Virus record (IMG/VR): IMGVR_UViG_3300020598_000119
Origin: a virus
Taxonomy: Duplodnaviria; Caudoviricetes
Length of the DNA stretch: 64,000 bases
Direction: 5' to 3' (one strand)
Shown: positions 1-64,000 of the stretch, in pieces
How positions within the stretch are numbered: the first letter of the stretch is position 1
Layout of the letters: each line of letters starts with the position of its first letter
The notes under the pieces: generated by a model
Told to the model about the DNA's origin: nothing
The model's input: only the letters and a program-made list of their open reading frames with translations
Databases searched by the model: none
Program-made: the position numbers and the translations under genes

Positions 1-1
1 G

Positions 2-1522
2 ACCGCAGTCGTTGAAGCATTGGCCGTCCGTATTGTTGAAGACAAGGTGCCCGGTCAGCTCAAGAACACTGAGATCGTAGCGCTTGATATTGCCCGTTTC
101 ATCGCTGGAACGCGTCAGCGTGGTGACTTCGAGCAGAGGATCGCCAACCTCGTGGAAACGCTGGAGGCCAATCCAAACCTTATTCTATTCGTCGACGAAA
201 TTCATGCCCTCGTAGGAGGCACACTTGGTGCATCGGACGCAGCAGAGCTTCTGAAGCCTGCGCTGTCAAGCGGGCGTATCCGTGTGATCGGCGCTACGAC
301 CCATGGCGAGTATTTGAAATATTTCGGCCGAAACCCCGCAATGGCTCGCCGTTTTCAACCCATTGGAATTACAGAGCCGGACGTGGATCAGGCCATCAAA
401 ATCATTGAGAAGGTAATCCCTACCTACGCTAAATTCCATAATCTAGCATATTGCGATGCTTCGGCTCGTCTCGCCGTTGAACTCTCGAAGTCATTCATCG
501 TCGACAAGCAGCTACCGGATAAGGCCATCGACGTCATCGACGAAGCTGGAGCGTCTGCGGCCGCAGCTGGACGCAACACTGTCGAAGAAGCTGATTTTTT
601 CAAGGTCGTCCAGCGCATGTCGGGTATCAAGATCGCATCGAACGAAATTTTTGCCTCGACCGTCCTTGACGATTTAAAGAAGCGAATCCTCGGGCAGGAC
701 GAAGCCTGCAATAAGATCGCAAAGGCTCTCGCCCGGGCGAATTCCGGTCTTGCTCGTGAAGATCGCGCCAAGGCCTCAATCCTTCTCTATGGTCCAGACG
801 CTTCAGGCAAGCGCCACGCCGCCCGACAGATTGCGAACATCCTGAACACAAAGATGATCCGCATTGACATGTCGGAGTTCGTTGAATCGCACTCCACGTC
901 GCGTCTGATCGGTGCTCCTCCTGGATACGTCGGATACGGTGAGGGCGGTCAGTTATCAGAGGCTGTACGCCGCAATCCGTCGAGCGTGATCTTTTTGGAT
1001 CGCATGGACCTTGCTCACCCGAATGTCGCCAGCATCATCCTGCAGGCCATCGAGAATGGAGTCATTACCGATTCCATGGGCAACGTGGTTTCATTCACAG
1101 GCACCACAGTCGTCATGTCGGCTTCTTATGACAACCAGCGAAAGACCATCGGATTTGGAAGCTCTCAGATCGAAGAGACCGATGAACGTCCAGAGGGCCT
1201 GCCGCCCATGCTCCTCGATGCCGTGGATGTAGCGGTCGAGTTCAAGCCGATGCCGGAAGTTGCGCTCGTAACAGTTGCCGAGAAACATGTCTCTGAACTG
1301 GTCGGACGTCTCAAGAAACGGGATGTGCAGGTAACCATAGCGGGCAACATCAATGAAACCCTAGCTTCCATCGCCAAGGATGATAACGGCACCGCAAAGG
1401 CCGTCGAGCGAGCATTCAAAAAGCTGGTTGAAGATCCCGTACTGGACGCATTGCCGCGACGTGGTCAGCATCTAAAGGTGACCGTGGAAAACGAAAAGCC
1501 CACGGTGGAACTTATAGCTTAA
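2..1522 (+). CDS. ClpA/ClpB/ClpC-family AAA+ ATPase, 5'-truncated by the window edge
   Basis: The frame is open from base 2 (TAVVEALA, just after Walker A). NBD1 motifs are present (ILFVDEIH, GATT, RRFQ, LPDKAIDVIDEA) along with SRLIGAPPGYVGYGEGGQL. The second Walker A/B motifs are degenerate. Confidence 0.9.
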   Translation, partial: TAVVEALAVRIVEDKVPGQLKNTEIVALDIARFIAGTRQRGDFEQRIANLVETLEANPNLILFVDEIHALVGGTLGASDAAELLKPALSSGRIRVIGATTHGEYLKYFGRNPAMARRFQPIGITEPDVDQAIKIIEKVIPTYAKFHNLAYCDASARLAVELSKSFIVDKQLPDKAIDVIDEAGASAAAAGRNTVEEADFFKVVQRMSGIKIASNEIFASTVLDDLKKRILGQDEACNKIAKALARANSGLAREDRAKASILLYGPDASGKRHAARQIANILNTKMIRIDMSEFVESHSTSRLIGAPPGYVGYGEGGQLSEAVRRNPSSVIFLDRMDLAHPNVASIILQAIENGVITDSMGNVVSFTGTTVVMSASYDNQRKTIGFGSSQIEETDERPEGLPPMLLDAVDVAVEFKPMPEVALVTVAEKHVSELVGRLKKRDVQVTIAGNINETLASIAKDDNGTAKAVERAFKKLVEDPVLDALPRRGQHLKVTVENEKPTVELIA

Positions 1523-1530
1523 CGGAGATC

Positions 1531-2214
1531 ATGGTGAGGAAGATTATTCTTGCCGTACTCGTCAGTCTAGCCTCTCTCAGCGAGACTGCACTTGCAGAAA
1601 GCTCTGGCGCAGAAAACAGCGTCAGGGCCTCCTGTACCGTTAACGGAAGAATCGTCTATCGAGAAGACCTGCCTGCTACCGCATCTTTTGAGCAGCGCAA
1701 AAAAATCATGGATGCGTTTCCGTATGCCATGTGTATTTTCTTGGCAAATAGCGGCCCTCAAAACACTCAATCAACCGTCAGCGACTATGGATTTGATAGG
1801 GATGCTGGCTCAGATGATGGCCTGGTAGCTGCTTTGGCTGCCATTTCTGGAGGACAGACTGGCGAACGTTATCCAGACGACATAGCTCGCATGTTCCCAG
1901 GCGAGAAGGATGCAATGGACATTCTCGGCAACGGAACAACAGAATCTGAATCAAATGGGCCGAACCCAGCGAAGCAGAGCGATGGCTTTGTAAATCTGAC
2001 GCTAGGCATCTATAAAAACATGAAAATGGGCGACATTCTTGCTCATTGGAAGGTCATGCAAAAATATGGCCCCACTCTTAGAAAAATGACGCCCACATTC
2101 GATACAGTCGACGACATAACCGTCATGTCGATCATGCAGGTACCCGACGCATTGGCAGATAAAGTTTGCACGGAGGCGTCGGAAAAAGGACAGGGGTGCA
2201 TCGCCTTCTTTTAG
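1531..2214 (+). CDS. exported hypothetical protein (possible SPOR-like C-terminus)
   Basis: N-terminal signal peptide and GGAG RBS; follows directly after the Clp gene. Confidence 0.65.
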   Translation: MVRKIILAVLVSLASLSETALAESSGAENSVRASCTVNGRIVYREDLPATASFEQRKKIMDAFPYAMCIFLANSGPQNTQSTVSDYGFDRDAGSDDGLVAALAAISGGQTGERYPDDIARMFPGEKDAMDILGNGTTESESNGPNPAKQSDGFVNLTLGIYKNMKMGDILAHWKVMQKYGPTLRKMTPTFDTVDDITVMSIMQVPDALADKVCTEASEKGQGCIAFF

Positions 2215-2240
2215 CGGGTGCCAAACCGACCTAAAGAAAC

Positions 2241-3083
2241 TCATCTAAACATATGAGCAGGCGGCTTTGGAGCATTTTTACGCTCTTTCTCCAACTCCAG
2301 TTCTCGGGACATTTTTGGCTTTGGCTGGGGCAACGCGACCGTTAAATCTTGGTTCAATGCACTTTCTGCGATGGCTACCGAAAGAGCGCCCCACTTGTCG
2401 GCCGGAATCAAGACATAGCCACGATCCCCCTTCATTTCGACCGCAAAGTTCTCCTGCGCCTTTCTCAAGGCTTCCGCCATCCGCCGCAGACGAGGGTTCC
2501 AGCCAATTTTTTTAACGGCGTAAGTCAACTTGTCGTTTATGGCATTCACAGATAGCCGCAGCTCATTCACGTATTGATTGCCGTCAGAAAAAACGCCGTT
2601 CCCAACTTGGGCCAGTCTTTTCCTTCGCCCGTTGGACTTCACGCCAGGCCTTGCCGTCATCTGGGAAAGCACGGCGGCTGCAAGAACAGGTTTAGGAAGA
2701 ACGAGTTCCGGCTCAGGGGAATCTATATCTTTGGATTTTTTTATGTCTTTAACATGCTTTTCTTCAAGCTCTTGCTCGACTTCATGTTCTATCTCCGCCT
2801 GAACCTCAAGCTTCATTTCCAATGTAGGACTTTGCTCTCTGATTTCCTCGACATAACCGTCGTCGGCCATCTGCAGGGGAACGGCGAATTCCGGTCGATG
2901 CTTCATGTTGAATTCACCTGCCGTATAACCAGTGTTGGCGTCAAACTCTTCAATCGCCTTGCGAACGCCGTCGAGCGCGAGCGCCAACGATGTTATGTCG
3001 AGTTCTGATATGGTTTTGCCATGGCGATGAACTAGCTGCATCGCGCGGACAGCATCCACCACTTTAAGAGCTTGATCGCGCAT
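2241..3083 (-). CDS. hypothetical protein
   Basis: 280-aa ORF with a GGAGG RBS. Confidence 0.7.
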   Translation of the reverse strand: MRDQALKVVDAVRAMQLVHRHGKTISELDITSLALALDGVRKAIEEFDANTGYTAGEFNMKHRPEFAVPLQMADDGYVEEIREQSPTLEMKLEVQAEIEHEVEQELEEKHVKDIKKSKDIDSPEPELVLPKPVLAAAVLSQMTARPGVKSNGRRKRLAQVGNGVFSDGNQYVNELRLSVNAINDKLTYAVKKIGWNPRLRRMAEALRKAQENFAVEMKGDRGYVLIPADKWGALSVAIAESALNQDLTVALPQPKPKMSRELELEKERKNAPKPPAHMFR

Positions 3084-3140
3084 TTAACCTCCAAATATTG
3101 CGCCGATAGCGCAATTCAATAACAATCTAACAAAACTAGG

Positions 3141-4040
3141 ATGATCCAGGTGAGAGCAAAAGCCAAATTAATACTCGCGGCAATGCTAATGTCATCGAGT
3201 CCATCGAACGCTGAGCCGCAAAGAGATATTTGCGCTCAACTGGCTTCGTCTGACCCTGATTATATCTTGAACCAACTCAGGACATTCTCCCCAAATGTAA
3301 TGGGGAAACCAGCCATCACATGGAGCCGCGATGATCTTGTAAATCTGAGCAAGAACATCTTTGCTTGCGACGGATTACCGAAAGGATCTTCTAATACGCC
3401 AAAGGTCTCCCCGAACAGGTGGGTCAACCAACTGAACGCTGCTGGCAAAGTCGTGTTGCCAATCAACGATCTTAATCGAGCCGTCCAACAGGCCTATAAA
3501 CCACTCTGGAAATGGTCTGATATCCCTACATGTCAAAGCATCCTCAGCTGGAAGAGGGATCAAGTCTGGAATGAAAACAATTCGGAAGAATTATTCGGTA
3601 AGAATTTTCGCGAACTATCCCCTGCAGAAGCTACGATTGCAAAGGGGTTCACCAATGAATGCGTTGCCGTCGCGAAAAAGATTCTTGAATTAAATCGGAT
3701 GGATATGGGCGCAGCTGTAAAAATCGCAGACGATATCGAGCGCACCATTGAAAAAGAACAGGAAGCATCACAGGAAAAGAAGAACGGACTTGCGCCTTCC
3801 TTGAGAATTTATCATGAAGGCAGACGTATCCCCTTGGCATATCTGGGGCCGCAGTCCCGAAAATGGGTCGAATTCGTCAATAAATTCGAATTACAAGATT
3901 TGCCTATGCGCGTTGAGGATATGGTGACGGTCTCAAAATGGACGGAAATGGTGCTTAGCTCTAAGAAAGAGACCCCCGAAAGCGCCTTTGCCGAGGCAGT
4001 CCGAGCGGTGATTTCGAAGAGAATGTTCAGCCAAAAATAA
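3141..4040 (+). CDS. exported hypothetical protein
   Basis: 299-aa ORF with a signal-peptide-like N-terminus and paired Cys. Confidence 0.65.
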   Translation: MIQVRAKAKLILAAMLMSSSPSNAEPQRDICAQLASSDPDYILNQLRTFSPNVMGKPAITWSRDDLVNLSKNIFACDGLPKGSSNTPKVSPNRWVNQLNAAGKVVLPINDLNRAVQQAYKPLWKWSDIPTCQSILSWKRDQVWNENNSEELFGKNFRELSPAEATIAKGFTNECVAVAKKILELNRMDMGAAVKIADDIERTIEKEQEASQEKKNGLAPSLRIYHEGRRIPLAYLGPQSRKWVEFVNKFELQDLPMRVEDMVTVSKWTEMVLSSKKETPESAFAEAVRAVISKRMFSQK

Positions 4041-4113
4041 TCGCTGCATGGCGATAATTCATTGACATTTTTCTGGTGGAATTTTAGTAATTTCCCATTC
4101 GAAGGGAAAAACG

Positions 4114-5400
4114 ATGACAATTATTGAAATTGCTGCAATGCTCGTGGTGCTTTCGGCCGTGCTCGGCTGGATCAACCACGTTTTCTTGGGCCTGCCACAC
4201 GCCATTGGCCTGCTAATCATGGGCCTATTCGGCTCACTTTGCCTTCTTACGGCATCATTTTTCATCCCAGGCTTTACGCTGACAGATGACCTTAATCATC
4301 TGATTTCGAGTATCGATTTCTTCGACACTGTGATGAATGGCATGCTTGCGTTCCTGCTTTTTGCTGCCGCATTGCATGTCGACGTCAAGTCCTTGAAGAG
4401 TCAGCGGATGCCGATCCTTCTGATGGCATCTTTTGGCGTTCTGGTTTCGACGGTCGTCGTGGGCGTGGGTCTTTGGGCACTTTCCAATATCGCTGGATTC
4501 GCCATCCCGATCTGGTGGGCGCTTGTGTTCGGCGCGTTGATCTCGCCAACAGATCCAGTTGCCGTTCTTTCTGTTCTCAAGACCGTCAAGGTACCTGAAA
4601 GCCTGGAAGCCAAGATCGCGGGCGAGAGCTTGTTCAATGACGGCGTTGGCGTCGTGGCGTTCACCGTGCTCCTGACCGTCGCTTTGGCGACGTCTGGCAT
4701 CATGCCGACAGCCAATCATCAGCTCGTCGACACATCTGGTGCGATGAACTACCTCGAAGTCATCAAGGTGTTCAGCGTTGAAGTTTTCGGGGCAATCGCC
4801 CTTGGTCTCGCCATTGGCGTGGCGGCACTCTGGCTTATCAAGAAGGTCGATGACGCCGCTCTTGAGACCCTGATCACCCTCGCGGTCGTTCTTGGCACCT
4901 ACGGCCTCGCCGTAAAGCTCCACTTCTCCGGCCCGATTGCCGTGGTCATTCCTGGCCTGATCATGGGTAACTGGGGCGCGAACAATGCCATGTCCGAAGA
5001 GACGAAGAGCCACCTGTTTCCGTTCTGGACCATGGTCGATGAAGTTCTGAACTCGGTTCTCTTCCTTTTGATCGGTCTCGAAGTCCTCGTGCTACGCTTT
5101 GATCAAAGCCACATCGTCGTATCGCTGCTTTGCATTCCGCTCGTTCTCGCAGCTCGCTACATCTCCGTCGCAACCCCAGTGACCTTTCTGCGGGCCGCTG
5201 GCCAGAAGTTCTCCAACGGCGCTGTCCGGATCATGACTTGGGGCGGTGTTCGCGGGGGCATTTCGGTGGCGCTGGCGCTGTCTCTGCCCGAGAATGAGTA
5301 CAAGAGTACGATCCTGACGGTAACCTACGTCGTCGTTGTCTTCTCGATCATCGTGCAGGGCCTGACCATTGCTCCACTGGTGAAAAGACTGGCCAAATAG
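4114..5400 (+). CDS. CPA1-family Na+/H+ antiporter (NhaP-like)
   Basis: About 12 hydrophobic helices; ISPTDPVAV, GESLFNDG and WGGVRGGISVALAL motifs. Confidence 0.93.
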   Translation: MTIIEIAAMLVVLSAVLGWINHVFLGLPHAIGLLIMGLFGSLCLLTASFFIPGFTLTDDLNHLISSIDFFDTVMNGMLAFLLFAAALHVDVKSLKSQRMPILLMASFGVLVSTVVVGVGLWALSNIAGFAIPIWWALVFGALISPTDPVAVLSVLKTVKVPESLEAKIAGESLFNDGVGVVAFTVLLTVALATSGIMPTANHQLVDTSGAMNYLEVIKVFSVEVFGAIALGLAIGVAALWLIKKVDDAALETLITLAVVLGTYGLAVKLHFSGPIAVVIPGLIMGNWGANNAMSEETKSHLFPFWTMVDEVLNSVLFLLIGLEVLVLRFDQSHIVVSLLCIPLVLAARYISVATPVTFLRAAGQKFSNGAVRIMTWGGVRGGISVALALSLPENEYKSTILTVTYVVVVFSIIVQGLTIAPLVKRLAK

Positions 5401-5417
5401 GCTGCGCAATCAAACTC

Positions 5418-5458
5418 AACAAAAAAGCCGCCGAGTTACCTCAGGCGGCTTTTTTGTT
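5418..5458. terminator. bidirectional intrinsic terminator
   Basis: AAAAAAGCCGCC-loop-GGCGGCTTTTTT between convergent genes. Confidence 0.85.
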
Positions 5459-5470
5459 CCTGTTGTGACA

Positions 5471-5758
5471 TCACATTCGAGGGCCAAGTGTCACGTCCTC
5501 CTCAACCTCGGTAGCAGTGTCTACGCGACTTCTGGCATCCCAGAATGGCTTAAATGCAAAAGGAAGATCAATCCATCTTTGGCCATCGCGCTCACTTGTG
5601 AATGATTCCTTGTTAGTGATGCCGCCTTCGGATTCAAAATCCCGAATAATCTGTTTAGCTATTTCTGTCTCTCGAACGTACAGATCACTCTGATGGCTAT
5701 CGGTTTCGCAACCTGCCTCGACTAGACGTTCATAGAGAGATTTGCGGTCTTCTGTCAT
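5471..5758 (-). CDS. hypothetical protein
   Basis: Start at MTEDRK with an AAGGA RBS; C-terminus EVEEDVTLGPRM. Confidence 0.65.
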   Translation of the reverse strand: MTEDRKSLYERLVEAGCETDSHQSDLYVRETEIAKQIIRDFESEGGITNKESFTSERDGQRWIDLPFAFKPFWDARSRVDTATEVEEDVTLGPRM

Positions 5759-5896
5759 GGATCGTTCCTTGCTCGTGCTTTGAGCCGATAATGAGATCAA
5801 AGCCAGCAAACAACAAAGAAGGCACAAAAATGAGGAAAAAGGGTGACATGATGACCAAAGTACTCATGAAATCGTGAGCAAGAACAGATATCTATA

Positions 5897-5990
5897 TGGT
5901 GCGGACGGCAGGACTTGAACCTGCACGGAGAGTAGCAAGCTCTCCACTGGGACCTGAACCCAGCGTGTCTACCAATTCCACCACGGCCGC
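5897..5990 (-). tRNA. tRNA-Leu(CAG), long variable arm
   Basis: Cloverleaf with anticodon loop TTCAGGT and encoded CCA. Confidence 0.92.
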
Positions 5991-6008
5991 ATATTCTTTG
6001 ATTTGACT

Positions 6009-6092
6009 TGGTGTGGACGGCGGGGATCGAACCCGCACGCACGAAGCGGTGAATTTTAAGTTCACTGCGTCTACCTATTCCGCCACGTCCAC
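6009..6092 (-). tRNA. tRNA-Leu(TAA)
   Basis: Cloverleaf with loop CTTAAAA and CCA. Confidence 0.93.
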
Positions 6093-6158
6093 ATTTTTTA
6101 TTCGGCGGTAAGTAAGAAGAAGATTGATTGGTTGGTGGTGTCTTCTGCAGGCAGTCAG

Positions 6159-6242
6159 TGGTGCGGCTGAGAAGAGTCGAACTTCCACGGGTTGCCCCAC
6201 AGCGACCTCAACGCTGCGTGTCTACCATTCCACCACAGCCGC
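6159..6242 (-). tRNA. tRNA-Leu(GAG)
   Basis: Cloverleaf with loop TTGAGGT and CCA. Confidence 0.93.
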
Positions 6243-6280
6243 ACAGTTCCGCTGATCAACGACGGCGAAGTCACAAGTAT

Positions 6281-6355
6281 TGGAACCGAAGGATGGAGTC
6301 GAACCATCGTCTCTGGAGCCACAATCCAGCGCTCTAACCATTGAGCTACAACGGC
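6281..6355 (-). tRNA. tRNA-His(GTG), no G-1, two U-U mismatches in the acceptor stem
   Basis: Loop TTGTGGC, T arm GATGG-TTCGACT-CCATC, CCA. Confidence 0.85.
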
Positions 6356-6365
6356 AAACAGGCAT

Positions 6366-6509
6366 CGCTAAGTAAAGGGACTCGAACCCTTAACGCAGAA
6401 TCGGTCTGGTTCGTATCTGCCATTGGTTTCTGCCATGAACCAGGGGTATGAATACCCATTCGTGATTGGCTTGACCTCAACGTCGTCTACCACTTCCGAC
6501 ATACTCAGC
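6366..6509 (-). ncRNA. tRNA-like RNA with a large structured insertion
   Basis: Acceptor GCTGAGTA/TACTTAGC, D-arm GTCGGAAGTGGTAGACGAC and T arm AAGGG-TTCGAGT-CCCTT. The middle holds extra hairpins. No CCA. Confidence 0.6.
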
Positions 6510-6542
6510 GAATTTCGATAAGGACCCGAGGCCCTTGAAACT

Positions 6543-6645
6543 TGGTGGCAGAACAGGCACTTGATCTCAGCGGATGATCAATCCGTGATCTTTGACCAGT
6601 ACGCCGACTCCGACGAATGTACCTAGGATACGTCAGGGTCCTGCC
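6543..6645 (-). ncRNA. unknown structured RNA with an acceptor-like stem and ACCA end
   Basis: GGCAGGAC/GTTCTGCC-ACCA closes two internal hairpins; no T-loop. Confidence 0.45.
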
Positions 6646-6652
6646 ATTTAAG

Positions 6653-6729
6653 TGGTCGGAGTGGCAGGCTTCGAACCTGCGACCTATGGTTCCCAAAACC
6701 ATCGCGCTACCAGGCTGCGCTACACTCCG
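6653..6729 (-). tRNA. tRNA-Pro(TGG)
   Basis: Cloverleaf with loop TTTGGGA and CCA. Confidence 0.93.
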
Positions 6730-6794
6730 AATTCTTCATGCACGGGCCGAGCAGCGCCACTGAAGGCAGTAGGTCTCGGCCCGTTAGTTTAACT

Positions 6795-6886
6795 TGGTGG
6801 GGGACGGCTAGAGTTGAACTGCTTGCCGCATAGGGACCCGGTTTACAGCCCGGTGACAGGACCGCCCATCCTTATTGGCGTCCCCC
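6795..6886 (-). tRNA. atypical tRNA-Tyr(GTA)-like, 8-bp acceptor stem
   Basis: GGGGGACG/CGTCCCCC-ACCA, loop CTGTAAA, short bulged T stem and non-canonical D arm. Confidence 0.6.
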
Positions 6887-6891
6887 ATAAA

Positions 6892-7105
6892 TGGTGGAGA
6901 TGACAGGATTTGAACCTGCGCAGACCGTGATGACCTTCGCATTACCAAAGGCTCCCAATTGGTTTGAAACGCGCTTCCCTACTCGGCCCTCTCTGGCTGT
7001 TTCGGTGCATCCGCAAAGACCCCAATCGAGATTTGTCACGTCCCTGTTTTACCAGAGCCGGATTCCGTTTCCCGGTGCCCATGCCGACCTCAGGCGGACA
7101 TCCCC
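6892..7105 (-). ncRNA. 214-nt RNA with a tRNA-Ala/tmRNA-like acceptor and T arm
   Basis: GGGGATG/CATCTCC-ACCA with G3:U70 and A73; T arm GCAGG-TTCAAAT-CCTGT; long structured interior. Confidence 0.55.
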
Positions 7106-7107
7106 AT

Positions 7108-7186
7108 TGGCTTGAACGGCAAGGATTTGAACCTGCGACCTCCTGGACCCATTCCAGGCGCGCTCCCAGACTGCGCTACATTCAAG
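7108..7186 (-). tRNA. degenerate tRNA-Pro-like
   Basis: Pro-type D arm; anticodon loop AATGGGT lacks U33; bulged T stem; CCA. Confidence 0.6.
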
Positions 7187-7406
7187 ACAAACTAGATTTG
7201 ACCAAAACATGGTCAGAAACTTTTGGCACTCACAGCGACGCCAAGGATCATCAGTCGCTGTCTCTCCACGGGAGAGGGATCTTCAGGCTCGTCCACGATC
7301 CGCCGCCTGTTCCTAAAAGTGCCACCGAAACAGCAGCTGGCCAGCCGCCATTCCGCAGGCTTCCTGGGATTGTTCTAGAATTTGCCCAGTATAGCCTTTG
7401 AAGCTG

Positions 7407-7489
7407 TGGTGCGGATGAGAGGAATCGAACCTCCACGGTTGCCCGTCAGAACCTAAATCTGATGCGTCTACCAATTTCGCCACATCCGC
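7407..7489 (-). tRNA. tRNA-Leu(TAG)
   Basis: Cloverleaf with loop TTTAGGT and CCA. Confidence 0.93.
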
Positions 7490-7519
7490 ATATTTCCCAA
7501 AGGGGAAAAGGAAAAATGA

Positions 7520-7596
7520 TGGTCGGAGCAGCAGGACTCGAACCTGCGACCCCCTGATCCCAAATCAGGTGCGCTACCAGACTGCGCTATGCTCCG
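7520..7596 (-). tRNA. tRNA-Pro(TGG)
   Basis: Cloverleaf with loop TTTGGGA and CCA. Confidence 0.94.
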
Positions 7597-7683
7597 TTTT
7601 ATTCAAAAATCATATTTCCATTTCCTCTTCAAGGGGGTCAAATCGAATTTAAAAACTCCATCATCTGACCCCCTTACATAATT

Positions 7684-7766
7684 TGGTACGGCAGAGAGGA
7701 CTCGAACCTCCACGTCAGAGACAATGGATTTTGAATCCACCGCGTCTACCATTCCGCCACTGCCGC
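7684..7766 (-). tRNA. tRNA-Leu(CAA)
   Basis: Cloverleaf with loop TTCAAAA and CCA. Confidence 0.93.
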
Positions 7767-7771
7767 AAACA

Positions 7772-7855
7772 TGGTGTAGGGAGTTGGATTCGAACCAACG
7801 TGGATTGCTCAACGGATTTACAGTCCGCCCCTTTCGGCCTCTCGGGCACCCCTAC
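7772..7855 (-). tRNA. tRNA-Tyr(GTA)
   Basis: Cloverleaf with loop CTGTAAA and CCA. Confidence 0.93.
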
Positions 7856-7938
7856 AATTCCTCGCAAACCAGCTACCAAGAGAATAACGCGGTGACGGCC
7901 ACGGTATTCAAAGCCAGATTGCTCTGTTCTTGCTCACA

Positions 7939-7951
7939 ATTTCAAAGATCA
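7939..7951 (-). promoter_or_regulatory. BoxA-like antitermination site
   Basis: TGATCTTTGAAAT resembles rrn boxA (TGCTCTTTAACA) and lies between the attenuator and the first tRNA. Confidence 0.45.
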
Positions 7952-7990
7952 TTCTGCGGGAGCAGAACCCCCTTTCGGGGAAAAACACGC

Positions 7991-8040
7991 AAAAAAAAAG
8001 AAGAACCCTCGTTAGCGGTCGGCCAGCGAGGGTTCTTCTT
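7991..8040 (-). terminator. attenuator terminator of tRNA array 1
   Basis: AAGAAGAACCCTCGCT...AACGAGGGTTCTTC followed by T9 on the minus strand. Confidence 0.9.
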
Positions 8041-8067
8041 GGTCTGATCGAAGGATTTACTTAAGCG

Positions 8068-8229
8068 TTAAAATCCTTCTTTCGCCAATACAGCCCGCTG
8101 ACCGCAACCCAGATACGGGAGCGGTAACAAATGGGGGGGATGAGGCAGAGCGGAAACGGCACGCGTCAGGGCGACGCGAGCAGAAACTGCCGCAACCTTT
8201 CCCTGTACTGTCTGTGCCGAAGCGTTCAT
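8068..8229 (-). CDS. leader peptide of the Leu/Pro/His/Tyr tRNA array (53 aa)
   Basis: MNASAQTVQGKVAAVSARVALTRAVSALPHPPHLLPLPYLGCGQRAVLAKEGF*, with a GAGGA RBS. Confidence 0.85.
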   Translation of the reverse strand: MNASAQTVQGKVAAVSARVALTRAVSALPHPPHLLPLPYLGCGQRAVLAKEGF

Positions 8230-8274
8230 CGTTCTATCCTCAAAGTTGGCGACTGGAATTCGTCGTGTTGCCTA

Positions 8275-8303
8275 TAGATGAATGACGTCGGCGAAACTGT
8301 CAA
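8275..8303 (-). promoter_or_regulatory. sigma70-type promoter of array 1
   Basis: TTGACA-N17-CATCTA with upstream A-tracts. Confidence 0.75.
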
Positions 8304-8465
8304 TATGATTTTTGCAATTTCTGATTTTTTATTCCGAGGACGTCCGATGCCGATGAATCATCTCTGAGGCGGATGGCCATTGGATGGCAAAAAGGGGCTG
8401 CAAGAAAATTGTTGGTTTCCAGCAACCGCAGGCACTATCATGAAACAAAATATTGGAGTTTTTCG

Positions 8466-9404
8466 ATGGCAATAGATTTACCTACCGCAGCCATGGCGCT
8501 TATCACCGCACTGGAGAGCGTCACTGGTGTTCAGATTGCTATTCTCGAACGTCGTGATGACCCGGCTGAATTCTGGGCCAGAACCGCAGCAATTCTATGT
8601 GATAAAACAAAACAGAATTGGTGCAGTGAGGACGTTCGCTTCATGACGTCCAATACGGAACTGATGGGGATGTCTCATATAATCGAGTACAACTTCGATG
8701 GGAAGGGGACACGTAGGGTATGCGCACTCCTGCCGCCCATTGCGAACATCGATCCCAATTTCATCGCCAATGCATATGGTTCACCGTATCCGACTATCTA
8801 CGATTTGCCATCGAGTGCGGAAACGGCAAGTTGGCTGATGCTGTATCATGCGGCGCACTGCCTCGACACAGCTCTGTCCGACCAGGAAGAAAACCGAGCT
8901 GTCGCCTTTGCGACTCTAGGGCTTTCGTTGATGGGAGGAGACTACAAGTTTCTGCCAGGAAGGGTACGCTCATCTGCTCGCCAGATTGCGGCCATGACAG
9001 GTAAGGCATCTGGATATTGGGCCGCAGGCACTGGCGAACGCATTCTGATGGATCTCTGGAAGACTGAAACTGGGGACAGGCTCCGGCGCGAGTACGGATG
9101 CTATCCAATAGTGAAACAGAGCAGCTCGATTGATATCGAACGGATTGCACGCGATTCACGCATTCCAGAAGGACAAAACTGCGCTGCAGAAGCAGGTGGG
9201 AACGGTGGTGGCATGCGTACGAACCCGCAGGGCACAATCACGGACGCCAACCTGTGGCTTTGGCTATATGGGCCTCAAAGTGGAGGAACGTCATCACCAA
9301 GGCTTGGCGTGCCCCCGAAGGACTACTATCCGTTTAAGACCTTCAAGGACTTCAGCACCGCCGCCTCTTACGTATTAGAGACAGCCAACAAGCTAGCGCA
9401 GTGA
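8466..9404 (+). CDS. hypothetical protein
   Basis: Start at MAIDLP after GGAG; HAAHC motif resembles a degenerate HExxH. Confidence 0.65.
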   Translation: MAIDLPTAAMALITALESVTGVQIAILERRDDPAEFWARTAAILCDKTKQNWCSEDVRFMTSNTELMGMSHIIEYNFDGKGTRRVCALLPPIANIDPNFIANAYGSPYPTIYDLPSSAETASWLMLYHAAHCLDTALSDQEENRAVAFATLGLSLMGGDYKFLPGRVRSSARQIAAMTGKASGYWAAGTGERILMDLWKTETGDRLRREYGCYPIVKQSSSIDIERIARDSRIPEGQNCAAEAGGNGGGMRTNPQGTITDANLWLWLYGPQSGGTSSPRLGVPPKDYYPFKTFKDFSTAASYVLETANKLAQ

Positions 9405-9710
9405 CGGTGTCGCTGACGGACGGAGTTCGTTGGCACGTCTGACGAGATCGTCGTGCCATGCCTTGGCTTCTGCGTCTGTGTAGGGCCTATAACAGCCAGA
9501 CCCCCAATCGGAATGAACGTAGTTATAGTCTGCGTCGACCTCCAGCGCATCTGCAGCCGCCGACAGGAGTGCAGTGTCAGGGCCAGTGAAGCGATCCTCA
9601 GGGGCGTCGAATTCGGGGTCGTAGTTCGGCGATAAGTTTGCATGCTTCTCAACGAACGCCCTGATTTCGGCGGCCAATGATCGACGTTCATCTGTCATTT
9701 CAAGCTCCAT
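9393..9710 (-). CDS. hypothetical protein
   Basis: 105-aa ORF; C-terminus PSATPSLR. Confidence 0.6.
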   Translation of the reverse strand: MELEMTDERRSLAAEIRAFVEKHANLSPNYDPEFDAPEDRFTGPDTALLSAAADALEVDADYNYVHSDWGSGCYRPYTDAEAKAWHDDLVRRANELRPSATPSLR

Positions 9711-9794
9711 AGTTCCGACTAATGATCAAAACTTACCCTTGAACGCTACAAACGAGCGAAAAAGAGAAAAAATTAAAAAATGCAAAAATGGCCA

Positions 9795-9823
9795 TTGACA
9801 CATTCCGCCGTCTAATTCATATC
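9795..9823 (+). promoter_or_regulatory. sigma70-type promoter of array 2
   Basis: TTGACA-N17-CATATC with upstream A-tracts. Confidence 0.75.
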
Positions 9824-9847
9824 TAGGGAAGATCAAGGAGTTTAGAA

Positions 9848-9940
9848 ATGTTCGTTCAGTCGTCCCAACAGCAATCCAGCCAGTCGAGTTCATCAAGCTC
9901 GAACGCGGTGCTGTGCGCGGTGACTGATCCGAAAATCTGA
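9848..9940 (+). CDS. leader peptide of the Ser/Gln tRNA array (30 aa)
   Basis: MFVQSSQQQSSQSSSSSSNAVLCAVTDPKI*, with an AAGGAG RBS. Confidence 0.9.
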   Translation: MFVQSSQQQSSQSSSSSSNAVLCAVTDPKI

Positions 9941-9967
9941 CCTCAATATCAGATCAAAAGGTTTCAG

Positions 9968-9992
9968 AACCCGCCCAAAAGGCGGGTTTTTT
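9968..9992 (+). terminator. attenuator terminator of tRNA array 2
   Basis: AACCCGCC-CAAAA-GGCGGGTTTTTT, 6 nt before the first tRNA. Confidence 0.9.
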
Positions 9993-9998
9993 GTATGC

Positions 9999-10090
9999 GG
10001 AAACATGGCTGAGAGGCTTAAAGCAGCGGTTTGCTAAACCGTCAGGGAGGTAAAATACCCTCGGGAGTTCGAATCTCCCTGTTTCCGCCA
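9999..10090 (+). tRNA. tRNA-Ser(GCT)
   Basis: Loop TTGCTAA, long variable arm, GCCA end. Confidence 0.94.
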
Positions 10091-10131
10091 CGAATTCGAA
10101 TTTTCTGTCCGCAGGGAATTCAAACAAATAC

Positions 10132-10219
10132 GGAGCTGTGACCGAGTGGCTTAAGGTGGCAGTCTTGAAAACTGATGCGGCTAACCCCGCCGTAGGTTCG
10201 AATCCTACCAGCTCCGCCA
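10132..10219 (+). tRNA. tRNA-Ser(TGA)
   Basis: Loop CTTGAAA, long variable arm, GCCA end. Confidence 0.94.
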
Positions 10220-10253
10220 CAATTTTGGCTTATTTATTTATGGGAGAAGGGCC

Positions 10254-10457
10254 ATGACAGTACACGAAATAAATGCTCCGGTTGATGCCGTAGACGCAGC
10301 TGTCATGGCCCTTGTGGAAGCCCATGTTGATAAGGCTCAACAGGCCAGAGAACGATCCAATCTGAGGGGATGGTTCGTTGGCCAGACGATGAAGCAGCTT
10401 AATGGAACTGCAGAGCGTCAAACAGTCGAAATCGCAGTGAATAAGGCACTGCAATAA
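10254..10457 (+). CDS. stand-alone GatB/YqeY C-terminal tail-like mini-protein
   Basis: LRGWFVGQTMKQLNGTA resembles the GatB tail motif GFFVGQVMKxxxGKA; RBS present. Confidence 0.7.
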   Translation: MTVHEINAPVDAVDAAVMALVEAHVDKAQQARERSNLRGWFVGQTMKQLNGTAERQTVEIAVNKALQ

Positions 10458-10492
10458 TAGGAGTTTCGGCCTAATAAATGGGCCAAAGAATT

Positions 10493-10582
10493 GGAAAGAT
10501 GGCAGAGTCCGGTTGATTGCACTCGCCTCGAAAGCGAGCAAGCCGCAAGGCTTCGGGAGTTCAAATCTCCCTCTTTCCGCCA
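10493..10582 (+). tRNA. tRNA-Ser(CGA)
   Basis: Loop CTCGAAA, GCCA end. Confidence 0.94.
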
Positions 10583-10588
10583 GCACGT

Positions 10589-10662
10589 TGGGGATTAGTT
10601 TAATGGTAGAACGGCGGACTCTGAATCCGTTGGTCCTGGTTCGAGTCCAGGATGCCCAGCCA
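10589..10662 (+). tRNA. tRNA-Gln(CTG)
   Basis: Loop CTCTGAA, U1-A72, one acceptor mismatch, CCA. Confidence 0.9.
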
Positions 10663-10679
10663 AGAATTACGAAATAAAT

Positions 10680-10754
10680 TGGGGCGTCGCCAAGCGGTAA
10701 GGCATCGGTTTTTGGTACCGACATGCGGAGGTTCGAATCCTCCCGCCCCAGCCA
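10680..10754 (+). tRNA. tRNA-Gln(TTG)
   Basis: Loop TTTTGGT, U1-A72, CCA. Confidence 0.94.
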
Positions 10755-10778
10755 TTTTCGTAGTTAATTCGTTAAATT

Positions 10779-10866
10779 GGAGCCGTGGCAGAGTGGTTGA
10801 ATGCACTCGCTTGGAAAGCGGGCAGACCGCAAGGTCTCGGGAGTTCGAACCTCCCCGGCTCCGCCA
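10779..10866 (+). tRNA. tRNA-Ser(GGA)
   Basis: Loop TTGGAAA, GCCA end. Confidence 0.94.
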
Positions 10867-10888
10867 ATTATTAAATAAGGAAAAATCC

Positions 10889-11125
10889 ATGAGCAATGAG
10901 TCGATTAACATCAAAGAACACGTCACTGCAGGACCGTGCACACTCGTTTGCGCGCGAGCAGGCAATCTCTGGTATCGAACTGCTCTTGGATTTGAATTCC
11001 CAGTGCCTTTCTCGGATATGGGTGACGCGACTTTCTCGTCCGAGGAGAAAGGCATGATGCTCATGCGCTACATCCGAAAGCACAATGAAACGATCACTGC
11101 TGCGCGACAACAACAAGTCGCGTAG
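10889..11125 (+). CDS. small hypothetical protein within the tRNA array
   Basis: AAGGA RBS; sequence includes LWYRTALGFEFPVPFSDMGDATF...MRYIRK. Confidence 0.7.
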   Translation: MSNESINIKEHVTAGPCTLVCARAGNLWYRTALGFEFPVPFSDMGDATFSSEEKGMMLMRYIRKHNETITAARQQQVA

Positions 11126-11161
11126 GCAGTCGTCTTTCTCTCATTAGACGACTTTTGATGA

Positions 11162-11236
11162 TGCCGAGTCGTCTAATGGTAGGATCTGAGCCTTTGAAGC
11201 TACAGGACGTGGGTTCGACCCCCACCTCGGCATCCA
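11162..11236 (+). tRNA. tRNA-Gln(TTG), atypical
   Basis: TGCCGAG/CTCGGCA-TCCA, loop CTTTGAA, irregular anticodon stem, U73. Confidence 0.75.
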
Positions 11237-11263
11237 ATTTTAGCCTTGATTACAAAACTTATA

Positions 11264-11539
11264 TCACTTGGAATTGACGGGTGAGTAAGCGTTTGGAATT
11301 GCCCAGTCTCTGGGAAATCTTAAGCCAAATCCCCCACTCTCATCCAGCTCGATGAATTGGACGCCACGTTTCTCCAGCGCCTTCTTAATGCGCAGCTTTG
11401 TTTCAAGTCGTATACCGACGTTCGTTTCCAATTTCGATATTGTCTTGGGGCTGACGCGTGCCGCGATAGCAAGTTCTGCCTGACTGAGGTTCAGACCAAT
11501 CCTCGCGAGGCGCAGTAAGGGCGGCGGCGGCGTATTCAT
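11264..11539 (-). CDS. XRE-family HTH regulator
   Basis: LRLARIGLNLSQAELAIAARVSPKTISKLE. Confidence 0.85.
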   Translation of the reverse strand: MNTPPPPLLRLARIGLNLSQAELAIAARVSPKTISKLETNVGIRLETKLRIKKALEKRGVQFIELDESGGFGLRFPRDWAIPNAYSPVNSK

Positions 11540-11714
11540 CGCCGCTTTGTAGTCTCAAACGGAACAGACGTCATATAAAATTGCGAAAATGCTAATCGCA
11601 GGTATTTTCATGCTAATCACTCGCACAAAAGTGCTAATTGATCGCACGTTTTTCATATGCGCCCGCATCGCCAAAACAGCTCTGCCCCGAATCAGCAGCA
11701 TCAGCCGGAGAATG

Positions 11715-12323
11715 TCAGGCTGCAAGCGTCATGGGCACTGTTGGTAGAGGCTTCTCACCGTTTGAAGCGTAGTGCGACCAGATCGCAAGATCGAAGTCCG
11801 CAGGAGACATTCCTGCCGCCTTTGTCTCGGCAATCATGATCTGCTCCAGTCTAGCATATACCTTACCCGTTGGAACGCCGTTAGGCACGTCGTAGCCGCG
11901 TTCTTTGAGGTACTTTGTAACATGAGTGTCGATGACCGCGATGTTGGCGTTCTCGCGAGAATGCATGATAAAAAAGCGCGATGTCTTCGGTCCTACGCCT
12001 GGTAGCTCTTCCAAGTCCTGTGGAGAAACCCCTCTTAGATCGAGACGGCCGACTTCAGCTGAGTTAGCGAAAGCCGCTTCCAAGAGGGCATACTTCCCCA
12101 TTCGCACTTCTTTCAATCGACCCAGCAGCTCACCGGAATTGGCCAAACGATCAACATATTCGAATGGTGATTCCCCATTAATACGGCCGCTCAGAAATTC
12201 ATCAATTTTCGCTGCAATCATCGTTGCCTTTTTGCCAGCGACGGCCAGACAAAATAGCCAGAATTCCTCAAGCTCTTCAGTCGTACGCTGATAATTGGTG
12301 ATTTTAAACGGATCGATCATCAC
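11715..12323 (-). CDS. HhH-GPD DNA glycosylase-like protein (Ogg-like)
   Basis: HhH motif LPGVGPKTS, AVIDTHV and DFDLAIW. Confidence 0.7.
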   Translation of the reverse strand: MMIDPFKITNYQRTTEELEEFWLFCLAVAGKKATMIAAKIDEFLSGRINGESPFEYVDRLANSGELLGRLKEVRMGKYALLEAAFANSAEVGRLDLRGVSPQDLEELPGVGPKTSRFFIMHSRENANIAVIDTHVTKYLKERGYDVPNGVPTGKVYARLEQIMIAETKAAGMSPADFDLAIWSHYASNGEKPLPTVPMTLAA

Positions 12324-12385
12324 TTAATCCTTTCAATTTTGATGATGATCGAATGATTTATTTATGTCAAATAAGTTGACGCAAA

Positions 12386-13441
12386 TTACCTGCGGCCTTC
12401 GTCAATTGCTCCAAGTGACATCCGCTCGAAGAAATCGGTTGTCATGTCCTGAAACGCCTGCTTTTCATAATCACCATAGGCGAGGAGAAAGGCTGTCGAA
12501 ATTGCCTTCAGCACTTGGAAGAGCTTTTTCTCCGTTGCGTTGGATCGGGCAACCTGACCAGAAAACGTGTTGGCACTGCCATTCTTCAGCAAACCAACGT
12601 GCTTATATCCTGGCTTTGCCAGTCGGTAGGATTTTGCCTTCTCTTGATAGGGCTGCCCAGTGAAATCGATCTCGTTTTCGGCGAGCAGATAGAGGCTCGG
12701 CGCGCTAATGTTGGCCCAGGAAGACTCGTCCAATCCCATGACACCAGGCCCCTGAGGGGACATCATGATGCCCGCGAAGAAGCGTGGATCGGCAAAAGTT
12801 CTACGCTTGCTTTCACCGTCCTTCACAGAGGCCCCAAGGAGCATCTGCGCAACGTAAGCACCGTATCCATGTCCAACGATGATCGGTCGCTCCACATTGA
12901 TTTCCTGCCCGACAGCCTCTTTGATCAGCTGCAGGTCGTCCAACACACTAACACAGGCTTCAGCGCGCTCCTGCCAAGCGACGGGATCTTCAAGCAAGGC
13001 AGAGATCGCCCAATCCGAAACGCTGTCGACAGACGTCTTTCGGAGGGAAGGACCGTTTTCGATGATTGAATCTCGATGAAGTGGCGCAACCACGACAAAG
13101 CCATGGCTTGCCCAATGCCAAAGGAGATCGCGGTAGGCAAGCGGCTCGGCCACGGCTCCATGGCTGAAAACAATAAGGCGAGGGCTTTTGTGGTTTCTGG
13201 GAAAGAAGACCATATAGTCAAAGCCGCGACCTTTCACAGTGGTCGGCGATGCAGAAAATACGTATGGCCCTTGGGTAGCGTAACTCGCGTAGCGCGGATC
13301 GACACCTGGAATGTCTTCCCGAATGATGAGAGGCGAATTATCCGTATCCTGAGCAAACGCCACAGCTGGTAATATGAATGCGGCTGAACCAAGCAGGAAA
13401 AGACGTCTGGTCAAATTACGCATCCACGTGCTCCTGGACAC
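12386..13441 (-). CDS. exported alpha/beta hydrolase-fold protein
   Basis: Tat-like TRRLFL, LIVFSHG and WASHGFVVVAPLH; the nucleophile elbow reads GHGYG. Confidence 0.75.
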   Translation of the reverse strand: MSRSTWMRNLTRRLFLLGSAAFILPAVAFAQDTDNSPLIIREDIPGVDPRYASYATQGPYVFSASPTTVKGRGFDYMVFFPRNHKSPRLIVFSHGAVAEPLAYRDLLWHWASHGFVVVAPLHRDSIIENGPSLRKTSVDSVSDWAISALLEDPVAWQERAEACVSVLDDLQLIKEAVGQEINVERPIIVGHGYGAYVAQMLLGASVKDGESKRRTFADPRFFAGIMMSPQGPGVMGLDESSWANISAPSLYLLAENEIDFTGQPYQEKAKSYRLAKPGYKHVGLLKNGSANTFSGQVARSNATEKKLFQVLKAISTAFLLAYGDYEKQAFQDMTTDFFERMSLGAIDEGRR

Positions 13442-14030
13442 TATCGATCTTCGTCACATGGTAGGTTCCACCGTCCTGGATCACTGACATCGCATGAAGG
13501 AAAGCTTCCTCGCCTCCCAACATTATTGCGAGCTGGCTCACGGTTTCCAAACAGCCGAGCGTATATTCCGTTGTCATAAAGGCGGGAGGTATCAGCTCTT
13601 CACGGCATGCGATCAGAATGCGGGCAACAATCAAACAATGAGCAGCGGCTTCGGTGGATGGAGAAGAAGGCAGGCGAAATGCAGGAGCGTAGGGACGTAT
13701 GGTGAGGCTGTCGATCTCAAGACAATTAAGTAAAATGTCAACGTCCGGCAAAGCTTGGTCAATTGCCGATATAAGTGAAACGACCCAATCACCGGGTGAG
13801 AAAGATTGATTGGTTGAAGGGAAGTCAAACAGCAACGGAGCTTGGCTATCGCTTGGCAAAGGACGCACTATTTCGCCATCCTTCCATCCAGCCAATTCAT
13901 CAGAGGCGAACGTATTCCAGACAATCTCTCCCAAGCGGGAACGGAAATTTGCTGGAGGGATGTAAGGATGTTCAACCTCAAAAATGCTATTTTGCATCGT
14001 CGGTGTCCTTGAAACCGTTTCTTTTCTCAT
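13416..14030 (-). CDS. hypothetical protein
   Basis: 204-aa ORF overlapping the next gene. Confidence 0.5.
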   Translation of the reverse strand: MRKETVSRTPTMQNSIFEVEHPYIPPANFRSRLGEIVWNTFASDELAGWKDGEIVRPLPSDSQAPLLFDFPSTNQSFSPGDWVVSLISAIDQALPDVDILLNCLEIDSLTIRPYAPAFRLPSSPSTEAAAHCLIVARILIACREELIPPAFMTTEYTLGCLETVSQLAIMLGGEEAFLHAMSVIQDGGTYHVTKIDSVQEHVDA

Positions 14031-14084
14031 CCATCATGCTACCTTGATTAAAACACTGCAACCACTTCTAGGGAATTCGACGTC

Positions 14085-14687
14085 TTGAAACACGAAGAAA
14101 TAGACCTGAGTAAGCGTTCTTTTATGAAAATTGCCGCCACGCTTGGTGCGACGGCTGCTCTATGTCCGCTTTCATCTCTAATGCTGCCGGATTCAGCCCT
14201 TGCTGAACCGATGGTGCCACTGCGTCTCTTTAATCCGCATACGGGAGAAACCTATTCTGTTGAACTGTTTTCCGGTTCTCAGTGGAATAAATCAGGTCTC
14301 CTCGTTTGCGATTGGATGATGCGTGACTGGCGTCAGAAACAAGTCGTGAATTGTGATCGCAAACTCTACGCAGCTCTGTACGTTATTCAACGCAAATTCA
14401 ACGTATCGTCTCCGATTGCCATCAATTCTGGCTTTAGAAGTAACGCAACAAACAGAATGCTTCGAGGAAATTCCATAGCCAGAAACGGCGGGCGAGTAAC
14501 AGCAGAATCTCCTGCGGTGAACAGCCAGCATCTCTATGCAAAAGCGGTCGATTTTTCAATCCCAGGCGTCCCAGTTCCCGTTGTTTCTCGTTATGTCAAA
14601 TCGCTAAATATTGGCGGCCTTGGTGTATATAGCACTTTCACACATATGGACACGGGCAGAATTCGCCAATGGGGAAGGCCGATCTAA
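14085..14687 (+). CDS. YcbK/DUF882 M15-family peptidoglycan peptidase
   Basis: Tat-like signal; NPHTGE, RDWR, SGFRS, SQHLYAKAVD and FTHMDTG motifs. Confidence 0.88.
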   Translation: MKHEEIDLSKRSFMKIAATLGATAALCPLSSLMLPDSALAEPMVPLRLFNPHTGETYSVELFSGSQWNKSGLLVCDWMMRDWRQKQVVNCDRKLYAALYVIQRKFNVSSPIAINSGFRSNATNRMLRGNSIARNGGRVTAESPAVNSQHLYAKAVDFSIPGVPVPVVSRYVKSLNIGGLGVYSTFTHMDTGRIRQWGRPI

Positions 14688-15298
14688 TGACATTCAGTCG
14701 CCGAAGTTTTCTCGCCTTGTTGACTGCGGCCGCAGTCACAGGAATGACCGCATCTGTGTCCTTTGCTGACGGGGTTAACGTTGGCGACGTAATAGATAAA
14801 TTCACAAAAATACGCTCAATGTCAGGCGAGTTCGTGCAATTCGACTACAAAGGAAACCAATCAGAAGGGACCTTTGCAATCCTTCGTCCAGGCATGGCTC
14901 GCTTCGATTATCGCAATAAAGGTGGTCTCAACATTCTTGCGGACGGGAAGACCGTGGCTGTCGAAAACAGGCGGCTCAAGACATGGGACCTTTATCCGCT
15001 TTCGCGAACGCCGCTCAACTTACTACTCGGGGATCGGATTGATCTGACGACAGGGATCATCAAATACGTGGTTGAAAAAGACGGCCTCATCGCGGTAATG
15101 CTTGCCGATCAAAAAACATTCGGCAATTCGACCATTGAAATATTTTTTGATAAGAATACAAGCGAGCTACGCCAGTGGACCCTTTTGGATGAAGCTCGAC
15201 GGGAAACGACTGTTGTCGTTCATAACCTGAAGGTCAACACGCCTTTACCGAAGCACGTATTTAGAATCCCATACAAAGACATCCGCGAGCGAAATTAA
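14687..15298 (+). CDS. lolA: LolA-family lipoprotein carrier
   Basis: GEFVQ, RPGMARFDY, ADGKTV and YPLSRTPL. Confidence 0.85.
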   Translation: MTFSRRSFLALLTAAAVTGMTASVSFADGVNVGDVIDKFTKIRSMSGEFVQFDYKGNQSEGTFAILRPGMARFDYRNKGGLNILADGKTVAVENRRLKTWDLYPLSRTPLNLLLGDRIDLTTGIIKYVVEKDGLIAVMLADQKTFGNSTIEIFFDKNTSELRQWTLLDEARRETTVVVHNLKVNTPLPKHVFRIPYKDIRERN

Positions 15299-15364
15299 TC
15301 ACCGGCGCTTGATTCGATCTGGAATTGACGGGGAACATGTGTTTTCAAGCTGTTTGGGAATTAC

Positions 15365-15898
15365 ATGCGCCAGTCAATTATTACCAGTTTCGGATTAGCG
15401 GAAGACGGTCATCCCTGTGAAGCCGCGCTTGAATTTAGACGTCTCGCAATAACAAAACAAATTGCGGACGATTTAAGCGTAAATGGACTCGATCTCGCCA
15501 TCTCATTTGCTTGGGCCGGAAAAGCCATCTCTAGAAGCAAGAAGCTTGATGCGTGGCAACAAACTGGCGTCGATCCCAATACGTGGGAGATAGTTCGGGC
15601 AATGTCCCTTGACGTTGAAATCAGACGCTATGCGCTTAATGATGCTCTCTACGCAGCGCCAGAAGATGCATTTGCAAGCGCGCTCGACCATCTTCGCAAG
15701 GCGTCTGCATTCCAGCGCGCCATGTCATCCATACAAGCAACAATTAGCGTCAGCAGCTCTCAGAGCGATGTCCTATTCTGGATGGGAGAACTTGCTCGGA
15801 TAGCCAAGCAGATACCGGGGCCAGATGTGAAGCCCAGCATCGCCAAGGCCGACAATCTGGTGAACCTAGCTTCCTTCAGAAAAAAGAGGGGCACCTAG
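15365..15898 (+). CDS. hypothetical protein
   Basis: 177-aa ORF. Confidence 0.55.
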   Translation: MRQSIITSFGLAEDGHPCEAALEFRRLAITKQIADDLSVNGLDLAISFAWAGKAISRSKKLDAWQQTGVDPNTWEIVRAMSLDVEIRRYALNDALYAAPEDAFASALDHLRKASAFQRAMSSIQATISVSSSQSDVLFWMGELARIAKQIPGPDVKPSIAKADNLVNLASFRKKRGT

Positions 15899-15899
15899 C

Positions 15900-17021
15900 T
15901 CATTCAGCTGCCATCAGCATCGAGCCGATACCCGCTTCCTTTTCTGCAACCAGGTGCATTTCCAGACTTTTGGCGAGACCAAGCGCGGCAAGATATGGAA
16001 CGCCGTTCCCGATGGTTTTGAAGCATGCGCTGAGCGGCATGTCCTCTGGCAGCTGATACTCAGCCGGAAGTGACTGGATAGCCAAGGCTTCAGAAACGGA
16101 GATGCGACGTGGTTCGTAGGGATGAAGGTGAACTTCGTTATTCCCGTACGCGGCCGTGGGGCTATAGCGCCAACGGTGAAGGCGTTTGAAGGACTTCTTC
16201 TTCACATCCCCTTCGGGAACCGTGTGAAACTTATCCGACTGCGGATTGAACCACATTCCGCCATTCGGGTGGTTTTCGACGTCATTCTGGTCAAACCAAT
16301 GCTGCACAGTCAGTTCGCGCGGAAGACCAAGCCCCTCAGGGAAGTCAAGTTCATCACCTTGAGCGAAGCTCTTTACGGTTGGCCATTCCAAAGCGAGAAC
16401 GTCTTCAGAATGCGTCATCGTGGATTCGAACGGGAACTTCAAGTCTTGACAGCCATGAAGAACCCCGACCAGAAAGATACGCTTGCGGTCCTGGCCGACG
16501 CCATATGCTACAGCACTGGTCAGTCGGTCATGCAGGGTAAATCCTGCATTCGCGACAATGGCCTTCTGTTCATCGTAGAACTGACGATGGACCTTGGTTC
16601 GCCACAACCCTTCGACATTCTCGAATACGAAGAAATCCGGCTTAATTTGGCTGATCAAACCAAAGTAGATGGACGTCAATCGACCATGGTCGCCTTCAGA
16701 ACCAGCGTTTTTGCCACCAATCGAAAAATCGGGGCAGGGCGGTCCACCAACGAAACCAACTTTTCGTCCAGAGCGGCGGATATCGTCGACAACAGCCTTC
16801 AAGATGGCCAAGTGAGCGCCGGAATTGAATTCTTCGATACTACCGAGATGATGGCCATAGCGCGGGCGAGGAGAGCCAAGAAGCTCTCTAGAATGCATAT
16901 AGCCGTCCAGAAACTCTGGAGCGTACTCGTTGACCATATCAATGCGGAAACCCGCATGCTCAAAGCCGAGGTCGAGAAATCCAGCGCCAGTGAAGAAACT
17001 AATAATCGAATGCATTGCCAC
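15900..17021 (-). CDS. DNA (cytosine-5) methyltransferase
   Basis: FTGAG (motif I), GGPPC (IV), FENV (VI), QDRKRIF (VIII) and IGNGV (X). Confidence 0.93.
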   Translation of the reverse strand: MAMHSIISFFTGAGFLDLGFEHAGFRIDMVNEYAPEFLDGYMHSRELLGSPRPRYGHHLGSIEEFNSGAHLAILKAVVDDIRRSGRKVGFVGGPPCPDFSIGGKNAGSEGDHGRLTSIYFGLISQIKPDFFVFENVEGLWRTKVHRQFYDEQKAIVANAGFTLHDRLTSAVAYGVGQDRKRIFLVGVLHGCQDLKFPFESTMTHSEDVLALEWPTVKSFAQGDELDFPEGLGLPRELTVQHWFDQNDVENHPNGGMWFNPQSDKFHTVPEGDVKKKSFKRLHRWRYSPTAAYGNNEVHLHPYEPRRISVSEALAIQSLPAEYQLPEDMPLSACFKTIGNGVPYLAALGLAKSLEMHLVAEKEAGIGSMLMAAE

Positions 17022-17023
17022 AC

Positions 17024-18190
17024 CTATTTCAGAGCACGAAGAACGCCACGAATTGCGCGCTCTGCAACGGGCACGACAACAGACTCCCCAAGAAGATGGT
17101 AAGTGGTCTCTTCATGGGTGGGAACCTTGAATTCGGGGTCTATCCCCAACAGATTCTTGACCTCACCAACCGTTAGCATTCGATGGCCGATGTCGGTTTT
17201 GACAACCGCTGCAGACGGATCGTGCCAATAGTCATAATCGATGCGACCAGCGTGCTGCCGAGGGAACTTGCGTGCGCTCTCCCGTACGCTTGAGAGCACA
17301 GGTCCGTCATTGGCTGCTCGGTCTATAAAGGAGGAAGCCAGACGAGTAACAATTTCCGTACCAACCGGACGAACCACTGCGGTAAATGACGGTGCGACCG
17401 CAATAAAAAGCTCGTGTCCTTCCATAGGAACAAACCACTCGACATCAATAACCATCGGCTGGACTTCGTGATTACGGAAATGTCGAGCGATGACCTTACA
17501 ATATGCGTCTGGATCTATTCCCAATCTCTGACCAATTGTCCAATCGACACGGAACAAAGTACAAGCTGTTCGCTTTCGACGGCCTGCTGCGGTTTCAATG
17601 ATCTTCGTGACTGCGGGATCGACCTGCCCAATGCCTACGAAAGCCGAAAAGGGCAGATTGACCAGCGTTAAATCAACAGTGACATCCGTTTCCAAAAGAC
17701 TATCGCTGCCGCGATTTTCACTGAAAGTGGGTCGCGCCATGGGAGCAACCAAACAGGAGCCATGCGGAACGCCCCCGATATTCATCGCCGCTAAGCCAAG
17801 TGCACCAAGTCCTGGATTAATTTCTGTGAAGGAAAAGACCTGGTCGGCCACCCCTAGCTCCAACGAATCTTCTACCATCATCCGTAACACAGAGAGAAGA
17901 CGTTGTGCATAGGTGACGCGATCAGTGTCCGCCTTAATCAAGGCGACAAGCTCAGGATTTTCGATCAAGGCGGAAGGTGAAAGATCGCCAGCCAGATCCA
18001 ACTTATTCAATGCGTCGGAAAAAACCGACTTAATCTTCGGAATGGACGTTTTGGGATGACCCGACACGCAAAGCCAAGTCACCAGCGAGCGCACAACGTC
18101 GCGGCGACGAATTTCAACGTTTATGCTGTCAGCCTGCTGACCATCTAAAGAAGTCATAAATCCCTGCCAATTCGATATCTGCCATACCAA
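17024..18190 (-). CDS. degenerate C5-methyltransferase-like protein
   Basis: Motif I-like EINPGLGALGLA and motif IX/X-like RMLTVGEV...LGESVVVPVAE; no PC or ENV. Confidence 0.55.
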   Translation of the reverse strand: MVWQISNWQGFMTSLDGQQADSINVEIRRRDVVRSLVTWLCVSGHPKTSIPKIKSVFSDALNKLDLAGDLSPSALIENPELVALIKADTDRVTYAQRLLSVLRMMVEDSLELGVADQVFSFTEINPGLGALGLAAMNIGGVPHGSCLVAPMARPTFSENRGSDSLLETDVTVDLTLVNLPFSAFVGIGQVDPAVTKIIETAAGRRKRTACTLFRVDWTIGQRLGIDPDAYCKVIARHFRNHEVQPMVIDVEWFVPMEGHELFIAVAPSFTAVVRPVGTEIVTRLASSFIDRAANDGPVLSSVRESARKFPRQHAGRIDYDYWHDPSAAVVKTDIGHRMLTVGEVKNLLGIDPEFKVPTHEETTYHLLGESVVVPVAERAIRGVLRALK

Positions 18191-18409
18191 ATCGTTGTCA
18201 AAATTAGGTAATGAAGCTGAATTTATCCTGTTTTAATCACCTGAAATTGTCAACCAATTTGCACTGCGCCTGTGATTTAAAATAAACACGATTTATCGAA
18301 ACTGCCTTAAATCAAGAGATTTAAGGAATTATCGAGGACCGTATCTATTGCGCCGATGGCCGAATTAAACATATTATGCAAAATCCATTTAACAAAGAAG
18401 GTACAGCAA

Positions 18410-18616
18410 GTGGAAGTTAAGGTTCGCGATAATCAGGTTGATAAGGCACTTCGAGTTCTCAAGCGAAAGCTGCAGGCAGAAGGCATTTTCCGTGAGATGC
18501 GACAGCGCGAGTTTTATGAATCTCCATCGGAAAAGCGTCGCCGCGAAAAAAACGAAGCTACACGCCGTTATCAGCGCGAGCGTCGCAGGCAAGCTGAAGC
18601 TGACCGTCGTCGCTAA
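18410..18616 (+). CDS. rpsU: 30S ribosomal protein bS21
   Basis: [41 protein letters not shown]. Confidence 0.9.
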
Positions 18617-18630
18617 GCAGGAGAATTATC

Positions 18631-18882
18631 GTGGCTTGTGATGTCGTTGTAACAGAAGGTGGACGCCTTACAATTGTTTGCGACGCAGGACCACGAATAC
18701 CTCAGGCCGCCTTAATACAGGGCGGTCATATTTTTTTGGTGTATGATGGTGGGCACTTCCATCTAGGTGAGTTGATGCCAGCTGTTTACACTCAAGCCCT
18801 CAAATGCACATTCGCCATGTTCGTCATGATGGATGGAGTGTCGGTGAAATCTTCGACCGAGATCAGGCTGCAAATTGACTGA
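18631..18882 (+). CDS. hypothetical protein
   Basis: AGGAG RBS; sits in the same operon as rpsU. Confidence 0.55.
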   Translation: MACDVVVTEGGRLTIVCDAGPRIPQAALIQGGHIFLVYDGGHFHLGELMPAVYTQALKCTFAMFVMMDGVSVKSSTEIRLQID

Positions 18883-19504
18883 AGCAGCGAATAATAGCCG
18901 TTTAATCCTACCAGAAACCATATCGTTCCTGATTGGCGAACTCGGTCAGATCGCATCAGACGACATTGCGTGGTCGGAAACGATAACTCCTCCATCCAAT
19001 CCCGAAGACTTTGCTGTCGAAGCCATATGGATCATCTGTAATTCCGGAATGAAGGCCACGATTGCGAGGCAAATCGAAGGGCGAGTTCTCGCGGCTATCA
19101 AATCAGGTCGTTCCATCCACGAAGTGTTCGGTCATAAAGGCAAAGCGGCGGCGATGGAGACCATCTGGAGCGAACGGCAGCGGTTTTTCGACGAATTTAA
19201 TAATGCTACTGACAAGCTCTCATATCTCGAAACCATGCCGTGGATCGGCAAAATCACGAAGTACCACCTGGCCAAGAACTACGGTGTCGACTGCGCCAAG
19301 CCTGACATCCATCTCCAGCGGCTAGCTGATAGAGAGAATACTTCAGTTCATGAGATGTGCGCGAGACTCGCTACCGAAACTGGATATCGCATCGCCACAA
19401 TCGACGTTATTCTGTGGCGAGCGTGCGCCACAGGACTGATCAATTCGCGAACAGGGGAGATTTGTCCAAAGCGTGAAATGCCCACTATCCTCAATAACCA
19501 ATGA
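18875..19504 (+). CDS. HhH-type DNA glycosylase-like hypothetical protein
   Basis: MPWIGKITKYHLAKNYG-DCAKPDIHL and IDVILWR. Confidence 0.55.
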   Translation: MTEAANNSRLILPETISFLIGELGQIASDDIAWSETITPPSNPEDFAVEAIWIICNSGMKATIARQIEGRVLAAIKSGRSIHEVFGHKGKAAAMETIWSERQRFFDEFNNATDKLSYLETMPWIGKITKYHLAKNYGVDCAKPDIHLQRLADRENTSVHEMCARLATETGYRIATIDVILWRACATGLINSRTGEICPKREMPTILNNQ

Positions 19505-19517
19505 TAGGAGCAAGAGC

Positions 19518-19805
19518 ATGGGTACACTTCCTGGCATTTCATCGATTTCGGACCCAGACGAAATCGCATTCACCCCTATAGGCGAAGGCTTTCTCAAAAA
19601 GCATGGCCGAATAAAGTGTCCTTGTTGCCGCCAAGACGGCGTTGAACGCATCGTTGAGATCGCTCCTGCCGTGAACGGTGCTACTCGTAAGCAAGCTGCA
19701 GTTTGCCGCAATCATGAAGAAGAGGGACGGCAGGCATTCAGGCGGTCCTGGGAGTCGTCCAGACCAGATTACTCTGACGCAGCGTTCTCGCTTGGAATGC
19801 GGTAG
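19518..19805 (+). CDS. hypothetical protein
   Basis: AGGAG RBS; CPCC and CxxH motifs. Confidence 0.55.
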   Translation: MGTLPGISSISDPDEIAFTPIGEGFLKKHGRIKCPCCRQDGVERIVEIAPAVNGATRKQAAVCRNHEEEGRQAFRRSWESSRPDYSDAAFSLGMR

Positions 19806-19914
19806 AAATTCACATGGGGAGTCTAAGAATCTAATAGATTCAATAGCTTAAGTCGTAGTCCCTGTTGACATCAGGATCGGCGATAGCCTAGCCTGCTCAG
19901 AAAGGAGTACGGCT

Positions 19915-20376
19915 ATGGCATCTATATATTTCAAAGGACGCATCGACTTCGAGACGCTCTCAATGAGCGAGATAAGCGCGATCACCGCTGCTGTCGCAAC
20001 ACTGGAAACGATGGCTAAGAAGCATGGGTTCGAGTTTGTCTCTGGCCCTTCGCGCAAAGGATCTCCTCGGCCAGATATGGCAGGACCAAGATCGACCACT
20101 CGGCCAAAGGCACAACGCCGATTGCTGTTAGCGCTCATCTCTCGCGATCACCCAATGACAGTACGTGAAATAGCTGAAACCACCGGATTAAAAGAGGGAA
20201 CGATTAATCCGCATCTTTCAGCACTCTACAGCAGTGGAATAATTCACCGTATAAGGCAACGGATTCCTGCACCTGAAGGATTCGGGAGGAAATCAACTAC
20301 GGCATATTCCCTCACGGAAGATGGAATAGCCGTCGCCGAAGAAATAAGAAAATCAGGCGAAACTCTGATCGACTGA
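19915..20376 (+). CDS. winged-helix DNA-binding protein
   Basis: MTVREIAETTGLKEGTINPHLSALYSSGII...YSLTEDG. Confidence 0.8.
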   Translation: MASIYFKGRIDFETLSMSEISAITAAVATLETMAKKHGFEFVSGPSRKGSPRPDMAGPRSTTRPKAQRRLLLALISRDHPMTVREIAETTGLKEGTINPHLSALYSSGIIHRIRQRIPAPEGFGRKSTTAYSLTEDGIAVAEEIRKSGETLID

Positions 20377-20463
20377 TTTTCATTCTTGCAATTGTCCGCT
20401 TCAGACGGCATAAGTGGTTTTATGTGCAAGTTATTGAAAATCACAGCAGGCAATCCTGCATCG

Positions 20464-20490
20464 ATGAATTGGTGGCGCTCAGTCAACTGA
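20464..20490 (+). CDS. Trp leader peptide (MNWWRSVN; may start further upstream in frame at 20434 or 20422)
   Basis: Tandem TGG TGG upstream of trpS, with alternative stems downstream. Confidence 0.65.
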   Translation: MNWWRSVN

Positions 20491-20617
20491 GCGGCCCATA
20501 ACGTATGCACGTTTAAATTTCAAACACGTAGACGAATGGGACCGTTCCGCAGGGAAGGGCTTCTATTCGAATTCCGACATTGCGGGCGGTCCTCAATCAT
20601 CAGGAAAGGACCATCCA

Positions 20618-21625
20618 ATGTCTACCATCAATAGCGCCCCAATCGCACTAACGGGCGACCGTCCGACTGGACCTCTTCATCTCGGTCACTACGCAGGCTC
20701 TCTGCAGCAGCGACTTCGTCTTCAGGATGAAGGATATCGTTGCTTCGTTATGATTGCCGACATGCAGGCGTACACCGACAATGCAGACAACACCGCGAAG
20801 ATCAGAGACGCCATTCCGCAGGTGGTCTCGGACTATCTCGCAATCGGTCTCGATCCTAGTAGGACAACAATCTTCCTGCAGTCGGCCGTGCCTGAACTCG
20901 CAGAGCTGACGATGCTCTATATGAATTTCATCACGGTGTCCCGTCTGGAGCGAAATCCGACGATCCGCGATGAACTCAAGTTGCGAGAATTCGAGCGTGA
21001 TATCCCTTCAGGCTTCCTGTGCTACCCAGTATCGCAAGCGGCCGACATAACGGCGTTCAAGGCCACTTGTGTCCCAGTTGGAGGTGACCAGCTCCCAATG
21101 ATTGAATTGGCTCAGGAAGTCGCCAGAAAGATCAACCGCGCAGGCGGCAGGGAAATTCTGCCAACGCCAAAGAGCCTCCTGTCCAAGGTCACACGCCTTC
21201 CAGGAATCGACGGCAAAGCGAAGGCGAGCAAGTCTCTTGGCAACGCCATATTCCTTTCGGACAGCCAGAAAGAGGTAAAGGACAAGGTCATGGCGATGTA
21301 CACCGACCCCAACCACATCCGCGTCAGTGACCCCGGACAGGTCGAAGGAAATGTCGTGTTTTCGTACCTGGACGCCTTCGAAAACGACCAGGAGAAGGTT
21401 GAAGACCTGAAGAGACGGTATCGTGCGGGCGGCTTGGGCGATGTCACAATCAAGAAGGAGCTGATCTCATCCCTTGAACGGGTCATGATGCCTATTCGTG
21501 ACCAGCGGGCGGCAAATGATGCCGATTACAAAGACATCATCCGTCAGGGATCGCAGGAAGCAAGAGAAGTTGCGGCGCAAACGCTTGCTGATGTCAAAGA
21601 CGCACTCGGTGTGTTCTCAATCTAA
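20618..21625 (+). CDS. trpS: tryptophanyl-tRNA synthetase
   Basis: TGDRPTGPLHLGH, YPVSQAADI, VPVGGDQ, KASKS (KMSKS variant) and MYTDPNH. Confidence 0.96.
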   Translation: MSTINSAPIALTGDRPTGPLHLGHYAGSLQQRLRLQDEGYRCFVMIADMQAYTDNADNTAKIRDAIPQVVSDYLAIGLDPSRTTIFLQSAVPELAELTMLYMNFITVSRLERNPTIRDELKLREFERDIPSGFLCYPVSQAADITAFKATCVPVGGDQLPMIELAQEVARKINRAGGREILPTPKSLLSKVTRLPGIDGKAKASKSLGNAIFLSDSQKEVKDKVMAMYTDPNHIRVSDPGQVEGNVVFSYLDAFENDQEKVEDLKRRYRAGGLGDVTIKKELISSLERVMMPIRDQRAANDADYKDIIRQGSQEAREVAAQTLADVKDALGVFSI

Positions 21626-21665
21626 ACCACAGAAAAAGGCTCCTACATATGGAGCTTTTTTAGAT

Positions 21666-22272
21666 TTATGGAGCAGGGGCGCTAAATCCTGCTTCATTAT
21701 CATAGTCGCCGTAGTCAATGCAATTTTTGAAAACAATTCGGAAGGTATCATCAGCAGAACGCCGCTCGGACATCTTCTCGATCATTTTCTCACAATCCGA
21801 AACGAGAGCACGAACGAACGTAGCGCCGTCTGCGGTGATGCACTCTGCTTCAAAAAAAAATCTCAACCTTGTCAGCAAAGCCTCGATCTTGAATAGTCTG
21901 GACATTCGCCTCGATGATATCCGAAATCGTCCTGCGAAGCGCTCTTCCGTGCCCTTTACCTCTAAGAGTTGGGTTCACAAAAACTCCATGCAGATTATAG
22001 GAACATTTGGCCACCCACTCTTCACCCTGCAGCTCCCTGTGTGACATCATATCGAAAGCCGCAAATCCTGTAGAAAAACTCCCCCAACCTGATTTTACCG
22101 AGATCAATTTTTGGTCGTACGCAACTGCGTTGTCGATCCAAGCGATTGGATCGCAATCATCATCTGATATGCCGATCCCGCGCTTCAGGTCGTCTATCTG
22201 ACTGCCCGTAACTAGAGACGTCTGGAAAAGAGGAAAGCCAAGAGAAGGCAAGTTGTTTACTGTCTTATCCAT
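21666..22272 (-). pseudogene. GNAT acetyltransferase-like gene split by a frameshift at a T9 run
   Basis: VFVNPTLRGKGHG motif A in the upstream ORF; the frame switches at the homopolymer 21852-21860. Confidence 0.6.
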
Positions 22273-22425
22273 TGAGGTCGTTATCCCGTGTCTCTTTAAA
22301 TCCTAATTATGATTTGTGTGGCGCATCTCACAAGCCGACACATTTGTGGGTTTCATCCTTCGCGCACAAAATTGGAGAACGATCACAACTTGACAGGCCG
22401 AGCCACATCATGTGCCTATCTCGGC

Positions 22426-24726
22426 ATGGAGACCAACATGGAAATCAGCCGCGTCACAACGCCCAAGGAATTTTTCGTCAAGGAGCGCGATTCCTTCTAC
22501 AGCCTCTGGACGCTATCATTCTGGCGTGAGTTTTTTCAGAATAGTGTTGATGCCGGATCAAAGAATATCGACATCAACATAAGCACAGAAGAAGGTCGCG
22601 GTGACTTTGATAACATCGGTAATTCCGAAAAGAAAGTGACTCGCATCGTTTTTACTGATGACGGTTGCGGCATGACTGAAGAGGTCCTCAACAAGGTCTA
22701 CTTCGCCATCGGACAGACCACCAAAGATGACGGCTCAAGCGTTGGCGGTTACGGCCGCGCTCGCCTGATGACCTGCTTTTCACAGGACCGATATTCCATC
22801 CTTACGCGTGATCGTTATGTGATGGGCAATGGCCCTGACTACGTGAACTTCAGCCTTGATGAAGCCGAGCGCGAGCTTGTTAAGGCGCTGGAGGAGATGC
22901 CAGAGCCACCAGCTGACGATTATATCAGGCATCGCAATTACTTGATCAGTCGCCGTGGTTTGAACAGCGATCTAGAGATGGTGCGAGAGTCCAAGGCACA
23001 GGGCGGATTCAATGGCTGCCGTGTTGAGGTCGACCTGGACCAGTCCACTGGCAACTACAGAAACAGACCGACGACGGAAACGATGAATGAGCGGCTCAGG
23101 ACATATCTGTCTGAAAGCCAGATCAAGCCTAACGTCACCATCAATGGTAAGACGCCGGAAGAGTATTTCGAGGCCGAGAACAAGATACAGGCTCGTCGCG
23201 GGCGTACCAAGCGCACACTTTCGACCGAAATCGACGGTCAAATGACAGAGTTCGCCACTGTCCACATCAGCGACAGCGATAAAGCCATCCACAAGGGAAA
23301 GGCTATTATCCGCGTCGATGGCGCGTCAATGTACACCGTCTCGCTAGACCCAGAGGTCCAGGTGATCATCGAGATCAACCAAAAACTCTCGCGTCTAGCC
23401 CTCACCTCCAATCGAGATGGTATGAAGGAAGGCTTCAGCGATGCCCTCCATAAGTTTATCACCGAGCTGAACATCGACAACACGTCCGCTCTGGCCGATA
23501 AAGTCAGCAAAGACAACTACAAAATTAAGGGCGATAAGGGGATGCTGGTAGCTACCCTACCAAGCCTGTCCAAAATCACCTCAGAAGATCTATCGTTCGA
23601 GGAACAGCACGCAGCTGTCGAAATCTCGACACGTGTAAAATCATCCTCGGTAAACACGCTTGAAGATCTCAAGGAACGAGGCATATCGCAGGATGCAATT
23701 GAGGAACTTGTCAAGAAAACTCATTGGGGGGAGAGCATCGTTTCAAAGATGCGGTGGTCCTATGATTTCCCGCTAAAGAACGATGTCGAACAGTTCATCA
23801 ACTCCGTTCAGGACAGAATATATGAAGGCGATGCCAAGGCCGACATCTTCCTGAAGTACGCTTCCGCTCCGCTCAAGGAATGGATCATCCAGACGCTTGG
23901 CACCCGCAATGAGAAAGCGCTTGAGCAGACAAGGGCTGAGAACGAGCAACGCCTGAAGGATATGAATGACGTCTATGTCAGCATTGTATCCACGAACGAA
24001 AAGACGCGTGCTGCCATCCGACGAAACGATCCGAGGAAGTGGAACACTGCGACAGGTAAGGGCCGAGTGCCTCGCGCACTATTGTCAGCTTGGACAGCTG
24101 CCTGCTCGGTCGCCGTAGAGACCCTGATTAAGTCTAGGCCGTCAGCCGAGAACTTCCGGTGGACAACAGGGTGGGTATATTCGGTGCCAGAAGAGACCTT
24201 CCAAGGCGACAGATCCAGATCCGTATCGATTGAAGCCATGTGCTCTCTGAAAGACAGCGAGTACAAGTTCCTTCTCAATCCGATCAAGGAAGACGGTGTC
24301 CTTCGTTACTCAGTGACGGATGCCAAGGATCGTCAGCACTTGCAGGCACTTGCCATGCATGAAGTCGCCCACGTTCTGGAACACTACCACAATGAGTCTT
24401 ATGCAGGCGTTCTGACCGACCTGATGATCAACTACGACTTCAACGAAGCCAACAAGCGCATGAAGGAGTCAGTGAAGGCGGTTCTCTCTGCCTACGAAAG
24501 CGGCAGAGCAGTCGTCCAGCCAATGGACAAGGAGCCAGGTCCGCGACCAGCGGAACGCCTGATGGCTCTCGCTACGGCGAACGATCCAGAAGCAGCAGGG
24601 GAAGCGATTACCTGCAACGAGGACGGCACGTATCAAGTCGACACCGAGCGTCTGCAGGATCACGTCCAAGGCTACGACCATGTCCCCGACGACGCGAACA
24701 AAGTACAGTTCGGATACGGAAGATAA
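22426..24726 (+). CDS. GHKL (Hsp90/MutL-like) ATPase with a C-terminal HExxH motif
   Basis: REFFQNSVDA, DDGCGM and GGYGRA; MHEVAH near the C-terminus. Confidence 0.8.
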   Translation: METNMEISRVTTPKEFFVKERDSFYSLWTLSFWREFFQNSVDAGSKNIDINISTEEGRGDFDNIGNSEKKVTRIVFTDDGCGMTEEVLNKVYFAIGQTTKDDGSSVGGYGRARLMTCFSQDRYSILTRDRYVMGNGPDYVNFSLDEAERELVKALEEMPEPPADDYIRHRNYLISRRGLNSDLEMVRESKAQGGFNGCRVEVDLDQSTGNYRNRPTTETMNERLRTYLSESQIKPNVTINGKTPEEYFEAENKIQARRGRTKRTLSTEIDGQMTEFATVHISDSDKAIHKGKAIIRVDGASMYTVSLDPEVQVIIEINQKLSRLALTSNRDGMKEGFSDALHKFITELNIDNTSALADKVSKDNYKIKGDKGMLVATLPSLSKITSEDLSFEEQHAAVEISTRVKSSSVNTLEDLKERGISQDAIEELVKKTHWGESIVSKMRWSYDFPLKNDVEQFINSVQDRIYEGDAKADIFLKYASAPLKEWIIQTLGTRNEKALEQTRAENEQRLKDMNDVYVSIVSTNEKTRAAIRRNDPRKWNTATGKGRVPRALLSAWTAACSVAVETLIKSRPSAENFRWTTGWVYSVPEETFQGDRSRSVSIEAMCSLKDSEYKFLLNPIKEDGVLRYSVTDAKDRQHLQALAMHEVAHVLEHYHNESYAGVLTDLMINYDFNEANKRMKESVKAVLSAYESGRAVVQPMDKEPGPRPAERLMALATANDPEAAGEAITCNEDGTYQVDTERLQDHVQGYDHVPDDANKVQFGYGR

Positions 24727-24728
24727 AC

Positions 24729-25373
24729 ATGTCCAGTATCCCGACATTTGACGAACTCATTACCGAAGAATGGTTCAACAAAGGAATGGAAAACGGAAAC
24801 TTCGTTCCTGGTCATGGATCGGATATTGGCGAGCTGATTGCCGATATCCAAGACGGGGCAGCATGGCTTCCAGCCTGCCCAGATCACCTGAAGAATGTTG
24901 ATGTGATTGAAGCTGGCGAAGACCCAGAAATGCGTGCGGTCATTTGGCAATGGCTTGAGAAACGATATGCCGAAGTCATCGAAAATCTGCCGAAAGGCGA
25001 GCAGCTAAAACTTTATCGTGTCATGCGTGTCAATGATGATTGGATCGACGACCTGAAAACAGGAAAAGTCACCACGGGCATTTACTTTAGTGATGATCCA
25101 TACGTGGACGGCGGCTTCTGGCTTGATGAGAAAAAGTCTAACGAAATTCGATTGGAAGTCACAGTTAATCGAGCTGACATAGATTGGCACGGGACCATTC
25201 TTGCACGAATGGACTACATGACAGGCGACCCAGAAGCGGAAATTCGCATGAAAACGGACGCTCCTGTGATGGTTAATTCATTTTCTGACGATGACGATAC
25301 CTATGAAATACGGAAGTTACTTTCAACGGGACAACATTGGGTACAAGATGAAGCACCTTCGTTCGCTATGTAA
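24729..25373 (+). CDS. hypothetical protein
   Basis: Operonic 214-aa ORF. Confidence 0.7.
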   Translation: MSSIPTFDELITEEWFNKGMENGNFVPGHGSDIGELIADIQDGAAWLPACPDHLKNVDVIEAGEDPEMRAVIWQWLEKRYAEVIENLPKGEQLKLYRVMRVNDDWIDDLKTGKVTTGIYFSDDPYVDGGFWLDEKKSNEIRLEVTVNRADIDWHGTILARMDYMTGDPEAEIRMKTDAPVMVNSFSDDDDTYEIRKLLSTGQHWVQDEAPSFAM

Positions 25374-25391
25374 CAAACAAAAAAAGGAATA

Positions 25392-26126
25392 ATGATGGCT
25401 AAGCTTTACTTGTCAGACGACAGCCCGGAACTTCACGAAGGCGAAGATATATCACGCACGCATATGTATGTCTGCGCAAACTACGTTGAGTCCGACAACA
25501 ATCTCAACGGACGATCATTTGCTTATGCAGATGCTGTGATGAACGACGGCAACAGATTGTCTAGGGTTGAGTTCTCATCAGAACCCAAAGGCACTGGTTT
25601 CTGGGTCATGCAGCACATGCGGACCGAAGACGCCGCGAATTTCCCAGTGGGCAAGGAAGTAACGCTGCATATGCGTAAAGGCGAGAGAGGATTCCCCGAA
25701 TATTTCGCAATTACAGATGGATTTTTTAACAAGAAGGAGAAAGAAATGGCGACAACTAATGAAATCATAGATGAATTTCTCAACGAATTCGCCACCAAAT
25801 TTGCCATGGTGAAGGCTGAAAATACGGAACTAATCGGCACCCTGACAAACGAAGTCACATCTGCTGGTGAAGATCTTTCTTCTGACGTTTTTTACGATAT
25901 CACTGATGAACTCAAGGGCAAGCTGGGTTCGATGGTAGCTAACTTACTTCAAGACACCGATGATCAAGATGCAGCCATTAACCGGGTGGAAAATTGGGTG
26001 TCAGAAAATGTCGCTAACGCTGGAATCGAAGATGGCATTACTGCCGCGATATGGCTCAATGGCCCAGAGTCGGCTACAACTGCCATACGTGAAGGCTTGG
26101 ATAATAGCCCAAAATCTTCGATGTAA
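25392..26126 (+). CDS. hypothetical protein
   Basis: Operonic 244-aa ORF with an AAGGA RBS. Confidence 0.65.
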   Translation: MMAKLYLSDDSPELHEGEDISRTHMYVCANYVESDNNLNGRSFAYADAVMNDGNRLSRVEFSSEPKGTGFWVMQHMRTEDAANFPVGKEVTLHMRKGERGFPEYFAITDGFFNKKEKEMATTNEIIDEFLNEFATKFAMVKAENTELIGTLTNEVTSAGEDLSSDVFYDITDELKGKLGSMVANLLQDTDDQDAAINRVENWVSENVANAGIEDGITAAIWLNGPESATTAIREGLDNSPKSSM

Positions 26127-26138
26127 AAAATCAGTGGG

Positions 26139-26408
26139 TTAGGATGACAATGGTGCCTTCTTAACCCATTCCAGACCAATTCTTTTTGCACAATCCACCC
26201 CAACCGGAAGCGTGCCGTAGTCTTCTCTATAGTCCGAGGGGACCAAATGCTCATCGTCAGGATGCACAAAGCTGCACCCGTCTACAAATCGCGCATAGAA
26301 TTTTGGCTCACCCTTAATATCCTTTTGGCAAACGCAGCAATAAACTTTGGTTTTTGGATCACGCCTAAAATCAGGGTCGACGAAGGTGGTGCGAAAAGGA
26401 TTTTCCAT
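26139..26408 (-). CDS. small Cys-rich hypothetical protein
   Basis: CCVC...GVDCAKR. Confidence 0.55.
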   Translation of the reverse strand: MENPFRTTFVDPDFRRDPKTKVYCCVCQKDIKGEPKFYARFVDGCSFVHPDDEHLVPSDYREDYGTLPVGVDCAKRIGLEWVKKAPLSS

Positions 26409-26964
26409 ACCGCTCGTTTAAATAATATCAAATTGGGAGTCAAGCATTACCTTGATACAGATTGCCCAGCGATCTTTTGTCGATGACATTTATATCAACA
26501 GGAGAAGTTTTCTATGAGTCAAAAAAACACAAGATATAACTGACAGCAGCTTAAACTCAAGAAGTTTTCTAATGCCATCACTAAGCCATCAGATAACGAT
26601 GCTGTGATTTGAGAGAACAATCCCAAAGAAGACAGTTATGAAGAGCCAGCGACCTTTCTGTCGGAAAACACTGGCGGCTTGCGTTCAACGCATTCATGCT
26701 GATTGGAACAACTTTGGAACATTGAAATGAAAACTCAGCTTGTTTATCGCGATACAGGAAATATTCAAAACGGATTCAAAACGGTCATCACCGCTGGGTT
26801 TGCAGAGTTTCCTTTGGATGCCGAGTTGCCAGATGAAAAGAAAATCATCTCTTTGACAGATTGCTACTGCTTCGCTGCCCTTAGAAGTCGTCGACAGTTG
26901 GGGGCATAGCGATAACTATCAAGCGTACGGCATTGGAGATCTGCTAAGGCAATCGATCTGGAAT

Positions 26965-27570
26965 GTGCCAGCCACTCGCGGCTCACTTCAGAGATTTTTC
27001 CGTCGTACGAATGTAGAACCGTCGCGACCTGGTCTGGTCGTTATGGCTTTTGTTGGACTGACGGCATTCGCCCCTGACGATGAGATCGATGAAGACAATG
27101 TCTTCCAATTCCAATCCAATGGATTGGTTCAGGTCATAGAAGGGCGAATTGGCATCGAAGTGAAACCTGACTGGGGAACAGCTGGCTTTAAAGAACACAT
27201 GCGCGGGAACGCAATAAGCGCATTACTTCGCCGATGCACATGGGGCTTTGGTGATGAACCTGTCGGCCTGATGTCGGAGATGGCTCTCGGCATCAATGAA
27301 AATATGGATCGCTTTCGTGATCTAAAACTCGCAGACTCGATATCAGCTGACGAATGGGACGAATATCATAAGCTCGAAAAAGAACTGCAGCGACACGGCC
27401 TGGTCTCTCAATACGAGCAAGAAGAGTTTGTCGAGTTCTTGAAGAAGCGCCATGAACGAGGATTGGTGTTTCCGAGCACGCACCCAGTTACCCGAAACCA
27501 GCTCATGCAATCGGAAGAAGCCTCAACAGAGATCATGCGCGAAATTATGACTTCTAGCTTCAGGCCTTGA
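26965..27570 (+). CDS. hypothetical protein (start uncertain)
   Basis: 201-aa ORF. Confidence 0.5.
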   Translation: MPATRGSLQRFFRRTNVEPSRPGLVVMAFVGLTAFAPDDEIDEDNVFQFQSNGLVQVIEGRIGIEVKPDWGTAGFKEHMRGNAISALLRRCTWGFGDEPVGLMSEMALGINENMDRFRDLKLADSISADEWDEYHKLEKELQRHGLVSQYEQEEFVEFLKKRHERGLVFPSTHPVTRNQLMQSEEASTEIMREIMTSSFRP

Positions 27571-27940
27571 TAGGCGAGTGCAGATGCTCGATTTGCAGTA
27601 GCGGCATTCGAATTCCTGCCGCCTCAAAGAGGTAGTCCTCTTCATCGAGACCGACATAGCCGAGGTTCACTCTTGCCTCGTCTGCGTTTGAGCCGATGGC
27701 ACTCAACTCAGGCTTTCCTGTCTCCTTTGAGCAAGGAAGTGATACGGGGAACAGGCCCTCATGGATGTCGCATCCAGTGATGAGTTCCGCTTCGACGCAA
27801 CCGATGAAATCCAAATCATCAAGCCGAATGCTTTCGAAGCAACCGTCCACAAACGGCTTCATAGCCTCATCCTCGTTGGAGCCGATGGCATTGAGGTAGA
27901 CCTCACCAGTGCGACGATCAAAAGGCACGCAAATTTTCAT
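27560..27940 (-). CDS. hypothetical protein with an internal duplication
   Basis: VPFDRRTGEVYLNAIGSNEDEA and LPCSKETGKPELSAIGSNADEA. Confidence 0.6.
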   Translation of the reverse strand: MKICVPFDRRTGEVYLNAIGSNEDEAMKPFVDGCFESIRLDDLDFIGCVEAELITGCDIHEGLFPVSLPCSKETGKPELSAIGSNADEARVNLGYVGLDEEDYLFEAAGIRMPLLQIEHLHSPIKA

Positions 27941-27958
27941 TGTTCCCCCTGTTGCTGC

Positions 27959-29020
27959 CTATCCAGCAAGCGAAGCCGTTTCGTTATGAAGCGCTGCGCC
28001 CGATTGATGGTAACCAGCTGCGACCTGAACCGTTTTATGTCGTGACAATGCCATAGCTTCGAGCAAGCTCTTTCCCTGAAGACCTACTTCAGTCAAGAAC
28101 CCTGAGCGCAGACTATGGCCAGCGTAAATTTCCGGATTGAGATCCGCCGCCTTAATGCGGGCTTTCACGATCAGAGCGACTGCGCGATCCGACAAAGGCT
28201 TCTTTGAAACGTAGCCATAGCGGCTCACAGACCGGAAGATCGGCCCTTTAGTGATATTGGCCGCCTTCAGCCAAGCACGAAGAGCCTCTGCTGCTCGGCC
28301 CGTAATCGGCACGGTACCGCCATCGCCTTCCTGCTCTGTCTTAGTGATCCCGAGATGATAGATGTAGGAGTCGCCGACTTCTTCGAGGTTGATCATCTCT
28401 GCTCCAACGATCTCGGAACGACGGCGTCCACCGCTTGACCACCCAAAGAGCAGCAATGCGGCGTCACGCAAATCCAGCATGCTTCCTGCTTCACAGGTCT
28501 CCAGCATCAGATCGAGCGTCTTTTTGATGACAGCCTTCTTTTTGTTCGGCCGCTCACCGCGACGAGCAGCTGCCTTTCGGGCCTTAGACAGAACTTGAGA
28601 GACAATCGGGTCCATAATCGGGCTAGGCAAGCCTTTCGTCTTGTGCAGCGCAGACAGAGCGGACACGCGGCGATCAATCGTATTCATCGCATGCTTGCCA
28701 GGCTTCGTCTTGACGCCGCGATCAATCAAATCCTGATCGATATCCTCGTCCAGCCCTTCCAGGTGGTCGACGACGAAACGTGCAACGACCTCAGGCGGCA
28801 CCGGATAGATGGGTTCATCGGTCCAGCCGATGGCCGAGCACCACGACCAAAAATATCGGAGATCCGATTCATAAGCTCGGCGCGTGTTTGGCGGAGTGCC
28901 ATCATCTATAACGCGACGCAGACGCTCGCGCGTACCCTGATCCAACACGAAACCCAACGAGCGCGACTGTTCAGACTGCGTCGTCGTAATTCCTTTCCCT
29001 GTTGAACCATAATTGGCCAT
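27959..29020 (-). CDS. tyrosine recombinase (Cre/TnpS-like)
   Basis: NTRRAY, RDAALLLFGWSSGGRRRSEI, KT, GHSLRSGF and SRHKT...Y. Confidence 0.9.
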   Translation of the reverse strand: MANYGSTGKGITTTQSEQSRSLGFVLDQGTRERLRRVIDDGTPPNTRRAYESDLRYFWSWCSAIGWTDEPIYPVPPEVVARFVVDHLEGLDEDIDQDLIDRGVKTKPGKHAMNTIDRRVSALSALHKTKGLPSPIMDPIVSQVLSKARKAAARRGERPNKKKAVIKKTLDLMLETCEAGSMLDLRDAALLLFGWSSGGRRRSEIVGAEMINLEEVGDSYIYHLGITKTEQEGDGGTVPITGRAAEALRAWLKAANITKGPIFRSVSRYGYVSKKPLSDRAVALIVKARIKAADLNPEIYAGHSLRSGFLTEVGLQGKSLLEAMALSRHKTVQVAAGYHQSGAALHNETASLAG

Positions 29021-29171
29021 GCGAAGATGTCCGAATAAATAATTGTGAGGGCAATTATAAATTCAGTTTTAGCAAGGGCCAAAACGCCGAAGGAATTTAG
29101 ATTAAAACAGGATTTGTTGCCATGTCGCTTATCAAGCTCAATAATGAGAAATCTGAACTGGAGAAATTGCC

Positions 29172-30347
29172 TTGAAATTATTGAAAAGCACATTCCTAGC
29201 CGCTGCTATTGCGCTCACTGTTACTACCCAAGCTGGAGCCGATGATCGCATCGATTACGATGCCCTTTCCAATCAATACAACGGGAAAAGAGATTGGACA
29301 GTGCCAGAAGCTGGCAAATTTGGCCTTTCTACCTTTGCCTACCAAGACATGAATGGCAACGGCGTCTACGAGTTGGGAGACAAACCACTGGCTAACATCC
29401 CAGTAGCGTTGTTCGATGAGAGCGGGAACCTAATTGAGGTGAAGAAGACGAACGTTGACGGCTATGCGAATTTTTATGGGTCAACCTTTGAGGGCATGGA
29501 AAATGTCACCAGTATCAGAAAACCTGGCCGATACTCATTGAGACTTCTCGTTCCTGATCAATTTGACCTGACGACGGACACATTGATGCAAACTGTGGAA
29601 GTGATGCCTCTACAAGGCTCAATTGGTGGTCTGATTGCCAACAATGTGCCGAAAATATCGGGGTTCAAGCGCAAGCTCACCCTTGTTGGTCAAACCACCG
29701 CTATCGACGATCTATCGGTAAACGCGACGTCGCGAGACGGCAGCAAGCAGTCGGCGAAAATCGATGATAGAGGCCGATTTGAACTCCCTGTTACCAAGGG
29801 CACTTGGACGATCAAGTCCAAAGAGCGAACGATCACCGTCGACATCTCAGACACGCCTGTCCAGTTGGCGAAGACATTCGGAACCGAGTCGAAGCCCTCT
29901 CGGAATCCGACGACAACAGTCACCTTTGACGACATGATCCGCGATGAAGGCGTTCTCAAGATTCCTAACGGCTACGCGGGCCTCGACTGGGATAACTGGG
30001 TCATCACGCACAAGCACTTCTACAAGGGCGCAGGCTATAAGAACGGTGCCGTTTCAGGGGACTATGTCGTCTACAATAGCTCCGGGCACCCAGCATCGAT
30101 CTCGCGAACAGAGCCATTCGATTTCGTCGGCGGCTATTTCTCGGTTTCCTTCGATAGCGCAGAAGGTGAAGGCTTCGACGTCAAGGCCTATCGCGGCGAT
30201 CAGCTGGTCTACCATGATGTCATCGAGCTATCCCGTTTCGGCCCCGTACACTTCATGGCCGACTACCGAGGTATTACAAAGCTTGAGTTTTCCACGCAGC
30301 ACTACTGGCAGGGGATTGCGGACGACCTGCAATTCAGGCTTCCATAA
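29172..30347 (+). CDS. exported protein with an SdrD B-like domain
   Basis: Signal peptide and AYQDMNGNGVYELGDKPLANIPVAL. Confidence 0.7.
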   Translation: MKLLKSTFLAAAIALTVTTQAGADDRIDYDALSNQYNGKRDWTVPEAGKFGLSTFAYQDMNGNGVYELGDKPLANIPVALFDESGNLIEVKKTNVDGYANFYGSTFEGMENVTSIRKPGRYSLRLLVPDQFDLTTDTLMQTVEVMPLQGSIGGLIANNVPKISGFKRKLTLVGQTTAIDDLSVNATSRDGSKQSAKIDDRGRFELPVTKGTWTIKSKERTITVDISDTPVQLAKTFGTESKPSRNPTTTVTFDDMIRDEGVLKIPNGYAGLDWDNWVITHKHFYKGAGYKNGAVSGDYVVYNSSGHPASISRTEPFDFVGGYFSVSFDSAEGEGFDVKAYRGDQLVYHDVIELSRFGPVHFMADYRGITKLEFSTQHYWQGIADDLQFRLP

Positions 30348-30414
30348 AACAAGCCCGCCCGCTTGTCCCATTCATCCTCGGCCTCAATAGTGAAACAAAG
30401 CCGAGGATTTCGAC

Positions 30415-30849
30415 ATGTCTCCAGATGAATTCAGTGTCTTGAAAATCGCATCACAGGATCCAACCAAGCCGTCTGAAGGTGGCCCAGCGTTCGTTGAAGC
30501 TGTCGGCGATGACTCGAAGACGCTGCTCTACGGCTACACCTCAGATCGCAACACGCACCACGTCTATCAGGACGGCGGCCAGATTCATCTCGTCGTCTAC
30601 AATTTCCACAATGAGGTCATCAACCAGGTGAGCGACAACTCGCTTCCTCTGGCGGCCATCATGCCTGATAAGCGCCTTTTCGGAGAAGCCTGCGACTTCG
30701 CATTCTGCAAAGAGCTACAGGACTCTGGCGTGCGCCTACCGTTCACGAACTACAACTTCAGTTCCTACCAGAAGCACGAGGGCAAGGCCTTCATTGGTAA
30801 AACTCTTGAAGACCTTGGTGTTGAGATTAGCAGACCGTTCAATCCCTGA
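30415..30849 (+). CDS. hypothetical protein
   Basis: GAGGA RBS; KTLLYGYTSDRNTHHVY. Confidence 0.65.
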   Translation: MSPDEFSVLKIASQDPTKPSEGGPAFVEAVGDDSKTLLYGYTSDRNTHHVYQDGGQIHLVVYNFHNEVINQVSDNSLPLAAIMPDKRLFGEACDFAFCKELQDSGVRLPFTNYNFSSYQKHEGKAFIGKTLEDLGVEISRPFNP

Positions 30850-30940
30850 ATATTAGTCGCGAAGCCCATGGGCATTCGAGATTGAGTGAGGGTATTTGTA
30901 ATTTGCGTTGAGAAAATGAAGGGGCCTTACGACCCCTTAT

Positions 30941-31246
30941 TTACTCTGCAGTAACCTGCTCTTCTGCCACTTTCAGCATATTCTCCATCTGAGCACGCAC
31001 ATCGGCTTCCGAGACGCCAAGATCGGCGACTACCTTGCGAAGTACGCCTACTCCGCCTGGAGCTTCGATGTCAGCAGCAACCACTTCGCCAGCATACGCG
31101 GTAGCGGCTTCACCTGACTTACCCAGCTTCTCAGCCGCCCACAGCCCCAGCAACTTGTTACGGCGTGCCGTGATACGGAAACGCAGGCCCTCGTCGTGGG
31201 CAAATTTGTTCTCAAAAGAATTACGTCGTTCGTCCAAACCGCTCAT
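30941..31246 (-). CDS. DUF1476 / F1Fo-ATPase inhibitor zeta subunit homolog
   Basis: FENKFAHDEGLRFRITARRNKLLGLWAAEKLG. Confidence 0.9.
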   Translation of the reverse strand: MSGLDERRNSFENKFAHDEGLRFRITARRNKLLGLWAAEKLGKSGEAATAYAGEVVAADIEAPGGVGVLRKVVADLGVSEADVRAQMENMLKVAEEQVTAE

Positions 31247-31798
31247 TAGTCCCTCATCGTTAATTTGACGTCGTGCAAACAAAGGAAGTTGCAGGCACGT
31301 TTAAATGATAATTCGCGCACCCATCGGTGACAACTGAATCATTTACCCAAAATAATGGACAAACCACCTTAAATCATAGTCAAACACCACTGCAATGAAC
31401 TTAACTACGATTAAGTTCAGAACCTTACGATGCCAATCATTAAATGCGACATCGAATTGGGCGCTGCTTCACTGCGATTTCGACCTATTTTCCGGCCGAA
31501 AACCATATTTACCATAATAACTTACCAACTACCGATAAGGAAGGTTATCGGAAGTCAGAAAAGGGGTGCTGCGTATCACGCCTATGGGGCTATACGGCAG
31601 CGACGTCAATATACAGGTTGCCTGATTATTCAATTCATATGATACTTGTGTAGTTAAAGGCGTTTAGCTTCATTACCATCCCTTTTATAGCGCTTGTTTT
31701 GTTTACAAATCGAGCGCTGGTCAACAGGGAGGCTGTTTTATTGGATGAGTGGTCAAACCGAATGCCTTTCAGACAACTGACTGGACGGGGATACGTAT

Positions 31799-32770
31799 TT
31801 GAATCACAATTTTCAGATGGAAGAATTAAAAGACCCGATTCCTGCGGATGATCGACGTGGCTTCATTGAAGCTGCGATGGCGATCACACGTCTTGATGAA
31901 GCTCAACGCCACTTACAGTTTAGCGATTTGATTTACGCCCCTGGAGCCAGACGCCGAGAAGCGATGGCGATTGCGGCTGTTGATGGCGCAATCGCGCGAA
32001 TGGAATCCCTCTGTCGAGTAATTAGCGATCCGGAGATCACAAACGTCGAGAGAGGTTCTCGCGTGGCTGCAGATATATACGCTGCCCTCCGGCTGGTCGA
32101 ATCGTGGCCAGAGGAAGGTCCAACAACTTCTGACGTGGTCGAACTCTTCTCAACCGCAGATGCGTCGGCCGGACGCCTGATGCGCCCAGACATCCAGTGG
32201 AGCATCGAGGAAGACTCGATGTGGATCGTAGAGCAGATAAAGGTCCTCAGCGAAAGCTGTGACCCATGGACTGCAGTGGAAACTATCCGAGCGATTTGGG
32301 CTTCTGGACGCTTCCTCGGCACGTCGAGAAGGATGGCGCTTATGATCGCATCGTGGGTGATAGCCAAGGGCTTCCAGTGTCGCTGGCCAACCTATGGCCT
32401 CTCCGATGAAGTGAAATCCAACCTCGACCGTTTCCGTGATGCCGCCCAGATCAGTCATCACTGGAGCATAGAGCTGACCAGCGCCTTGAGCGCCGGGTTC
32501 GCTAAGGAGCGACAGAAGCTCAAGGACGCACACGCAGAGCGCGCGGCCTTATTAGCCCTGTGCCCGCCAACGAGAACTTCATCGAGCATCGAACCAGCGA
32601 TCAATTTTGTGTTCGAATTCCCATCCTTTACGGCAAAGCTCTTTGCTGGACGTCTCGACATCACCCCTCGCGGGGCCAAGGTGGTGCTGGACCGACTACT
32701 CGAAACCAACGTCATTGAAGTCGATGCAGGAGCAAGAAATAGGAAATTCACATGTCGCAGAGTGCTGTAA
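31799..32770 (+). CDS. Fic-fold-like protein with a C-terminal HTH (DUF1612-like)
   Basis: Helical N-terminus AITRLDE and a C-terminal wHTH; canonical Fic motif absent. Confidence 0.5.
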   Translation: MNHNFQMEELKDPIPADDRRGFIEAAMAITRLDEAQRHLQFSDLIYAPGARRREAMAIAAVDGAIARMESLCRVISDPEITNVERGSRVAADIYAALRLVESWPEEGPTTSDVVELFSTADASAGRLMRPDIQWSIEEDSMWIVEQIKVLSESCDPWTAVETIRAIWASGRFLGTSRRMALMIASWVIAKGFQCRWPTYGLSDEVKSNLDRFRDAAQISHHWSIELTSALSAGFAKERQKLKDAHAERAALLALCPPTRTSSSIEPAINFVFEFPSFTAKLFAGRLDITPRGAKVVLDRLLETNVIEVDAGARNRKFTCRRVL

Positions 32771-33033
32771 TCAAAAAATTCATGCAACTGACGTCCATTG
32801 GCCTTCAGGCGGTGAACATTAATCTCGATGTTGTAGAAGAAGAAAACTGTGTAATCGTTAGGGATTATATCGTAGATTTCGATAATGGAATTCAGATTTT
32901 CAATGCAAATTCGCCTGAGGCTCCCTTCGTAACGTTCCCTTCCGATGCCTTTTCGAGTGCTGCTTCATTTATATGCATTCAAATTGCCACAGGGATCATT
33001 ACCCGATCCATTGAGGACGCCGAAACCGCTTAA
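32752..33033 (+). CDS. hypothetical protein (start uncertain)
   Basis: Short operonic ORF. Confidence 0.4.
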   Translation: MSQSAVIKKFMQLTSIGLQAVNINLDVVEEENCVIVRDYIVDFDNGIQIFNANSPEAPFVTFPSDAFSSAASFICIQIATGIITRSIEDAETA

Positions 33034-33035
33034 AC

Positions 33036-34055
33036 TTGAAAACGGGTATAGATCCGCACAATATTGATTATTCACACACGAAAAGAGCGCTACTACCAAT
33101 GCTGCCAAGGTATATCAGCCTGTCTTTGACAGCCATTTTTCTCTTTATATCGGCCTCAATTGCAACGGCTCAGAACTGGTATACCGTCCGCGATTCCGCG
33201 ATGAAACTCGCAGAGCAGGGCAGGGCACAGCAGGCATATTCTGTTGTCGCAGGTGCGGCCGCATCAGGTGAGAACCTGTTCGATAAAGAATTCGTAGCTG
33301 GATGGATCGCCTTGAGGAAACTAAACCGTCCCGACGTCGCTATTACGCACTTCTCAAAAATGGCCATGTCAACGGTCGCCATTAAAGGCGGGGAAAAGAA
33401 CGCGGCAGCGAAGGCTAAGGCGGGTTATTGGCTCGGACGCGCACTTAAGCAGAATGGAAGGACGGAAGAAGCAAAGCGCTTATTCAAAGCATCTGTAGCT
33501 TATCCCAACACCTTCTATGGACAGCTATCTGCCTCCGAAATCGGCTATAAGATTGGGTACGACCAGGTTAAGCATCTAGCTTCGTCATACCCAATCAAGA
33601 AGCTATATTGGTATGACACCCGTGTAAGAAAAGAATTTGTTCACGCGATTATCCGTGAGGAATCTCGCTTCAACCAAAACGCTCTCAGCAACAAGGCAGC
33701 CAGAGGTATGATGCAAGTTCTCGACGGAACAGCCCGTGAAGTTGGCAAAAATGCTGGCGTAAATATCGACACAAATATGATGAGAAATAATGCCGACTAC
33801 AACATTGTCGTCGGCTCTAGGTATCTCGCTGATCAGATGTCGAAATACAACAACGCCATGCTTGCCGCTGCCGCCTACAATGCAGGTCCAACCAGGCCCG
33901 ATGAATGGCTTGGACGTTTCGGAGACCCAAGGGGAGGATCGGTAGATCCTGTTGATTGGGCAGAAAGCATTCCATTCCGTGAAACACGCGATTACGTCCA
34001 GAAGGTGATCGGCTCCTATGTGACCTATCTAGCACTAGAGAGCAGGGGCAAATGA
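33036..34055 (+). CDS. soluble lytic murein transglycosylase
   Basis: IIREESRF, ARGMMQV, AAYNAGP and IPFRETRDYV. Confidence 0.92.
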   Translation: MKTGIDPHNIDYSHTKRALLPMLPRYISLSLTAIFLFISASIATAQNWYTVRDSAMKLAEQGRAQQAYSVVAGAAASGENLFDKEFVAGWIALRKLNRPDVAITHFSKMAMSTVAIKGGEKNAAAKAKAGYWLGRALKQNGRTEEAKRLFKASVAYPNTFYGQLSASEIGYKIGYDQVKHLASSYPIKKLYWYDTRVRKEFVHAIIREESRFNQNALSNKAARGMMQVLDGTAREVGKNAGVNIDTNMMRNNADYNIVVGSRYLADQMSKYNNAMLAAAAYNAGPTRPDEWLGRFGDPRGGSVDPVDWAESIPFRETRDYVQKVIGSYVTYLALESRGK

Positions 34056-34753
34056 TTATAAAGGCACTGAGCTGGAACATCCACAAATGTGTTGGAAACG
34101 ACCAAAAACGGTGCTCAACCCGCATTCTTTCAACGATCAAGGAAATATCCCCAGACATTGCAATTCTTCAGGAGGTTGACCGAAAGGTAGGCCGCAAACG
34201 GGCGACGTTGCCCATCAATGACCTGGAACATCTTTCTGGAATGCGAGCCGTATTATCGGAAGCCTGCCCCAACCGTTCCATCGGATGGCGCGGAAATCTG
34301 CTTTTGGTGAAACCTGGCATCGTTTGTCTCAAGCAAACCAACATTTCCCTACCATCTTTAGAGCCTCGCGGGGCTGTGATCTGGGAACTAGAAAAGGATG
34401 GAATATCTTTTGACGCTATCGGCATGCACCTCGGACTTCTCGGCATCAACAGGCGAAGACAGGTAGGTGCAATTGCATCAGCCATTGCAATGAAAGCACC
34501 AATTTCAACGATAGTTGCAGGTGATTCAAATGATTGGTGGTGGAAAAGTATGGAACTTTCAGTTCTCGAAGACGTGTTGGGGAGCCAAGCTATCAAGCTC
34601 AAAACGTTCCCATCGAAAAAGCCGATTTTCGCTTTAGACAAAACACTCGCGGGACGCGGAGCACATATTGAAGACCAACAGGTGATCAGAAACATCGCCG
34701 CCTCAGATCACCTGCCATTGCTCACCGAAATTAGAATCGGCGAGGTTTCGTAA
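34052..34753 (+). CDS. endonuclease/exonuclease/phosphatase-family protein
   Basis: SWNIH, LQEVD, GDSN, LD and ASDHLP. Confidence 0.9.
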   Translation: MIIKALSWNIHKCVGNDQKRCSTRILSTIKEISPDIAILQEVDRKVGRKRATLPINDLEHLSGMRAVLSEACPNRSIGWRGNLLLVKPGIVCLKQTNISLPSLEPRGAVIWELEKDGISFDAIGMHLGLLGINRRRQVGAIASAIAMKAPISTIVAGDSNDWWWKSMELSVLEDVLGSQAIKLKTFPSKKPIFALDKTLAGRGAHIEDQQVIRNIAASDHLPLLTEIRIGEVS

Positions 34754-35543
34754 ACTGAACACTGGCTTGCTGAATGACAGGTTCTGGAGCTTCGACCACA
34801 GGAGACGGCACTGCCCGAACCGGACGTGCGCGCTTTGGAGCCACCTTCGGTTTTGGACTTGCAGCAGGCGCTGCATATGCGACTTCTACACCAATATCTG
34901 GATAACGCGTGGTCAGCTCATCCGTCTGAGCTGTATAAATCCTCGACGGAGCTTGAGCCTCTGAAGCGATAGCGACTGGCGTCACATCAAATTTTTCTGC
35001 AGTGATTTCACGCGGGCGCGCAGTTGGGGTAGGGGCAACGGTACTCAAGGCCAGCATCACAGGATCGGCGGGCTGCGAAGGCTGAACTGTTCGCTTCTCG
35101 CGATCCAAGGTCTTTGATTTCTGCGAACGCTGATGTTGCTGAATGCTGGCAATAAGGGTTGTAGGTTCCGCTGCAGGAGCCACTTGATTCCCGCCGACAT
35201 TAGAAGATGGCACTACACCTCTCGGCCCAACCGATGAACCTTCAAGTTTTGCCACCAATTGAGCAACTGCCTGACTAGGCTTGGCGGAGTTCATAATCTC
35301 CGCAACCTTTGTAGTTTGTGTTGGAGCGGACGGATTGCGGGTGTTGAGGCCGCCCGCGACAAGAATTCCCTTGATATCGTTCTGAACGGCAACTGATTTA
35401 GGGGCCTTGTAGATACCGCTAAAAGTCTTCACGTGTGACGATGCCGTAGTTGCCTTCTGTGTCGCAGTCGAACAGCCTGCCACAGCCACCAACGCGGCAG
35501 TCGCTAGACATGACTGAATCAATTTCATGCTACGCATTTTCAA
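34731..35543 (-). CDS. Pro/Ala-rich lipoprotein
   Basis: Lipobox VAGC followed by a low-complexity body. Confidence 0.65.
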   Translation of the reverse strand: MKMRSMKLIQSCLATAALVAVAGCSTATQKATTASSHVKTFSGIYKAPKSVAVQNDIKGILVAGGLNTRNPSAPTQTTKVAEIMNSAKPSQAVAQLVAKLEGSSVGPRGVVPSSNVGGNQVAPAAEPTTLIASIQQHQRSQKSKTLDREKRTVQPSQPADPVMLALSTVAPTPTARPREITAEKFDVTPVAIASEAQAPSRIYTAQTDELTTRYPDIGVEVAYAAPAASPKPKVAPKRARPVRAVPSPVVEAPEPVIQQASVQFTKPRRF

Positions 35544-35678
35544 TCCCGTGTGGCATTATTCTCACATATATTATTCACGATAAGCCAACGGTTCAACCCC
35601 AATTTACCTTGACTTGAGCGTAGGCAGGTAGAATCATTGAAAGAATAATGCGGCAAATTGTGTGTGAAGGAGAAAATT

Positions 35679-36092
35679 ATGAATTTTAAAGCAAAATTAT
35701 TGGCATATCACGCAATAGCCGCAGCAATTGCCGTCATTCCAATGCAGTCGGTGGCTTCTGACATCGACATCAAATACGAAAAATTTCCTCTAACCAGTCC
35801 TGAGGCTCAACAAATCTGGGCAACAGAATCCAATGACGCCACTCCTCTCGGAGAAGAAAAACCGTGGGCAATGATCGCCAAGGTGAAGGTGCCAGGGAAG
35901 AAGGACCTTGTCGTCAGTCAGCTCTTTTCATCGATGCACTGTGGCGGAATGGAATGCCCGATCAAAATTATGCAAGAGGGAAAGGTAATTAATGAAGGCA
36001 TGGCGTGCGACGCCTATGAATACCATGAGCTTTCCGACGACCATGAAGCCTTGATGGCTTGCGACGCCATTATCCCTCTTGATCTAAAATAA
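35679..36092 (+). CDS. exported hypothetical protein
   Basis: AAGGAG RBS, signal peptide and CGGMEC. Confidence 0.65.
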   Translation: MNFKAKLLAYHAIAAAIAVIPMQSVASDIDIKYEKFPLTSPEAQQIWATESNDATPLGEEKPWAMIAKVKVPGKKDLVVSQLFSSMHCGGMECPIKIMQEGKVINEGMACDAYEYHELSDDHEALMACDAIIPLDLK

Positions 36093-36103
36093 GGAGCAAG
36101 GGG

Positions 36104-37543
36104 ATGAGAATAGCCTTTGTCAGCGCGCTAGCCATATTAATATCCGCTAGCTCCCTCTATCCGGCGAGAGCTAATACCACTGGCGGCAATCAGGGCGGCG
36201 AAGAAGTGGTGTCTGAAAATAAGTGCGACTTCAATGATATTTTGGCTGGCTTCGAATCAAAAGGAGCAGGCGGATACCAAGCTGAAAACCGATATGGCTA
36301 TCTCGGTAAATATCAGATGGGCAAGTCAGCTTTGACAGATCTTGGCTACATGAAAAATGGAAGTTGGACAGGCAAGGACGGCATCTATTCGAAAGCTGAC
36401 TTCAAAAACAGTCCAGCTGTCCAAGAAAAAGCCCAAGAATCATGGAAAAGCTTGCTGGGCCAGAGAATGGCTGGTTCAAATTCTTTTCTAGGATCAAATC
36501 TTAGCTGCGGCAAACCGCTGACGCAGTCTGGAATGCTTATGGGCGCTCACCTTGTCGGCCCTGGCGGTGCCAGCGAATATCTCAAATCTGGCGGTTTCTG
36601 CGGTAAAGCGGGTCAGGTTTCACCAAGCGGCCATCGTCTTCGCTACAACACCATCGACGGAAATAACACCTGTGCTGGAAAGTACATGTGCGCCGGATCA
36701 GGTTGCGAGACCATCTCAAAGGACATGAACAAAAAAACCTGCGAGGTCGTGATGCCAATGATCGAAGCGATCTCATGCGAAAAAATGCCTGCAGGTTTGC
36801 AAAGCTTCTGCAACACCTACAAGCCATATCTCATGACGCGCTCTGAGTGCTCGGACGCAGAAAGCATGGCGGAAAAGGCAGAGAAAGGCCCGAACAAGGA
36901 ACAGTGCGAAAACCTTTCCTTCGGACCTGGCACGGGCAGCTGGTCGTTCGTTCTAGCCTGCTCATTTGGAGGTGAGTTCGTTGCCGACCAAGACGGTCAG
37001 CAGAATCCTGACGGCCCGATGTCTGATCCAGCTTGCGTTGAAAAACTTAAGGGTATGGGTGTTCAGCCGCGAGTTCTTGGTCAGTATAACTACAGCACTG
37101 GTGGCCAAAGCTGTGTCGTGGAGAACGCCGTATCGGTAAACGGTGCTGCGGTTCCATTCGGTAAATGGGTAACTATGACCTGTGACATGGCTGTTGCGCT
37201 GGAACAGTGGGGCCAAAAACTGAAGGGGCTTGGGGTGACAGGCTATACAGACGTGCAGTCATTGAGCTGCCGCCAGATGCGCACCAAGAGTGGCGTTAAG
37301 AAGAACATGTCTGAACACGGCTACGGCCGCGCAGTCGACATCCCAGGTGTCATAGTCGGTGGACGTCGCATCAGCTTTGGCATGATCCATAAGCCAGCCA
37401 CTCCTGAAGGCGCAATCATGGTACAGGCAAGGCAAATGGCTTGCGCCACTTTCCGACAGGTTCTTTCTCCGCTCTGGAGCGAGTATGCAGGTACGTATGC
37501 GCACTTCCATGTAGAGTGGGGAAAATACAGGAGTTGCAATTGA
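36104..37543 (+). CDS. exported Cys-rich protein: lysozyme-like N-domain plus extensin-like (M15-type) C-domain
   Basis: ES...GYLGKYQMG...GAHLVG, then SCR...SEHGYGRAVD...HFHVE. Confidence 0.7.
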   Translation: MRIAFVSALAILISASSLYPARANTTGGNQGGEEVVSENKCDFNDILAGFESKGAGGYQAENRYGYLGKYQMGKSALTDLGYMKNGSWTGKDGIYSKADFKNSPAVQEKAQESWKSLLGQRMAGSNSFLGSNLSCGKPLTQSGMLMGAHLVGPGGASEYLKSGGFCGKAGQVSPSGHRLRYNTIDGNNTCAGKYMCAGSGCETISKDMNKKTCEVVMPMIEAISCEKMPAGLQSFCNTYKPYLMTRSECSDAESMAEKAEKGPNKEQCENLSFGPGTGSWSFVLACSFGGEFVADQDGQQNPDGPMSDPACVEKLKGMGVQPRVLGQYNYSTGGQSCVVENAVSVNGAAVPFGKWVTMTCDMAVALEQWGQKLKGLGVTGYTDVQSLSCRQMRTKSGVKKNMSEHGYGRAVDIPGVIVGGRRISFGMIHKPATPEGAIMVQARQMACATFRQVLSPLWSEYAGTYAHFHVEWGKYRSCN

Positions 37544-37548
37544 TCACA

Positions 37549-38142
37549 ATGAAGAAAATACTGCTCGCTTCGGTGTTTTCATTCGTTAGCTTGTATGCTT
37601 GCGCCGAATCCGTTCCGTTGAAATTACCTGATGCCGAAGGTGAGATCGTAATCAAAGACGCCGCCGAGGCCACCAACGTTATTGGCCAAATTGAGGACGA
37701 TCCCGAGATCGAAACCCACACTGACAAATTTCTTGAACGAGGATATAAGCTACCGAACTGGATCAATAGCGGCTCACTGGTAGATAAAGTCTACGAAGAA
37801 TTAGCTGCACCCGATTACGAACAGAGGAACGGAAAGCCGAATCCTCTCGGTTTTGGCATTGAAATCGCTCAGGCATATATCACTAAACGCGGCTTCTATG
37901 ACCTAATCGTCGCCTCCAGAATGCCAGGTGATTGCAGTCCAGATGGTTGTCTATTCCAGATTTACAGCTTGATTGGACAACAATGGTTCAAACAGCTCGA
38001 ATTTCATGCTTATGATATCGCTTTTAAGGATGGGAAAGTGGAGGACGTGACACTCGTAGCGGCGATTGCCGAGGCATCGGGAAAAAGCAAAATCTTCACT
38101 TGGGATGCAGAGAAATTCGTCGAGTACGGCTCAAATAAATAG
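37549..38142 (+). CDS. exported hypothetical protein
   Basis: Signal peptide MKKILL and CSPDGC. Confidence 0.65.
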   Translation: MKKILLASVFSFVSLYACAESVPLKLPDAEGEIVIKDAAEATNVIGQIEDDPEIETHTDKFLERGYKLPNWINSGSLVDKVYEELAAPDYEQRNGKPNPLGFGIEIAQAYITKRGFYDLIVASRMPGDCSPDGCLFQIYSLIGQQWFKQLEFHAYDIAFKDGKVEDVTLVAAIAEASGKSKIFTWDAEKFVEYGSNK

Positions 38143-38258
38143 CAGAACCAGAACCTCATTACGATAAAAGGCCTGCCATAATGATTGTGGCGGGCCATTT
38201 GATTGTGCAAGTGTTGTTTGCGCAGTAATTGGCAGTGGCACACCAGCGAAAATCCTCA

Positions 38259-38297
38259 ACAAAAAAAGCCCTCGGAGATTACCTCGCCGAGGGCTTT
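38259..38297 (-). terminator. intrinsic terminator
   Basis: AAAGCCCTCGG...CCGAGGGCTTTTTTT on the minus strand. Confidence 0.8.
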
Positions 38298-38313
38298 CGC
38301 ATGCAATTGAAGA

Positions 38314-39663
38314 TTATCTCTTCAGGAACGGAGGAGGGGCAAAAGGTTTACGAGGTTTTGGTGCCTCGGTCGCTTCCTTTTTTGGCTCTTCTTCAGCCTT
38401 AACAGGTTCAATGACCGTTTCCTCAACCTTTGCCGCAACAGCCGGAGTCTCGGCGGCCGGAGCATCCTCCAGGAAGTTCATATCGTCGATATTCTCGACA
38501 ACCGACACATCAGCAGAGGTGACTTCTTCCTCGCCGCTGATCGGGAAGGTTTCATCATCAGAAATGCCAACGTAATCGTCGCTCTGATATTCCTCATAGT
38601 CATCGACCATTTCGTCCTCATTGCCAGCATATTGGTCGAGGTCGTCAACGACATCCTCAACGATAGCCCCTTCCTCAGAAAAGTTTTCTGCAGCTTCCTC
38701 AATGAAGATATCTTCGGCTACAGGTGCTTCATCGGACTCGACGGTGGCCTCTACGGCAACTGGCTCTTCGATTGGGTCGACCACATCTTCATTGCCAGAG
38801 GCTTCGGGAGCGGCTTCCTCAACGACAGCCACAACTGCCTCTTCAACCAGAACTTCCTCAGCTGGAAGAACGAACTTAATTTCGGCGGCCTGGTCTTCAA
38901 CAGCCGTGATCACATTACCGAACGCGTCATATACGCTCGCGTTGAATGCATCCTGCTCTGGATCGCGAGAGATATCCGACAAAAATGCGCGGAAAAATTC
39001 GAGGTCTAGATGCGCGCCTTCCTTGGCTGCTACGCTCGAAGCAATAGCGAGCGCGTCATTCAAAATGGCCTTAACAGCCTCAACGCGGGCCGCATCAAAA
39101 TCTGCGGTCGCCTCGTCAATGAGATCCACGATCTCGGAGATTTCAGCGTCATTTCCAGCAACAGAAATCTGCTCCTGCACTTCAGCTCCACCAGCTTCTG
39201 GTTCAGGTGGGACAACAACCTCCACGGCGGCATCGGGAGCCTCTTCGACGACTGCAGGCTCAGCAGTAACAGGCTTTTCCGGCTTCGTTTCGCCAGACAG
39301 CTCCTCGGTTTCAGACGCTTCTTCGGACTTGTCCTTGCGCTTACGGCGGACAGGTTTCTCGGTTGCTGGTGCGGTCGCCGTCACGGCGTCTTCGCCAGCA
39401 ATCGCGCCAATCGCAAAAAGGGTCTGATTGATCTCTTCGATGGCCTTACGAGCCTTAGCCTTGGAGAGGCCTGCTTCTTCCATTTCAACCAGAACAGCAT
39501 CAAACGCAGCATTCATATCGGAAAGATGCGATTTTGCCTCTTCAAGGCGCTGCTTTGCCTCTTCGATGCCAGCCCTGGCATCTTCGACACCAGCCTTTGC
39601 CTTATCAACAGCAAGAGCGGCTTCACTACCCTTGCCAATAATCAGATTTCGAAGATCGGTCAT
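38314..39663 (-). CDS. highly acidic, largely disordered protein with an N-terminal coiled coil
   Basis: E/D/A-rich; GGAG RBS at MTDLRN; lies downstream of gyrA. Confidence 0.7.
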   Translation of the reverse strand: MTDLRNLIIGKGSEAALAVDKAKAGVEDARAGIEEAKQRLEEAKSHLSDMNAAFDAVLVEMEEAGLSKAKARKAIEEINQTLFAIGAIAGEDAVTATAPATEKPVRRKRKDKSEEASETEELSGETKPEKPVTAEPAVVEEAPDAAVEVVVPPEPEAGGAEVQEQISVAGNDAEISEIVDLIDEATADFDAARVEAVKAILNDALAIASSVAAKEGAHLDLEFFRAFLSDISRDPEQDAFNASVYDAFGNVITAVEDQAAEIKFVLPAEEVLVEEAVVAVVEEAAPEASGNEDVVDPIEEPVAVEATVESDEAPVAEDIFIEEAAENFSEEGAIVEDVVDDLDQYAGNEDEMVDDYEEYQSDDYVGISDDETFPISGEEEVTSADVSVVENIDDMNFLEDAPAAETPAVAAKVEETVIEPVKAEEEPKKEATEAPKPRKPFAPPPFLKR

Positions 39664-39749
39664 TGTCTTTAATTGCTCCTGAATTATTCGAATTATTCTG
39701 ACAACTATTTTGGGTGACGAATTCGCATTCGTCACCCAAAAACATTTAT

Positions 39750-42503
39750 TTATTCCACATTTTCTGAGGCGTCGATTTCGACGTCAGCGTCAGCGAGTGG
39801 TGTAACCACTTCAGAGTCGTCGATTTCATCCGCACCGACCTTGGCGACGCTCACGATGCGCTGACCTTCAGGCAGATGGAACATCTTGACACCACGTGTC
39901 GCACGTCCCGTCTTACGGACATCCTTGACGCGGGTACGAATTGCCTGGCCACCGTCCGTGATCATAACGAGACCGTCGTCATCGACAACCGGGAAGCATG
40001 CAACGAGCGGGCCAGTTGCGGCGCTAACGTTTGCAGCGGCGAAGCCCTTAGCACCACGAGCGGTCGTGCGGTACCCGTAAGCAGATGAGCGCTTACCAAA
40101 GCCTTTTGCCGAGATGGTGAGCAAGAACTCTTCGTTTGCCCGCATTTCAGCCATGCGCTCATCAGACAGATCGACCGTATAGCTTTCACCAGTCTCCTGA
40201 AGATCAACCGTCGTACGACCGCCTGCAAGGTAGGCCTTCCGCTCGTCCGCCGAAGCGGGGACATGCTTCAGTACGGATGCTGCAATCACTTCGTTCCCAT
40301 TTACCAAGGTGATGGCCTTCACACCCGTACCACTGCGGCTCTTGACTTCACGAACGTCGTCAACTGGGAAGCGCACGCATTCCTTGTCGCGAGTAACTAC
40401 GATCACGTCGTCTTCGTTCGAGCAAAGCAGAACTTCAACCAAACGGCCTTCAGGGTTGCCATGCTCATCTTCAAGCTTGATGGCAATCTTGCCCGCCTTG
40501 TTGATACCCCAGAATGCCTTCGCATCATTTCGACGGATCGAACCAAAGTCAGTGACGAACACAAGGCTTTTGTTTTCCAACGCCGCTTCCTCTTCCGGCA
40601 TCGCGATAACAGCCGAAATAGTTTCGCCTTCACGGAGCGGCACGAAGTTGACCAGAGGGCGGCCCTTCGAGGACGGTGCGCCTTCAGGTAGCTTGTAAGC
40701 CTTCAAAGAATGGGCGATGCCACGGCTAGTGAAGAAAACAAGTGGGGTCTTGGTCGTGCAAATGATCGTCGACTGAACAAAGTCGTCGTCCTTCGTTTCC
40801 ATACCATTGCGGCCCTTGCCACCACGCTTCTGCTCGCGATATGCCGAAAGCTCAGTCGCCTTCACATAACCAGACCTGCTGATCGTGATAACAATGTCAC
40901 GGCGCTCGATGAGGTCTTCATCGTCGATGTCTTCAGCGTCATATGGGCTGATTGCCGTAATACGCTCCGATGAGAACTTCGCACGAACTTCCTCGAATTC
41001 ATTGCGAATTACGTCGTTCATGACGGAAACGTCGTTAAGGATCAGAATAAAACCCTGGATTTGTTGCGAAAGTTCACGGACCTTCGTCGCTACTTCATCA
41101 CGCGCAATACCCGTCAAACGGGACAGACGCATTTCGAGAATGGTATCAGCCTGAATGACAGACAGCGTGAAAACTTCACCGACCGGATTATCGGGATCAG
41201 CTTCAAGGAGCAGCTGCGCGAAATCACCAGAAGTCGGGAATTCCATTGCCATCAACCGTGCACGAGCAGTTTCGACATCTGGAGACGTCTTAATCGTGTT
41301 CACGATCTCATCAATCTTCGAAACGGCCGCGTACAATCCGAGTTGTTTGTGAAGAGCATCACGAGCCTGATTAAGTTCGAATTCAGTGCGGCGTCGAACT
41401 ACGACACGACGGAATGCGACAAATTCGTTCAGAATATCGAGAAGTGGCATTTCAAGCGGCTTACCACGGCTGTTCAGAACAGTTGCATTGTATGAAAACG
41501 AGGATACAAGACTCGTCTTCTTTTTGAGCGTGTTCAGAATGATATTCGGATCGACGTCGCGGCGAAGATCAATGGCAACGCGAAGCGGAGATACACGGTC
41601 GGCTTCGTCACGAATTTCAGTGATGCCTTCGATTTCCTTCTTATTAGCCAGTTCGGCGACACGCTCCTGGAAAGCCTTCGAGCTGTAGCCATACGGCAGT
41701 TCAGTCACGATGATCTGGGTCTTGCCATTCTTCAGCTCAACGATCTCTGCCTTGCCCGCAATGCGGATGGAGCCGCGACCCGTGCGATAGGCTTCACGGA
41801 TGCCACCAGTGCCCTGAATGGTGCCAGCCGTTGGGAAATCAGGCCCAGGAAGCACAGTCATGACTTCATCGAGTGTGGCGTTTGGATTGTCCAGAACCAT
41901 CAGACAGGCATCGAGCGTCTCACCGAGGTTGTGTGGCGGAATATTCGTCGCCATGGCAACCGCGATCCCCTGCTGGCCGTTGACTAGAAGGTTAGGGAAA
42001 CGGACAGGCAGAACCTTCGGCTCCTGCTGGCGGCCATCGTAGTTAGGCTGCCAATCAACCGTATCCTTATCAATGTCGGCAACAGCGTAGTGTGCCAAGC
42101 GTGTCATACGCGATTCCGTATAGCGCATTGCAGCCGCGCCATCGCCGTCACGAGAGCCAAAGTTACCCTGACCGTCGATCAACGGATGACGTTGCGACCA
42201 AGGTTGCGCCAGTCTGACCATCGTCTCATAAATTGCAGCATCGCCATGCGGGTGGTAATTACCCATGACGTCACCGACAATCTTTGCGGACTTATTATAC
42301 GAGCGATTTGCATGGTAACCTCCCTCGTTCATGGCATGAACGATACGGCGATGGACTGGCTTCATGCCATCACGAACGTCAGGAACTGCACGGCTCACGA
42401 TAACGCTCATTGCATAGTTCAGATAAGAACTATTCATCATGTTCTCGATTGTCACATCGAGAATGCCTGTCTTTTCGGAATTTTGTTCGATTTCCATATC
42501 CAT
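39750..42503 (-). CDS. gyrA: DNA gyrase subunit A
   Basis: PDVRDGMKPVHRR, YHPHGD, AAMRYTE and GyrA-box QKRGGKG. Confidence 0.97.
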   Translation of the reverse strand: MDMEIEQNSEKTGILDVTIENMMNSSYLNYAMSVIVSRAVPDVRDGMKPVHRRIVHAMNEGGYHANRSYNKSAKIVGDVMGNYHPHGDAAIYETMVRLAQPWSQRHPLIDGQGNFGSRDGDGAAAMRYTESRMTRLAHYAVADIDKDTVDWQPNYDGRQQEPKVLPVRFPNLLVNGQQGIAVAMATNIPPHNLGETLDACLMVLDNPNATLDEVMTVLPGPDFPTAGTIQGTGGIREAYRTGRGSIRIAGKAEIVELKNGKTQIIVTELPYGYSSKAFQERVAELANKKEIEGITEIRDEADRVSPLRVAIDLRRDVDPNIILNTLKKKTSLVSSFSYNATVLNSRGKPLEMPLLDILNEFVAFRRVVVRRRTEFELNQARDALHKQLGLYAAVSKIDEIVNTIKTSPDVETARARLMAMEFPTSGDFAQLLLEADPDNPVGEVFTLSVIQADTILEMRLSRLTGIARDEVATKVRELSQQIQGFILILNDVSVMNDVIRNEFEEVRAKFSSERITAISPYDAEDIDDEDLIERRDIVITISRSGYVKATELSAYREQKRGGKGRNGMETKDDDFVQSTIICTTKTPLVFFTSRGIAHSLKAYKLPEGAPSSKGRPLVNFVPLREGETISAVIAMPEEEAALENKSLVFVTDFGSIRRNDAKAFWGINKAGKIAIKLEDEHGNPEGRLVEVLLCSNEDDVIVVTRDKECVRFPVDDVREVKSRSGTGVKAITLVNGNEVIAASVLKHVPASADERKAYLAGGRTTVDLQETGESYTVDLSDERMAEMRANEEFLLTISAKGFGKRSSAYGYRTTARGAKGFAAANVSAATGPLVACFPVVDDDGLVMITDGGQAIRTRVKDVRKTGRATRGVKMFHLPEGQRIVSVAKVGADEIDDSEVVTPLADADVEIDASENVE

Positions 42504-42540
42504 TCCTTCTATTTAATTCGTGTCCGGCACTTTCTCTCCT

Positions 42541-43143
42541 TTAAAAGAGAGAGGGCATCGGTCCAGAGCGATCTGCAGAGGCGGGGGCAGAGATCGCAAC
42601 GCGCTCGACCTCAAGATCGACAGCAACCTTGGCTGGCGTCTGTTCAACGAACTGAACACTTTCAGTGCGCAACCTTTCTGCTGCAAAACTAACAGCTTCT
42701 CCGGCCTCATGCTGCCCTGTGCCAAATTCGGCGAAATCGGGTTCTTCAATTCCCAATTCTGGGGACTTTGCGACCAACGCCTCAGCAAGAGCTGCCTCAA
42801 CAGCAGCATCAACAAGTTGGTCGACCTGTGCTTCCGTCGAGAAAAGCGGGTCAACCATCTTGAACAGCCGGGTGTTAATACGAACGTTCTGGTTCAGCGA
42901 CTTATTCATCACCTTTTCGGCAATGATTACGCCGTCTAGAACAGCAGATTCGTCTGCGTAGAACGTGGTTGCCTGCGCGTAGCCATCGAACTGACCTTTT
43001 ACGTAGATCTCTTCAGCGATGACATGACCATCGAACTTAATGCCGAGCGGCACCAAGAGCTTCTTGCAAACAATCGAGCCATTAAAGTCTTCCTTCAGAC
43101 TGATCTGTTTGTTTTGATCACGGATCATTTTTTCTAGACTCAT
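42541..43143 (-). CDS. bactofilin-like protein
   Basis: Beta-helix pattern FNGSIVC...FDGHVIAEEIYVKGQFDG...LDGVI. Confidence 0.55.
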   Translation of the reverse strand: MSLEKMIRDQNKQISLKEDFNGSIVCKKLLVPLGIKFDGHVIAEEIYVKGQFDGYAQATTFYADESAVLDGVIIAEKVMNKSLNQNVRINTRLFKMVDPLFSTEAQVDQLVDAAVEAALAEALVAKSPELGIEEPDFAEFGTGQHEAGEAVSFAAERLRTESVQFVEQTPAKVAVDLEVERVAISAPASADRSGPMPSLF

Positions 43144-43379
43144 AAAAATCCCCATAAAAGGCGGCAAAAATCTGCATAAATTGTATTTGGCACGTCTATT
43201 TGTGTCAACAATGTTGAACGAAATAAACCTTATTTAATGGAAAATTATTTGAGCGACGTCGATATTCGGAGAAACTATGAATCAGCGCTCGGAACCAGGG
43301 CATAAAAGGAGTGAAATCGACATACAAATACGACGGCAGCACAGCCTAAGTTACCTCCAGAGACTGTGCTTTAAAGCTG

Positions 43380-43727
43380 TCAGGCTATGCGGGTTGCTTT
43401 CTCGTGGTTCTTAACAGCGCCCTTCATGCTCTCAGGGTATTCCAAGACTATTTCGACCTTCTTATCCATCATTCGGGGAGATCGAACTATAATCGTCGGC
43501 CGTTCGTTATTTGGGCCTACCATATCAGCATACTTGGCTCGATACTTCTTGGCTTGGCCTTCAAGGAGGCGGCGGGCTACCCGATTGACCTGAGACAGAT
43601 CAAGTTTCTTTCCCCCGACCTCAAATCGGACCTGAATTTCCGAGTCATCAGCTTCCACCGGAACGACAGTTTCCGCAGCAACTCCGACGTCTTCATGCTC
43701 TACGTTATGGATAGCATTATCAGACAT
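43380..43727 (-). CDS. hypothetical protein
   Basis: AAGGA RBS; 115 aa. Confidence 0.6.
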   Translation of the reverse strand: MSDNAIHNVEHEDVGVAAETVVPVEADDSEIQVRFEVGGKKLDLSQVNRVARRLLEGQAKKYRAKYADMVGPNNERPTIIVRSPRMMDKKVEIVLEYPESMKGAVKNHEKATRIA

Positions 43728-43889
43728 GGATTTATCCTTCTTTTATTGCACATATTGATGATGAAGGATTTTCGACATCTGGCAAGCAGACCAATAACAA
43801 AATGTCAGGAAAGATGAATGTTATTCAGCGAAATGGCCCCTCGATTTTCACCGAGAGGCCATTTTTATAAAACTGGTGGATATTAGAGA

Positions 43890-46376
<2,487 letters not shown>

Positions 46377-46478
46377 TTAAATATCCCAGATATTGTGACG
46401 ATAATAATGTGAGGCGTCAACAATATTGCAGGAAAAATGCGGCTGCGATTTATTTAAATGAAATCGAAAAAATATCGT

Positions 46479-46507
46479 TTGACAAGTGCTAGCCGACCAT
46501 TCATAAA
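46479..46507 (+). promoter_or_regulatory. sigma70-type promoter of array 3
   Basis: TTGACA-N17-CATAAA with upstream A-tracts. Confidence 0.75.
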
Positions 46508-46558
46508 GGGGACAAGCGATTGGGCGGATGCCCGTCCATTCAACTTTGAGAGAGTACA

Positions 46559-46633
46559 ATGCGCAACACGAGAACGACATGGACATGTTGGAGAACCTAC
46601 AGGGGCTTCCCTGGAGGCGGAGACGTCTGTTGA
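46559..46633 (+). CDS. leader peptide of the Trp/Thr/Cys/Arg tRNA array (24 aa)
   Basis: MRNTRTTWTCWRTYRGFPGGGDVC*, with a GAGAGAG RBS. Confidence 0.88.
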   Translation: MRNTRTTWTCWRTYRGFPGGGDVC

Positions 46634-46660
46634 CTCGTTGAGCGCAGTTACCGCAACCAA

Positions 46661-46694
46661 GAAGCCTCGAATGAAAATTCGGGGCTTTTATTTT
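46661..46694 (+). terminator. attenuator terminator of tRNA array 3
   Basis: AAGCCTCGAA-TGAAAA-TTCGGGGCTTTTATTTT. Confidence 0.88.
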
Positions 46695-46710
46695 GTCTGG
46701 AATTCAGTTT

Positions 46711-46785
46711 AGGGGTGTAGCCAAGTGGTTAAGGCAGCGGTCTCCAAAACCGCCATCGGGGGTTCGAGTCCCTCCACCCCTGCCA
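46711..46785 (+). tRNA. tRNA-Trp(CCA)
   Basis: Loop CTCCAAA, GCCA end. Confidence 0.94.
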
Positions 46786-46797
46786 CCGAAAGATAAG

Positions 46798-46965
46798 ATG
46801 ATGGTAAATAGACTTTTGGAGTTGATGCTTGAAGGAGAAACAGATAACAGTATTCTTCAGGATGCGTGGGATAAAATGCAGGAGCAAAAGAGGCTTGCCC
46901 TAGAGGAAATTGGTCAGAGAATACAGAATGGAGAGCCTCTCACTGTTGAGTTTGACTTGGATTGA
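46798..46965 (+). CDS. small acidic hypothetical protein within the tRNA array
   Basis: 55-aa ORF filling the spacer between tRNAs. Confidence 0.45.
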   Translation: MMVNRLLELMLEGETDNSILQDAWDKMQEQKRLALEEIGQRIQNGEPLTVEFDLD

Positions 46966-46978
46966 TACAAGTAATTCT

Positions 46979-47054
46979 GCCAAATTAGCTCAGTTGGTAG
47001 AGCAGCGCTTTCGTAAAGCGAAGGTCGGGAGTTCGAGTCTCTTATTTGGCACCA
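46979..47054 (+). tRNA. tRNA-Thr(CGT)
   Basis: Loop TTCGTAA, ACCA end. Confidence 0.93.
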
Positions 47055-47171
47055 GAGGTCCGCTATAAAATGCGGATTCCGCGCAGCCTAATTAGTTGCG
47101 CCATGGCTTTTCGGGCGGTTGAGCCGGATAATCAACTGCCCCGCGAATATAAGCGTCGTGAGACGCGATGT

Positions 47172-47247
47172 GCCGTTGTAGCTCAGCTGGTAGAGCGCCT
47201 GATTTGTAATCAGGATGTCACGGGTTCGATCCCTGTCGGCGGCACCA
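47172..47247 (+). tRNA. tRNA-Thr(TGT)
   Basis: Loop TTTGTAA, ACCA end. Confidence 0.94.
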
Positions 47248-47326
47248 TAAAATCTGGCGTGCGGTTGTTAAAGGATTAAAAGCCTTTCCCCGCCAGTAGG
47301 AATAAAACTGGTAGCAATGCCAGTAC

Positions 47327-47400
47327 GGCCTGGTGGCGGAGTGGTTACGCGGCGGACTGCAAATCCGCTTACCCGAGTTCGATTCTCGGTCAGGCCTCCA
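47327..47400 (+). tRNA. tRNA-Cys(GCA)
   Basis: Loop CTGCAAA, U73, CCA. Confidence 0.94.
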
Positions 47401-47430
47401 AATAAATATCTAGTGCATCTGATGCACTTT

Positions 47431-47506
47431 GGTCCCGTAGCTCAGTGGAAAGAGCAGGAGCCTTCTAAGCTCAAGGTCGTAGGTTCGAATCCTACCGGGA
47501 TCGCCA
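47431..47506 (+). tRNA. tRNA-Arg(TCT)
   Basis: Loop CTTCTAA, CCA. Confidence 0.93.
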
Positions 47507-47536
47507 CCGTTCATACTTTGGGAAATCCAAAGTATT

Positions 47537-47611
47537 GTCTCCGTAGCTCAGTGGAAGAGCAATTTCCTCCTAAGAAATAGGTCGCAGGTTCGAATCCTGC
47601 CGGAGACGCCA
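47537..47611 (+). tRNA. tRNA-Arg(CCT)
   Basis: Loop CTCCTAA, CCA. Confidence 0.93.
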
Positions 47612-47778
47612 TCAAAATCGTGTCGTGATCGCTCATAATCTCGAAGCCATCGATGCGATCATCGAGCACAGCAAGATCAGGGCGTACGGAGCCTCTGACT
47701 ACCGCCTTAAGCTCGTTCACGATCACGAAGCAAGGCAACCCTATGACCTCGTCATTCATCAGCAGCGTTTCCTGCAGG

Positions 47779-48927
47779 TTAAGTCCCTTCTATCCAGTCG
47801 GAAAAATCTTTGACCAATGGCTCCAACAGCGGCGCGACGTCCATTTTCGAGGCCATCGATTTGTATGCAGGAACCTCCAGCAACGCACGATGGCCAACTT
47901 CTGCGCCGATCAGGTTGCCAAGAACCGCTGCAGTGGAGTCGCTATCTCCCGAATGGTTCACAGCAATTTCGAATTTTCGCTCCAAGGGCACGTCTGCAAG
48001 GGCGGCCAAAATAGCAATGGCAAGGCATTCATGTCCTACCCACCCGCCACCGAGCACCTCAACGTGTTCAGGAGCGATATCAGAGATCGGGGCGATCTTC
48101 ATTACCGAAAGAATGAGCGTTCGCATCAGGCCAGCGTTCTCTACGCCCCTAAGGTATTCCTCAAGCCCAAAGACAGCTGCCTTCAGGCTTTCCCCCTGAG
48201 CGAGCCTATTGACCAGCCAACTTAGCGCCCCAGCAGGAATATAGCCCATTGGGTGCCCATGGGTCATAGCGGCCGCCTTGGCTCCGAGCATGAAACAGTG
48301 CGCGGGATCGGAAAGATTCAGGAAACCTATGGGGGCAACCCGCATGACGCCTCCGCACCCCATGGAGTCGTTTAGCGGGCGCTCAATGGTGCCGATAGCA
48401 CCAGCCTTGCAGGCCGACAGGCAGGTCATTCCAGGTGCTCTGTTGACCCTCATCAAATGGGAATGCCCTAACCGCCCAACAGGCACCTGCGAAGGGTTAG
48501 ATTGTTGGGTTATATACCAGTCCAGATAGGCGTCACGAATACAATCCAATGAGCGCTCTGCTGTGAGGCGATCTCCCCATCGTTGATGAGCCACCAAAAG
48601 GCCCTCCGCAGTAAACATGGTCATTTGCGTGTCGTCACTAACCAGACAACGCTCCCAGGTTGGGAACACGAGTGAAATCGCACGCATAGAGACACCACTC
48701 GGGCCAAATTTTTCCCGAATGGTAGAAATGGAATCAAACTCAACAGCGTAACCAAGCGCATCACCAACCGCCCCCGCATAAAGGCAACCGTAAATCCGGT
48801 CATTCAATGAAAGAGGATGAGGTAGTGCGGCCTCATCCTGCGGAGCAACTTCAATGCTGTCATCTTTCTTGGACAGGAAGATTGATTTCAGTTTTTTGAT
48901 CACGTGACGCCTCCGATCGTGCGTCAA
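47779..48927 (-). CDS. ADP-ribosylglycohydrolase (DraG/ARH family)
   Basis: GAVGDALG, SDDTQMT, GCGGVMR, THGH and NHSGDSDST. Confidence 0.92.
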   Translation of the reverse strand: MTHDRRRHVIKKLKSIFLSKKDDSIEVAPQDEAALPHPLSLNDRIYGCLYAGAVGDALGYAVEFDSISTIREKFGPSGVSMRAISLVFPTWERCLVSDDTQMTMFTAEGLLVAHQRWGDRLTAERSLDCIRDAYLDWYITQQSNPSQVPVGRLGHSHLMRVNRAPGMTCLSACKAGAIGTIERPLNDSMGCGGVMRVAPIGFLNLSDPAHCFMLGAKAAAMTHGHPMGYIPAGALSWLVNRLAQGESLKAAVFGLEEYLRGVENAGLMRTLILSVMKIAPISDIAPEHVEVLGGGWVGHECLAIAILAALADVPLERKFEIAVNHSGDSDSTAAVLGNLIGAEVGHRALLEVPAYKSMASKMDVAPLLEPLVKDFSDWIEGT

Positions 48928-49047
48928 TTTTTACAGATTATTTCAGATGGATCAAATTGCTCATTGAACTATCTGAACAAATATGAGAAAGGAATTAGGT
49001 CTCCGTATTGCTGCGGCTGCTGAACCCATCAATTCTGGAGAACTATC

Positions 49048-50493
49048 ATGAAAATCACTGGCACTTTGCCTGCGAACAGTCGCGTCCGTGTTTCCGGTCA
49101 CGACGTTCACACTATCACTTCGTATAACGAGCCTGAACGACACAAGAGGCTGGCGCTTGATGATCTGTCGAATGCCATTCCGACGCATGATGCGTTTGAA
49201 CAAGCCGCAGCGGCAGTCAAAAGGATTGTGACCACACCGGACTTTCACGCTGGCAAGCCAGTTCCGGTCGGCGTAACCATGTCCATTGAAGGCGCTGCGA
49301 TGCCACATGTCATCGGCAATGACATTGGATGCGGCATGCGAATGGTCGTACTTAACGACGTCACCGAGGACGATCTGGCCGTCAGCGCGCTGGATGGCCA
49401 TTTGCGTCATGTCCATTTCCAAGGCAGTAGAAACATTGCGCTCTCTGGAAGACAGCGCCACGCAATCCTCAAGGAAGGCATCCCAGGGCTGCTGGAAGCG
49501 CTGGCCGGGGACGCGAAGGGGCTATTGGGCAACCTAGAACTAACAGCCGCGTGGAGAGACGTCAGCAGGACCTGTGATGATGGCTTCTTTCCGTCTGTAG
49601 ACATCGATAACGGCTTTCTCGAATACGGAAACCTCACTGACGGATACCGTTACGATGCCATCCTAGGCTCAATCGGTGGAGGAAATCACTTCGTCGAACT
49701 CGGTGTCATCGACAAAATCGTAGACAGCACGTTCGCTATGGCTGCTGGCGTAAAAGCTGGTGCCGTCGTCATGGTCGTTCACTCTGGCTCCCTCGATTTT
49801 GGCCAATATGTCGGCTCAACGACGAAAGGAAGAATGCGAGGACTGGCCAGACATGGCGATCAGCGCATCCTTTCTGCAGAGCACCACACAGACGAGCTAC
49901 AGCGCTTCCTCAACGGCCAAGCTAACGCGGTTAATATCGCTTTTGCAAACCGCTTTCTGATCGGCCTAGCGACCATCCATGCGGTCGAGAAGGCACTGGG
50001 GAAGCGAGTGGACGCAAGATTGATCTATGACGCTCCTCACAACGTCATCTGGTCAGATGGTAACACTTACATGCATCGAAAGGGGTCATGTCCAGCACGA
50101 GGCCAAGGCTTCCAGCATGGTTCGCCTTACGAGTGGCTCGGAGAACCCGTCATCCTGCCAGGCTCCATGGGAGACGGAACATGGCTACTAAGAGGGCTTG
50201 GCAATGAGGAGACGCTAAAGTCTGCAGCTCATGGAGCGGGACGACGCCTATCGCGCCAAGAAGCACGAGCCGAGGCCAATCATCCTGCTGACCTCCAGGT
50301 GATTACACCCATCGATCTCAATGCTCCTGAGGTGCGTTGCAGAGCGGATATCGTTCGTGAAATCGTCGGCCGATTGAAGGAAGAATCTCCTGATGCTTAT
50401 CGGCCAATCGAAAATGTTGTCGCTCCAATGGAGGACACTGGAATGGTCAACAAGGTTGCCAAAGTGCGTCCGGTCATCACCGTCAAAGGATGA
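49048..50493 (+). CDS. rtcB: RtcB-family RNA ligase
   Basis: PDFHAG, DIGCGM, GGGNHF, HSGS, HN, HRKG and HGAGR. Confidence 0.92.
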   Translation: MKITGTLPANSRVRVSGHDVHTITSYNEPERHKRLALDDLSNAIPTHDAFEQAAAAVKRIVTTPDFHAGKPVPVGVTMSIEGAAMPHVIGNDIGCGMRMVVLNDVTEDDLAVSALDGHLRHVHFQGSRNIALSGRQRHAILKEGIPGLLEALAGDAKGLLGNLELTAAWRDVSRTCDDGFFPSVDIDNGFLEYGNLTDGYRYDAILGSIGGGNHFVELGVIDKIVDSTFAMAAGVKAGAVVMVVHSGSLDFGQYVGSTTKGRMRGLARHGDQRILSAEHHTDELQRFLNGQANAVNIAFANRFLIGLATIHAVEKALGKRVDARLIYDAPHNVIWSDGNTYMHRKGSCPARGQGFQHGSPYEWLGEPVILPGSMGDGTWLLRGLGNEETLKSAAHGAGRRLSRQEARAEANHPADLQVITPIDLNAPEVRCRADIVREIVGRLKEESPDAYRPIENVVAPMEDTGMVNKVAKVRPVITVKG

Positions 50494-50795
50494 CAACTTG
50501 TCGCACCCTTGCTCTGCCTTGAAAACATTGGATTTTCGGATTCGCGTCGAGAAAAAATCGAGCCAAAAATATACACAAAACCTGATTTATATCGAGCGAG
50601 TCCACCAATGTAGCTTTTCACGCGTGCGGACACTTCCTTTGTGACATGCGTCGGCGGGTATACCATAGATAGTATGTGAGGCCTTCGTAGGGAAAGGATA
50701 AATTGTCGAAGGAATTTATGTAGGAATAATTCATTGTGGGCAACAGATTTTGCTGCCAATAATGACTTTCCTTTCGGAATTACCCCGTATATTCT

Positions 50796-50811
50796 CAACA
50801 AGATATAGAGA
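50796..50811 (+). promoter_or_regulatory. candidate NrdR box
   Basis: CAACAAGATATAGAGA matches the core of acaCwAtATaTwGtgt, upstream of nrdH. Confidence 0.45.
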
Positions 50812-50948
50812 ATGCGTGATCTTTCCGAGATCATAAATTTCCCAAAAGACACGGGCACGAAAAACTTGGGTGCAAACCCTTGTTTGCAAAGCCTTTGTCT
50901 GCGAGCGCCTCAGGGTCAAAAATAAAACCAGATAGAAGGAAGAATGAA

Positions 50949-51173
50949 ATGCAAATTACCGTTTATAGCAAGCCAGCCTGCCCTCAGTGCTCCGCAACCA
51001 CCCGCGCTCTCGACAAGAAGGGGGTTGAATATGCCGTCGTCGACGTTTCGAAGGATCAGGACGCCTACGCACTCGTAACTGGTCTAGGCTATCGTCAGGC
51101 TCCAGTCGTCGTCGCTGGCGAAACCCATTGGGCTGGTTTCCGCCCGGACATGATCAGCTCGCTTGCCGCTTAA
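50949..51173 (+). CDS. nrdH: glutaredoxin-like NrdH
   Basis: [17 protein letters not shown] and WAGFRPD. Confidence 0.93.
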
Positions 51174-51184
51174 AGGGCTGCGCG

Positions 51185-51580
51185 ATGAGTATGCTCGTTT
51201 ATTTTTCAACAAAATCCGAATATACCCATCGCTTTATTCAGAAGCTCGGTATTGAAAATTCCCGCATACCGATCAATTCGAAAGAATTCCTGATCGCTGA
51301 AAAACCTTTTGTGCTGGTCGTCCCCACCTACTGCGATACCGCAGGTAAAGGGGCCGTCCCACAACAGGTTTTGAATTTTCTGGACCATGAAGAGAATCGC
51401 AGGAATATACGCGGTGTAATTGCTGCAGGAAATACGAATTTCGGTGCTCAATATGCAATTGCAGGAAACGTGATTAAGAGGGATTATGGTGTCCCCTTCC
51501 TTTATCGTTTTGAATTGATGGGCACGACTGAGGATGTGGCCAATGTCCAGAACGGCCTCGAAAGCTTCTGGAAGCGTTAA
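51185..51580 (+). CDS. nrdI: flavodoxin-like NrdI
   Basis: VYFST, THRF, PTY, GNTNFG and FELMGT. Confidence 0.93.
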
Positions 51581-51595
51581 GTTTAGGAGAATGTA

Positions 51596-53719
51596 ATGGC
51601 TAGTGAAAATGAAATCGATTATTTTGGCCTGAATGCGATGCTGAATCTCTTTGATGAGAACGGCAAGCTTCAGCTCGACAAAGATAAGCAGGCTGTCCGT
51701 CAATATTTCCTTGAAAATGTGAATAGAAACACTGTTTTCTTTCATAATCTAACGGAGAAGCTGGCTTATCTCATCGACAATGGATACTACGAAAAGGAAG
51801 TCTTTGAGCTTTATTCGGACAAATTCGTCCATGAGCTTTTTGATTATGCGTATTCATTCAAATATCGTTTCACGAATTTCGTTGGCGCGTATAAATTTTT
51901 CACCTCTTATGCCTTGAAGACTTTTGACGGCAAGCGCTTCCTCGAACGCTTTGAAGATCGCGTTGCGATGAACGCTCTGGCACTCGCTCGCGGTGACGAA
52001 AAGCTGGCCAAGAACCTCGTTCAGGAAATCATCACCCGCCGTTATCAGCCTGCTACGCCGACTTTTGCGAATGCTGGCAAGAAGCAGCGAGGCGAGCTGG
52101 TTTCGTGCTTCCTACTTCGTGTTGAAGACAACATGGAAGCTATTGGCCGCGCCGTGAATTCCGCTCTGCAGCTTTCAAAGCGCGGTGGCGGCGTTGCTCT
52201 AAACCTCACAAACCTGCGTGAACACATGGCTCCGATCAAGCAGATCGAAGGACAGTCCTCTGGCATCGTCCCTGTCATGAAGCTTCTGGAAGACGCCTTC
52301 TCTTACGCAAACCAGCTCGGATCACGTCAGGGCGCTGGTGCGGTTTATCTGAACGTCCACCATCCGGACATCATGAAACTGCTCGATACCAAGCGCGAGA
52401 ATGCTGACGAAAAAATCCGCATCAAGACGCTTTCGATTGGCGTGATTATTCCTGACATCACGTTCCACCTCGCGTCTCGCGATGAAGACATGTACCTCTT
52501 CTCTCCGTATGACGTCGAACGCATTTACGGCATGCCATTCTCCGATATTTCGGTCACCGACAAATATTATGAGATGGTCAATAACCCGAACATCAAAAAG
52601 TCGAAGATCAACGCGCGCAAGCTGTTTCAGGCTATTGCCGAGATTCAGTTTGAATCGGGCTATCCGTACATCATGTTCGAAGATCATGTGAACGCAGCCA
52701 ACCCAATCCACGGCAAGGTATCGATGAGCAATCTATGCTCGGAAATCCTGCAGGTCAGTGAAGCCAGCGAATTCAACAGCGATCTCTCCTATGCGAAGCT
52801 CGGCAAGGACATTTCCTGCAACCTCGGCTCGCTCAACATCGCCACGACGATGGACTCCCCTGATTTCGGTCAGACCATCGAGACGTCCATTCGTGCCCTG
52901 ACTGCCGTTTCGGACATGAGTGACATTTCTTCAGTCCCAACCGTCGAGCGCGGCAATAACGAGAGCCATGCCATCGGCCTTGGCCAGATGAACCTGCACG
53001 GCTATCTCGCTCGTGAACGCATCTTCTACGGCTCTGAAGAAGGCATCGATTTCACGAACATGTACTTCTACACCGTGACCTATCACGCCCTGCGCGCTTC
53101 AAATGCCATCGCCCGCGAACGAGGCGTAACCTTCAAGGGATTCGAGAAATCGAAATACGCTACTGGCGAATATTTCGACAAGTACACCGAGAAGGCTTGG
53201 GTTCCGACAACGGAGAAGGTCAAGGGTCTCTTCGAAAAGGCTGGCATCGCCATTCCAACGCAGGAAGATTGGCTTGCGCTGAAGAAGCTCATCATGGAGC
53301 ACGGCATTTACAACCAGAACCTTCAGGCTGTGCCGCCGACTGGTTCGATCTCCTACATCAACCATTCGACCTCTTCGATCCATCCGATTGTCTCGAAGAT
53401 CGAAATCCGCAAGGAAGGTAAGATCGGCCGCGTCTATTATCCAGCTCCGTACATCTCCGATGACAACCTCGAATATTATGAGGATGCTTATGAGATCGGG
53501 CCGGAAAAGATCATCGACACCTATGCTGCCGCTACGCAGCACGTCGACCAAGGCTTATCTCTGACGCTGTTCTTCCGTGACACAGCCACGACCCGCGACA
53601 TCAATCGCGCTCAGATCTACGCGTGGAAGAAGGGCATCAAGACCATCTACTACATCCGCATGCGCCAGGCCGCGTTGGAAGGTACGCAGATTGAAGGCTG
53701 CGTCTCTTGCGCCCTCTAA
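51596..53719 (+). CDS. nrdE: class Ib ribonucleotide reductase alpha subunit
   Basis: [23 protein letters not shown] and C-terminal CVSCAL. Confidence 0.96.
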
Positions 53720-53738
53720 GAGTTCGAAAGGAAAATAA

Positions 53739-54761
<1,023 letters not shown>

Positions 54762-54859
54762 TACCAAATGGCCTCGAATTTCGGGGCCATTTTCTTTTGA
54801 ATTGTCCTTATACATTTATTGGAGAATAATTTGAATATAAGCACAATCTGAGTTGGACC

Positions 54860-55501
54860 ATGAAGTCCCCAAAGAAAGAGGGATATGTTTATATCCTTTC
54901 AAATCCAACGATGCCTGGAATCGTCAAGATCGGGAAAACAGTACGCGCACCAGAAGTTCGCCTTAAGGAGCTGAATTCTGCTACTGGCGTAGCCATACCG
55001 TTTAAGTTAGAAACTGTCGTAGAGACAAAAAACCCATCTTTGACCGAGCGGATCATTCACGAGCACCTCTCTTCCCGACGTATCAACCAGCGTCGAGAAT
55101 TTTTTGAGGTGTCGGTCAAAGATGCCACCAGAGTAGCCAAAGAGGCTGCCAAAAGAACACACAGCCGAATCTATTCCGGTCGACAACGAAATTTGAAGAA
55201 GTCAGTACACATAGCCCAGTTGATAGCTATTTTTGCGATATTCACCTGGACTGCGATGTTAAGCCCAGCACTATCAATCGTCGGAGCCATCATATGCGCA
55301 TGGTCCATGGCAACTCGAACCCCTCGAACTCTATGGGAGTTCCTCACCTTGCCATCAATTTTTGGAAGGTACTCGGCTGCCGCATTTCTCTTGCTGGCTC
55401 TATACCCACCTATAACTGGGCAAATCGATACCTCAAAATTCACGTTGCAGTCTCTGCAAAAGGAATATCAAGTCATTATTTTCATCGGCTCGCGCATCTG
55501 A
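54860..55501 (+). CDS. GIY-YIG (T5orf172-like) domain protein with C-terminal TM helices
   Basis: GYVYILSN...VKIGKT...REFF and a hydrophobic tail. Confidence 0.8.
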   Translation: MKSPKKEGYVYILSNPTMPGIVKIGKTVRAPEVRLKELNSATGVAIPFKLETVVETKNPSLTERIIHEHLSSRRINQRREFFEVSVKDATRVAKEAAKRTHSRIYSGRQRNLKKSVHIAQLIAIFAIFTWTAMLSPALSIVGAIICAWSMATRTPRTLWEFLTLPSIFGRYSAAAFLLLALYPPITGQIDTSKFTLQSLQKEYQVIIFIGSRI

Positions 55502-55552
55502 TGTCCCTTGCAGATGAGTAGGGTAATGTAAAAACGAATTTGGAGGGAAGCC

Positions 55553-57253
55553 GTGAAAACACAGACTATTTACCACAACGATGGCAATATCCTTTATCAG
55601 GGTAAGACGCCCACGAGAAAGATATTTGTCCGCATGCTACTTAAAAAGGGCGCTTCCTTTGCCAATGCAAATCTGTCTGGCTTTGATCTCTCACGCACGG
55701 ATTTGTCTGGAATTAATTTCGCTGGAGCAAACCTTGATTACGCAGACCTCAGAGGAAGCATCGCAGACAAGTGTGTCTTTCGCGGAGCCAGCATGCGAGG
55801 CGTATATGCCTCGGGTATATCTGCAGTCCAGGCTGATTTTAGCGAAGCCAAACTCGCGAGATATGAGAAACGTGGCAACCTGCCAACGACGTTTCATCAT
55901 GCAACCCTAACATCCTCTAAGTGGGACGGGGCCACTGTGGAGTACGCTGAATTTAACGGTGCGACCATGTCATCCGCCTCATTTGTAGGCGCTACCGTTC
56001 GTAAAACAGACTTCTTTTCGTCCGTCCTTCATAACGTCGATTGGGTCGAAAGCAGCGTAATATCAAATAATTTCTCAAGGGCTGATATGACGCCAACAAT
56101 GTCAATTGCTGGCAAACACCTGCCTGATCGCACCTTGCGTGCGACCGTATACGGCAATTTCTTCAGGGACACAGAGATCGGCGAAGGCAATGCCCAGTTC
56201 AAAAACGATAGGTTTTGGGGCAAAGCATCAACTTATCAAATCTGGGCCGCAGCCACTATTCTCGGCGGTATCGCACTGGATGCTGCCACGTCTGGAGGAG
56301 CTACGGGCCTGTCGATGGCAGCGTCGGCGGTCGGATGGGCTGGAGGCTCACTAGTGTCAAAGATTGGTGGTGGCGCACTCGTAGTCGGCGCGAGTATGCT
56401 GTTGAAATCCAAACTGGAAGACTTCCTTAAAGACACCTATTCTGGAATTCATGCTAGGTGCAACTTGCAAATCAGAAAGGCATTTGCAGAAGCATATAAT
56501 CGCGGAAAGAACCTCGAAAGCTTAGTAGCTGTGATAGCAAGCCGCTCAACTAGCAAGCTGATAGCCAGCTACATGAAGAATGCGGAAGACACCATCTTCA
56601 ATAAAATCAAAGCGACCATACAAGGCGAGCTTGAGGTGATGATATGCGACCGAAAGTCTATGGCCGAGGCCTTGGCGAAGATGTGCGATGCCATGGTAAA
56701 TCGTGCCCCGCCAGACAGAAAAATTGTCATCACGCGCGTCGAAGACAAAGATGATAACGGACCAAAGATTTTCGTCCTCAATACGGATGGAACCACCGAA
56801 GCATTTTGGTCCCATTCAGAACACGGTGAAGCGTACGTCAAATGGGACAAAAATGGCGAAAGACTAACTGGGGATGCCAATCCACGCCTGGCGTGCAGCG
56901 ATGCCGAGAGAAACAAGGCCATGGATTTCTTCATGCGCATGATTATTCTTGATAACGATGTACCAGAATTCGACTTCAACTCTGAAACTCACACAGTCAG
57001 AGCTGGTAGGGATGGATCGGCCGTAGTTTTGAGGAGATCGGACGGACGGCTAAGCAATCCTTATGGCCCAGTAATCCTGACCCCACAAGATGAAGCAATT
57101 TATCCAAAACCGAAGCACATCGATTTGACTCAGGTTGCCGAATCCGCCCCCAGGAAAGATGACGACGAGTCCTTTGATGAGGTAAATGATAACGACAACA
57201 ATCCATGCGAAGAAGAGATAGAAGATAATTCCCCGACCGTGATGCGCATGTAA
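55553..57253 (+). CDS. pentapeptide-repeat protein with a central hydrophobic Gly-rich segment
   Basis: A(N/D)L/Fxx repeats over roughly residues 30-185. Confidence 0.8.
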   Translation: MKTQTIYHNDGNILYQGKTPTRKIFVRMLLKKGASFANANLSGFDLSRTDLSGINFAGANLDYADLRGSIADKCVFRGASMRGVYASGISAVQADFSEAKLARYEKRGNLPTTFHHATLTSSKWDGATVEYAEFNGATMSSASFVGATVRKTDFFSSVLHNVDWVESSVISNNFSRADMTPTMSIAGKHLPDRTLRATVYGNFFRDTEIGEGNAQFKNDRFWGKASTYQIWAAATILGGIALDAATSGGATGLSMAASAVGWAGGSLVSKIGGGALVVGASMLLKSKLEDFLKDTYSGIHARCNLQIRKAFAEAYNRGKNLESLVAVIASRSTSKLIASYMKNAEDTIFNKIKATIQGELEVMICDRKSMAEALAKMCDAMVNRAPPDRKIVITRVEDKDDNGPKIFVLNTDGTTEAFWSHSEHGEAYVKWDKNGERLTGDANPRLACSDAERNKAMDFFMRMIILDNDVPEFDFNSETHTVRAGRDGSAVVLRRSDGRLSNPYGPVILTPQDEAIYPKPKHIDLTQVAESAPRKDDDESFDEVNDNDNNPCEEEIEDNSPTVMRM

Positions 57254-57330
57254 ACAATGTAGAACATATTGCATTCAATCAGTCTCTGGAGCAATAATAC
57301 GCAACTTATGTCTGGTTGACTGGAGTTACC

Positions 57331-57636
57331 ATGAAGAAAGTCGATGTCGCTGCCTTTGATGAGGCCATCGCAAATGCCGACGTGGCCATAATAGATTTTT
57401 ACGCCGATTGGTGCGGGCCATGCAAACAGATGGAACCCTCACTCCAGCAAATTGATAGCGAAGCCACGGCCGAAGTCATCAAGGTCGATATCGACCAAAA
57501 TCCAGAGCTTGCTGTCCGGTTCGGTATTAAGTCCATTCCTACATTATTACTGGCGAAGGACGGAGACATAATCGACGTCAAAGTCGGCACCCAAAGCGTA
57601 AATTCCTTACGGAACTGGATTGAATCTAAACCATAG
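57331..57636 (+). CDS. trxA: thioredoxin
   Basis: DFYADWCGPCK and SIPT. Confidence 0.93.
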   Translation: MKKVDVAAFDEAIANADVAIIDFYADWCGPCKQMEPSLQQIDSEATAEVIKVDIDQNPELAVRFGIKSIPTLLLAKDGDIIDVKVGTQSVNSLRNWIESKP

Positions 57637-57675
57637 GACATTCGAAGCGCCGAGGTCATTCCCAGCGCTTTTTGT

Positions 57676-59154
57676 TCACCCGATTTTGCGATTGAACGCA
57701 TCAGCCAAAACCAGTCCTATAGTAATCAACTCCTGATTATGTGACGCCTTGTTGGGCACATCATTGCCAGCAATCGCATAGGCGCGTTCGAGGAGCTTAT
57801 CTGCTGCGCCCCAATCAAGCTCAACCGCAGGAATGAGACCTTCGATCATATCAACGATCATGAACGGATGATGCTCCGCTCGCGTGGAATTAACCCACGC
57901 GTCCTGAACGTCATTTGCATTGATTTCCGGAATGGCTTTTAGAACGTCATCCGACAGCGTCCCGACAATTCCAGAGATATCTGCAGGTGACAGCGTCTCC
58001 ACCCGACCTTGTCCGCCGAGATTGAAGACCATCTTCCAACGCCCGTTGGCATTGTTCACCTCAAACGACATCCCGCTCTTGAACCGCAATTTGGAGACAG
58101 CAGCTCGGAAGGCGCGATCAGCCTTCTTGCTGTTGCTGCGAGCGCGCGTCTGAGCCGCAAATGCGACGGCACCGCCGACAGGGGCAAAGGAGGGTAGAGT
58201 GTCAGGGATGGCTTCACCTTTGACCGCCAAGCCAACCAAGTAGGTAAAGAGTGGCGGAATCGCATTACCAGCCATCTTCACGCGATCCGTCTGGCTCTTT
58301 GCTGGAAATTGATAATTCAACGGGAAAGACTGCGCGGCGGCCATCTCTCTGGCCGTCAGTAGACGATATCCGCCTTTGCCATCTGGAACGACAATGCTCT
58401 CACGAGAGACTTTGGTGCAGGTTGCCGTGACGGTGCGTGCGGTCGCATCTGGAGCGTCAGGGAAAGCCATATCGTTGTAGATAGGATGGTTTTGCTTCTT
58501 CTCCCTATTAATGCGCTCCTCTTCCCATGTGAGTGACGCGCCTGGATCGTTGTCCGTAACGTTGGAGCACAAATGGCCCCAGACTGGATCGACGCCACTG
58601 GAACAGCCTTCAACGATCTCTGCTAGCGTCGGAGCGCGACGGCCGCGCAACGCGAGAAGAGCTTCACGAGGGTAGCGCCCCGCGATGCATCGACGGCGGC
58701 GCTGTGGAACGCCCCAATCCGACATGTCAAAGACATCGATTGACGTAAACAAGTCCGCGAACTCGGCAAGAGAACCGCCCTCTCTCAGTTCAGACCGGAG
58801 GATGTCTGCAAGCCGAGGAACGTTCTCCATGACCCAGTATCGAGGCTTCTTTTCTCGAATAACGCGAAGGAACGAACGAACATCCTGCATACCGTCATGA
58901 AGATCCCCGTTGCCACCCTTATTGGCATAGGAGAACTGTGTGCAGGGCGGGCTTCCTACGATCAAATCGCAGTCAGGCACGGATGTAGGGTCCATTTTTC
59001 GAATATCAATTTCAGTTTCGGAGGTCCCGAAATTCCACTCTCTCGTCCGATTGGCTACGGGCCAAATTTCAGCAGACATAACCTGCTGCATACCTGCAAG
59101 AACCAAACCAAGCGACCAGCCGCCACCACCCGCGTAAAAATCAGAAAAACGCAT
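57676..59154 (-). CDS. DNA (cytosine-5) methyltransferase
   Basis: FYAGGGG, GSPPC, MENV, PQRRRR and AGNAIPP. Confidence 0.92.
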   Translation of the reverse strand: MRFSDFYAGGGGWSLGLVLAGMQQVMSAEIWPVANRTREWNFGTSETEIDIRKMDPTSVPDCDLIVGSPPCTQFSYANKGGNGDLHDGMQDVRSFLRVIREKKPRYWVMENVPRLADILRSELREGGSLAEFADLFTSIDVFDMSDWGVPQRRRRCIAGRYPREALLALRGRRAPTLAEIVEGCSSGVDPVWGHLCSNVTDNDPGASLTWEEERINREKKQNHPIYNDMAFPDAPDATARTVTATCTKVSRESIVVPDGKGGYRLLTAREMAAAQSFPLNYQFPAKSQTDRVKMAGNAIPPLFTYLVGLAVKGEAIPDTLPSFAPVGGAVAFAAQTRARSNSKKADRAFRAAVSKLRFKSGMSFEVNNANGRWKMVFNLGGQGRVETLSPADISGIVGTLSDDVLKAIPEINANDVQDAWVNSTRAEHHPFMIVDMIEGLIPAVELDWGAADKLLERAYAIAGNDVPNKASHNQELITIGLVLADAFNRKIG

Positions 59155-59277
59155 AATACCTCCATAATTAGATCTAGGAGGTCATTAATTCGAATATTTG
59201 TCCATCATTTTTCAATAAATATGCCGCATTTGACGATTTTTATCTGCCAAATTATCATTGTAAGAAAGGACCTCTCG

Positions 59278-59682
59278 ATGCTAGCTCCAATGACACGGCC
59301 GCCAAGCCGAATAAATAAAAAACAAATTGTTGCCTATCTTGAGGAAGAGTTGGCGGCGGATGCCCGTCGCCTGAGAAAGCAAAAAAACATTACCCTTCAG
59401 GAGTTCATCGCAGAGGCTGTCAACTCTGCTGCGGCGGCTCATGGACGACCGCCCTTACTGAAAGTTTCGAGAGTCCGGATCATCAATCGGAAAAGATCTA
59501 TCGCTAAAGCAAGTGAATCCAAAAGCCTTGCAAACTCACGGAATGGCAAAATCAGACTGGCTGGCTGGTTTGAGAAACGCGACGTCGAAAGAGTGGCTCG
59601 ATTCAAGAGCGAGATGGGCATCAATATCGAGCGCCTGATAGAGCAGGGCATCCATTTAATGATCGATCAGGCTTCGGAATAA
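59278..59682 (+). CDS. ribbon-helix-helix-like DNA-binding protein
   Basis: KQIVAYL...TLQEFIAEAVN with an AAAGGA RBS. Confidence 0.55.
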   Translation: MLAPMTRPPSRINKKQIVAYLEEELAADARRLRKQKNITLQEFIAEAVNSAAAAHGRPPLLKVSRVRIINRKRSIAKASESKSLANSRNGKIRLAGWFEKRDVERVARFKSEMGINIERLIEQGIHLMIDQASE

Positions 59683-59742
59683 GCTTGTTGTTGATTGCCA
59701 TCCAGATGCTCATCATTATTTCGATGAACACTGGAGTATGAC

Positions 59743-60381
59743 ATGACAAAGCTTTTTGAAAAACCAGAGGACTTGGGCGAGTACCTTTTCCGTATCACAG
59801 ACAATGGCGGAGCTTCCGCTGACCGCTATACGGTCGTTTTCAGCGATGGCGATTATTTCGCTTTGTCCAGCTACCCGTCTAGTCCTGTAGGCATCTCGCA
59901 ATCTGGCGAAGATATCCATGTTAGTGGTTTGGCAAAAAGAGTCGAAGATGGTCATGAAGTAGATTTAGCCCTTGGCGATCTTGAACCTCACATCGTGCAG
60001 CACATTCTTGGACGCATCAATGAAGGCTGGCGCGAGTTCCTGGAGGCCGCAGAAAACAAAGAGCCTCATGCAGTGGCCGCCACGCGCGAGGACGCCTCCG
60101 AAAACGAAGGATTGCACAACTCAGCAGGAGACGGTCTCTACTGGACCGAGAGTGGGTTTATGGTGAAACGCGACAGTGATCCAAGCGACGATTTCGGCCC
60201 CTTCACCACCGCAAGAGAAGCCTTAATTTACACCCTCCCAACCCATTACTCCCTTTCAGGACCGGAATACCATTCAACCGTCGATGATCCGAGTTCAATG
60301 AAAAAGACCGAGGGTGCGGCAGAAAAGCTCGCTGAACTGGAAGCTAAATTGAACAATGAGGCGTCAAAGCCGTCACTTTAA
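59743..60381 (+). CDS. hypothetical protein
   Basis: DNGGASADRYTVVF motif; GGAG RBS. Confidence 0.7.
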   Translation: MTKLFEKPEDLGEYLFRITDNGGASADRYTVVFSDGDYFALSSYPSSPVGISQSGEDIHVSGLAKRVEDGHEVDLALGDLEPHIVQHILGRINEGWREFLEAAENKEPHAVAATREDASENEGLHNSAGDGLYWTESGFMVKRDSDPSDDFGPFTTAREALIYTLPTHYSLSGPEYHSTVDDPSSMKKTEGAAEKLAELEAKLNNEASKPSL

Positions 60382-60443
60382 TGCTTATCCAAAAAAAAGA
60401 CCGCGAACGGTTCTGTGCCGTCTGACGGTCTTTTTAGAGTTTC

Positions 60444-61088
60444 CTACTTGCCTCGACAAATTGCCGAAGTCTTTGAATAGGCCTCATCAGTGTCGATAGA
60501 AGCATGCCTAGCATTCATTTCAGACGCGACCTTATCCAATTCACGATCAATAACGCTAGCAATCATTTGCTTTGCCTGGTCAACCACTTCATTTTGGCTA
60601 GACCCCAGAAAAGTCTTACCTGCCAATGAATTCGATACAGCCGACTTAATGCGAGAGCTTCCAGTAACGATGGCGTGCTCAATGAATGATACATGCTGCA
60701 GCTCGTGCTTGACCGTAACACGGTCGTCACAAGTTCCTTGAGCGATACCAGACGCTATATAAACCTTAATCGGGTCTTTAGCTCCAAATTGAACATTAAT
60801 ATCCCTGACAGAGCCACAAAAACGGCCTCCAGATTTGGCAACGGATGTTGATAGCTGCATTGAGTAGCTGAGGCCGCTGACAGTAAGGCCCATCATTTCC
60901 TTGTTCGTGCCAACAGATTTATTACCTAGCCGCTCAAGACGCTTGCCGTCGACCGACCGATCAATCTGGTAACCGTGATATAGCTGATCCACCTTCACCC
61001 GAGTTGCAAGTGGATCGCACGTTGCGGCTATTCCATCTGTAGAAAACATAAATGGACATAGAAGGAGGAGAAACGCTTTTCGTTCCAT
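60444..61088 (-). CDS. exported putative Zn-dependent protease-like protein
   Basis: Signal peptide and HELQH. Confidence 0.6.
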   Translation of the reverse strand: MERKAFLLLLCPFMFSTDGIAATCDPLATRVKVDQLYHGYQIDRSVDGKRLERLGNKSVGTNKEMMGLTVSGLSYSMQLSTSVAKSGGRFCGSVRDINVQFGAKDPIKVYIASGIAQGTCDDRVTVKHELQHVSFIEHAIVTGSSRIKSAVSNSLAGKTFLGSSQNEVVDQAKQMIASVIDRELDKVASEMNARHASIDTDEAYSKTSAICRGK

Positions 61089-61154
61089 AGACTTGTAACC
61101 TTAAAAAGGATATATTACATCAACATTATCCGTGAATTAAATAGGAGGTCAAAT

Positions 61155-61862
61155 ATGAGAAATTCCGGTAATCAGTACGCAGATGCATATTTCTACGATG
61201 AAGGCCTCAGGAACCATATGGTTTCCACCTACTCGCTCGTAACGCAAGGCCTGGTCGCGACTGCTCTTACCGCTACGGTCGTTGGGGGCACCAATCTGAT
61301 GGATCTTTTCGTCAGGCCAGAAGGTGGATTTACGGCCCTTGGCACGGTGGTCTCACTTGCACCACTGGCAGTCCTTCTGCTCTTCATGTTCGGCTTCGTA
61401 GGAAAAACCCTCGCCTCGACAAAGGCCGTATTTTGGACCCTGGTTCTCCTGCTCGGCCCATCCTTGGCCGTGACCGCTTGGCATTACACAGGAGCATCGG
61501 TGATTAATGCAGCACTCGCTGCCATTGCCACCTTCATGGGGGCAAGTCTCTACGGCTACACGACCAAGAAAAGCTTGGCCAGCATGGGCGCGTTCATGGT
61601 GATGGGCCTCATTGGATTGATTGCGGCTTCAATCATCAACATCTTCCTCGGCTCCTCGGCCCTAGATTTCGCTCTGTCCTGCATCGCAGTTCTTATTTTT
61701 ACGTGTCTGACTGCGTGGGAGACGCAAGAGCTGAAAGCAACTTACGGCCTGAATCTGCCAAGCGAAGAGACGGAAAAGCTGAAGTATCTCTTCGCCATCA
61801 ATCTTTACCTGAACATCATTAATCTGTTCAGGTCGATTCTCAACCTGACCGGAAGCAGGTAG
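61155..61862 (+). CDS. Bax inhibitor-1/YccA-family membrane protein
   Basis: DEGLR, YGYTTK, 7 TM helices and LYLNIINLF. Confidence 0.9.
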   Translation: MRNSGNQYADAYFYDEGLRNHMVSTYSLVTQGLVATALTATVVGGTNLMDLFVRPEGGFTALGTVVSLAPLAVLLLFMFGFVGKTLASTKAVFWTLVLLLGPSLAVTAWHYTGASVINAALAAIATFMGASLYGYTTKKSLASMGAFMVMGLIGLIAASIINIFLGSSALDFALSCIAVLIFTCLTAWETQELKATYGLNLPSEETEKLKYLFAINLYLNIINLFRSILNLTGSR

Positions 61863-61874
61863 TTATCAGTTCCA

Positions 61875-62822
61875 TCAGTCGGTGAGATCATTTCGGAGGC
61901 GTTCATACGCCTCCTTTATTTTTGGATCGTCACCTGATGGGATTTGAATAGACACTACTGCAATCAGGTCACCTTTCTCAGTGTCATCCGTATTTTTCCG
62001 CATTCCCATATCCTTCAACCGGATGCGCCGACCTTGTGGCGTCCCTCTGGGAATGTTGAACGTATACCTTTCCCCATCAGGACCATGGACATCTTTTTTC
62101 CCACCTAACACCGCTTCCCAGACATCGAGCTTTAAATGCATCTCGATATCCCTGCCCAAAACCCTGAAACGAGGGTCAGGCTTCAAAGCGATCAGTAGCT
62201 CCAGATCCCCTACCACATTATTATCCTGATTAGAGAAGCCGTTTTCGACGACAAAGCTATCGTCTGCCAAACAACCAGCGGGAAGGTCAATAACCAGCCC
62301 TGCACCAGCCTTAGTTCCGAAACCATGGCATTCCAGGCACTTACGCCGTGTCGTCTTTCCGCTACCCTCGCAGTGCGAACAAACAATCTTGATCTGCAAT
62401 GGGCCTCTATCTTTATAGGCCGAATTCCCAGTCCCGCCACAATAGGGGCAGGCGGTCGGCTGCTTCAGTCTGACAAATCCATCTCCATGGCAGGTGTCGC
62501 AATGACCGTGTGCATCATCAATTCGGTAGTGAACTCCATTCATTGCCTCATCAATCGTCAGATGAATTACTTTTATCGAATTTACCCGTCTCGGAGACGA
62601 GCGATATGAATGGGTAGACGGCCGCTCACTTGCTGCAGGTGCTTGATCCAGATTTTCAATGAGCTTGCGGTAAGCATCGTTTAACTCCTTGAACTTCCTC
62701 TCTAGAGTTAAATCGTGTCGATTGATATCAGGGTGGCACTCCTTCGCTTTTTTGCGGAAAGCTGCCGTTATTTCTTGCTTGGAGGCACCGGGTTTTACGC
62801 CTAATATCTGGTAAGAATCCAT
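61875..62822 (-). CDS. DnaJ-family co-chaperone
   Basis: J-domain HPD, four CxxCxGxG repeats and a C-terminal domain. Confidence 0.92.
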   Translation of the reverse strand: MDSYQILGVKPGASKQEITAAFRKKAKECHPDINRHDLTLERKFKELNDAYRKLIENLDQAPAASERPSTHSYRSSPRRVNSIKVIHLTIDEAMNGVHYRIDDAHGHCDTCHGDGFVRLKQPTACPYCGGTGNSAYKDRGPLQIKIVCSHCEGSGKTTRRKCLECHGFGTKAGAGLVIDLPAGCLADDSFVVENGFSNQDNNVVGDLELLIALKPDPRFRVLGRDIEMHLKLDVWEAVLGGKKDVHGPDGERYTFNIPRGTPQGRRIRLKDMGMRKNTDDTEKGDLIAVVSIQIPSGDDPKIKEAYERLRNDLTD

Positions 62823-62858
62823 TTTGCACCTTAAATCGACGTTGACTGTAACCGAGCC

Positions 62859-63605
62859 ATGAGGCTATTTCGTCAACAAAGGAGTTTTCTGATGAAAATG
62901 CTAACATCAGCCTTGGCTATTTCTCTAGCCCTTTCTTTGCCGAATACGTCTGTTGCAGCAGACAGCTTCACAAAGTTGTCCCCAGAAGATCGTAAGGCAA
63001 TCGTGGGGGAGGTCATTGAGTATTTTAAAACCAATCCCAAGGAACTCGTTGAAGCCATAATGGAATGGCGACAAAAGGCAGAGACAGCCGCAGTGACGCC
63101 AAAGTTCCCAACGCCAGTATCAGGAAATCAAACGGGTGATGTCACAATTTTTGAGTTTCCAGACTATGGTTGCGATGCCTGCAACACAGTTTCAAAAATA
63201 ATCGACAAGGTAGCGTCGGACGATAATGGCGTCGGTATTGTTCATCATGATCTTCCGAGAAGCGGTAACGTGATGGCCGTCCAAGCGTCGAGTGAGATAA
63301 TTGCGGCAAATGCGGCAGGCGCAGATTGGAAACACTTGAGACGGGTATTCCTAAATGAAGGAATACAACCTGAGACACGCCTGAAGGCACTTAATGACCT
63401 TGGCTTGGTGCCGCTGTCTCTCGATACCCCATCAGCAGCGCTCAATATCCGGAGCAACAACGAACTCGCCAAGAAGACAGGCCTGCAATCACAGCCTGCA
63501 ATAGTCATTGCGGTAGGCGATAAAGTCCAAGCTCTCAATGGAAACATCACCGAGATAATGGTTCTCGATGCAATAAAAGCGCTGAGAGCCGCACATTCAA
63601 AGTAA
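62859..63605 (+). CDS. DsbA/Com1-like thioredoxin-fold protein
   Basis: Signal peptide, NPKELVEA and EFPDYGCDAC. Confidence 0.8.
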   Translation: MRLFRQQRSFLMKMLTSALAISLALSLPNTSVAADSFTKLSPEDRKAIVGEVIEYFKTNPKELVEAIMEWRQKAETAAVTPKFPTPVSGNQTGDVTIFEFPDYGCDACNTVSKIIDKVASDDNGVGIVHHDLPRSGNVMAVQASSEIIAANAAGADWKHLRRVFLNEGIQPETRLKALNDLGLVPLSLDTPSAALNIRSNNELAKKTGLQSQPAIVIAVGDKVQALNGNITEIMVLDAIKALRAAHSK

Positions 63606-63658
63606 GACAGAAGGCTGGAATTTTGGTTCCAGCCTTCTGTCTTTTAGACATATCGCGG

Positions 63659-63982
63659 TTAATTTGCGTCAATCACATTCTTCTTAGGCTTAGATGCCAT
63701 ACTCCAAGCGGCATAGGCCAAGCCGCCCATATTGATCATCGACAGTCCAACGGCCAAGCTTATGTTGACGTCAGGCGTCCACCCCAGATAGCTCGCCGAC
63801 AACAGGGCAAAGCCACCAACGCACGCAGAAATTAGACCCAAACGTGCGGCCCGTTGCGCGAGCAATGCGCCAGCTACGCACAGCATGCCGACAAGTGTCA
63901 GAAGCAGGAAGCTATCGAGATACTTCATTTCTTCAAACGGCATAGATGCAATCGGGAGGTAATAACCGTACTGGTATATCAA
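63659..63982 (-). CDS. small membrane protein (start uncertain)
   Basis: Three hydrophobic segments. Confidence 0.45.
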   Translation of the reverse strand: MIYQYGYYLPIASMPFEEMKYLDSFLLLTLVGMLCVAGALLAQRAARLGLISACVGGFALLSASYLGWTPDVNISLAVGLSMINMGGLAYAAWSMASKPKKNVIDAN

Positions 63983-64000
63983 TGCGCTAAATACAAGGAA

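What the first reader, a model, noticed from the sequence alone, without database searches (positions are those of the whole stretch)
6892..7105. 214-nt alanine-identity RNA in array 1 (tmRNA-like ends, no evident tag frame)
The ends GGGGATG...GCAGGTTCAAATCCTGTCATCTCCACCA give G3:U70, A73, a T arm and CCA, which are the AlaRS identity set and resemble tmRNA termini. The interior forms several helices (GGCTCTGGT/GCCAGAG, CCTTTG/CGAAGG). It is one-piece, whereas alphaproteobacterial tmRNA is permuted into two pieces. It is shorter than typical tmRNA, and I see no tag reading frame. It may be a novel aminoacylatable rescue or decoy RNA co-induced on stalling.
Basis: partly seen in the sequence, partly recalled or inferred. 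Interest (0 to 1): 0.75.

Follow-up and report, generated by a model that had tools for sequence, protein, structure and literature searches.

The report
tRNA-shaped RNA of RNA-repair operons
The flagged 214-base gene is real and makes a strongly folded RNA with true tRNA ends, but it is not a ribosome-rescue tmRNA: it belongs to an uncatalogued family of tRNA look-alikes that elsewhere sits between Ro60/Y-RNA genes and the RNA ligase RtcB.

Summary
Window 6892-7105 (minus strand) encodes a 214-nt RNA with a 7-bp acceptor stem (G3:U70), A73, a T arm and an encoded CCA. It fills the gap between two members of a tRNA array exactly.

It is not a tmRNA. ARAGORN does not call it. The Rfam tmRNA model scores 19 bits against a cut-off of 47 and aligns only the tRNA-like ends. 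The only candidate tag frame changes through compensatory base-pair substitutions, not synonymous ones.

I found seven further distinct homologues, in metagenomes and one isolate genome. A covariation-supported fold emerges: 92% of cells are paired, 32 of 57 pairs change on both sides, and 0 of 500 shuffles match this. The fold is a tRNA body whose anticodon arm is replaced by a three-way arm ending in a nearly invariant ~46-nt core.

Three members lie just upstream of rtcB. Two of these also have Ro60 and YrlA upstream, and two have rtcA visible downstream. The others lie in Leu/Pro/His/Tyr tRNA arrays, those with enough flanking DNA on giant Rhizobiales replicons.

The best reading is a tRNA-mimic cofactor or decoy of the Ro60/RtcB RNA-damage response, possibly alanylated. 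This scan met the same family before on other DNA (e1-5352075, e1-5361130), and my results agree. No expression or binding data exist.

The parts
6892..7105 (-). The whole 214-nt tRNA-shaped RNA. RNA position p corresponds to window coordinate 7106-p.
   Evidence: CM R1 scores it at 232 bits, against 30 bits or less for every true tRNA. It is identical in G001. Its boundaries abut the neighbouring array genes.
7099..7105 (-). Acceptor stem, 5' strand (p1-7, GGGGAUG).
   Evidence: Helix 1 is 100% paired, and 3 of its 7 pairs change on both sides. G3:U70 is present in 6 of 7 sequences.
6892..6902 (-). Acceptor stem 3' strand (p204-210, CAUCUCC), followed by A73 and the encoded CCA (p211-214).
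   Evidence: ACCA is present in every member that reaches its 3' end.
7077..7095 (-). D-like arm (p11-29: stem 11-14/26-29, 11-nt loop containing GG).
   Evidence: 93% of cells are paired. In L038, G11A plus C29U is compensatory. The alternative stem 10-13/21-24 is 86% paired, so the register is not settled.
7042..7075 (-). Two extra hairpins between the D arm and the anticodon-stem position: H2 (p31-48, A-rich loop) and H3 (p49-64, loop GUAAAA).
   Evidence: Helices 3 and 4 are 89% and 97% paired, and 6 of their 9 pairs change on both sides.
7036..7040 (-). P2 5' strand (p66-70). It pairs with p176-180 (window 6926-6930) and occupies the place of a tRNA anticodon stem.
   Evidence: In helix 5, 4 of 5 pairs change on both sides. 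The strands are CGUGA/UCACG here, CUCGC/GCGAG in L030 and CAUGG/CCAUG in L036.
6953..7031 (-). P3 (p75-84 pairing with p144-153), which encloses the conserved core.
   Evidence: In helix 6, 9 of 10 pairs change on both sides.
6970..7015 (-). Nearly invariant core (p91-136). It contains P4 (91-94/133-136), P5 (99 and 101-102 with 127-129) and P6 (109-111/118-120). It also has a 6x6 internal loop, GAAACA/CGAGUA, of loop-E/S-turn type, and a variable hexaloop.
   Evidence: The eight members differ at only a handful of positions across the core. Two compensatory changes support the pairing: C102U+G127A in L030 and C110U+G119A in L046.
6933..6952 (-). Hairpin H7 (p154-173, loop GUAAUG). It forms a three-way junction with P2 and P3.
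   Evidence: Helix 10 is 98% paired, and 5 of its 7 pairs change on both sides.
6903..6919 (-). T arm (p187-203, GCAGG-UUCAAAU-CCUGU).
   Evidence: Helix 11 covaries (A-U here, G-C in the others). The T loop is UUCRARU in all members.
5897..7855 (-). The host tRNA array: Leu x5, His, Pro x3 and Tyr, plus odd tRNA-like units. The RNA lies inside it.
   Evidence: ARAGORN and Rfam.
49048..50493 (+). RtcB RNA ligase gene on the same replicon, 42 kb away.
   Evidence: Pfam PF01139, E 7e-76. In three other members RtcB lies immediately downstream of the RNA.

Best explanation
The gene encodes a member of an uncatalogued family of roughly 215-nt tRNA-shaped non-coding RNAs.

**Shown.** The RNA has a genuine tRNA frame: a 7-bp acceptor stem, usually with G3:U70, then A73, an encoded CCA, a T arm and a D-like arm. 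Two extra hairpins follow the D arm. In place of the anticodon arm there is a long arm (P2, a three-way junction with P3 and H7) tipped by a nearly invariant structured core of about 46 nt with a loop-E/S-turn-like internal loop.

The family occurs in two settings:
- directly upstream of rtcB on the same strand, with rsr (Ro60) and YrlA genes upstream in two of three loci and rtcA downstream in two of three;
- inside Leu/Pro/His/Tyr tRNA arrays, those with enough flanking DNA on giant Rhizobiales replicons, as in this window.

**Inferred.**
- In the array it is co-transcribed with the tRNAs. RNase P and the 3'-end tRNA-processing enzymes release it, because there is no room for a promoter or terminator of its own.
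- The tRNA body gives it stability and access to tRNA-handling proteins. AlaRS may charge it.
- The invariant core is the docking site for a conserved partner, most likely Ro60/Rsr or RtcB.
- It would then act as a tRNA-mimic cofactor or bait in the response to tRNA/RNA damage, which the spare tRNA arrays also serve.
- It does not act as a tmRNA.
For: **Real structured RNA.**
- 0 of 214 differences from G001, against about 4.4% divergence in the surrounding array.
- Eight distinct members were found.
- 92.1% of cells are paired, against 35-50% for slid controls. 32 of 57 pairs change on both sides, and 0 of 500 shuffles match this.
- CM R1 separates members (143-232 bits) from tRNAs (30 bits or less).

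**Context.**
- L036: Ro60 (TROVE + vWA_Ro60) - YrlA (67.7 bits) - RNA - YrlA (69.5 bits) - RtcB.
- G543 C23: Ro60 C-terminus - YrlA (68.6 bits) - RNA - RtcB - RtcA.
- L039: RNA - Barstar - RtcB - RtcA.
- The window's own replicon, as seen in G001 contig 2, carries Rsr with a partial YrlA-like hit (36 bits, below cut-off) beside it. The window itself carries RtcB.

**Ends.** Spacers to neighbouring tRNAs are 2-8 nt in three arrays.

**Precedent.** YrlA is a tRNA mimic bound by Rsr. M. smegmatis YrlA is cut by RNase P and gains CCA (PMC4201824). tRNA-like RNAs next to RtcB were proposed as ligation cofactors (bioRxiv 10.1101/312249).

**Core sequence.** The core contains GCGGAUGC and GGCCGA. These resemble the YrlA 5' motif CGAAUGC and the Ro-contacted GGUCCGA / Yrn1 G7,G8,C9,G11,A12 described in PMC4201824.
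Against: - There is no transcript, processing, charging or binding datum.
- The window copy is about 766 kb from rsr on the G001 contig, and 42 kb from rtcB.
- pRlX5 and Bosea pANAM02 encode Rsr and RtcB but have no member, so the RNA is not an obligate partner.
- The YrlA model does not score it. The published GNCGAAN0-1G motif is matched only approximately, and one member (L027) has U in place of the G of GGCCGA.
- L039 has C3-G70, so alanine identity is not universal.
- The alignment used for pair counts was fitted to the model, and it holds only 8 sequences, some of them related.
Confidence: 0.6

Rival explanations
1. A stand-alone decoy for tRNA-targeting nucleases, independent of Ro60 and RtcB. 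On this reading, toxins or defence nucleases that dock on the tRNA body bind this RNA, which offers no cleavable anticodon loop. That would protect the replicon's translation, alongside the spare tRNAs.
For: - Five of eight members sit in accessory tRNA arrays; the three with enough flanking DNA lie on giant-replicon synteny.
- Some arrays have the RNA and some do not, as expected of an arms-race accessory.
- In L039 a Barstar-type RNase inhibitor lies next to it.
Against: - A passive decoy does not explain an almost invariant 46-nt core at the tip of the arm.
- Three members are embedded in chromosomal-type RNA-repair operons.
Confidence: 0.17
2. A miniature, tag-less tmRNA-like rescue RNA. 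It would be alanylated, delivered with SmpB and EF-Tu to stalled ribosomes, and would add Ala without supplying a message.
For: - G3:U70, A73, CCA and a T arm are present.
- The Rfam tmRNA model is the only family to touch it (19.4 and 28.6 bits).
- The D-region UUCGGCG faintly recalls the tmRNA UUCGAC.
- The replicon encodes SmpB.
Against: - The score is below the gathering cut-off of 47, and only the tRNA-like ends align. ARAGORN is silent.
- The interior is fully nested helices.
- Every substitution in the only candidate frame (GCG GAU GCA CCG AAA CAG CCA GAG AGG GCC GAG UAG) is non-synonymous, creates a stop or alters the stop codon. Four of them form two compensatory pairs.
- Two hairpins and a D-like stem occupy the region where, from my own knowledge of tmRNA-SmpB structures (not tested here), SmpB docks.
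- The replicon already has a bona fide two-piece tmRNA.
- One member lacks G3:U70.
- The genomic context is RNA repair.
Confidence: 0.06
3. An alanine carrier for a non-ribosomal reaction, or a charging-state sensor. It would be charged by AlaRS and used by a transferase, or read out as a signal. The core would specify the partner.
For: G3:U70 is kept in 6 of 7 members while pairs 5:68 and 6:67 covary. The CCA is encoded.
Against: No aminoacyl-transferase gene is linked in any locus examined. L039 has C3-G70.
Confidence: 0.05
4. A decayed tRNA with an insertion, or two fused tRNA remnants, without function.
For: The array holds other odd tRNA-like units that diverge at the same rate as spacers: 6366-6509 has 8 changes in 144 nt, and 6543-6645 has 5 in 103. 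One member (L041) looks degraded.
Against: - Zero changes in 214 nt.
- Eight members with strong covariation across marker-protein identities of 56% or less.
- An invariant core.
- Presence in unrelated genomic contexts.
Confidence: 0.02

Closest known systems
YrlA, the bacterial Y RNA-like tRNA mimic bound by Rsr/Ro60 (Rfam RF02553; Chen et al. 2014, PMC4201824; Wang et al. 2018, bioRxiv 10.1101/312249)
   Same: - Both are non-coding RNAs built around a tRNA-like fold with a canonical T arm.
- Both are encoded on the same strand between rsr and rtcB/rtcA; YrlA genes flank this RNA in L036 and G543.
- Both have a conserved non-tRNA module, presumed to bind protein.
- M. smegmatis YrlA even acquires tRNA-like ends and CCA after RNase P cleavage.
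   Different: - YrlA is a circularly permuted tRNA: the acceptor stem is closed by a loop and the 5'/3' ends form the Ro-binding stem. This RNA is not permuted. Its ends are the acceptor stem, with encoded CCA and G3:U70, and the arm that replaces the anticodon arm is closed.
- RF02553 does not score it.
- Its D region differs.
- It has two extra hairpins and a 46-nt core absent from YrlA.
- It is about twice as long.
tmRNA (SsrA; RF00023, alpha two-piece RF01849, RF04321)
   Same: Both have a tRNA-Ala-like domain: G3:U70, A73, CCA and a T arm. In both, a large insert replaces the anticodon arm.
   Different: - It has no pseudoknots and no message under coding constraint.
- It scores below the family threshold.
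- It has a D-like stem plus two extra hairpins.
- Its context is RNA repair, not ssrA/smpB.
- The replicon has its own true tmRNA.
[quoted passage not shown]
   Same: Both are tRNA-like genes next to RtcB. The b7a-tRNA is said to occur sometimes beside Rsr.
   Different: I could not read the original paper, which is not held. No Band-7 gene was seen in the loci examined here. Identity with this family is untested.
tRNA arrays of mobile elements, some of which carry tmRNA genes (Mycobacterium arrays, PMC5966550)
   Same: Both are accessory tRNA arrays on large mobile replicons that include a non-tRNA, tRNA-like gene.
   Different: In those arrays the extra gene is a canonical tmRNA. Here it is a different family.

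Membership tests
tmRNA | tRNA-like domain with G3:U70, T arm and CCA | tested here: met
   G:U at 3:70 in 6 of 7 members; L039 has C-G.
tmRNA | Scores at or above the Rfam gathering threshold (RF00023, RF01849, RF04321), or is called by ARAGORN | tested here: not met
   19.4 bits here and 28.6 bits in L046, against a cut-off of 47. Only the ends align. ARAGORN makes no call.
tmRNA | Tag reading frame (resume codon to stop) under coding constraint | tested here: not met
   All changes in the only candidate frame are non-synonymous, create a stop or alter the stop codon. C102U+G127A and C110U+G119A are compensatory pairs.
tmRNA | Pseudoknot-rich body (PK1-PK4) around the message | tested here: not met
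   The interior is accounted for by nested helices with covariation. No pseudoknot is needed or seen. Minor tertiary pairs are not excluded.
tmRNA | SmpB binding and ribosome rescue | not testable with these tools
   Needs biochemistry.
YrlA / bacterial Y RNA | Encoded within a few kb of rsr (Ro60) on the same strand | tested here: inconclusive
   Met for L036 and G543 C23. Not met for the window copy: rsr lies about 766 kb away on G001 contig 2. Contigs for the other array copies are too short to tell.
YrlA / bacterial Y RNA | Matches the RF02553 covariance model | tested here: not met
   No YrlA hit on the element at E<=10 or E<=0.1, whereas adjacent genuine YrlA genes score 68-70 bits.
YrlA / bacterial Y RNA | Permuted tRNA-like domain with a closed acceptor stem, and termini forming the Ro-binding stem | tested here: not met
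   The termini are the acceptor stem plus CCA.
YrlA / bacterial Y RNA | GNCGAAN0-1G (GGUCCGA-like) Ro-contact motif | tested here: inconclusive
   There are near matches only: UGCGGAUG at p91-98 and GGCCGAG at p118-124. L027 has GGCCUAG.
YrlA / bacterial Y RNA | Bound by Rsr/Ro60 | not testable with these tools
   Needs RIP or EMSA.
tRNA(Ala) | Cloverleaf with anticodon arm, recognised by tRNA finders | tested here: not met
   Neither ARAGORN nor RF00005 calls it. There is no 7-nt anticodon loop.
b7a-tRNA (RtcB/Band-7 associated) | tRNA-like gene adjacent to a Band-7/SPFH gene and RtcB | not tested
   The source paper is not held. No Band-7 gene was found in the loci annotated.

The most novel reading that the evidence does not exclude
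This would be the first Ro60/RtcB-linked tRNA mimic that is a true AlaRS substrate: an unpermuted, CCA-ended, G3:U70 RNA that is alanylated in vivo. Its invariant core would dock Ro60 or RtcB. The RNA-repair machinery would then be coupled to, or disguised as, a charged tRNA, for example recruited to EF-Tu or the ribosome, or protected from exonucleases by charging. Giant plasmids would have moved it into stress-induced tRNA arrays.
Probability: 0.22. Interest if true: 0.8.

Novelty: new variant of a known kind. Interest (0 to 1): 0.62.

Why it matters
Why bacterial Ro60/Y-RNA and RtcB systems use tRNA mimicry is an open question. [quoted passage not shown]

This family keeps the real tRNA termini and, in most members, the alanine identity pair. 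It adds an invariant structured core. That gives a directly testable handle:
- Is it charged?
- What binds the core?
- Does it help repair cleaved tRNAs, or protect against tRNA cleavage?

Its recruitment into spare-tRNA arrays of megabase plasmids links two themes that are usually treated separately: accessory tRNA arrays as counter-measures to tRNA damage, and RNA-repair operons. It is also a ready seed for a new RNA family model (alignment A8, model R1).

Tried and rejected
- **BLAST-level searches** of the 214 nt against PLSDB plasmids and INPHARED phages found nothing.
- **Genome draws.** 61 relatives, 401 genomes of the family, 401 of the order and 401 of the class gave only G001 and G543. 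A short hit in G723 was not confirmed by the CM.
- **AM1 megaplasmid.** A 143-nt 'tmRNA-like' hit is an artefact of a tRNA-Ala/Val cluster.
- **R. leguminosarum pRlX5.** It has the homologous divergent arrays, but a small ORF sits where a gap suggested a homologue.
- **L026.** The 223-nt gap in its array does not align with the family.
- **Other marker-protein contigs** (L025, L032-35, L042-45) lack the RNA or are cut.
- **Viral contigs** pattern scan: 0 hits.
- **Single-sequence fold:** the MFE z-score was uninformative at -0.19.
- **Promoter/terminator scan:** at background level.
- **Group I intron-in-tRNA:** rejected. A 138-nt insert is too short by my own knowledge of known group I introns (not tested here), and there was no Rfam hit.
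- **Sarcin-ricin-loop mimic:** Rejected because the GAGA loop is not conserved in the family (AGUGAG, AAGGAG).
- **Burroughs and Aravind 2016** could not be read.

Full report
**1. The observation**

The minus strand of window 6892-7105 reads GGGGAUG ... GCAGG-UUCAAAU-CCUGU-CAUCUCC-ACCA. This gives a 7-bp acceptor stem with G3:U70, A73, a canonical T arm and an encoded CCA.

The unit lies inside a ten-gene tRNA array on the minus strand, holding Leu x5, His, Pro x3 and Tyr. It starts 2 nt after the CCA of tRNA-Pro (7108-7185). It ends 5 nt before the next tRNA-like gene (6795-6886).

ARAGORN calls it neither a tRNA nor a tmRNA. Only the Rfam tmRNA model touches it, at 19.4 bits against a gathering score of 47. 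The single-sequence fold is not unusually stable (z = -0.19), so the case had to be made by comparison with other sequences.

**2. Where the window comes from**

The window's own assembly is not held. The nearest genome, G001, is Mesorhizobium sp. SP-1A. Its 1.19-Mb contig 2 carries an identical copy of the RNA.

- The sampled stretches of contig 2, and the window, are about 50% G+C, whereas three sampled stretches on other contigs are 60-65%.
- The contig encodes its own alpha-type two-piece tmRNA (RF01849, 226 bits, tag ANDNYAMDRALAA), SmpB and Ro60/Rsr.
- The window itself encodes GyrA/B, ribonucleotide reductase, a class I Trp/Tyr-type tRNA synthetase, a ClpB-like ATPase and RtcB.
- Related megaplasmids are R. 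leguminosarum pRlX5, the M. extorquens AM1 megaplasmid and two Bosea plasmids.

The RNA therefore sits on a giant accessory replicon.

**3. Conservation between the two strains**

The array is about 95.6% identical between the window and G001.

| Region | Differences |
|---|---|
| Spacer 7186-7406 | 11 in 221 nt |
| Odd unit 6366-6509 | 8 in 144 nt |
| Odd unit 6543-6645 | 5 in 103 nt |
| The 214-nt RNA | 0 |
| Whole stretch 6774-7118 | 1 |
| Four canonical tRNAs | 0 each |

This fits purifying selection. A recent recombination patch cannot be excluded from two genomes alone.

**4. Homologues**

A conserved 343-aa protein of unknown family (8373-9404) separates the two divergent arrays, and I used it as a marker. 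Contigs encoding its relatives gave two diverged copies of the RNA:
- L027:4829-5043, where the marker is 56% identical;
- L030:3379-3593, where the marker is 53% identical.

Both lie between array tRNAs with 5-8 nt spacers.

A metagenome scan with a 22-nt core pattern gave six more stretches. Two of these (L037, L040) duplicate L030 and L027. The new sequences are L036, L038, L039 and a degraded copy, L041.

A draw of 401 genomes of the order gave one isolate copy, G543 C23:1356-1580.

Arrays in pRlX5, L026, L032/33, L034/35 and L043 lack the RNA. It was not found in:
- 400 other genomes of the family;
- 398 other genomes of the order (G001 and G543 matched, and the G723 hit was not confirmed);
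- 400 other genomes of the class;
- PLSDB, INPHARED or IMG/VR.

**5. Structure**

A covariance model (R1) scores the eight members at 143-232 bits and every real tRNA at 30 bits or less.

On the eight-member alignment A8:
- 92.1% of cells form standard pairs, against 35-50% when partners are slid by 1-3 columns.
- 32 of 57 pairs change on both sides.
- None of 500 shuffles reaches any of the five measures.

The alignment is fitted to the model and has only eight rows, so these figures lean towards the structure. The slid controls and the many different pair types per position still make the fold hard to doubt.

The fold, in RNA numbering (p = 7106 minus the window coordinate):
- acceptor stem, 1-7 with 204-210;
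- D-like stem, 11-14 with 26-29 (an alternative register, 10-13 with 21-24, is nearly as good);
- hairpin H2, 31-48, with an A-rich loop;
- hairpin H3, 49-64, with loop GUAAAA;
- P2, 66-70 with 176-180, exactly where a tRNA has its anticodon stem and followed by a 4-6-nt 'variable loop' and the T arm;
- P3, 75-84 with 144-153;
- hairpin H7, 154-173, with loop GUAAUG.

Inside P3 lies a core (91-136) that is almost invariant in all eight members. The core contains P4, P5 and P6, and a 6x6 internal loop, GAAACA/CGAGUA. That loop has the AGUA/GAA signature of loop-E/S-turn motifs. This last point is my reading of the sequence and is not tested.

His long-range helix GGCUCUGGU/GCCAGAG is not supported (63% paired, no change on both sides).

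**6. Not a tmRNA**

- The tmRNA model aligns only the acceptor, a few D-region bases and the T arm. It skips 306 model positions.
- The one plausible frame is GCG GAU GCA CCG AAA CAG CCA GAG AGG GCC GAG UAG. Every substitution seen in it among members is non-synonymous, creates a stop or alters the stop codon.
- Four of those substitutions form two compensatory base pairs: C102U+G127A in L030, which is the apparent 'UAG to UAA' change, and C110U+G119A in G543. The constraint is on RNA structure, not on a peptide.
- The replicon already has a full two-piece tmRNA and SmpB.

**7. Context outside arrays**

- **L036:** a full Ro60 gene (TROVE + vWA_Ro60), then a YrlA (67.7 bits), this RNA, a second YrlA (69.5 bits) and RtcB.
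- **G543 contig 23:** the end of a Ro60 gene, then YrlA (68.6 bits), a weak YrlA-like hit, this RNA, RtcB and RtcA.
- **L039:** this RNA, then a Barstar-type gene, RtcB and RtcA.

In each locus all genes are on one strand. This is the rsr-Y RNA-rtcBA RNA-repair operon described for Salmonella and others (PMC4201824; PMC7790460 for its induction by damaged tRNAs).

YrlA is an Rsr-bound tRNA mimic that resembles a circularly permuted tRNA without a free CCA end. M. smegmatis YrlA is cut by RNase P and receives CCA (PMC4201824; bioRxiv 10.1101/312249). The present family is the unpermuted counterpart: real tRNA termini, with the non-tRNA module closed at the tip of the 'anticodon' arm.

**8. Mechanism**

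Shown:
- the fold;
- the family;
- the two kinds of context;
- the tight boundaries between the RNA and its neighbours.

Inferred:
- co-transcription with the array, with release by RNase P and 3' processing;
- stability and protein access through the tRNA body;
- possible alanylation, since G3:U70 is kept in 6 of 7 members while neighbouring pairs covary, although L039 has C3-G70;
- the invariant core as the docking site of a conserved partner.

Two stretches of the core resemble Ro-contact sequences:
- GCGGAUGC, compared with YrlA CGAAUGC;
- GGCCGA, compared with vertebrate GGUCCGA and the protected G7, G8, C9, G11, A12 of Yrn1 (PMC4201824).

Neither is an exact match, and L027 has GGCCUA. 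pRlX5 and Bosea pANAM02 carry Rsr and RtcB but no member, so the RNA is an optional component.

I put 0.6 on 'tRNA-mimic cofactor or bait of the Ro60/RtcB RNA-damage response'. I put 0.17 on a partner-independent nuclease decoy, 0.06 on a tag-less tmRNA-like rescuer, 0.05 on an alanine carrier or sensor, and 0.02 on a pseudogene.

**9. Novelty**

The family is absent from Rfam 15. I found no paper describing it. I could not read Burroughs and Aravind 2016, which predicted a 'b7a-tRNA' beside RtcB, so overlap with that prediction is untested.

After I had reached the Ro60/RtcB context, the scan's own notes showed that two earlier follow-ups, on other genomes, reached the same family and much the same reading (e1-5352075, e1-5361130). 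These are AI notes, not independent proof.

Relative to published knowledge, I class this as a new variant of a known kind: tRNA-mimic RNAs of Ro60/RtcB modules.

Noticed in passing
window 1-64000; G001 contig 2 (L001, L015, L016, L049): The window belongs to a giant replicon of about 1.19 Mb and about 50% G+C in a Mesorhizobium whose other sampled contigs are about 60-65% G+C. G001 contig 2 carries its own alpha-type two-piece tmRNA, SmpB and Ro60. The window carries GyrA/B, RNR, RtcB, a Trp/Tyr-type aaRS, a ClpB-like ATPase and three tRNA arrays. Relatives include R. leguminosarum pRlX5, the M. extorquens AM1 megaplasmid and Bosea plasmids.
   Followed up: partly
window 8373-9404 (+): A conserved 343-aa protein with no Pfam family sits between the two divergent tRNA arrays. 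It has 88 homologues, many on contigs of 0.4-2 Mb from Rhizobium, Agrobacterium, Sinorhizobium and Neorhizobium, and the flanking synteny is conserved (ClpB-like ... arrays ... chlorophyllase-like hydrolase, M15 peptidase, LolA).
   Followed up: partly
window 6366-6509, 6543-6645 and 6795-6886 (-): There are three further odd tRNA-like units in the same array. Against G001, the first two diverge like spacers (8/144 and 5/103) and may be decaying. The third (Tyr-like, GUA) has 1 change in 92 nt and looks constrained.
   Followed up: partly
window 6653-6729 and 7772-7855 (-): tRNA-Pro(UGG) copy 1 differs from its G001 counterpart at 16 positions, and tRNA-Tyr at 11. Other tRNAs of the array are identical. 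This suggests gene replacement or conversion within the array.
   Followed up: no
L026:8049-8135 (+): ARAGORN calls a tRNA with anticodon UUA, which would read the UAA stop codon, inside the Ser/Gln array of a related metagenomic element.
   Followed up: no
L039:3952-4242 (-): A Barstar-family RNase-inhibitor gene lies between the tRNA-shaped RNA and rtcB-rtcA. This hints that an RNase toxin is part of that module's biology.
   Followed up: no
L041:1-153 (+): This is a second copy from the same metagenome as L038. It has a weakened T stem and A at position 72 opposite G1, so it is probably a decaying paralogue.
   Followed up: no
L049:682-748 (G001 contig 2, upstream of rsr): A partial YrlA-like hit (36 bits, below cut-off) lies next to the giant replicon's own Ro60 gene. 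The replicon probably has its own Y RNA(s).
   Followed up: no
window 10254-10457 (+); L025:3532-3735: A 67-aa GatB/YqeY-tail-like mini-protein is embedded in the Ser/Gln array. It is conserved in a related element, with a weak PF02637 hit on record.
   Followed up: no
L024:3700-4400 (M. extorquens AM1 megaplasmid): A small cluster holds two tRNA-Ala genes and a tRNA with anticodon GAC whose acceptor, D and T arms closely match those of the neighbouring tRNA-Ala genes (only the anticodon region differs).
   Followed up: no

Follow-up and report, generated by a model that had tools for sequence, protein, structure and literature searches.

The window analyzed in this study was a 64,000-nucleotide stretch of DNA (64 kb), and its 23 tRNA genes formed three separate arrays across 42 kb. 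tRNA array 1 was located on the minus strand at 5897-7855. Ten tRNAs were identified there by ARAGORN and Rfam in the order Tyr-GTA, Leu-CAA, Pro-TGG, Leu-TAG, Pro-TGG, Pro-TGG, His-GTG, Leu-GAG, Leu-TAA, and Leu-CAG. The anticodons CAA, TAG, GAG, TAA, and CAG meant that all five Leu isoacceptors were present. This agreed with the first-pass annotation, which had described five Leu isoacceptors together with Pro, His, and Tyr tRNAs. With ten tRNAs in 1.96 kb, array 1 lay outside the published definition of a tRNA array unit, which requires 20 or more tRNA genes and a density of no less than 2 per kb (PMC4758250). The middle tRNA-Pro copy (7108-7185, minus strand) had an Rfam score of just 31.8 bits. 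Its counterpart in the nearest genome, G001, was given the anticodon GGA (Ser) by ARAGORN on a Pro-sized body (locus L008, 1803-1879). The middle copy may be decaying or anticodon-shifted.

A leader region was found on the same strand ahead of array 1, which began 135 nt past the T run of the leader terminator. The predicted promoter P1 (8275-8303, minus strand) was read from the sequence as a -35 element TTGACA at 8303-8298, a 17-nt spacer, and a -10 element CATCTA at 8280-8275. In the related loci described below, TTGACA was invariant and was followed 17 nt later by a (C/G)AT(C/T/A)(T/A)A hexamer. A Shine-Dalgarno sequence, GAGGA (8237-8241, minus strand), was located 7 nt ahead of the ATG, and the relatives carried AGGA or AAGG 7-10 nt ahead of the start codon. 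The leader ORF (8068-8229, minus strand) started with the ATG at 8229 and consisted of 53 codons followed by TAA (8070-8068). The leader ended in an intrinsic terminator (7991-8040, minus strand), a 43-nt hairpin at 8040-7998 with a predicted energy of -27.6 kcal/mol. The last two bases of its stem were shared with the nine-T run that came next (7999-7991). The distance from the promoter to the terminator was about 310 nt. P1 and the terminator were taken from the sequence reading and the folds and not from the consensus scan. The scan did not flag P1 because the -10 element ended in A, and it missed the terminator because of a strict rule on the interrupted stem.

The leader ORF contained a control run of 13 Leu/Pro/His/Tyr codons, LPHPPHLLPLPYL, at 8110-8148 on the minus strand, corresponding to ORF codons 28-40. 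The first-pass annotation had quoted thirteen consecutive codons for these four amino acids with four different Leu codons. The run was found exactly as quoted at 8148-8110, inside the ORF 8229-8068, and its Leu codons were CTG, TTG, TTA, and CTC. Across the six frames of the 64 kb, which gave approximately 128,000 windows, a single 13-codon window was made up entirely of Leu, Pro, His, and Tyr, and the next-best unrelated window reached at most 10. The number of such windows expected from the composition of the analyzed DNA itself was about 6e-5. The run had a codon for each of the 8 distinct anticodons of the array, and outside the run only 2 of 39 codons were read by array tRNAs. CCT and the two CCC codons were outside the strict-wobble reach of Pro-UGG and would need four-way reading by a modified U34. 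Such reading is known for enterobacterial tRNA-Pro. The 27 codons ahead of the run (8149-8229, minus strand) were rich in Ala, Val, Ser, Thr, and Arg, and an A-R-V-A-like stretch in this part of the leader peptide recurred in relatives. This composition could stem from an RNA element (a pause hairpin, for example) or simply from the avoidance of Leu/Pro/His/Tyr codons.

Folding was performed to examine the RNA encoded by the leader. None of 200 shuffles folded as well as the whole leader, for which the z-scores were -4.3 and -4.7. Region 1 (8117-8153, minus strand) was composed of two strands, 8153-8146 and 8127-8117, located in or just before the run, which paired with region 2. Region 2 (8094-8104, minus strand) was the 5' strand of the antiterminator, CGGTCAGCGGG, and encoded part of the peptide GCGQR. 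Region 3 (8020-8030, minus strand), CTCGCTGGCCG, was the part of the terminator 5' arm that paired with region 2. In addition, the folding placed a spacer hairpin at 8051-8078 on the minus strand, and this hairpin held the stop codon 8070-8068. The ORF passed through region 2 and stopped in the spacer between regions 2 and 3. Pairing of CGGTCAGCGGG with CTCGCTGGCCG gave 11 pairs, including 2 G-U pairs, with -19.2 kcal/mol, or -21.2 kcal/mol with the flanks. The predicted energies were -16.2, -21.2, and -27.6 kcal/mol for the 1:2, 2:3, and 3:4 helices, respectively.

Stepwise folding followed the order in which these regions would leave the polymerase. As long as region 3 was not yet out, region 2 was paired with the run and with 8153-8146. 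When the 3' end was at 8024-8012, the 2:3 helix was the best fold, and from 8005 onward the terminator was the best fold. On the truncated transcript without a ribosome, 2:3 was more stable than 1:2, and therefore termination in the unstalled case would rest on kinetics or ribosome occupancy. The barrier from 1:2 to 2:3 was estimated at 9-13 kcal/mol. By this folding estimate, a kinetic trap could hold for the fraction of a second until region 4 is made.

The conserved protein of 312 amino acids encoded beside the leader (8466-9404, plus strand) was used as the anchor for the retrieval of related loci, because it was independent of the feature tested. In relatives, this protein was located between two divergent attenuated arrays. 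It contained invariant Cys and His residues and had no match in Pfam, PHROGs, or Atlas. Its AlphaFold model was confident (pLDDT 85) but had no PDB match by Foldseek, and VIA-align gave weak zinc-peptidase-like rows (Z 4-5), the highest Z being 4.9. The anchor had 88 homologues, and the named ones, mostly on contigs of 0.5-2 Mb, were from Rhizobium leguminosarum, Rhizobium sp. BK176, Agrobacterium rubi, Sinorhizobium meliloti, Neorhizobium, and R. laguerreae. Thirty loci were fetched. They gave 15 distinct leaders, with anchor protein identities of 44-99%, from Rhizobium leguminosarum (plasmid CP140867.1), Agrobacterium rubi, Pararhizobium sp. BT-229, Mesorhizobium sp. SP-1A, and metagenomes. 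The leader of the nearest genome, G001, was 98% identical to that of the window and was by itself too similar to be informative.

Each Leu/Pro/His/Tyr array beside the anchor was preceded by an ORF of 52-62 codons with a Shine-Dalgarno sequence, on the strand leading into the array. In the 15 distinct leaders, 9-12 of 12 codons of the run encoded Leu, Pro, His, or Tyr, and the residue order varied between loci. The run had a codon for each distinct array anticodon at almost every locus. The N-terminal half of the leader peptide was variable, and nearly all peptides ended in LPLPY-xSGQR. Across relatives, Leu, Pro, His, and Tyr accounted for 178 of 210 residues in the run (85%), 11 of 370 before it, and 17 of 236 after it (3-7%), with a background of about 19%. 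Ser and Phe, to which other frames of the same pyrimidine-rich tract would give rise, were rare in the run. A composition that was kept while the order drifted, together with the depletion of the same residues elsewhere, is the pattern expected of regulatory codons and not of a folded protein. The depletion outside the run would also be expected of selection against stalling elsewhere in the leader. The stop codon was located between regions 2 and 3 in all relatives, and the loop indel among them was in frame. At four loci (L015, L016, L030, and L032), a tRNA-Tyr-like sequence (...gactGTAaatc...) with a long variable arm, uncalled by ARAGORN, was found between the terminator and the first called tRNA. 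These arrays therefore contain Tyr, like their leaders.

Covariation was analyzed in an alignment of 17 sequences from the run through the terminator. In the antiterminator 2:3, 97.3% of the cells were paired and 4 of the 11 pairs were changed on both sides. None of 500 shuffles gave a value as high, and slid partner columns gave 22-50% without compensation. Examples of compensated antiterminators were GGTCGACGGG facing CCCGTCGACC at locus L011 and GGTCGGCGGG facing CCCGCCGGCC at locus L026. When RNAalifold was given the alignment only and no structure, it returned the same 2:3 helix. The terminator stem showed compensatory changes in 11 of 17 pairs. The inner 1:2 hairpin, CCGCTCCC with GGGxGCGG, was located within the LPLPY-xSG codons and was 87% paired, with 3 compensatory pairs. 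The peptide tail xSGQR was conserved because the covarying antiterminator strand encodes it.

These results allowed the proposed antiterminator geometry to be evaluated. The first-pass annotation had proposed that the strand 3' of the run was complementary to both the 5' arm and the loop of the terminator. The pairing with the 5' arm (8104-8094 with 8030-8020) held and covaried, whereas the loop register was not supported by covariation. The loop register, GCGGTC with GACCGC, exists, but it uses the same nucleotides as the 5'-arm pairing and is not the register that relatives conserve. The geometry itself was borne out, as the 2:3 helix excludes the terminator, was 97.3% paired, covaried, and was returned unaided by RNAalifold.

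The other two arrays of the window had the same layout as array 1 with unrelated sequences. Array 2 consisted of four Ser and three Gln tRNAs from 9999 on the plus strand, and its leader region was located at 9797-9995. TTGACA, AAGGAG, a 30-codon ORF, and a terminator were found upstream, and the ORF had an unbroken run of 15 Ser/Gln codons. The array 2 leader was conserved in all of the more than 20 related loci, with a hairpin inside the Ser codons and GCGGG facing CCCGC of the terminator. Array 3 consisted of Trp, Thr, Thr, Cys, Arg, and Arg tRNAs from 46711, with its leader region at 46481-46695 on the plus strand. Upstream of it, TTGACA, a 24-codon ORF reading RNTRTTWTCWRT, and a terminator were found, and the 5' arm of this terminator was complementary to GGGGCTTC just past the run. 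In the Ser/Gln array of locus L010, a Ser-sized tRNA with the anticodon TTA (7049-7135) was located where tRNA-Ser-CGA sits elsewhere. ARAGORN called it tRNA-Stop, and it would be ochre-suppressor-like.

The same element in G001 carried seven arrays grouped by amino acid. When upstream regions and amino-acid sets were exchanged in a 7 x 7 swap test of this genome, 6 of 7 upstream regions scored top for the set of their own array. The Lys array had a weak K-R-K leader only and failed the swap test. The other four arrays of G001 (L003, L004, L005, and L006) were Phe/Arg, Lys, Glu/Asp, and Asn/Val/Gly/Ala/Met/Ile/Thr arrays with matching small ORFs upstream. In these four, a strongly conserved promoter-like sequence, tttttgttgTTGAC, was located directly ahead of the first tRNA. 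Their layout is therefore P1, leader, terminator, P2, and tRNAs.

The stretch between the terminator and tRNA-Tyr of array 1 (7939-7980, minus strand) contained two small hairpins at 7980-7968 and 7967-7952, which covaried, and the motif TCTTTGAAAT at 7948-7939. The corresponding TCTTTGA(A/C)AT, about 50 nt past the terminator, was invariant in 7 aligned relatives, with TTGACA in most of them and TTGAAA in the window. No conserved -10 element followed this motif among the aligned relatives, and arrays 2 and 3 had no room for a motif of this type. The stretch at 7939-7980 might serve as another promoter, as a weak additional terminator, or in RNA processing. The motif may be a bypass promoter, and so the attenuator may control only the P1-derived part of array transcription.

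Based on the above results, we read the leader as a ribosome-mediated (leader-peptide) transcription attenuator that controls P1 transcription into tRNA array 1, with a probability of about 0.8. The first-pass annotation had already named it an attenuator ahead of Leu/Pro/His/Tyr tRNAs, and all of the features that could be computed were present and conserved, with the 1:2 hairpin, which overlaps the run, as a candidate anti-antiterminator. Other explanations were weighed against this reading. In one of them, the switch is real but senses general translation status. Read-through would be the default, any ribosome passing region 2 to the stop would impose termination, and the array would rise whenever initiation or elongation is poor, whatever the cause. 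The thermodynamic preference for 2:3 over 1:2 on the truncated transcript without a ribosome is consistent with this explanation, as is an ORF that runs through region 2 with its stop in the spacer in all relatives. However, it leaves unexplained why the run keeps the amino acids of the array despite a drifting order, why the rest of the peptide is poor in Leu, Pro, His, and Tyr, and why each array has a matching run. A general sensor of this kind is therefore improbable.

The leader could also encode an independent small protein with its own terminator. The tRNAs would then be transcribed from the downstream TTGACA-like motif, and the run would match the array only by coincidence. The poorly conserved N-terminus and a run that keeps its composition but not its sequence argue against a protein function. 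The C-terminal LPLPY-xSGQR is conserved, as such a protein would predict, but xSGQR is encoded by the covarying antiterminator strand, and the RNA constraint explains this conservation. The conserved -35-like TTGA(C/A)A between the terminator and the first tRNA fits a separate tRNA promoter; however, no conserved -10 element follows it, and arrays 2 and 3, which lack the space for an additional promoter, still have matching leaders. The expectation of about 6e-5 such runs in 64 kb also counts against this explanation, which is very unlikely. The third explanation is a ribosome-independent RNA switch that binds tRNA or protein in the manner of a T-box, in which the ORF is irrelevant. Helices 2:3 and 3:4 would be conserved whatever sets them. 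However, the Shine-Dalgarno sequence, the start codon, and the open frame were kept in 15 distinct leaders, the loop indel was in frame, and the Leu/Pro/His/Tyr enrichment was frame-specific, with Ser and Phe rare. No T-box or other Rfam family was found at the gathering threshold, nor at E up to 10. A ribosome-independent switch is very unlikely. As a cause of the run, a pyrimidine-rich structural tract was rejected, since Ser and Phe were rare, His and Tyr were kept, and the runs of the other arrays differed in composition.

The steps by which the leader-peptide attenuator would work were drawn from sequence, folding, and comparison. RNA polymerase would start at P1, and a ribosome would load on the 53-codon leader. 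If every codon of the run is decoded fast, the ribosome would stay close behind the polymerase, cross region 2, and reach the stop, which is located in the spacer ahead of region 3. With region 2 either occupied by the ribosome or paired again with region 1 after its passage, the terminator 3:4 would form, and transcription would end at about 7991-7995. A ribosome at the stop codon itself would leave region 2 uncovered, unlike in trp. If any of the eight isoacceptors is short as charged tRNA, the ribosome would stall in the run and cover region 1. The free region 2 would capture the 5' arm of the terminator as it emerges, and the polymerase would continue into the ten tRNA genes. The outcome would be a feedback from decoding speed to tRNA supply. 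Codon-usage mismatch in a host of 65% G+C, amino-acid starvation, and tRNA loss to nucleases are candidates for the physiological trigger.

Multivalent leader-peptide attenuators are known from the enterobacterial amino-acid operons, such as the ilvGMEDA, ilvBN, thr, leu, his, and trp leaders. The theory of multivalent leader-peptide attenuation has also been described (PMC1183508). The leader of array 1 resembled these leaders in its ORF led by a Shine-Dalgarno sequence, the regulatory codon run for several amino acids, the predicted alternative helices 1:2, 2:3, and 3:4, and the terminator before the regulated genes. However, the regulated genes here would be those of tRNAs and not of biosynthetic enzymes, and the run samples a codon of each isoacceptor. 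The ORF of 53 codons is longer than the short ORFs of classical leaders. In trp, the stop is located before region 2, whereas the ORF here crosses region 2 and ends between regions 2 and 3. In addition, this leader is carried on a mobile or accessory replicon of Rhizobiales. In E. coli, the chromosomal pheM leader attenuator controls pheST (phenylalanyl-tRNA synthetase) and senses one amino acid. In both cases, leader-peptide attenuation would tune a component of the translation apparatus via the decoding of cognate codons, but a synthetase is controlled there and tRNA genes here.

As in T-box riboswitches, transcription attenuation would depend on the condition of a particular tRNA pool. However, T-boxes act by direct binding of uncharged tRNA and do not require an ORF. 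Neither the window, searched at the gathering threshold, nor 7856-8320, searched at E up to 10, contained a match to the T-box covariance model, and the only Rfam matches at the gathering threshold in the window were tRNAs. Rfam His_leader (RF00514) gave two sub-threshold matches, the stronger one on the wrong strand. The match at 7997-8143 on the minus strand had 19.8 bits against a gathering threshold of 49 and an E of 0.63, and the leader was not assigned to this family. This weak match reflects the shared architecture of a run plus a terminator.

Array 1 also resembled the tRNA arrays of mobile elements and phages in its clustered accessory tRNA genes, its location on transmissible DNA, and a composition unlike that of the host (PMC4758250, PMC5966550, PMC10264068). 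Among these papers, tRNA-array surveys describe arrays as transcribed from a common promoter, and the words attenuator, leader, and terminator are absent from two such surveys. In the literature searched, no paper was found on leader-peptide attenuators ahead of tRNA genes. The mechanism itself is known from amino-acid operon leaders and pheM-pheST, and tRNA genes would be a new target for it.

The genome nearest to the window was that of Mesorhizobium sp. SP-1A (G001), in which the same element was located on a 1.19-Mb contig. The G+C content of the window was about 50% (50.5%) versus 65.5% in the sampled chromosomal DNA of this host. Leu, Pro, Ser, and Gln codons ending in A or T were two to four times rarer in the sampled chromosome of G001 than in the element. 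The genes of the window included GyrA, GyrB, a class I ribonucleotide reductase (NrdE-type), a ClpB-like ATPase, and DNA methyltransferases. A blastn search of the locus gave no match against phages and tRNA-sized matches only against plasmids. The element is a very large semi-autonomous, accessory replicon or island of rhizobia.

Tentatively, the seven codon-matched attenuators might constitute a tRNA-on-demand system, in which loss or scarcity of the isoacceptors of a given array would selectively turn on that array. Loss could come from tRNA-targeting toxins or defence nucleases that cleave tRNA, and scarcity from a new host short of tRNA for the A/T-ending codons of the element. If this is true, the replicon would keep translating and could change hosts without the constant cost of tRNA overproduction.

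Bacterial tRNA genes are regarded as controlled at their promoters, by growth rate and the stringent response, and by gene dosage. An attenuator before tRNA genes, if true, would form a direct loop in which the speed of decoding governs the synthesis of the tRNA cognate to the codon. Its parts are compact and modular, at about 310 nt, and it would offer a sensor for tRNA depletion. Such a sensor bears on the debate on whether the tRNAs of mobile elements and phages serve codon compensation or escape from tRNA-targeting defences (PMC10264068). If true, this attenuation would explain how a near-complete tRNA set is tuned on large low-GC replicons inside high-GC hosts.

Follow-up and report, generated by a model that had tools for sequence, protein, structure and literature searches.

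Alternative RNA folds and a codon-matched leader ORF point to ribosome-mediated attenuation of a Ser/Gln tRNA array on a megabase-scale Rhizobiales replicon

The multivalent leader-peptide attenuators of enterobacteria include thrL, which responds to Thr and Ile, and the leader of ilvGMEDA, which responds to Ile, Leu, and Val; trpL, hisL, leuL, and pheL are further members of this class. The pheM leader of Escherichia coli pheST is an attenuator that controls Phe-tRNA synthetase. Bacterial tRNA genes themselves are, in the textbook account, under growth-rate and stringent control at their promoters, and we know of no described leader that senses Ser or Gln. General accounts of leader-peptide attenuators are given in PMC1183508 and PMC2965389. 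The locus analyzed here lies in a 64-kb stretch of DNA (the window, meaning the whole stretch of 64,000 nucleotides). It resembles the thrL/ilvL type in having a promoter-proximal short ORF with a Shine-Dalgarno sequence, regulatory codons for more than one amino acid, and an intrinsic terminator, and in a predicted set of mutually exclusive 1:2, 2:3, and 3:4 structures, where ribosome position would decide the outcome and an untranslated leader would lead to termination. It differs in that the target is a set of tRNA genes rather than biosynthetic enzymes, so that the product would feed back on decoding of the leader, and in that the codon run samples every isoacceptor of the array and would sense Ser and Gln. 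With pheM it shares the principle of a leader-peptide attenuator governing a component of the translation apparatus by the supply of charged tRNA; pheM, however, targets an aminoacyl-tRNA synthetase protein and reads one amino acid, whereas the target here is a tRNA gene set.

Supernumerary tRNA genes on mobile elements provide the second point of comparison. In Anabaena sp. PCC 7120 the L-array (trn operon) consists of horizontally spread, normally silent tRNAs that are induced when translation is impaired and are co-regulated with rtcB (PMC8421152). The present element likewise carries supernumerary tRNA genes and an RtcB gene near one of its arrays. The Anabaena L-array, unlike the arrays described here, is a single long array not sorted by amino acid, and its regulation is attributed to promoter repeats with no mention of a leader ORF or attenuator (PMC8421152). 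The pMEGA megaplasmids of Enterobacteriaceae contain 100-208 tRNAs in amino-acid blocks, and these tRNAs have been suggested to compensate for codon usage or to act against defense systems that target tRNA (bioRxiv 10.1101/2025.09.30.679422). The megaplasmids share with this element a megabase-scale accessory replicon, a full tRNA complement in amino-acid-sorted blocks, and LpxC- and Clp-type genes, but belong to another host clade, and leaders or attenuation are not mentioned in the pMEGA text (bioRxiv 10.1101/2025.09.30.679422). Tran et al. (PMC4758250) define a tRNA array unit by a minimum of 20 tRNA genes and a density of 2 or more per kb; array 2 of the window, with 7 tRNAs in 1.24 kb, falls outside this definition.

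Three tRNA arrays are present in the window, and the leader cassette of the second is laid out in Table 1. The four Ser isoacceptors and three Gln tRNAs that the original prediction had placed downstream are all recovered by ARAGORN; each encodes CCA and passes the Rfam tRNA model. The same prediction had singled out 15 consecutive Ser/Gln codons, using both Gln codons and five of the six Ser codons, and a codon-by-codon reading agrees exactly: CAG TCG TCC CAA CAG CAA TCC AGC CAG TCG AGT TCA TCA AGC TCG. The tally is TCG three times, TCC, TCA, and AGC twice each, AGT once, CAG three times, and CAA twice, with TCT absent. Each of the six anticodons of the array (CGA, GGA, UGA, GCU, CUG, and UUG) is matched by its Watson-Crick codon two or more times within the run, whose sole wobble-read codon is AGT. 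A run of this length far exceeds what chance gives: the longest other Ser/Gln run in the six frames of the window has 5 codons, and 50 base-shuffled windows gave 7 at most. Synonymous diversity had been taken to argue against slippage as its origin. The run contains no tandem repeat, and the other two frames encode mixed residues.

The sequence anatomy around the run is established, while the use of the promoter-like site as a transcription start is inferred. Its −35 element is found as TTGACA or TTGACT in the same place in all 11 related leaders described below, and the promoters of arrays 1 and 3 are likewise preceded by A-rich tracts. By the standards of E. coli promoters the −10 element is weak, which is why a consensus promoter scan missed the site. 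This consensus promoter and terminator scan also failed to flag the array 2 terminator, which is visible in the folds; the miss is probably due to A-U pairs that lengthen the stem into the U-tract. The first tRNA gene starts 6 nt past the U-tract, leaving no space for a separate promoter, and the neighboring gene (9393-9710) is on the opposite strand and directed away from the leader, so the terminator serves no upstream gene. Having no upstream client, it stands between the sole plausible promoter and the tRNAs.

Table 1. Features of the array 2 leader and of the tRNA genes that follow it (positions in the window).
Feature	Position	Strand	Basis and remarks
A-rich tract of about 4 GAAAAAAT units, resembling an UP element	9758-9790	+	Tandem Repeats Finder and sequence; directly upstream of the −35
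Promoter-like site: −35 TTGACA (9795-9800), 17-nt spacer, −10-like CATATC (9818-9823)	9795-9823	+	Sequence reading; assignment inferred
Shine-Dalgarno AAGGAG, 7 nt 5' of the ATG	9835-9840	+	Sequence
Leader ORF, 30 codons plus TGA (ATG at 9848, TGA at 9938-9940), peptide MFVQSSQQQSSQSSSSSSNAVLCAVTDPKI	9848-9940	+	ORF; frame and 28-31-codon length kept in 11 elements
Putative anti-antiterminator: codon run of the naked RNA paired with 9906-9928, hiding GCGCGG	9851-9932	+	MFE fold
Control region, 15 consecutive Ser/Gln codons (codons 4-18)	9857-9901	+	Sequence
Conserved hairpin within the codon run, UCGAGUU / AGCUCGA	9884-9902	+	Folds; covariation of one pair
Predicted antiterminator: GCGCGGU (9915-9921) with ACCCGC (9969-9974); helices 9924-9930/9960-9967 and inner hairpin	9915-9974	+	Constrained folds
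Antiterminator inner hairpin AUCUGA / UCAGAU, with the leader stop UGA (9938-9940) in its 5' strand	9935-9954	+	Folds
Intrinsic terminator: 10-bp GC-rich stem (9966-9975/9981-9990), 5-nt loop, U6	9966-9992	+	Folds
tRNA array 2: Ser(GCU), Ser(UGA), Ser(CGA), Gln(CUG), Gln(UUG), Ser(GGA), Gln(UUG)	9999-11236	+	ARAGORN and Rfam
Two small ORFs within array 2	10254-10457 and about 10889-11125	+	Listed with the regulated genes

Folding of the leader RNA in different states of ribosome occupancy gives three distinct outcomes. The naked RNA from 9826 to 9995 has an MFE of −58.9 kcal/mol (z = −4.5), and in this fold the run is paired and the terminator forms separately. A ribosome placed on the run leaves an antiterminator of −19.4 kcal/mol in the window sequence, compared with −10.3 ± 2.5 kcal/mol in shuffles, and a ribosome placed at the stop codon leaves a fold of just −2 kcal/mol from which the antiterminator is absent. 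The inner hairpin carries the stop codon in its 5' strand, and a ribosome terminating there would cover the antiterminator interior. The original prediction had proposed that 9917-9927 pairs with the 5' side of the terminator (9964-9974), and this pairing is found in the folded antiterminator at −19 to −20 kcal/mol. The closing helix of the antiterminator is only about 6 bp long in the window and contains a bulge. The full-length MFE always includes the terminator, so that formation of the antiterminator depends on co-transcriptional kinetics.

In the mechanism we propose, transcription would begin at the promoter-like site and a ribosome would load on the 30-codon leader. When charged Ser and Gln tRNAs are plentiful for all six codon classes, the ribosome is expected to reach the stop codon and cover roughly 9923-9953, blocking the antiterminator; the terminator could then fold and the transcript would stop 6 nt short of the first tRNA. 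If any cognate tRNA were scarce, the ribosome would stall within the control region and disrupt the pairing of the run with 9906-9928, freeing GCGCGG (9915-9920), which could then pair with 9969-9974 in the terminator's 5' arm and enclose inner hairpins that had already formed. The resulting antiterminator would allow RNA polymerase to read through and transcribe the array, from which RNase P and 3' processing are presumed to free the tRNAs. The new tRNAs would speed translation of the leader and thereby turn the array off, closing a negative-feedback loop. Without any translation the run would pair with the motif, making termination the default. The array tRNAs are thus probably made only when ribosomes read Ser/Gln codons slowly, an in vivo response that is inferred, as is any pausing of the polymerase.

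Relatives of the element were found through the leader-adjacent gene (8373-9404), which belongs to no Pfam family and whose homologues fall into 88 clusters. DNA contexts were taken from R. leguminosarum CP140867.1 (1.32 Mb), a 1.37-Mb contig of A. rubi, a 1.16-Mb contig, and several metagenome contigs, and Pararhizobium sp. BT-229 (1.60-Mb contig) was added through a motif scan. Conservation of the leader cassette is established in 11 related elements from Mesorhizobium, Rhizobium leguminosarum, Agrobacterium rubi, Pararhizobium, and metagenomes, in which identity of the flanking protein ranges from 44% to 83%, reaching 98% in the closest relative, and which retain the Shine-Dalgarno sequence, ATG, 28-31-codon ORF, Ser/Gln run, terminator, and Ser/Gln array. 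A Ser/Gln array was present in every context except the most distant one (L033, 39% identity), where tRNA genes are absent, and a divergently transcribed Tyr/Leu/Pro/His array also occurs in most contexts. All Ser/Gln arrays of the relatives (11/11) have a leader cassette. Examples of the leader peptides are MNVYGIQQQQSQSSSSSSNA..., MFVKNAQQQQSSQSSSSSSIAM..., MFALSLQQQSSQSSSSSSNT..., MFVLNSQQQQSSQSSSSSSIAMLRGDMK, MYALSSSQQQSSQSSSSNS..., and MFILSAQSQQSSQSSSSNST..., and the nearest genome, Mesorhizobium sp. SP-1A (G001), has the same leader with two amino-acid changes. All six anticodon classes are sampled in 10 of the 11 leaders; the exception (L032) has a Ser(GGA) tRNA and no TCC or TCT codon in its leader.

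Nucleotide searches reached less far. Megablast of 9700-11300 returned only short tRNA-Gln matches in the plasmid collection and none in the phage collection, and a DNA search of 61 relatives found the leader in SP-1A alone, the remaining matches being pieces of tRNAs. A strict motif scan of all species genomes gave two matches, in Pararhizobium sp. BT-229 and Mesorhizobium sp. SP-1A. A loose version of the scan matched 35 of 401 family genomes; apart from SP-1A, all six of the matches inspected proved to be internal to ordinary coding sequence and were not followed by tRNAs, and these matches were treated as noise, their rate being equal to that of a reversed-pattern control.

The SP-1A genome allows array 2 to be placed within a larger system. 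It carries 45 tRNAs for all 20 amino acids in seven arrays spread over about 130 kb, with 2 to 13 tRNAs per array on the replicon. In the window, array 1 is led by LPHPPHLLPLPYL (...ALPHPPHLLPLPYL...) before Tyr/Leu/Pro/His tRNAs and array 3 by TRTTWTCWRT (MRNTRTTWTCWRT...) before Trp/Thr/Cys/Arg tRNAs, both leaders being followed by a terminator, and the array 1 leader is conserved in relatives as well. Candidate leaders of the remaining SP-1A arrays contain RRRF (Phe/Arg), KRK (Lys), EERREDD (Glu/Asp), and AIAINTINVTANMAGG.GIVV, the last before an Asn/Val/Gly/Ala/Met/Ile/Thr array. When each of the seven SP-1A leaders was scored against each of the seven arrays with a log-odds segment score, all seven scored best on their own array, and the true leader-array assignment was the single best of 5040 permutations. 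The match between leader codons and tRNAs extends beyond array 2 to the other arrays of the window and of SP-1A. The leaders were picked by eye among ORFs with a Shine-Dalgarno sequence between promoter and terminator, so the test was not fully blind and selection bias is possible.

The replicon differs from its host in composition. The SP-1A contig that carries the arrays is 1.19 Mb in length and about 51% GC wherever sampled, while two host contigs are 64.9% GC. Of the 92 tRNA matches in the SP-1A genome, about half lie on the carrier contig: the host set numbers about 46 and the replicon contributes about 46 more. As the host has its own set, the array tRNAs are supernumerary. They are 71-93% identical to their host counterparts, and BLAST found no match among the host tRNAs for Ser(GCU) and Ser(CGA) of the element. 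The idea that the array encodes nuclease-evading tRNA variants is unsupported for tRNA-Gln(UUG), whose anticodon stem-loop is identical to that of its host counterpart. In crude ORF sets, TCA, TCT, AGT, and CAA account for 14%, 17%, 7%, and 29% of their synonymous families in window genes and 4%, 5%, 2%, and 18% in host genes. In addition to the tRNAs, the window encodes an RtcB RNA ligase (near array 3), an ADP-ribosylglycohydrolase, a class I Trp/Tyr-type aminoacyl-tRNA synthetase, GyrA/GyrB, NrdIEF, and a ClpB-like ATPase.

One alternative accepts ribosome-mediated attenuation and holds that the evolved signal is starvation for Ser or Gln rather than the size of the tRNA pool. A stalled ribosome cannot distinguish a missing tRNA from an uncharged one, and classical attenuators read charging. 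There is also no Pfam match to GlnRS among the window proteins scanned, which leaves room for charging of the element's Gln-tRNA by the indirect pathway of the host, a route that we presume from general knowledge. The regulated products are tRNAs, however, and additional tRNA would leave a lack of amino acid unrelieved. The run samples six isoacceptor classes rather than repeating one codon, it keeps the host-rare codons TCA, AGT, and CAA, and the entire tRNA complement is organized in this manner beside a tRNA repair ligase. We therefore give starvation as the evolved signal only a slim chance. Under the mechanism proposed above, ribosomes stalled for want of Ser or Gln would likewise induce the array, with the extra tRNA then not obviously helpful.

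A second alternative retains the attenuator and dispenses with translation: the leader RNA would be bound by a protein of the TRAP/PyrR type or, as in a T-box, by an uncharged tRNA, and the run would be kept for its structure only. Part of the run is indeed constrained as RNA. It contains the conserved hairpin listed in Table 1, in which one pair covaries as C-G, U-G, or U-A, in one case at the price of a Ser-to-Asn replacement; this hairpin is possibly an RNA polymerase pause hairpin or the core of a 1:2 structure, a function that is inferred. This AGC-to-AAC change is the only nonsynonymous substitution within the run among the relatives. Third-position changes preserve Ser or Gln, indels 5' of the run are multiples of three, and the ATG, the frame, the position of the stop, and a GGAG-type Shine-Dalgarno sequence upstream of the ATG are conserved in all relatives, which argues against a run kept for RNA structure alone. 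Neither a T-box nor any other riboswitch was matched in Rfam at gathering score or at E-values up to 10. Furthermore, the same layout with quite different sets of amino acids recurs at six other arrays, for which one RNA-binding factor would be insufficient. Sensing without translation is, on this evidence, very unlikely.

Beyond the run, what is conserved is the RNA and not the peptide. The C-terminal tails of the leaders vary freely among relatives. The GCGCGG motif (GTGCGG in two) occupies frame 1 in 5 leaders and frame 2 in the other 6, encoding different residues, and always lies 16-25 nt upstream of the leader stop; its retention despite the shift in frame indicates conservation as RNA. 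Its partner in the terminator arm is CCCGC, and the helix between the two is retained in 10 of 10 sequences; the terminator core AACCCGCC/GGCGGGTTTTTT is unchanged across 10 aligned leaders. Both strands of the closing helix are nearly invariant, so no compensatory change is visible. RNAalifold on a MAFFT alignment of the antiterminator region recovered the closing helix alone, since the inner hairpins cannot be aligned by sequence. Their sequences differ among relatives, and their position and the embedded stop codon are kept. This conservation is topological, and no formal claim of covariation is made; the antiterminator was assessed by per-sequence folds and shuffles, not by covariation statistics.

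The three-state logic is identical in the 10 of 10 sequences folded, and these alternative states, observed in silico, correspond to those of the classical attenuation model, in which termination is the default, stalling gives read-through, and fast translation again gives termination. The naked RNA forms the run hairpin and the terminator with the same topology throughout, a ribosome on the run leaves antiterminators of −18 to −28 kcal/mol that engage the 5' arm of the terminator, and with the ribosome at the stop nothing forms (−0.8 to −3.2 kcal/mol). Antiterminators beat dinucleotide shuffles in nine of the ten, with z from −2.1 to −4.5; one relative (L031) has a weak shuffle score (z = −1.1, ribosome on the last codon). 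Against this background, the reading of leader ORF and terminator as a gene in its own right, for either a small RNA or a micropeptide rich in Ser and Gln, with the tRNAs expressed from another promoter and the codon match incidental, can be set aside as highly improbable: the ORF does have a good Shine-Dalgarno sequence and its own terminator, and a second promoter-like site between terminator and tRNAs at four SP-1A arrays outside the window's set makes uncoupling possible in principle, but U-tract and tRNA are only 6 nt apart in the window and roughly 4-25 nt apart in relatives, conservation does not extend to the C-terminal half of the peptide, the conserved GCGCGG changes reading frame, 7/7 leaders match their own arrays, and the alternative folds vary with ribosome position.

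The explanation that we consider highly likely is that a ribosome-mediated transcription attenuator with tRNA-pool feedback gates the seven-gene Ser/Gln array, in the absence of any experimental or transcript evidence. The hallmarks of such an attenuator are met at this locus: a short ORF with a ribosome-binding site and start, for which translation itself is inferred; a cluster of cognate regulatory codons (15 codons, every anticodon at least twice); an intrinsic terminator between leader ORF and genes; and, in silico only, an antiterminator that depends on ribosome position. The leader-peptide attenuator of the original prediction is accordingly supported, with all hallmarks visible at the sequence level present and kept in diverged relatives and with codons that match the downstream tRNAs. 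An Rfam scan of the leader gave no leader family (Trp, His, Leu, Thr, Phe, and the like) at gathering score, and the genes downstream are tRNAs rather than biosynthetic or synthetase genes, so the locus does not belong to a classical leader family; the best match below threshold was Leu_leader, whose score of 21.3 bits, driven by the terminator, falls short of the cut-off of 50. Both this lack of a matching family and our literature searches agree with the earlier view that the classical attenuators include none that sense Ser or Gln. The full-text literature yielded no account of tRNA genes controlled through a leader peptide, in a search whose coverage excluded most subscription journals. 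The system is a classical ribosome-mediated attenuator with a new target, tRNA genes.

The physiological role of this control is inferred. Our leading candidate, held at somewhat less than even confidence, is self-tuning of tRNA supply by a 51%-GC replicon in a 65%-GC host. The gap in GC and codon usage favors such a supply, tuned by the replicon to its own demand in whichever host it resides. A back-up against depletion or damage of tRNAs is a serious possibility that we hold more tentatively, favored by the neighboring RtcB gene and by the Anabaena precedent (PMC8421152). Amino-acid starvation or something else makes up the unlikely remainder. The wider picture that can be drawn is of a megabase-scale, low-GC Rhizobiales replicon with a complete second tRNA set in seven amino-acid-sorted arrays, each autoregulated isoacceptor by isoacceptor through a codon-matched attenuator and, together with RtcB and an aminoacyl-tRNA synthetase, forming a self-tuning translation back-up; we regard this inference as evenly balanced between true and false.

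The carriers are cultured and genetically tractable rhizobia (Mesorhizobium sp. SP-1A, R. leguminosarum GCA_035969035.1, Agrobacterium rubi, and Pararhizobium sp. BT-229), which makes the attenuator directly testable, and the leaders offer synthetic biology compact, modular, amino-acid-specific sensors of translation. An attenuator that gauges decoding speed at the codons of its own tRNAs would constitute direct feedback on the tRNA pool at the level of single isoacceptors. It would explain how giant mobile replicons maintain full tRNA sets without constant cost, and how they adapt to hosts of very different codon usage (51% versus 65% GC here) or to tRNA-targeting attack. If the wider picture is true, the replicon could express its AT-richer genes in any host and restore tRNAs that have been depleted or cleaved.

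The leaders of arrays 1 (Tyr/Leu/Pro/His tRNAs) and 3 (Trp/Thr/Cys/Arg tRNAs), each a short ORF followed by a terminator, share a common promoter type, TTGACA-N14-ATTCAT. The array 3 leader contains the codons ACG, ACA, AGA, AGG, TGG, and TGT, which correspond one-to-one with the anticodons of the tRNAs that follow. Related elements carrying the Ser/Gln array of the array 2 type hint that leader codon content may follow the composition or order of the array, because in one sub-group, comprising L031 (Logan SRR16230133) and L034 (Pararhizobium sp. BT-229), the first tRNA is Ser(CGA) rather than Ser(GCU), and the leader contains five TCG codons and no AGC.

Outside the window, four arrays in the nearest genome, Mesorhizobium sp. 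SP-1A (Phe/Arg, Lys, Glu/Asp, and a 13-tRNA array; G001:C2, about 935,700-1,066,300), have a second promoter-like site, TTTTTGTTGTTGAC, located after the leader terminator and before the tRNAs. Three of these four also have a second small ORF 3' of the leader terminator, and in the Phe/Arg and Glu/Asp arrays this ORF is enriched in the residues of its own array (MRRRRRKKARFRSKMFDF, MPEGDDDSDEREREE...).

Within array 2, a 67-aa ORF with a match to the GatB/YqeY tail domain is flanked by tRNA-Ser(UGA) and tRNA-Ser(CGA), and the related element L023 has a 67-aa GatB_Yqey ORF at the equivalent position (3532-3735). The presence of this tRNA-binding type of domain in an array that holds tRNA-Gln genes may have a bearing on Gln-tRNA formation. 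One window tRNA, tRNA-Pro(UGG), scores poorly against the Rfam tRNA model compared with the remaining tRNAs (48 to 71 bits), and its equivalent in the Mesorhizobium genome is called as a 77-nt tRNA-Ser(GGA). It may be a copy in decay or one with a shifted anticodon.

Genes for RNA repair and tRNA charging are also present (see table). In Anabaena, RtcB is a tRNA repair ligase regulated jointly with a tRNA array (PMC8421152). The replicon additionally carries its own Trp/Tyr-type synthetase gene, with arrays 2 and 3 on either side.

Features of the window, with coordinates and supporting detail
Feature	Position	Strand	Detail
tRNA-Pro(UGG)	7108-7185	-	31.8 bits, Rfam tRNA model
Array 1 leader, …LPHPPHLLPLPYL…	8068-8229	-	promoter and terminator present
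67-aa ORF, GatB/YqeY tail domain	10254-10457	+	PF02637, 30.6 bits
Class I aminoacyl-tRNA synthetase, Trp/Tyr type	20618-21625	+	PF00579, E = 1e-60
GyrA and GyrB	39750-46361	-	
Array 3 leader, MRNTRTTWTCWRT…	46559-46633	+	promoter and terminator present
ADP-ribosylglycohydrolase	47779-48927	-	directly downstream of array 3
RtcB RNA ligase	49048-50493		directly downstream of array 3
NrdI/NrdE/NrdF	51128-54761	+	
Long pentapeptide-repeat protein	55553-57253	+	

The gene content extends to gyrase, Nrd proteins, and a long pentapeptide-repeat protein, and the GC content of the replicon is ~51%, compared with 65% for the host. The replicon is a large accessory element that is in part self-sufficient.

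Follow-up and report, generated by a model that had tools for sequence, protein, structure and literature searches.

In a window of 64,000 nt (i.e. the whole stretch of DNA that was analysed), a block of six tRNA genes, array 3, is preceded by a short leader ORF that carries a run of codons read by the downstream tRNAs, and by an intrinsic terminator directly in front of the first tRNA gene. We consider it probable that this arrangement constitutes a ribosome-mediated leader-peptide transcription attenuator, which gates a supernumerary tRNA block; the block would be located on a large element of plasmid type that belongs to a soil alphaproteobacterium. This reading is based on the anatomy of the region, the codon statistics, the alternative folds and the conservation of the design with compensatory change, and from these we infer the promoter, the translation of the leader, the kinetic character of the switch and the physiological signal. 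The new point is the application of attenuation to tRNA genes, since the regulated genes are six tRNAs and not biosynthesis enzymes or synthetases; no published case of leader-peptide attenuation of tRNA genes was found in the literature searched, in which subscription journals were thinly covered.

The elements of the region follow each other on one strand (Table 1), and the coordinates given in the original prediction, among them those of the antiterminator strand (46602-46609) and the GGAGGC motif (46613-46618), are all exact; the control run is located at 46568-46603 and the terminator arm at 46661-46668. The putative promoter was missed by a consensus scan because its -10 element ends in A, and the same layout, TTGAC(A/T/G)-N17-CATnnn, also precedes arrays 1 and 2 and the leaders of relatives. 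In the case of the Shine-Dalgarno-like stretch, the relatives have AGGA, GAGGAAG, AGGAG or GAAGG, located 4-10 nt before the ATG. A short ORF with a ribosome-binding site, for which translation is predicted, is thus found 3' of the promoter-like site, as in leader-peptide attenuators, and an intrinsic terminator is found between that ORF and the first regulated gene. The distance from the terminator to tRNA-Trp is 16 nt, a stretch that contains no promoter-like site and offers no room for one. The upstream neighbour gyrB is divergent and the terminator therefore serves no other (protein) gene. A search with the Rfam leader families (Thr_leader, Trp_leader, His_leader, Leu_leader and others) gave only tRNA matches at the gathering score, and with E-values up to 10 positions 46450-46715 gave just weak hairpin look-alikes; the Rfam model for the T-box (specifier loop and T-box sequence) had no match at the locus.

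Table 1. Features of the array 3 region and of the leader regions of the two other arrays in the window.
Feature	Position	Strand	Basis or remark
gyrB, upstream neighbour, divergent	43890-46361	- (opposite to leader)	ORF list
Promoter-like site: TTGACA (46479-46484), 17-nt spacer, CATAAA (46502-46507)	46479-46507	+	read from sequence; putative
Shine-Dalgarno-like purine-rich stretch GAGAGAG, 4 nt 5' of ATG	46548-46554	+	sequence; weak in the window
Leader ORF, 24 codons and stop (ATG at 46559, stop 46631-46633)	46559-46633	+	homologous ORFs at 11 other related loci
5' hairpin of the untranslated leader (about 46560-46584 with about 46621-46646)	46560-46646	+	MFE fold
Effective sensing run, codons 4-12, nine consecutive cognate codons of downstream tRNAs	46568-46594	+	window statistics and constrained folds
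ACC TAC AGG, tail of the 12-codon run, outside the stall-competent zone	46595-46603	+	constrained folds
Antiterminator 5' strand GGGGCTTC; partner 46661-46668 (GAAGCCTC)	46602-46609	+	constrained folds
Intrinsic terminator: 13-bp stem 46660-46689, GAAA loop, T-run	46660-46694	+	folds; dG about -19 kcal/mol
tRNA array 3, six genes	46711-47611	+	ARAGORN; Rfam tRNA scores 62-71 bits
tRNA-Trp(CCA)	46711-46785	+	ARAGORN, Rfam
tRNA-Thr(CGT)	46979-47054	+	ARAGORN, Rfam
tRNA-Thr(TGT)	47172-47247	+	ARAGORN, Rfam
tRNA-Cys(GCA)	47327-47400	+	ARAGORN, Rfam
tRNA-Arg(TCT)	47431-47506	+	ARAGORN, Rfam
tRNA-Arg(CCT)	47537-47611	+	ARAGORN, Rfam
Array 1 leader region	7991-8229	-	codon-matched leader and terminator, TTGACA-N17-CATnTA site
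Array 2 leader region	9849-9996	+	codon-matched leader and terminator, TTGACA-N17-CATnTA site

The decoding set of the array was defined by conservative wobble rules, according to which the six tRNAs read 7 codons. The control run (ACG AGA ACG ACA TGG ACA TGT TGG AGA ACC TAC AGG) contains 10 cognate codons out of 12, 9 of them consecutive, and ACC and TAC are, as originally stated, the only codons in it without a dedicated tRNA in the array. Scanning of all 12-codon segments in six frames, both in the window (127,930 segments) and in 280 kb of the near-identical genome G001 (559,930; together ~690,000), returned this run as the single highest-scoring one, at a binomial expectation for such segments of 0.001 and 0.006, respectively; the next best unrelated place scores 8. 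When leaders and arrays were compared in matrices, every leader obtained its top score with the codon set of its own array (10 in the case of array 3, versus 3-6 otherwise), and the regulatory codons in this respect correspond to what the regulated genes encode, as they do in leader-peptide attenuators. In the long ORFs of the element AGA and AGG make up 12% and 8% of the Arg codons.

The untranslated leader folds as a long 5' hairpin plus the terminator (MFE; z = -3.6 versus 200 shuffles), and the hairpin, in the 1:2 role, would hold the interior of the antiterminator when the ribosome is absent. At equilibrium the full-length leader always keeps the terminator, whichever ribosome position is masked, and the switch would therefore have to be kinetic, like that of the classical attenuators. 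Because the masked folds of the full leader always retain the terminator, the RNA was folded without the terminator 3' arm, with a 28-nt ribosome mask placed at each codon. With the A site at any of the codons 1-11, the constrained folds have GGGGCTTC fully paired with 46661-46668 (8 bp, one of which is G-U), thereby closing a branched structure; with the A site at codon 12 (AGA) this antiterminator is reduced to 5 bp, and from codon 13 onward the pairing is gone. The stall-competent zone consists of codons 1-12, and thus all nine cognate codons (4-12) lie inside it, while ACC, TAC and AGG lie outside, the non-cognate ACC and TAC just 3' of it. A ribosome that continues as far as the stop codon would mask the interior of the antiterminator and so permit the local terminator hairpin. 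The proposed pairing of GGGGCTTC with the terminator 5' arm GAAGCCTC is hereby borne out in the folds, but the additional claim that GGAGGC pairs with the same arm did not hold, as the complementarity amounts to just 5 bp and is absent from every predicted fold; according to the model the switch would not need this second pairing.

The finding that a terminator arm can pair with anything upstream is common in shuffled sequences (P 0.1-0.6); such a generic count of arm sequestration is not discriminating and we therefore used a position-specific test instead. The position-specific pairing yielded P = 0.036 for the window and P 0.008-0.12 across eight folded leaders, values that are not independent because the sequences are related. 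In all eight the constrained folds predict an antiterminator that depends on the position of the ribosome and excludes the terminator, and in which the conserved pairing forms only when the ribosome is on the control codons. Although the terminator sequences differ, the 5' arm finds its partner every time in a segment at 42-54 nt from the ATG, immediately 3' of the control run; the paired strands have changed together across the folded leaders. A consensus of the eight leaders (MAFFT and RNAalifold) yielded no more than a part of the terminator, since the stems do not align in register, and formal covariation counts are hence thin.

The following sequence of events would connect these elements. 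Transcription would start at the TTGACA-N17-CATAAA site and a ribosome would translate the 24-codon leader. When codons 4-12 (Thr ACG/ACA, Arg AGA, Trp TGG and Cys TGT) are read fast, the ribosome would move over 46602-46650 and prevent the antiterminator, so that the 46660-46689 hairpin could form and transcription would stop 16 nt before tRNA-Trp. When any of these codons is slow, i.e. when the charged tRNA is scarce, the stalled ribosome would leave 46602-46609 free to pair with 46661-46668, no terminator would form, RNA polymerase would enter the six tRNA genes and the tRNA precursor would then be processed. The net effect would be a negative feedback, in which each block of tRNAs is produced once its own tRNA species become limiting for decoding.

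The distribution of the design was traced via the gyrase gene gyrB of the element, whose product shares only 59% identity with the GyrB of the host. A protein search yielded graded GyrB relatives (61-96% identity), and a tblastn search with GyrB and an ORF of unknown function (8373-9404) singled out four megaplasmids, namely pRlX5 of R. leguminosarum TP16 (55 tRNAs), pBSY19_1 of Bosea sp. RAC05 (24 tRNAs), pANAM02 of Bosea sp. ANAM02 (13 tRNAs) and the megaplasmid of M. extorquens AM1 (6 tRNAs). Other routes were less productive: a search with the element's GyrB against genome contigs was swamped by chromosomal GyrBs (at most 56% identity), the neighbouring ADP-ribosylglycohydrolase found in metagenome contigs only homologs of at most 45% identity, without related arrays, and blastn matches in phage and plasmid collections were confined to tRNA bodies. 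Among the 201 genomes of the family that were searched only G001 has a full-length match to the leader DNA, and ORF343 occurs in 1 of the 401 genomes that were sampled within the order. The block gyrB...bactofilin-gyrA is shared with the Bosea plasmids and most of the metagenome relatives, and a C5 methylase is added to it in most of the latter group of relatives.

The loci compared for array 3 numbered 12, i.e. the window, pRlX5 and ten metagenome contigs, with the GyrBs of the 11 others 61-81% identical to that of the window. All 11 others contain a Trp-Thr-Cys-Arg(TCT) array with 1-2 Thr genes, which in nine of the ten metagenome contigs is located beside gyrB. The leader ORF comprises 20-27 codons at all 12 loci and contains a Thr/Trp/Cys run that includes at least one AGA; a hairpin and a T-run follow it (identified in the relatives by folding in seven cases and by eye in four). 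The content of the leader tracks the content of the array also elsewhere. For instance, S, L, V, H, P and Y all occur in the leader run of the RAC05 array whose tRNAs include those for Pro, Tyr, Ser, Leu, Val and His, whereas the homologous array of ANAM02, which is without the Pro, Val and His tRNAs, has a run with only S, L and Y; Ala/Asn/Ile/Met arrays are preceded by A/N/I/M-rich leaders; and the leader of the Trp-Cys array of RAC05 has only a C-W core with CGN Arg codons on either side and no Thr run. At the latter locus (L196, on pBSY19_1) the strong hairpin is followed by ATGTCAGT in place of a T-run, so that it may not be an intrinsic terminator.

It had been claimed that the run covers each of the six tRNAs and that the choice of AGA and AGG over CGN points to the sensing of particular tRNA species. 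In the case of AGA both claims are supported. All 12 Trp-array leaders retain AGA in the control run and all 12 arrays carry tRNA-Arg(UCU), whereas leaders of Phe/Arg(ACG,CCG) arrays have CGT/CGG/CGA runs instead; moreover, the Phe/Arg array of RAC05 also holds Arg(TCT) and both its mini-ORFs contain AGA. The matching of AGA with tRNA-Arg(UCU) is thus supported by the sequence comparison, and the usage of AGA versus CGN fits a sensing of decoding by particular tRNA species. The coverage of the Thr, Trp and Cys tRNAs likewise stands. The claims fail in the case of AGG, which is codon 15, where according to the folds a stalled ribosome would cover the antiterminator strand, and which is retained in G001, pRlX5 and loci L203-L205, whose arrays are without tRNA-Arg(CCU). 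Since AGG is outside the sensing zone and is kept without its tRNA, the reading of one codon per tRNA does not apply to AGG and Arg(CCU), and their pairing looks incidental. In L203-L205 the TAC of the window is TGC (Cys), which is cognate.

In an unlikely alternative the same attenuator would respond to amino-acid starvation in the style of trp, thr and ilv; the codon choice would then only tune the sensitivity, and the induction of the tRNAs would be a by-product or serve another purpose. Stalling of a ribosome reports charged tRNA, which also drops on starvation, and there are a few leader codons that have no match in their array, namely an AGA in the Phe/Arg(ACG,CCG) leader of pRlX5 and a CGC at codon 2-3 of most Trp-array leaders. 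A tuning of sensitivity by codon choice is reported for classical attenuators (PMC1183508). Nevertheless, Thr, Arg, Trp and Cys have no common biosynthetic pathway, the codon set is that of the downstream tRNAs, the leader content shifts with the tRNA content between homologous arrays, and the division of Arg into AGA and CGN between two arrays mirrors exactly that of the tRNAs; furthermore, extra tRNA would not relieve a shortage of amino acid.

A second alternative, which we regard as very improbable, is that the small ORF encodes a functional Cys/Trp-rich peptide, or that the leader is a trans-acting sRNA of the rnTrpL/peTrpL type of Sinorhizobium, with a terminator that merely ends this small gene and tRNAs that are transcribed independently. 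Trans-acting leader RNAs and peptides are reported from a related genus (PMC6614838, PMC7298713), and the C-terminal G-x-P-x-G-G-x-x-C of the peptide is fairly conserved among closer relatives. The conservation of this tail, however, would be explained by the predicted antiterminator, which is formed by the same bases; independent transcription is at odds with the distance of only 16 nt, devoid of a promoter-like site, from the T-run to tRNA-Trp; and the rule of codon matching is obeyed also by unrelated leaders of other arrays. That a random short ORF and hairpin happen to precede the array is effectively refuted and its probability negligible: short ORFs and GC-rich hairpins abound, and a terminator arm finds some pairing partner in most shuffles, but codon runs such as this one are expected 0.001-0.006 times and the design is repeated in front of at least three arrays here as well as at the 11 related loci, as is evident from the codon scans, the leader-array matrices and the leaders and folds of relatives.

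The attenuator-like organization extends to the other arrays of the element. In the leader of array 2 (Ser/Gln tRNAs, 9999-11236) 15 Ser/Gln codons stand in a row, and its terminator ends ~2-4 nt short of the first tRNA; the leader of array 1 (Tyr/Leu/Pro/His, minus strand) has a 13-codon Leu/Pro/His/Tyr run and a terminator, and its antiterminator is predicted by the folds for stalls up to the last control codon. Homologous leaders for both arrays are present on pRlX5. Genome G001, which is 95-99% identical here, encodes 92 tRNAs, of which ~44 are located on the element in seven arrays within 130 kb, the remainder being an ordinary chromosomal set; the tRNAs of the element are a second, supernumerary set, and the identity between plasmid-borne and chromosomal isodecoders is 78-87%. 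The Phe/Arg arrays and other arrays of G001 also have matched leaders and terminators. The tRNA-Arg(CCT) gene (in segment 47507-47615 of the window) is shared by the window with a sediment-metagenome contig of 64 kb; in G001 (contig C2, 997920-998959) ~1 kb of other DNA takes its place and the leader is nonetheless identical.

Two variations on the organization were encountered in G001. On contig C2 (~936,200-936,600), 5' of the Phe/Arg array, and also at L192 and L195, there are two tandem mini-ORFs, the first of which contains R-R-R-F and is followed by a strong terminator, while the second starts with M-R-R-R-R-R and has a promoter-like site with an A/T-rich upstream element 3' of it. Three other arrays on C2 (Lys, Glu/Asp and a large mixed array; L016-L018) have a conserved promoter-like block, composed of an A/T-rich stretch, TTTTTGTTGTTGAC and a -10 element, which falls between the attenuator-like region and the first tRNA; array 3 is without it. 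Judged by its sequence, such a second promoter would bypass the terminators of the Lys, Glu/Asp and large mixed arrays, which counts against the attenuator reading.

The hardware predicted for array 3 comes closest to that of the multivalent enterobacterial attenuators, i.e. the leaders thrL (Thr and Ile codons) and ilvL of ilvGMEDA (Ile/Val/Leu). With these, and with trpL and hisL, it has in common the putative promoter, the mini-ORF with regulatory codons and the intrinsic terminator, as well as, by prediction, an antiterminator that is mutually exclusive with the terminator and set by the position of the stall. Unlike in thrL and ilvL, the codon mix of array 3 equals the set of codons that the downstream tRNAs decode, a rare Arg codon among them, so that the loop would feed back on tRNA supply. 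In the case of E. coli pheM-pheST, leader-peptide attenuation controls phenylalanyl-tRNA synthetase in response to a single amino-acid signal; the likeness lies in the control of a gene of the translation apparatus and in the response to charged tRNA, although there the gene is a protein-coding synthetase. T-box riboswitches similarly let the state of a specific tRNA control the read-through of a terminator before translation-related genes, but they bind uncharged tRNA directly and need no translation, whereas array 3 has an ORF with a Shine-Dalgarno-like stretch and no T-box match.

Parallels are offered by other tRNA arrays. The trn operon of Anabaena sp. PCC 7120 is described as a silent, supernumerary long tRNA array of horizontal origin that is induced on impaired translation and is co-regulated with, or adjacent to, rtcB; its control is ascribed to direct repeats in the promoter and a presumed repressor, with no mention of an attenuator, leader or terminator in that report (PMC8421152). 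It thus parallels array 3 in function and differs in its control via promoter repeats. The pMEGA megaplasmids of Enterobacteriaceae, which belong to another host clade, have >100 tRNAs in amino-acid-specific blocks that were proposed to act against tRNA-targeting defences; a regulatory leader or attenuator is not described in that preprint (bioRxiv 10.1101/2025.09.30.679422).

The surroundings of array 3 were inspected as well. Directly 3' of it (47779-50493) lie genes for an ADP-ribosylglycohydrolase (minus strand) and an RtcB RNA ligase (plus strand), the latter 1.4 kb from the array; in Anabaena this ligase is reported to be co-induced with the tRNA array (PMC8421152). A 55-codon ORF without a Pfam match is located between tRNA-Trp and tRNA-Thr(CGT) (46798-46965, plus strand); similar small ORFs occupy the Trp-Thr spacer at L202 and L203, and several relatives have small genes of 51-60 residues in the source gene table, which may be located in that spacer. 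The window further encodes gyrB and gyrA, a class I ribonucleotide reductase, DnaJ, a ClpB-like AAA protein, two C5 DNA methylases, an integrase, bactofilin, and pentapeptide-repeat and T5orf172 proteins. An 8-codon mini-ORF, M-N-W-W-R-S-V-N (20465-20491, plus strand), lies ~125 nt 5' of an ORF (20618-21625) that encodes a TrpRS-like class I aminoacyl-tRNA synthetase of the Trp/Tyr type (Pfam tRNA-synt_1b). By its sequence this mini-ORF looks like a Trp-sensing leader of an element-borne synthetase, which would imply a pheM-like logic for the element's own synthetases; no clear T-run terminator was seen by eye at this mini-ORF.

With respect to expression, two soil metatranscriptome runs contain parts of the locus as contigs, the leader ORF falling into a gap between them that carries no weight in either direction. 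One contig of 433 nt from such an RNA library covers 46651-47083 with zero mismatches, i.e. from the terminator arm via tRNA-Trp and the spacer into tRNA-Thr, and is compatible with a read-through precursor; contigs show no ends, however, and the sequence may also stem from DNA carry-over.

Taken at a higher level, we lean slightly towards the view that a family of megaplasmid-type elements in the Hyphomicrobiales (Rhizobium, Bosea and uncultured members) carries a near-complete second tRNA set, divided into modules that each lie behind a codon-matched attenuator, and that these, together with leader-controlled synthetases and RtcB, make up a self-regulating back-up decoding system whose modules would be switched on upon depletion of host isoacceptors (e.g. 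by anticodon nucleases). The same design is found on plasmids of cultured, tractable bacteria (R. leguminosarum TP16 pRlX5, Bosea sp. RAC05 and ANAM02) and the hypothesis is therefore directly testable. It bears on the silencing and induction of the tRNA arrays that plasmids, phages and ICEs carry and that were acquired horizontally, for which the one studied case, that of Anabaena, points to a promoter-bound repressor. If true, the element would possess a direct, module-by-module feedback sensor of decoding capacity, a textbook mechanism would extend from metabolic genes to the decoders themselves, and the tRNA sets of mobile elements would be tied to the arms race over tRNA-cleaving toxins and defences.
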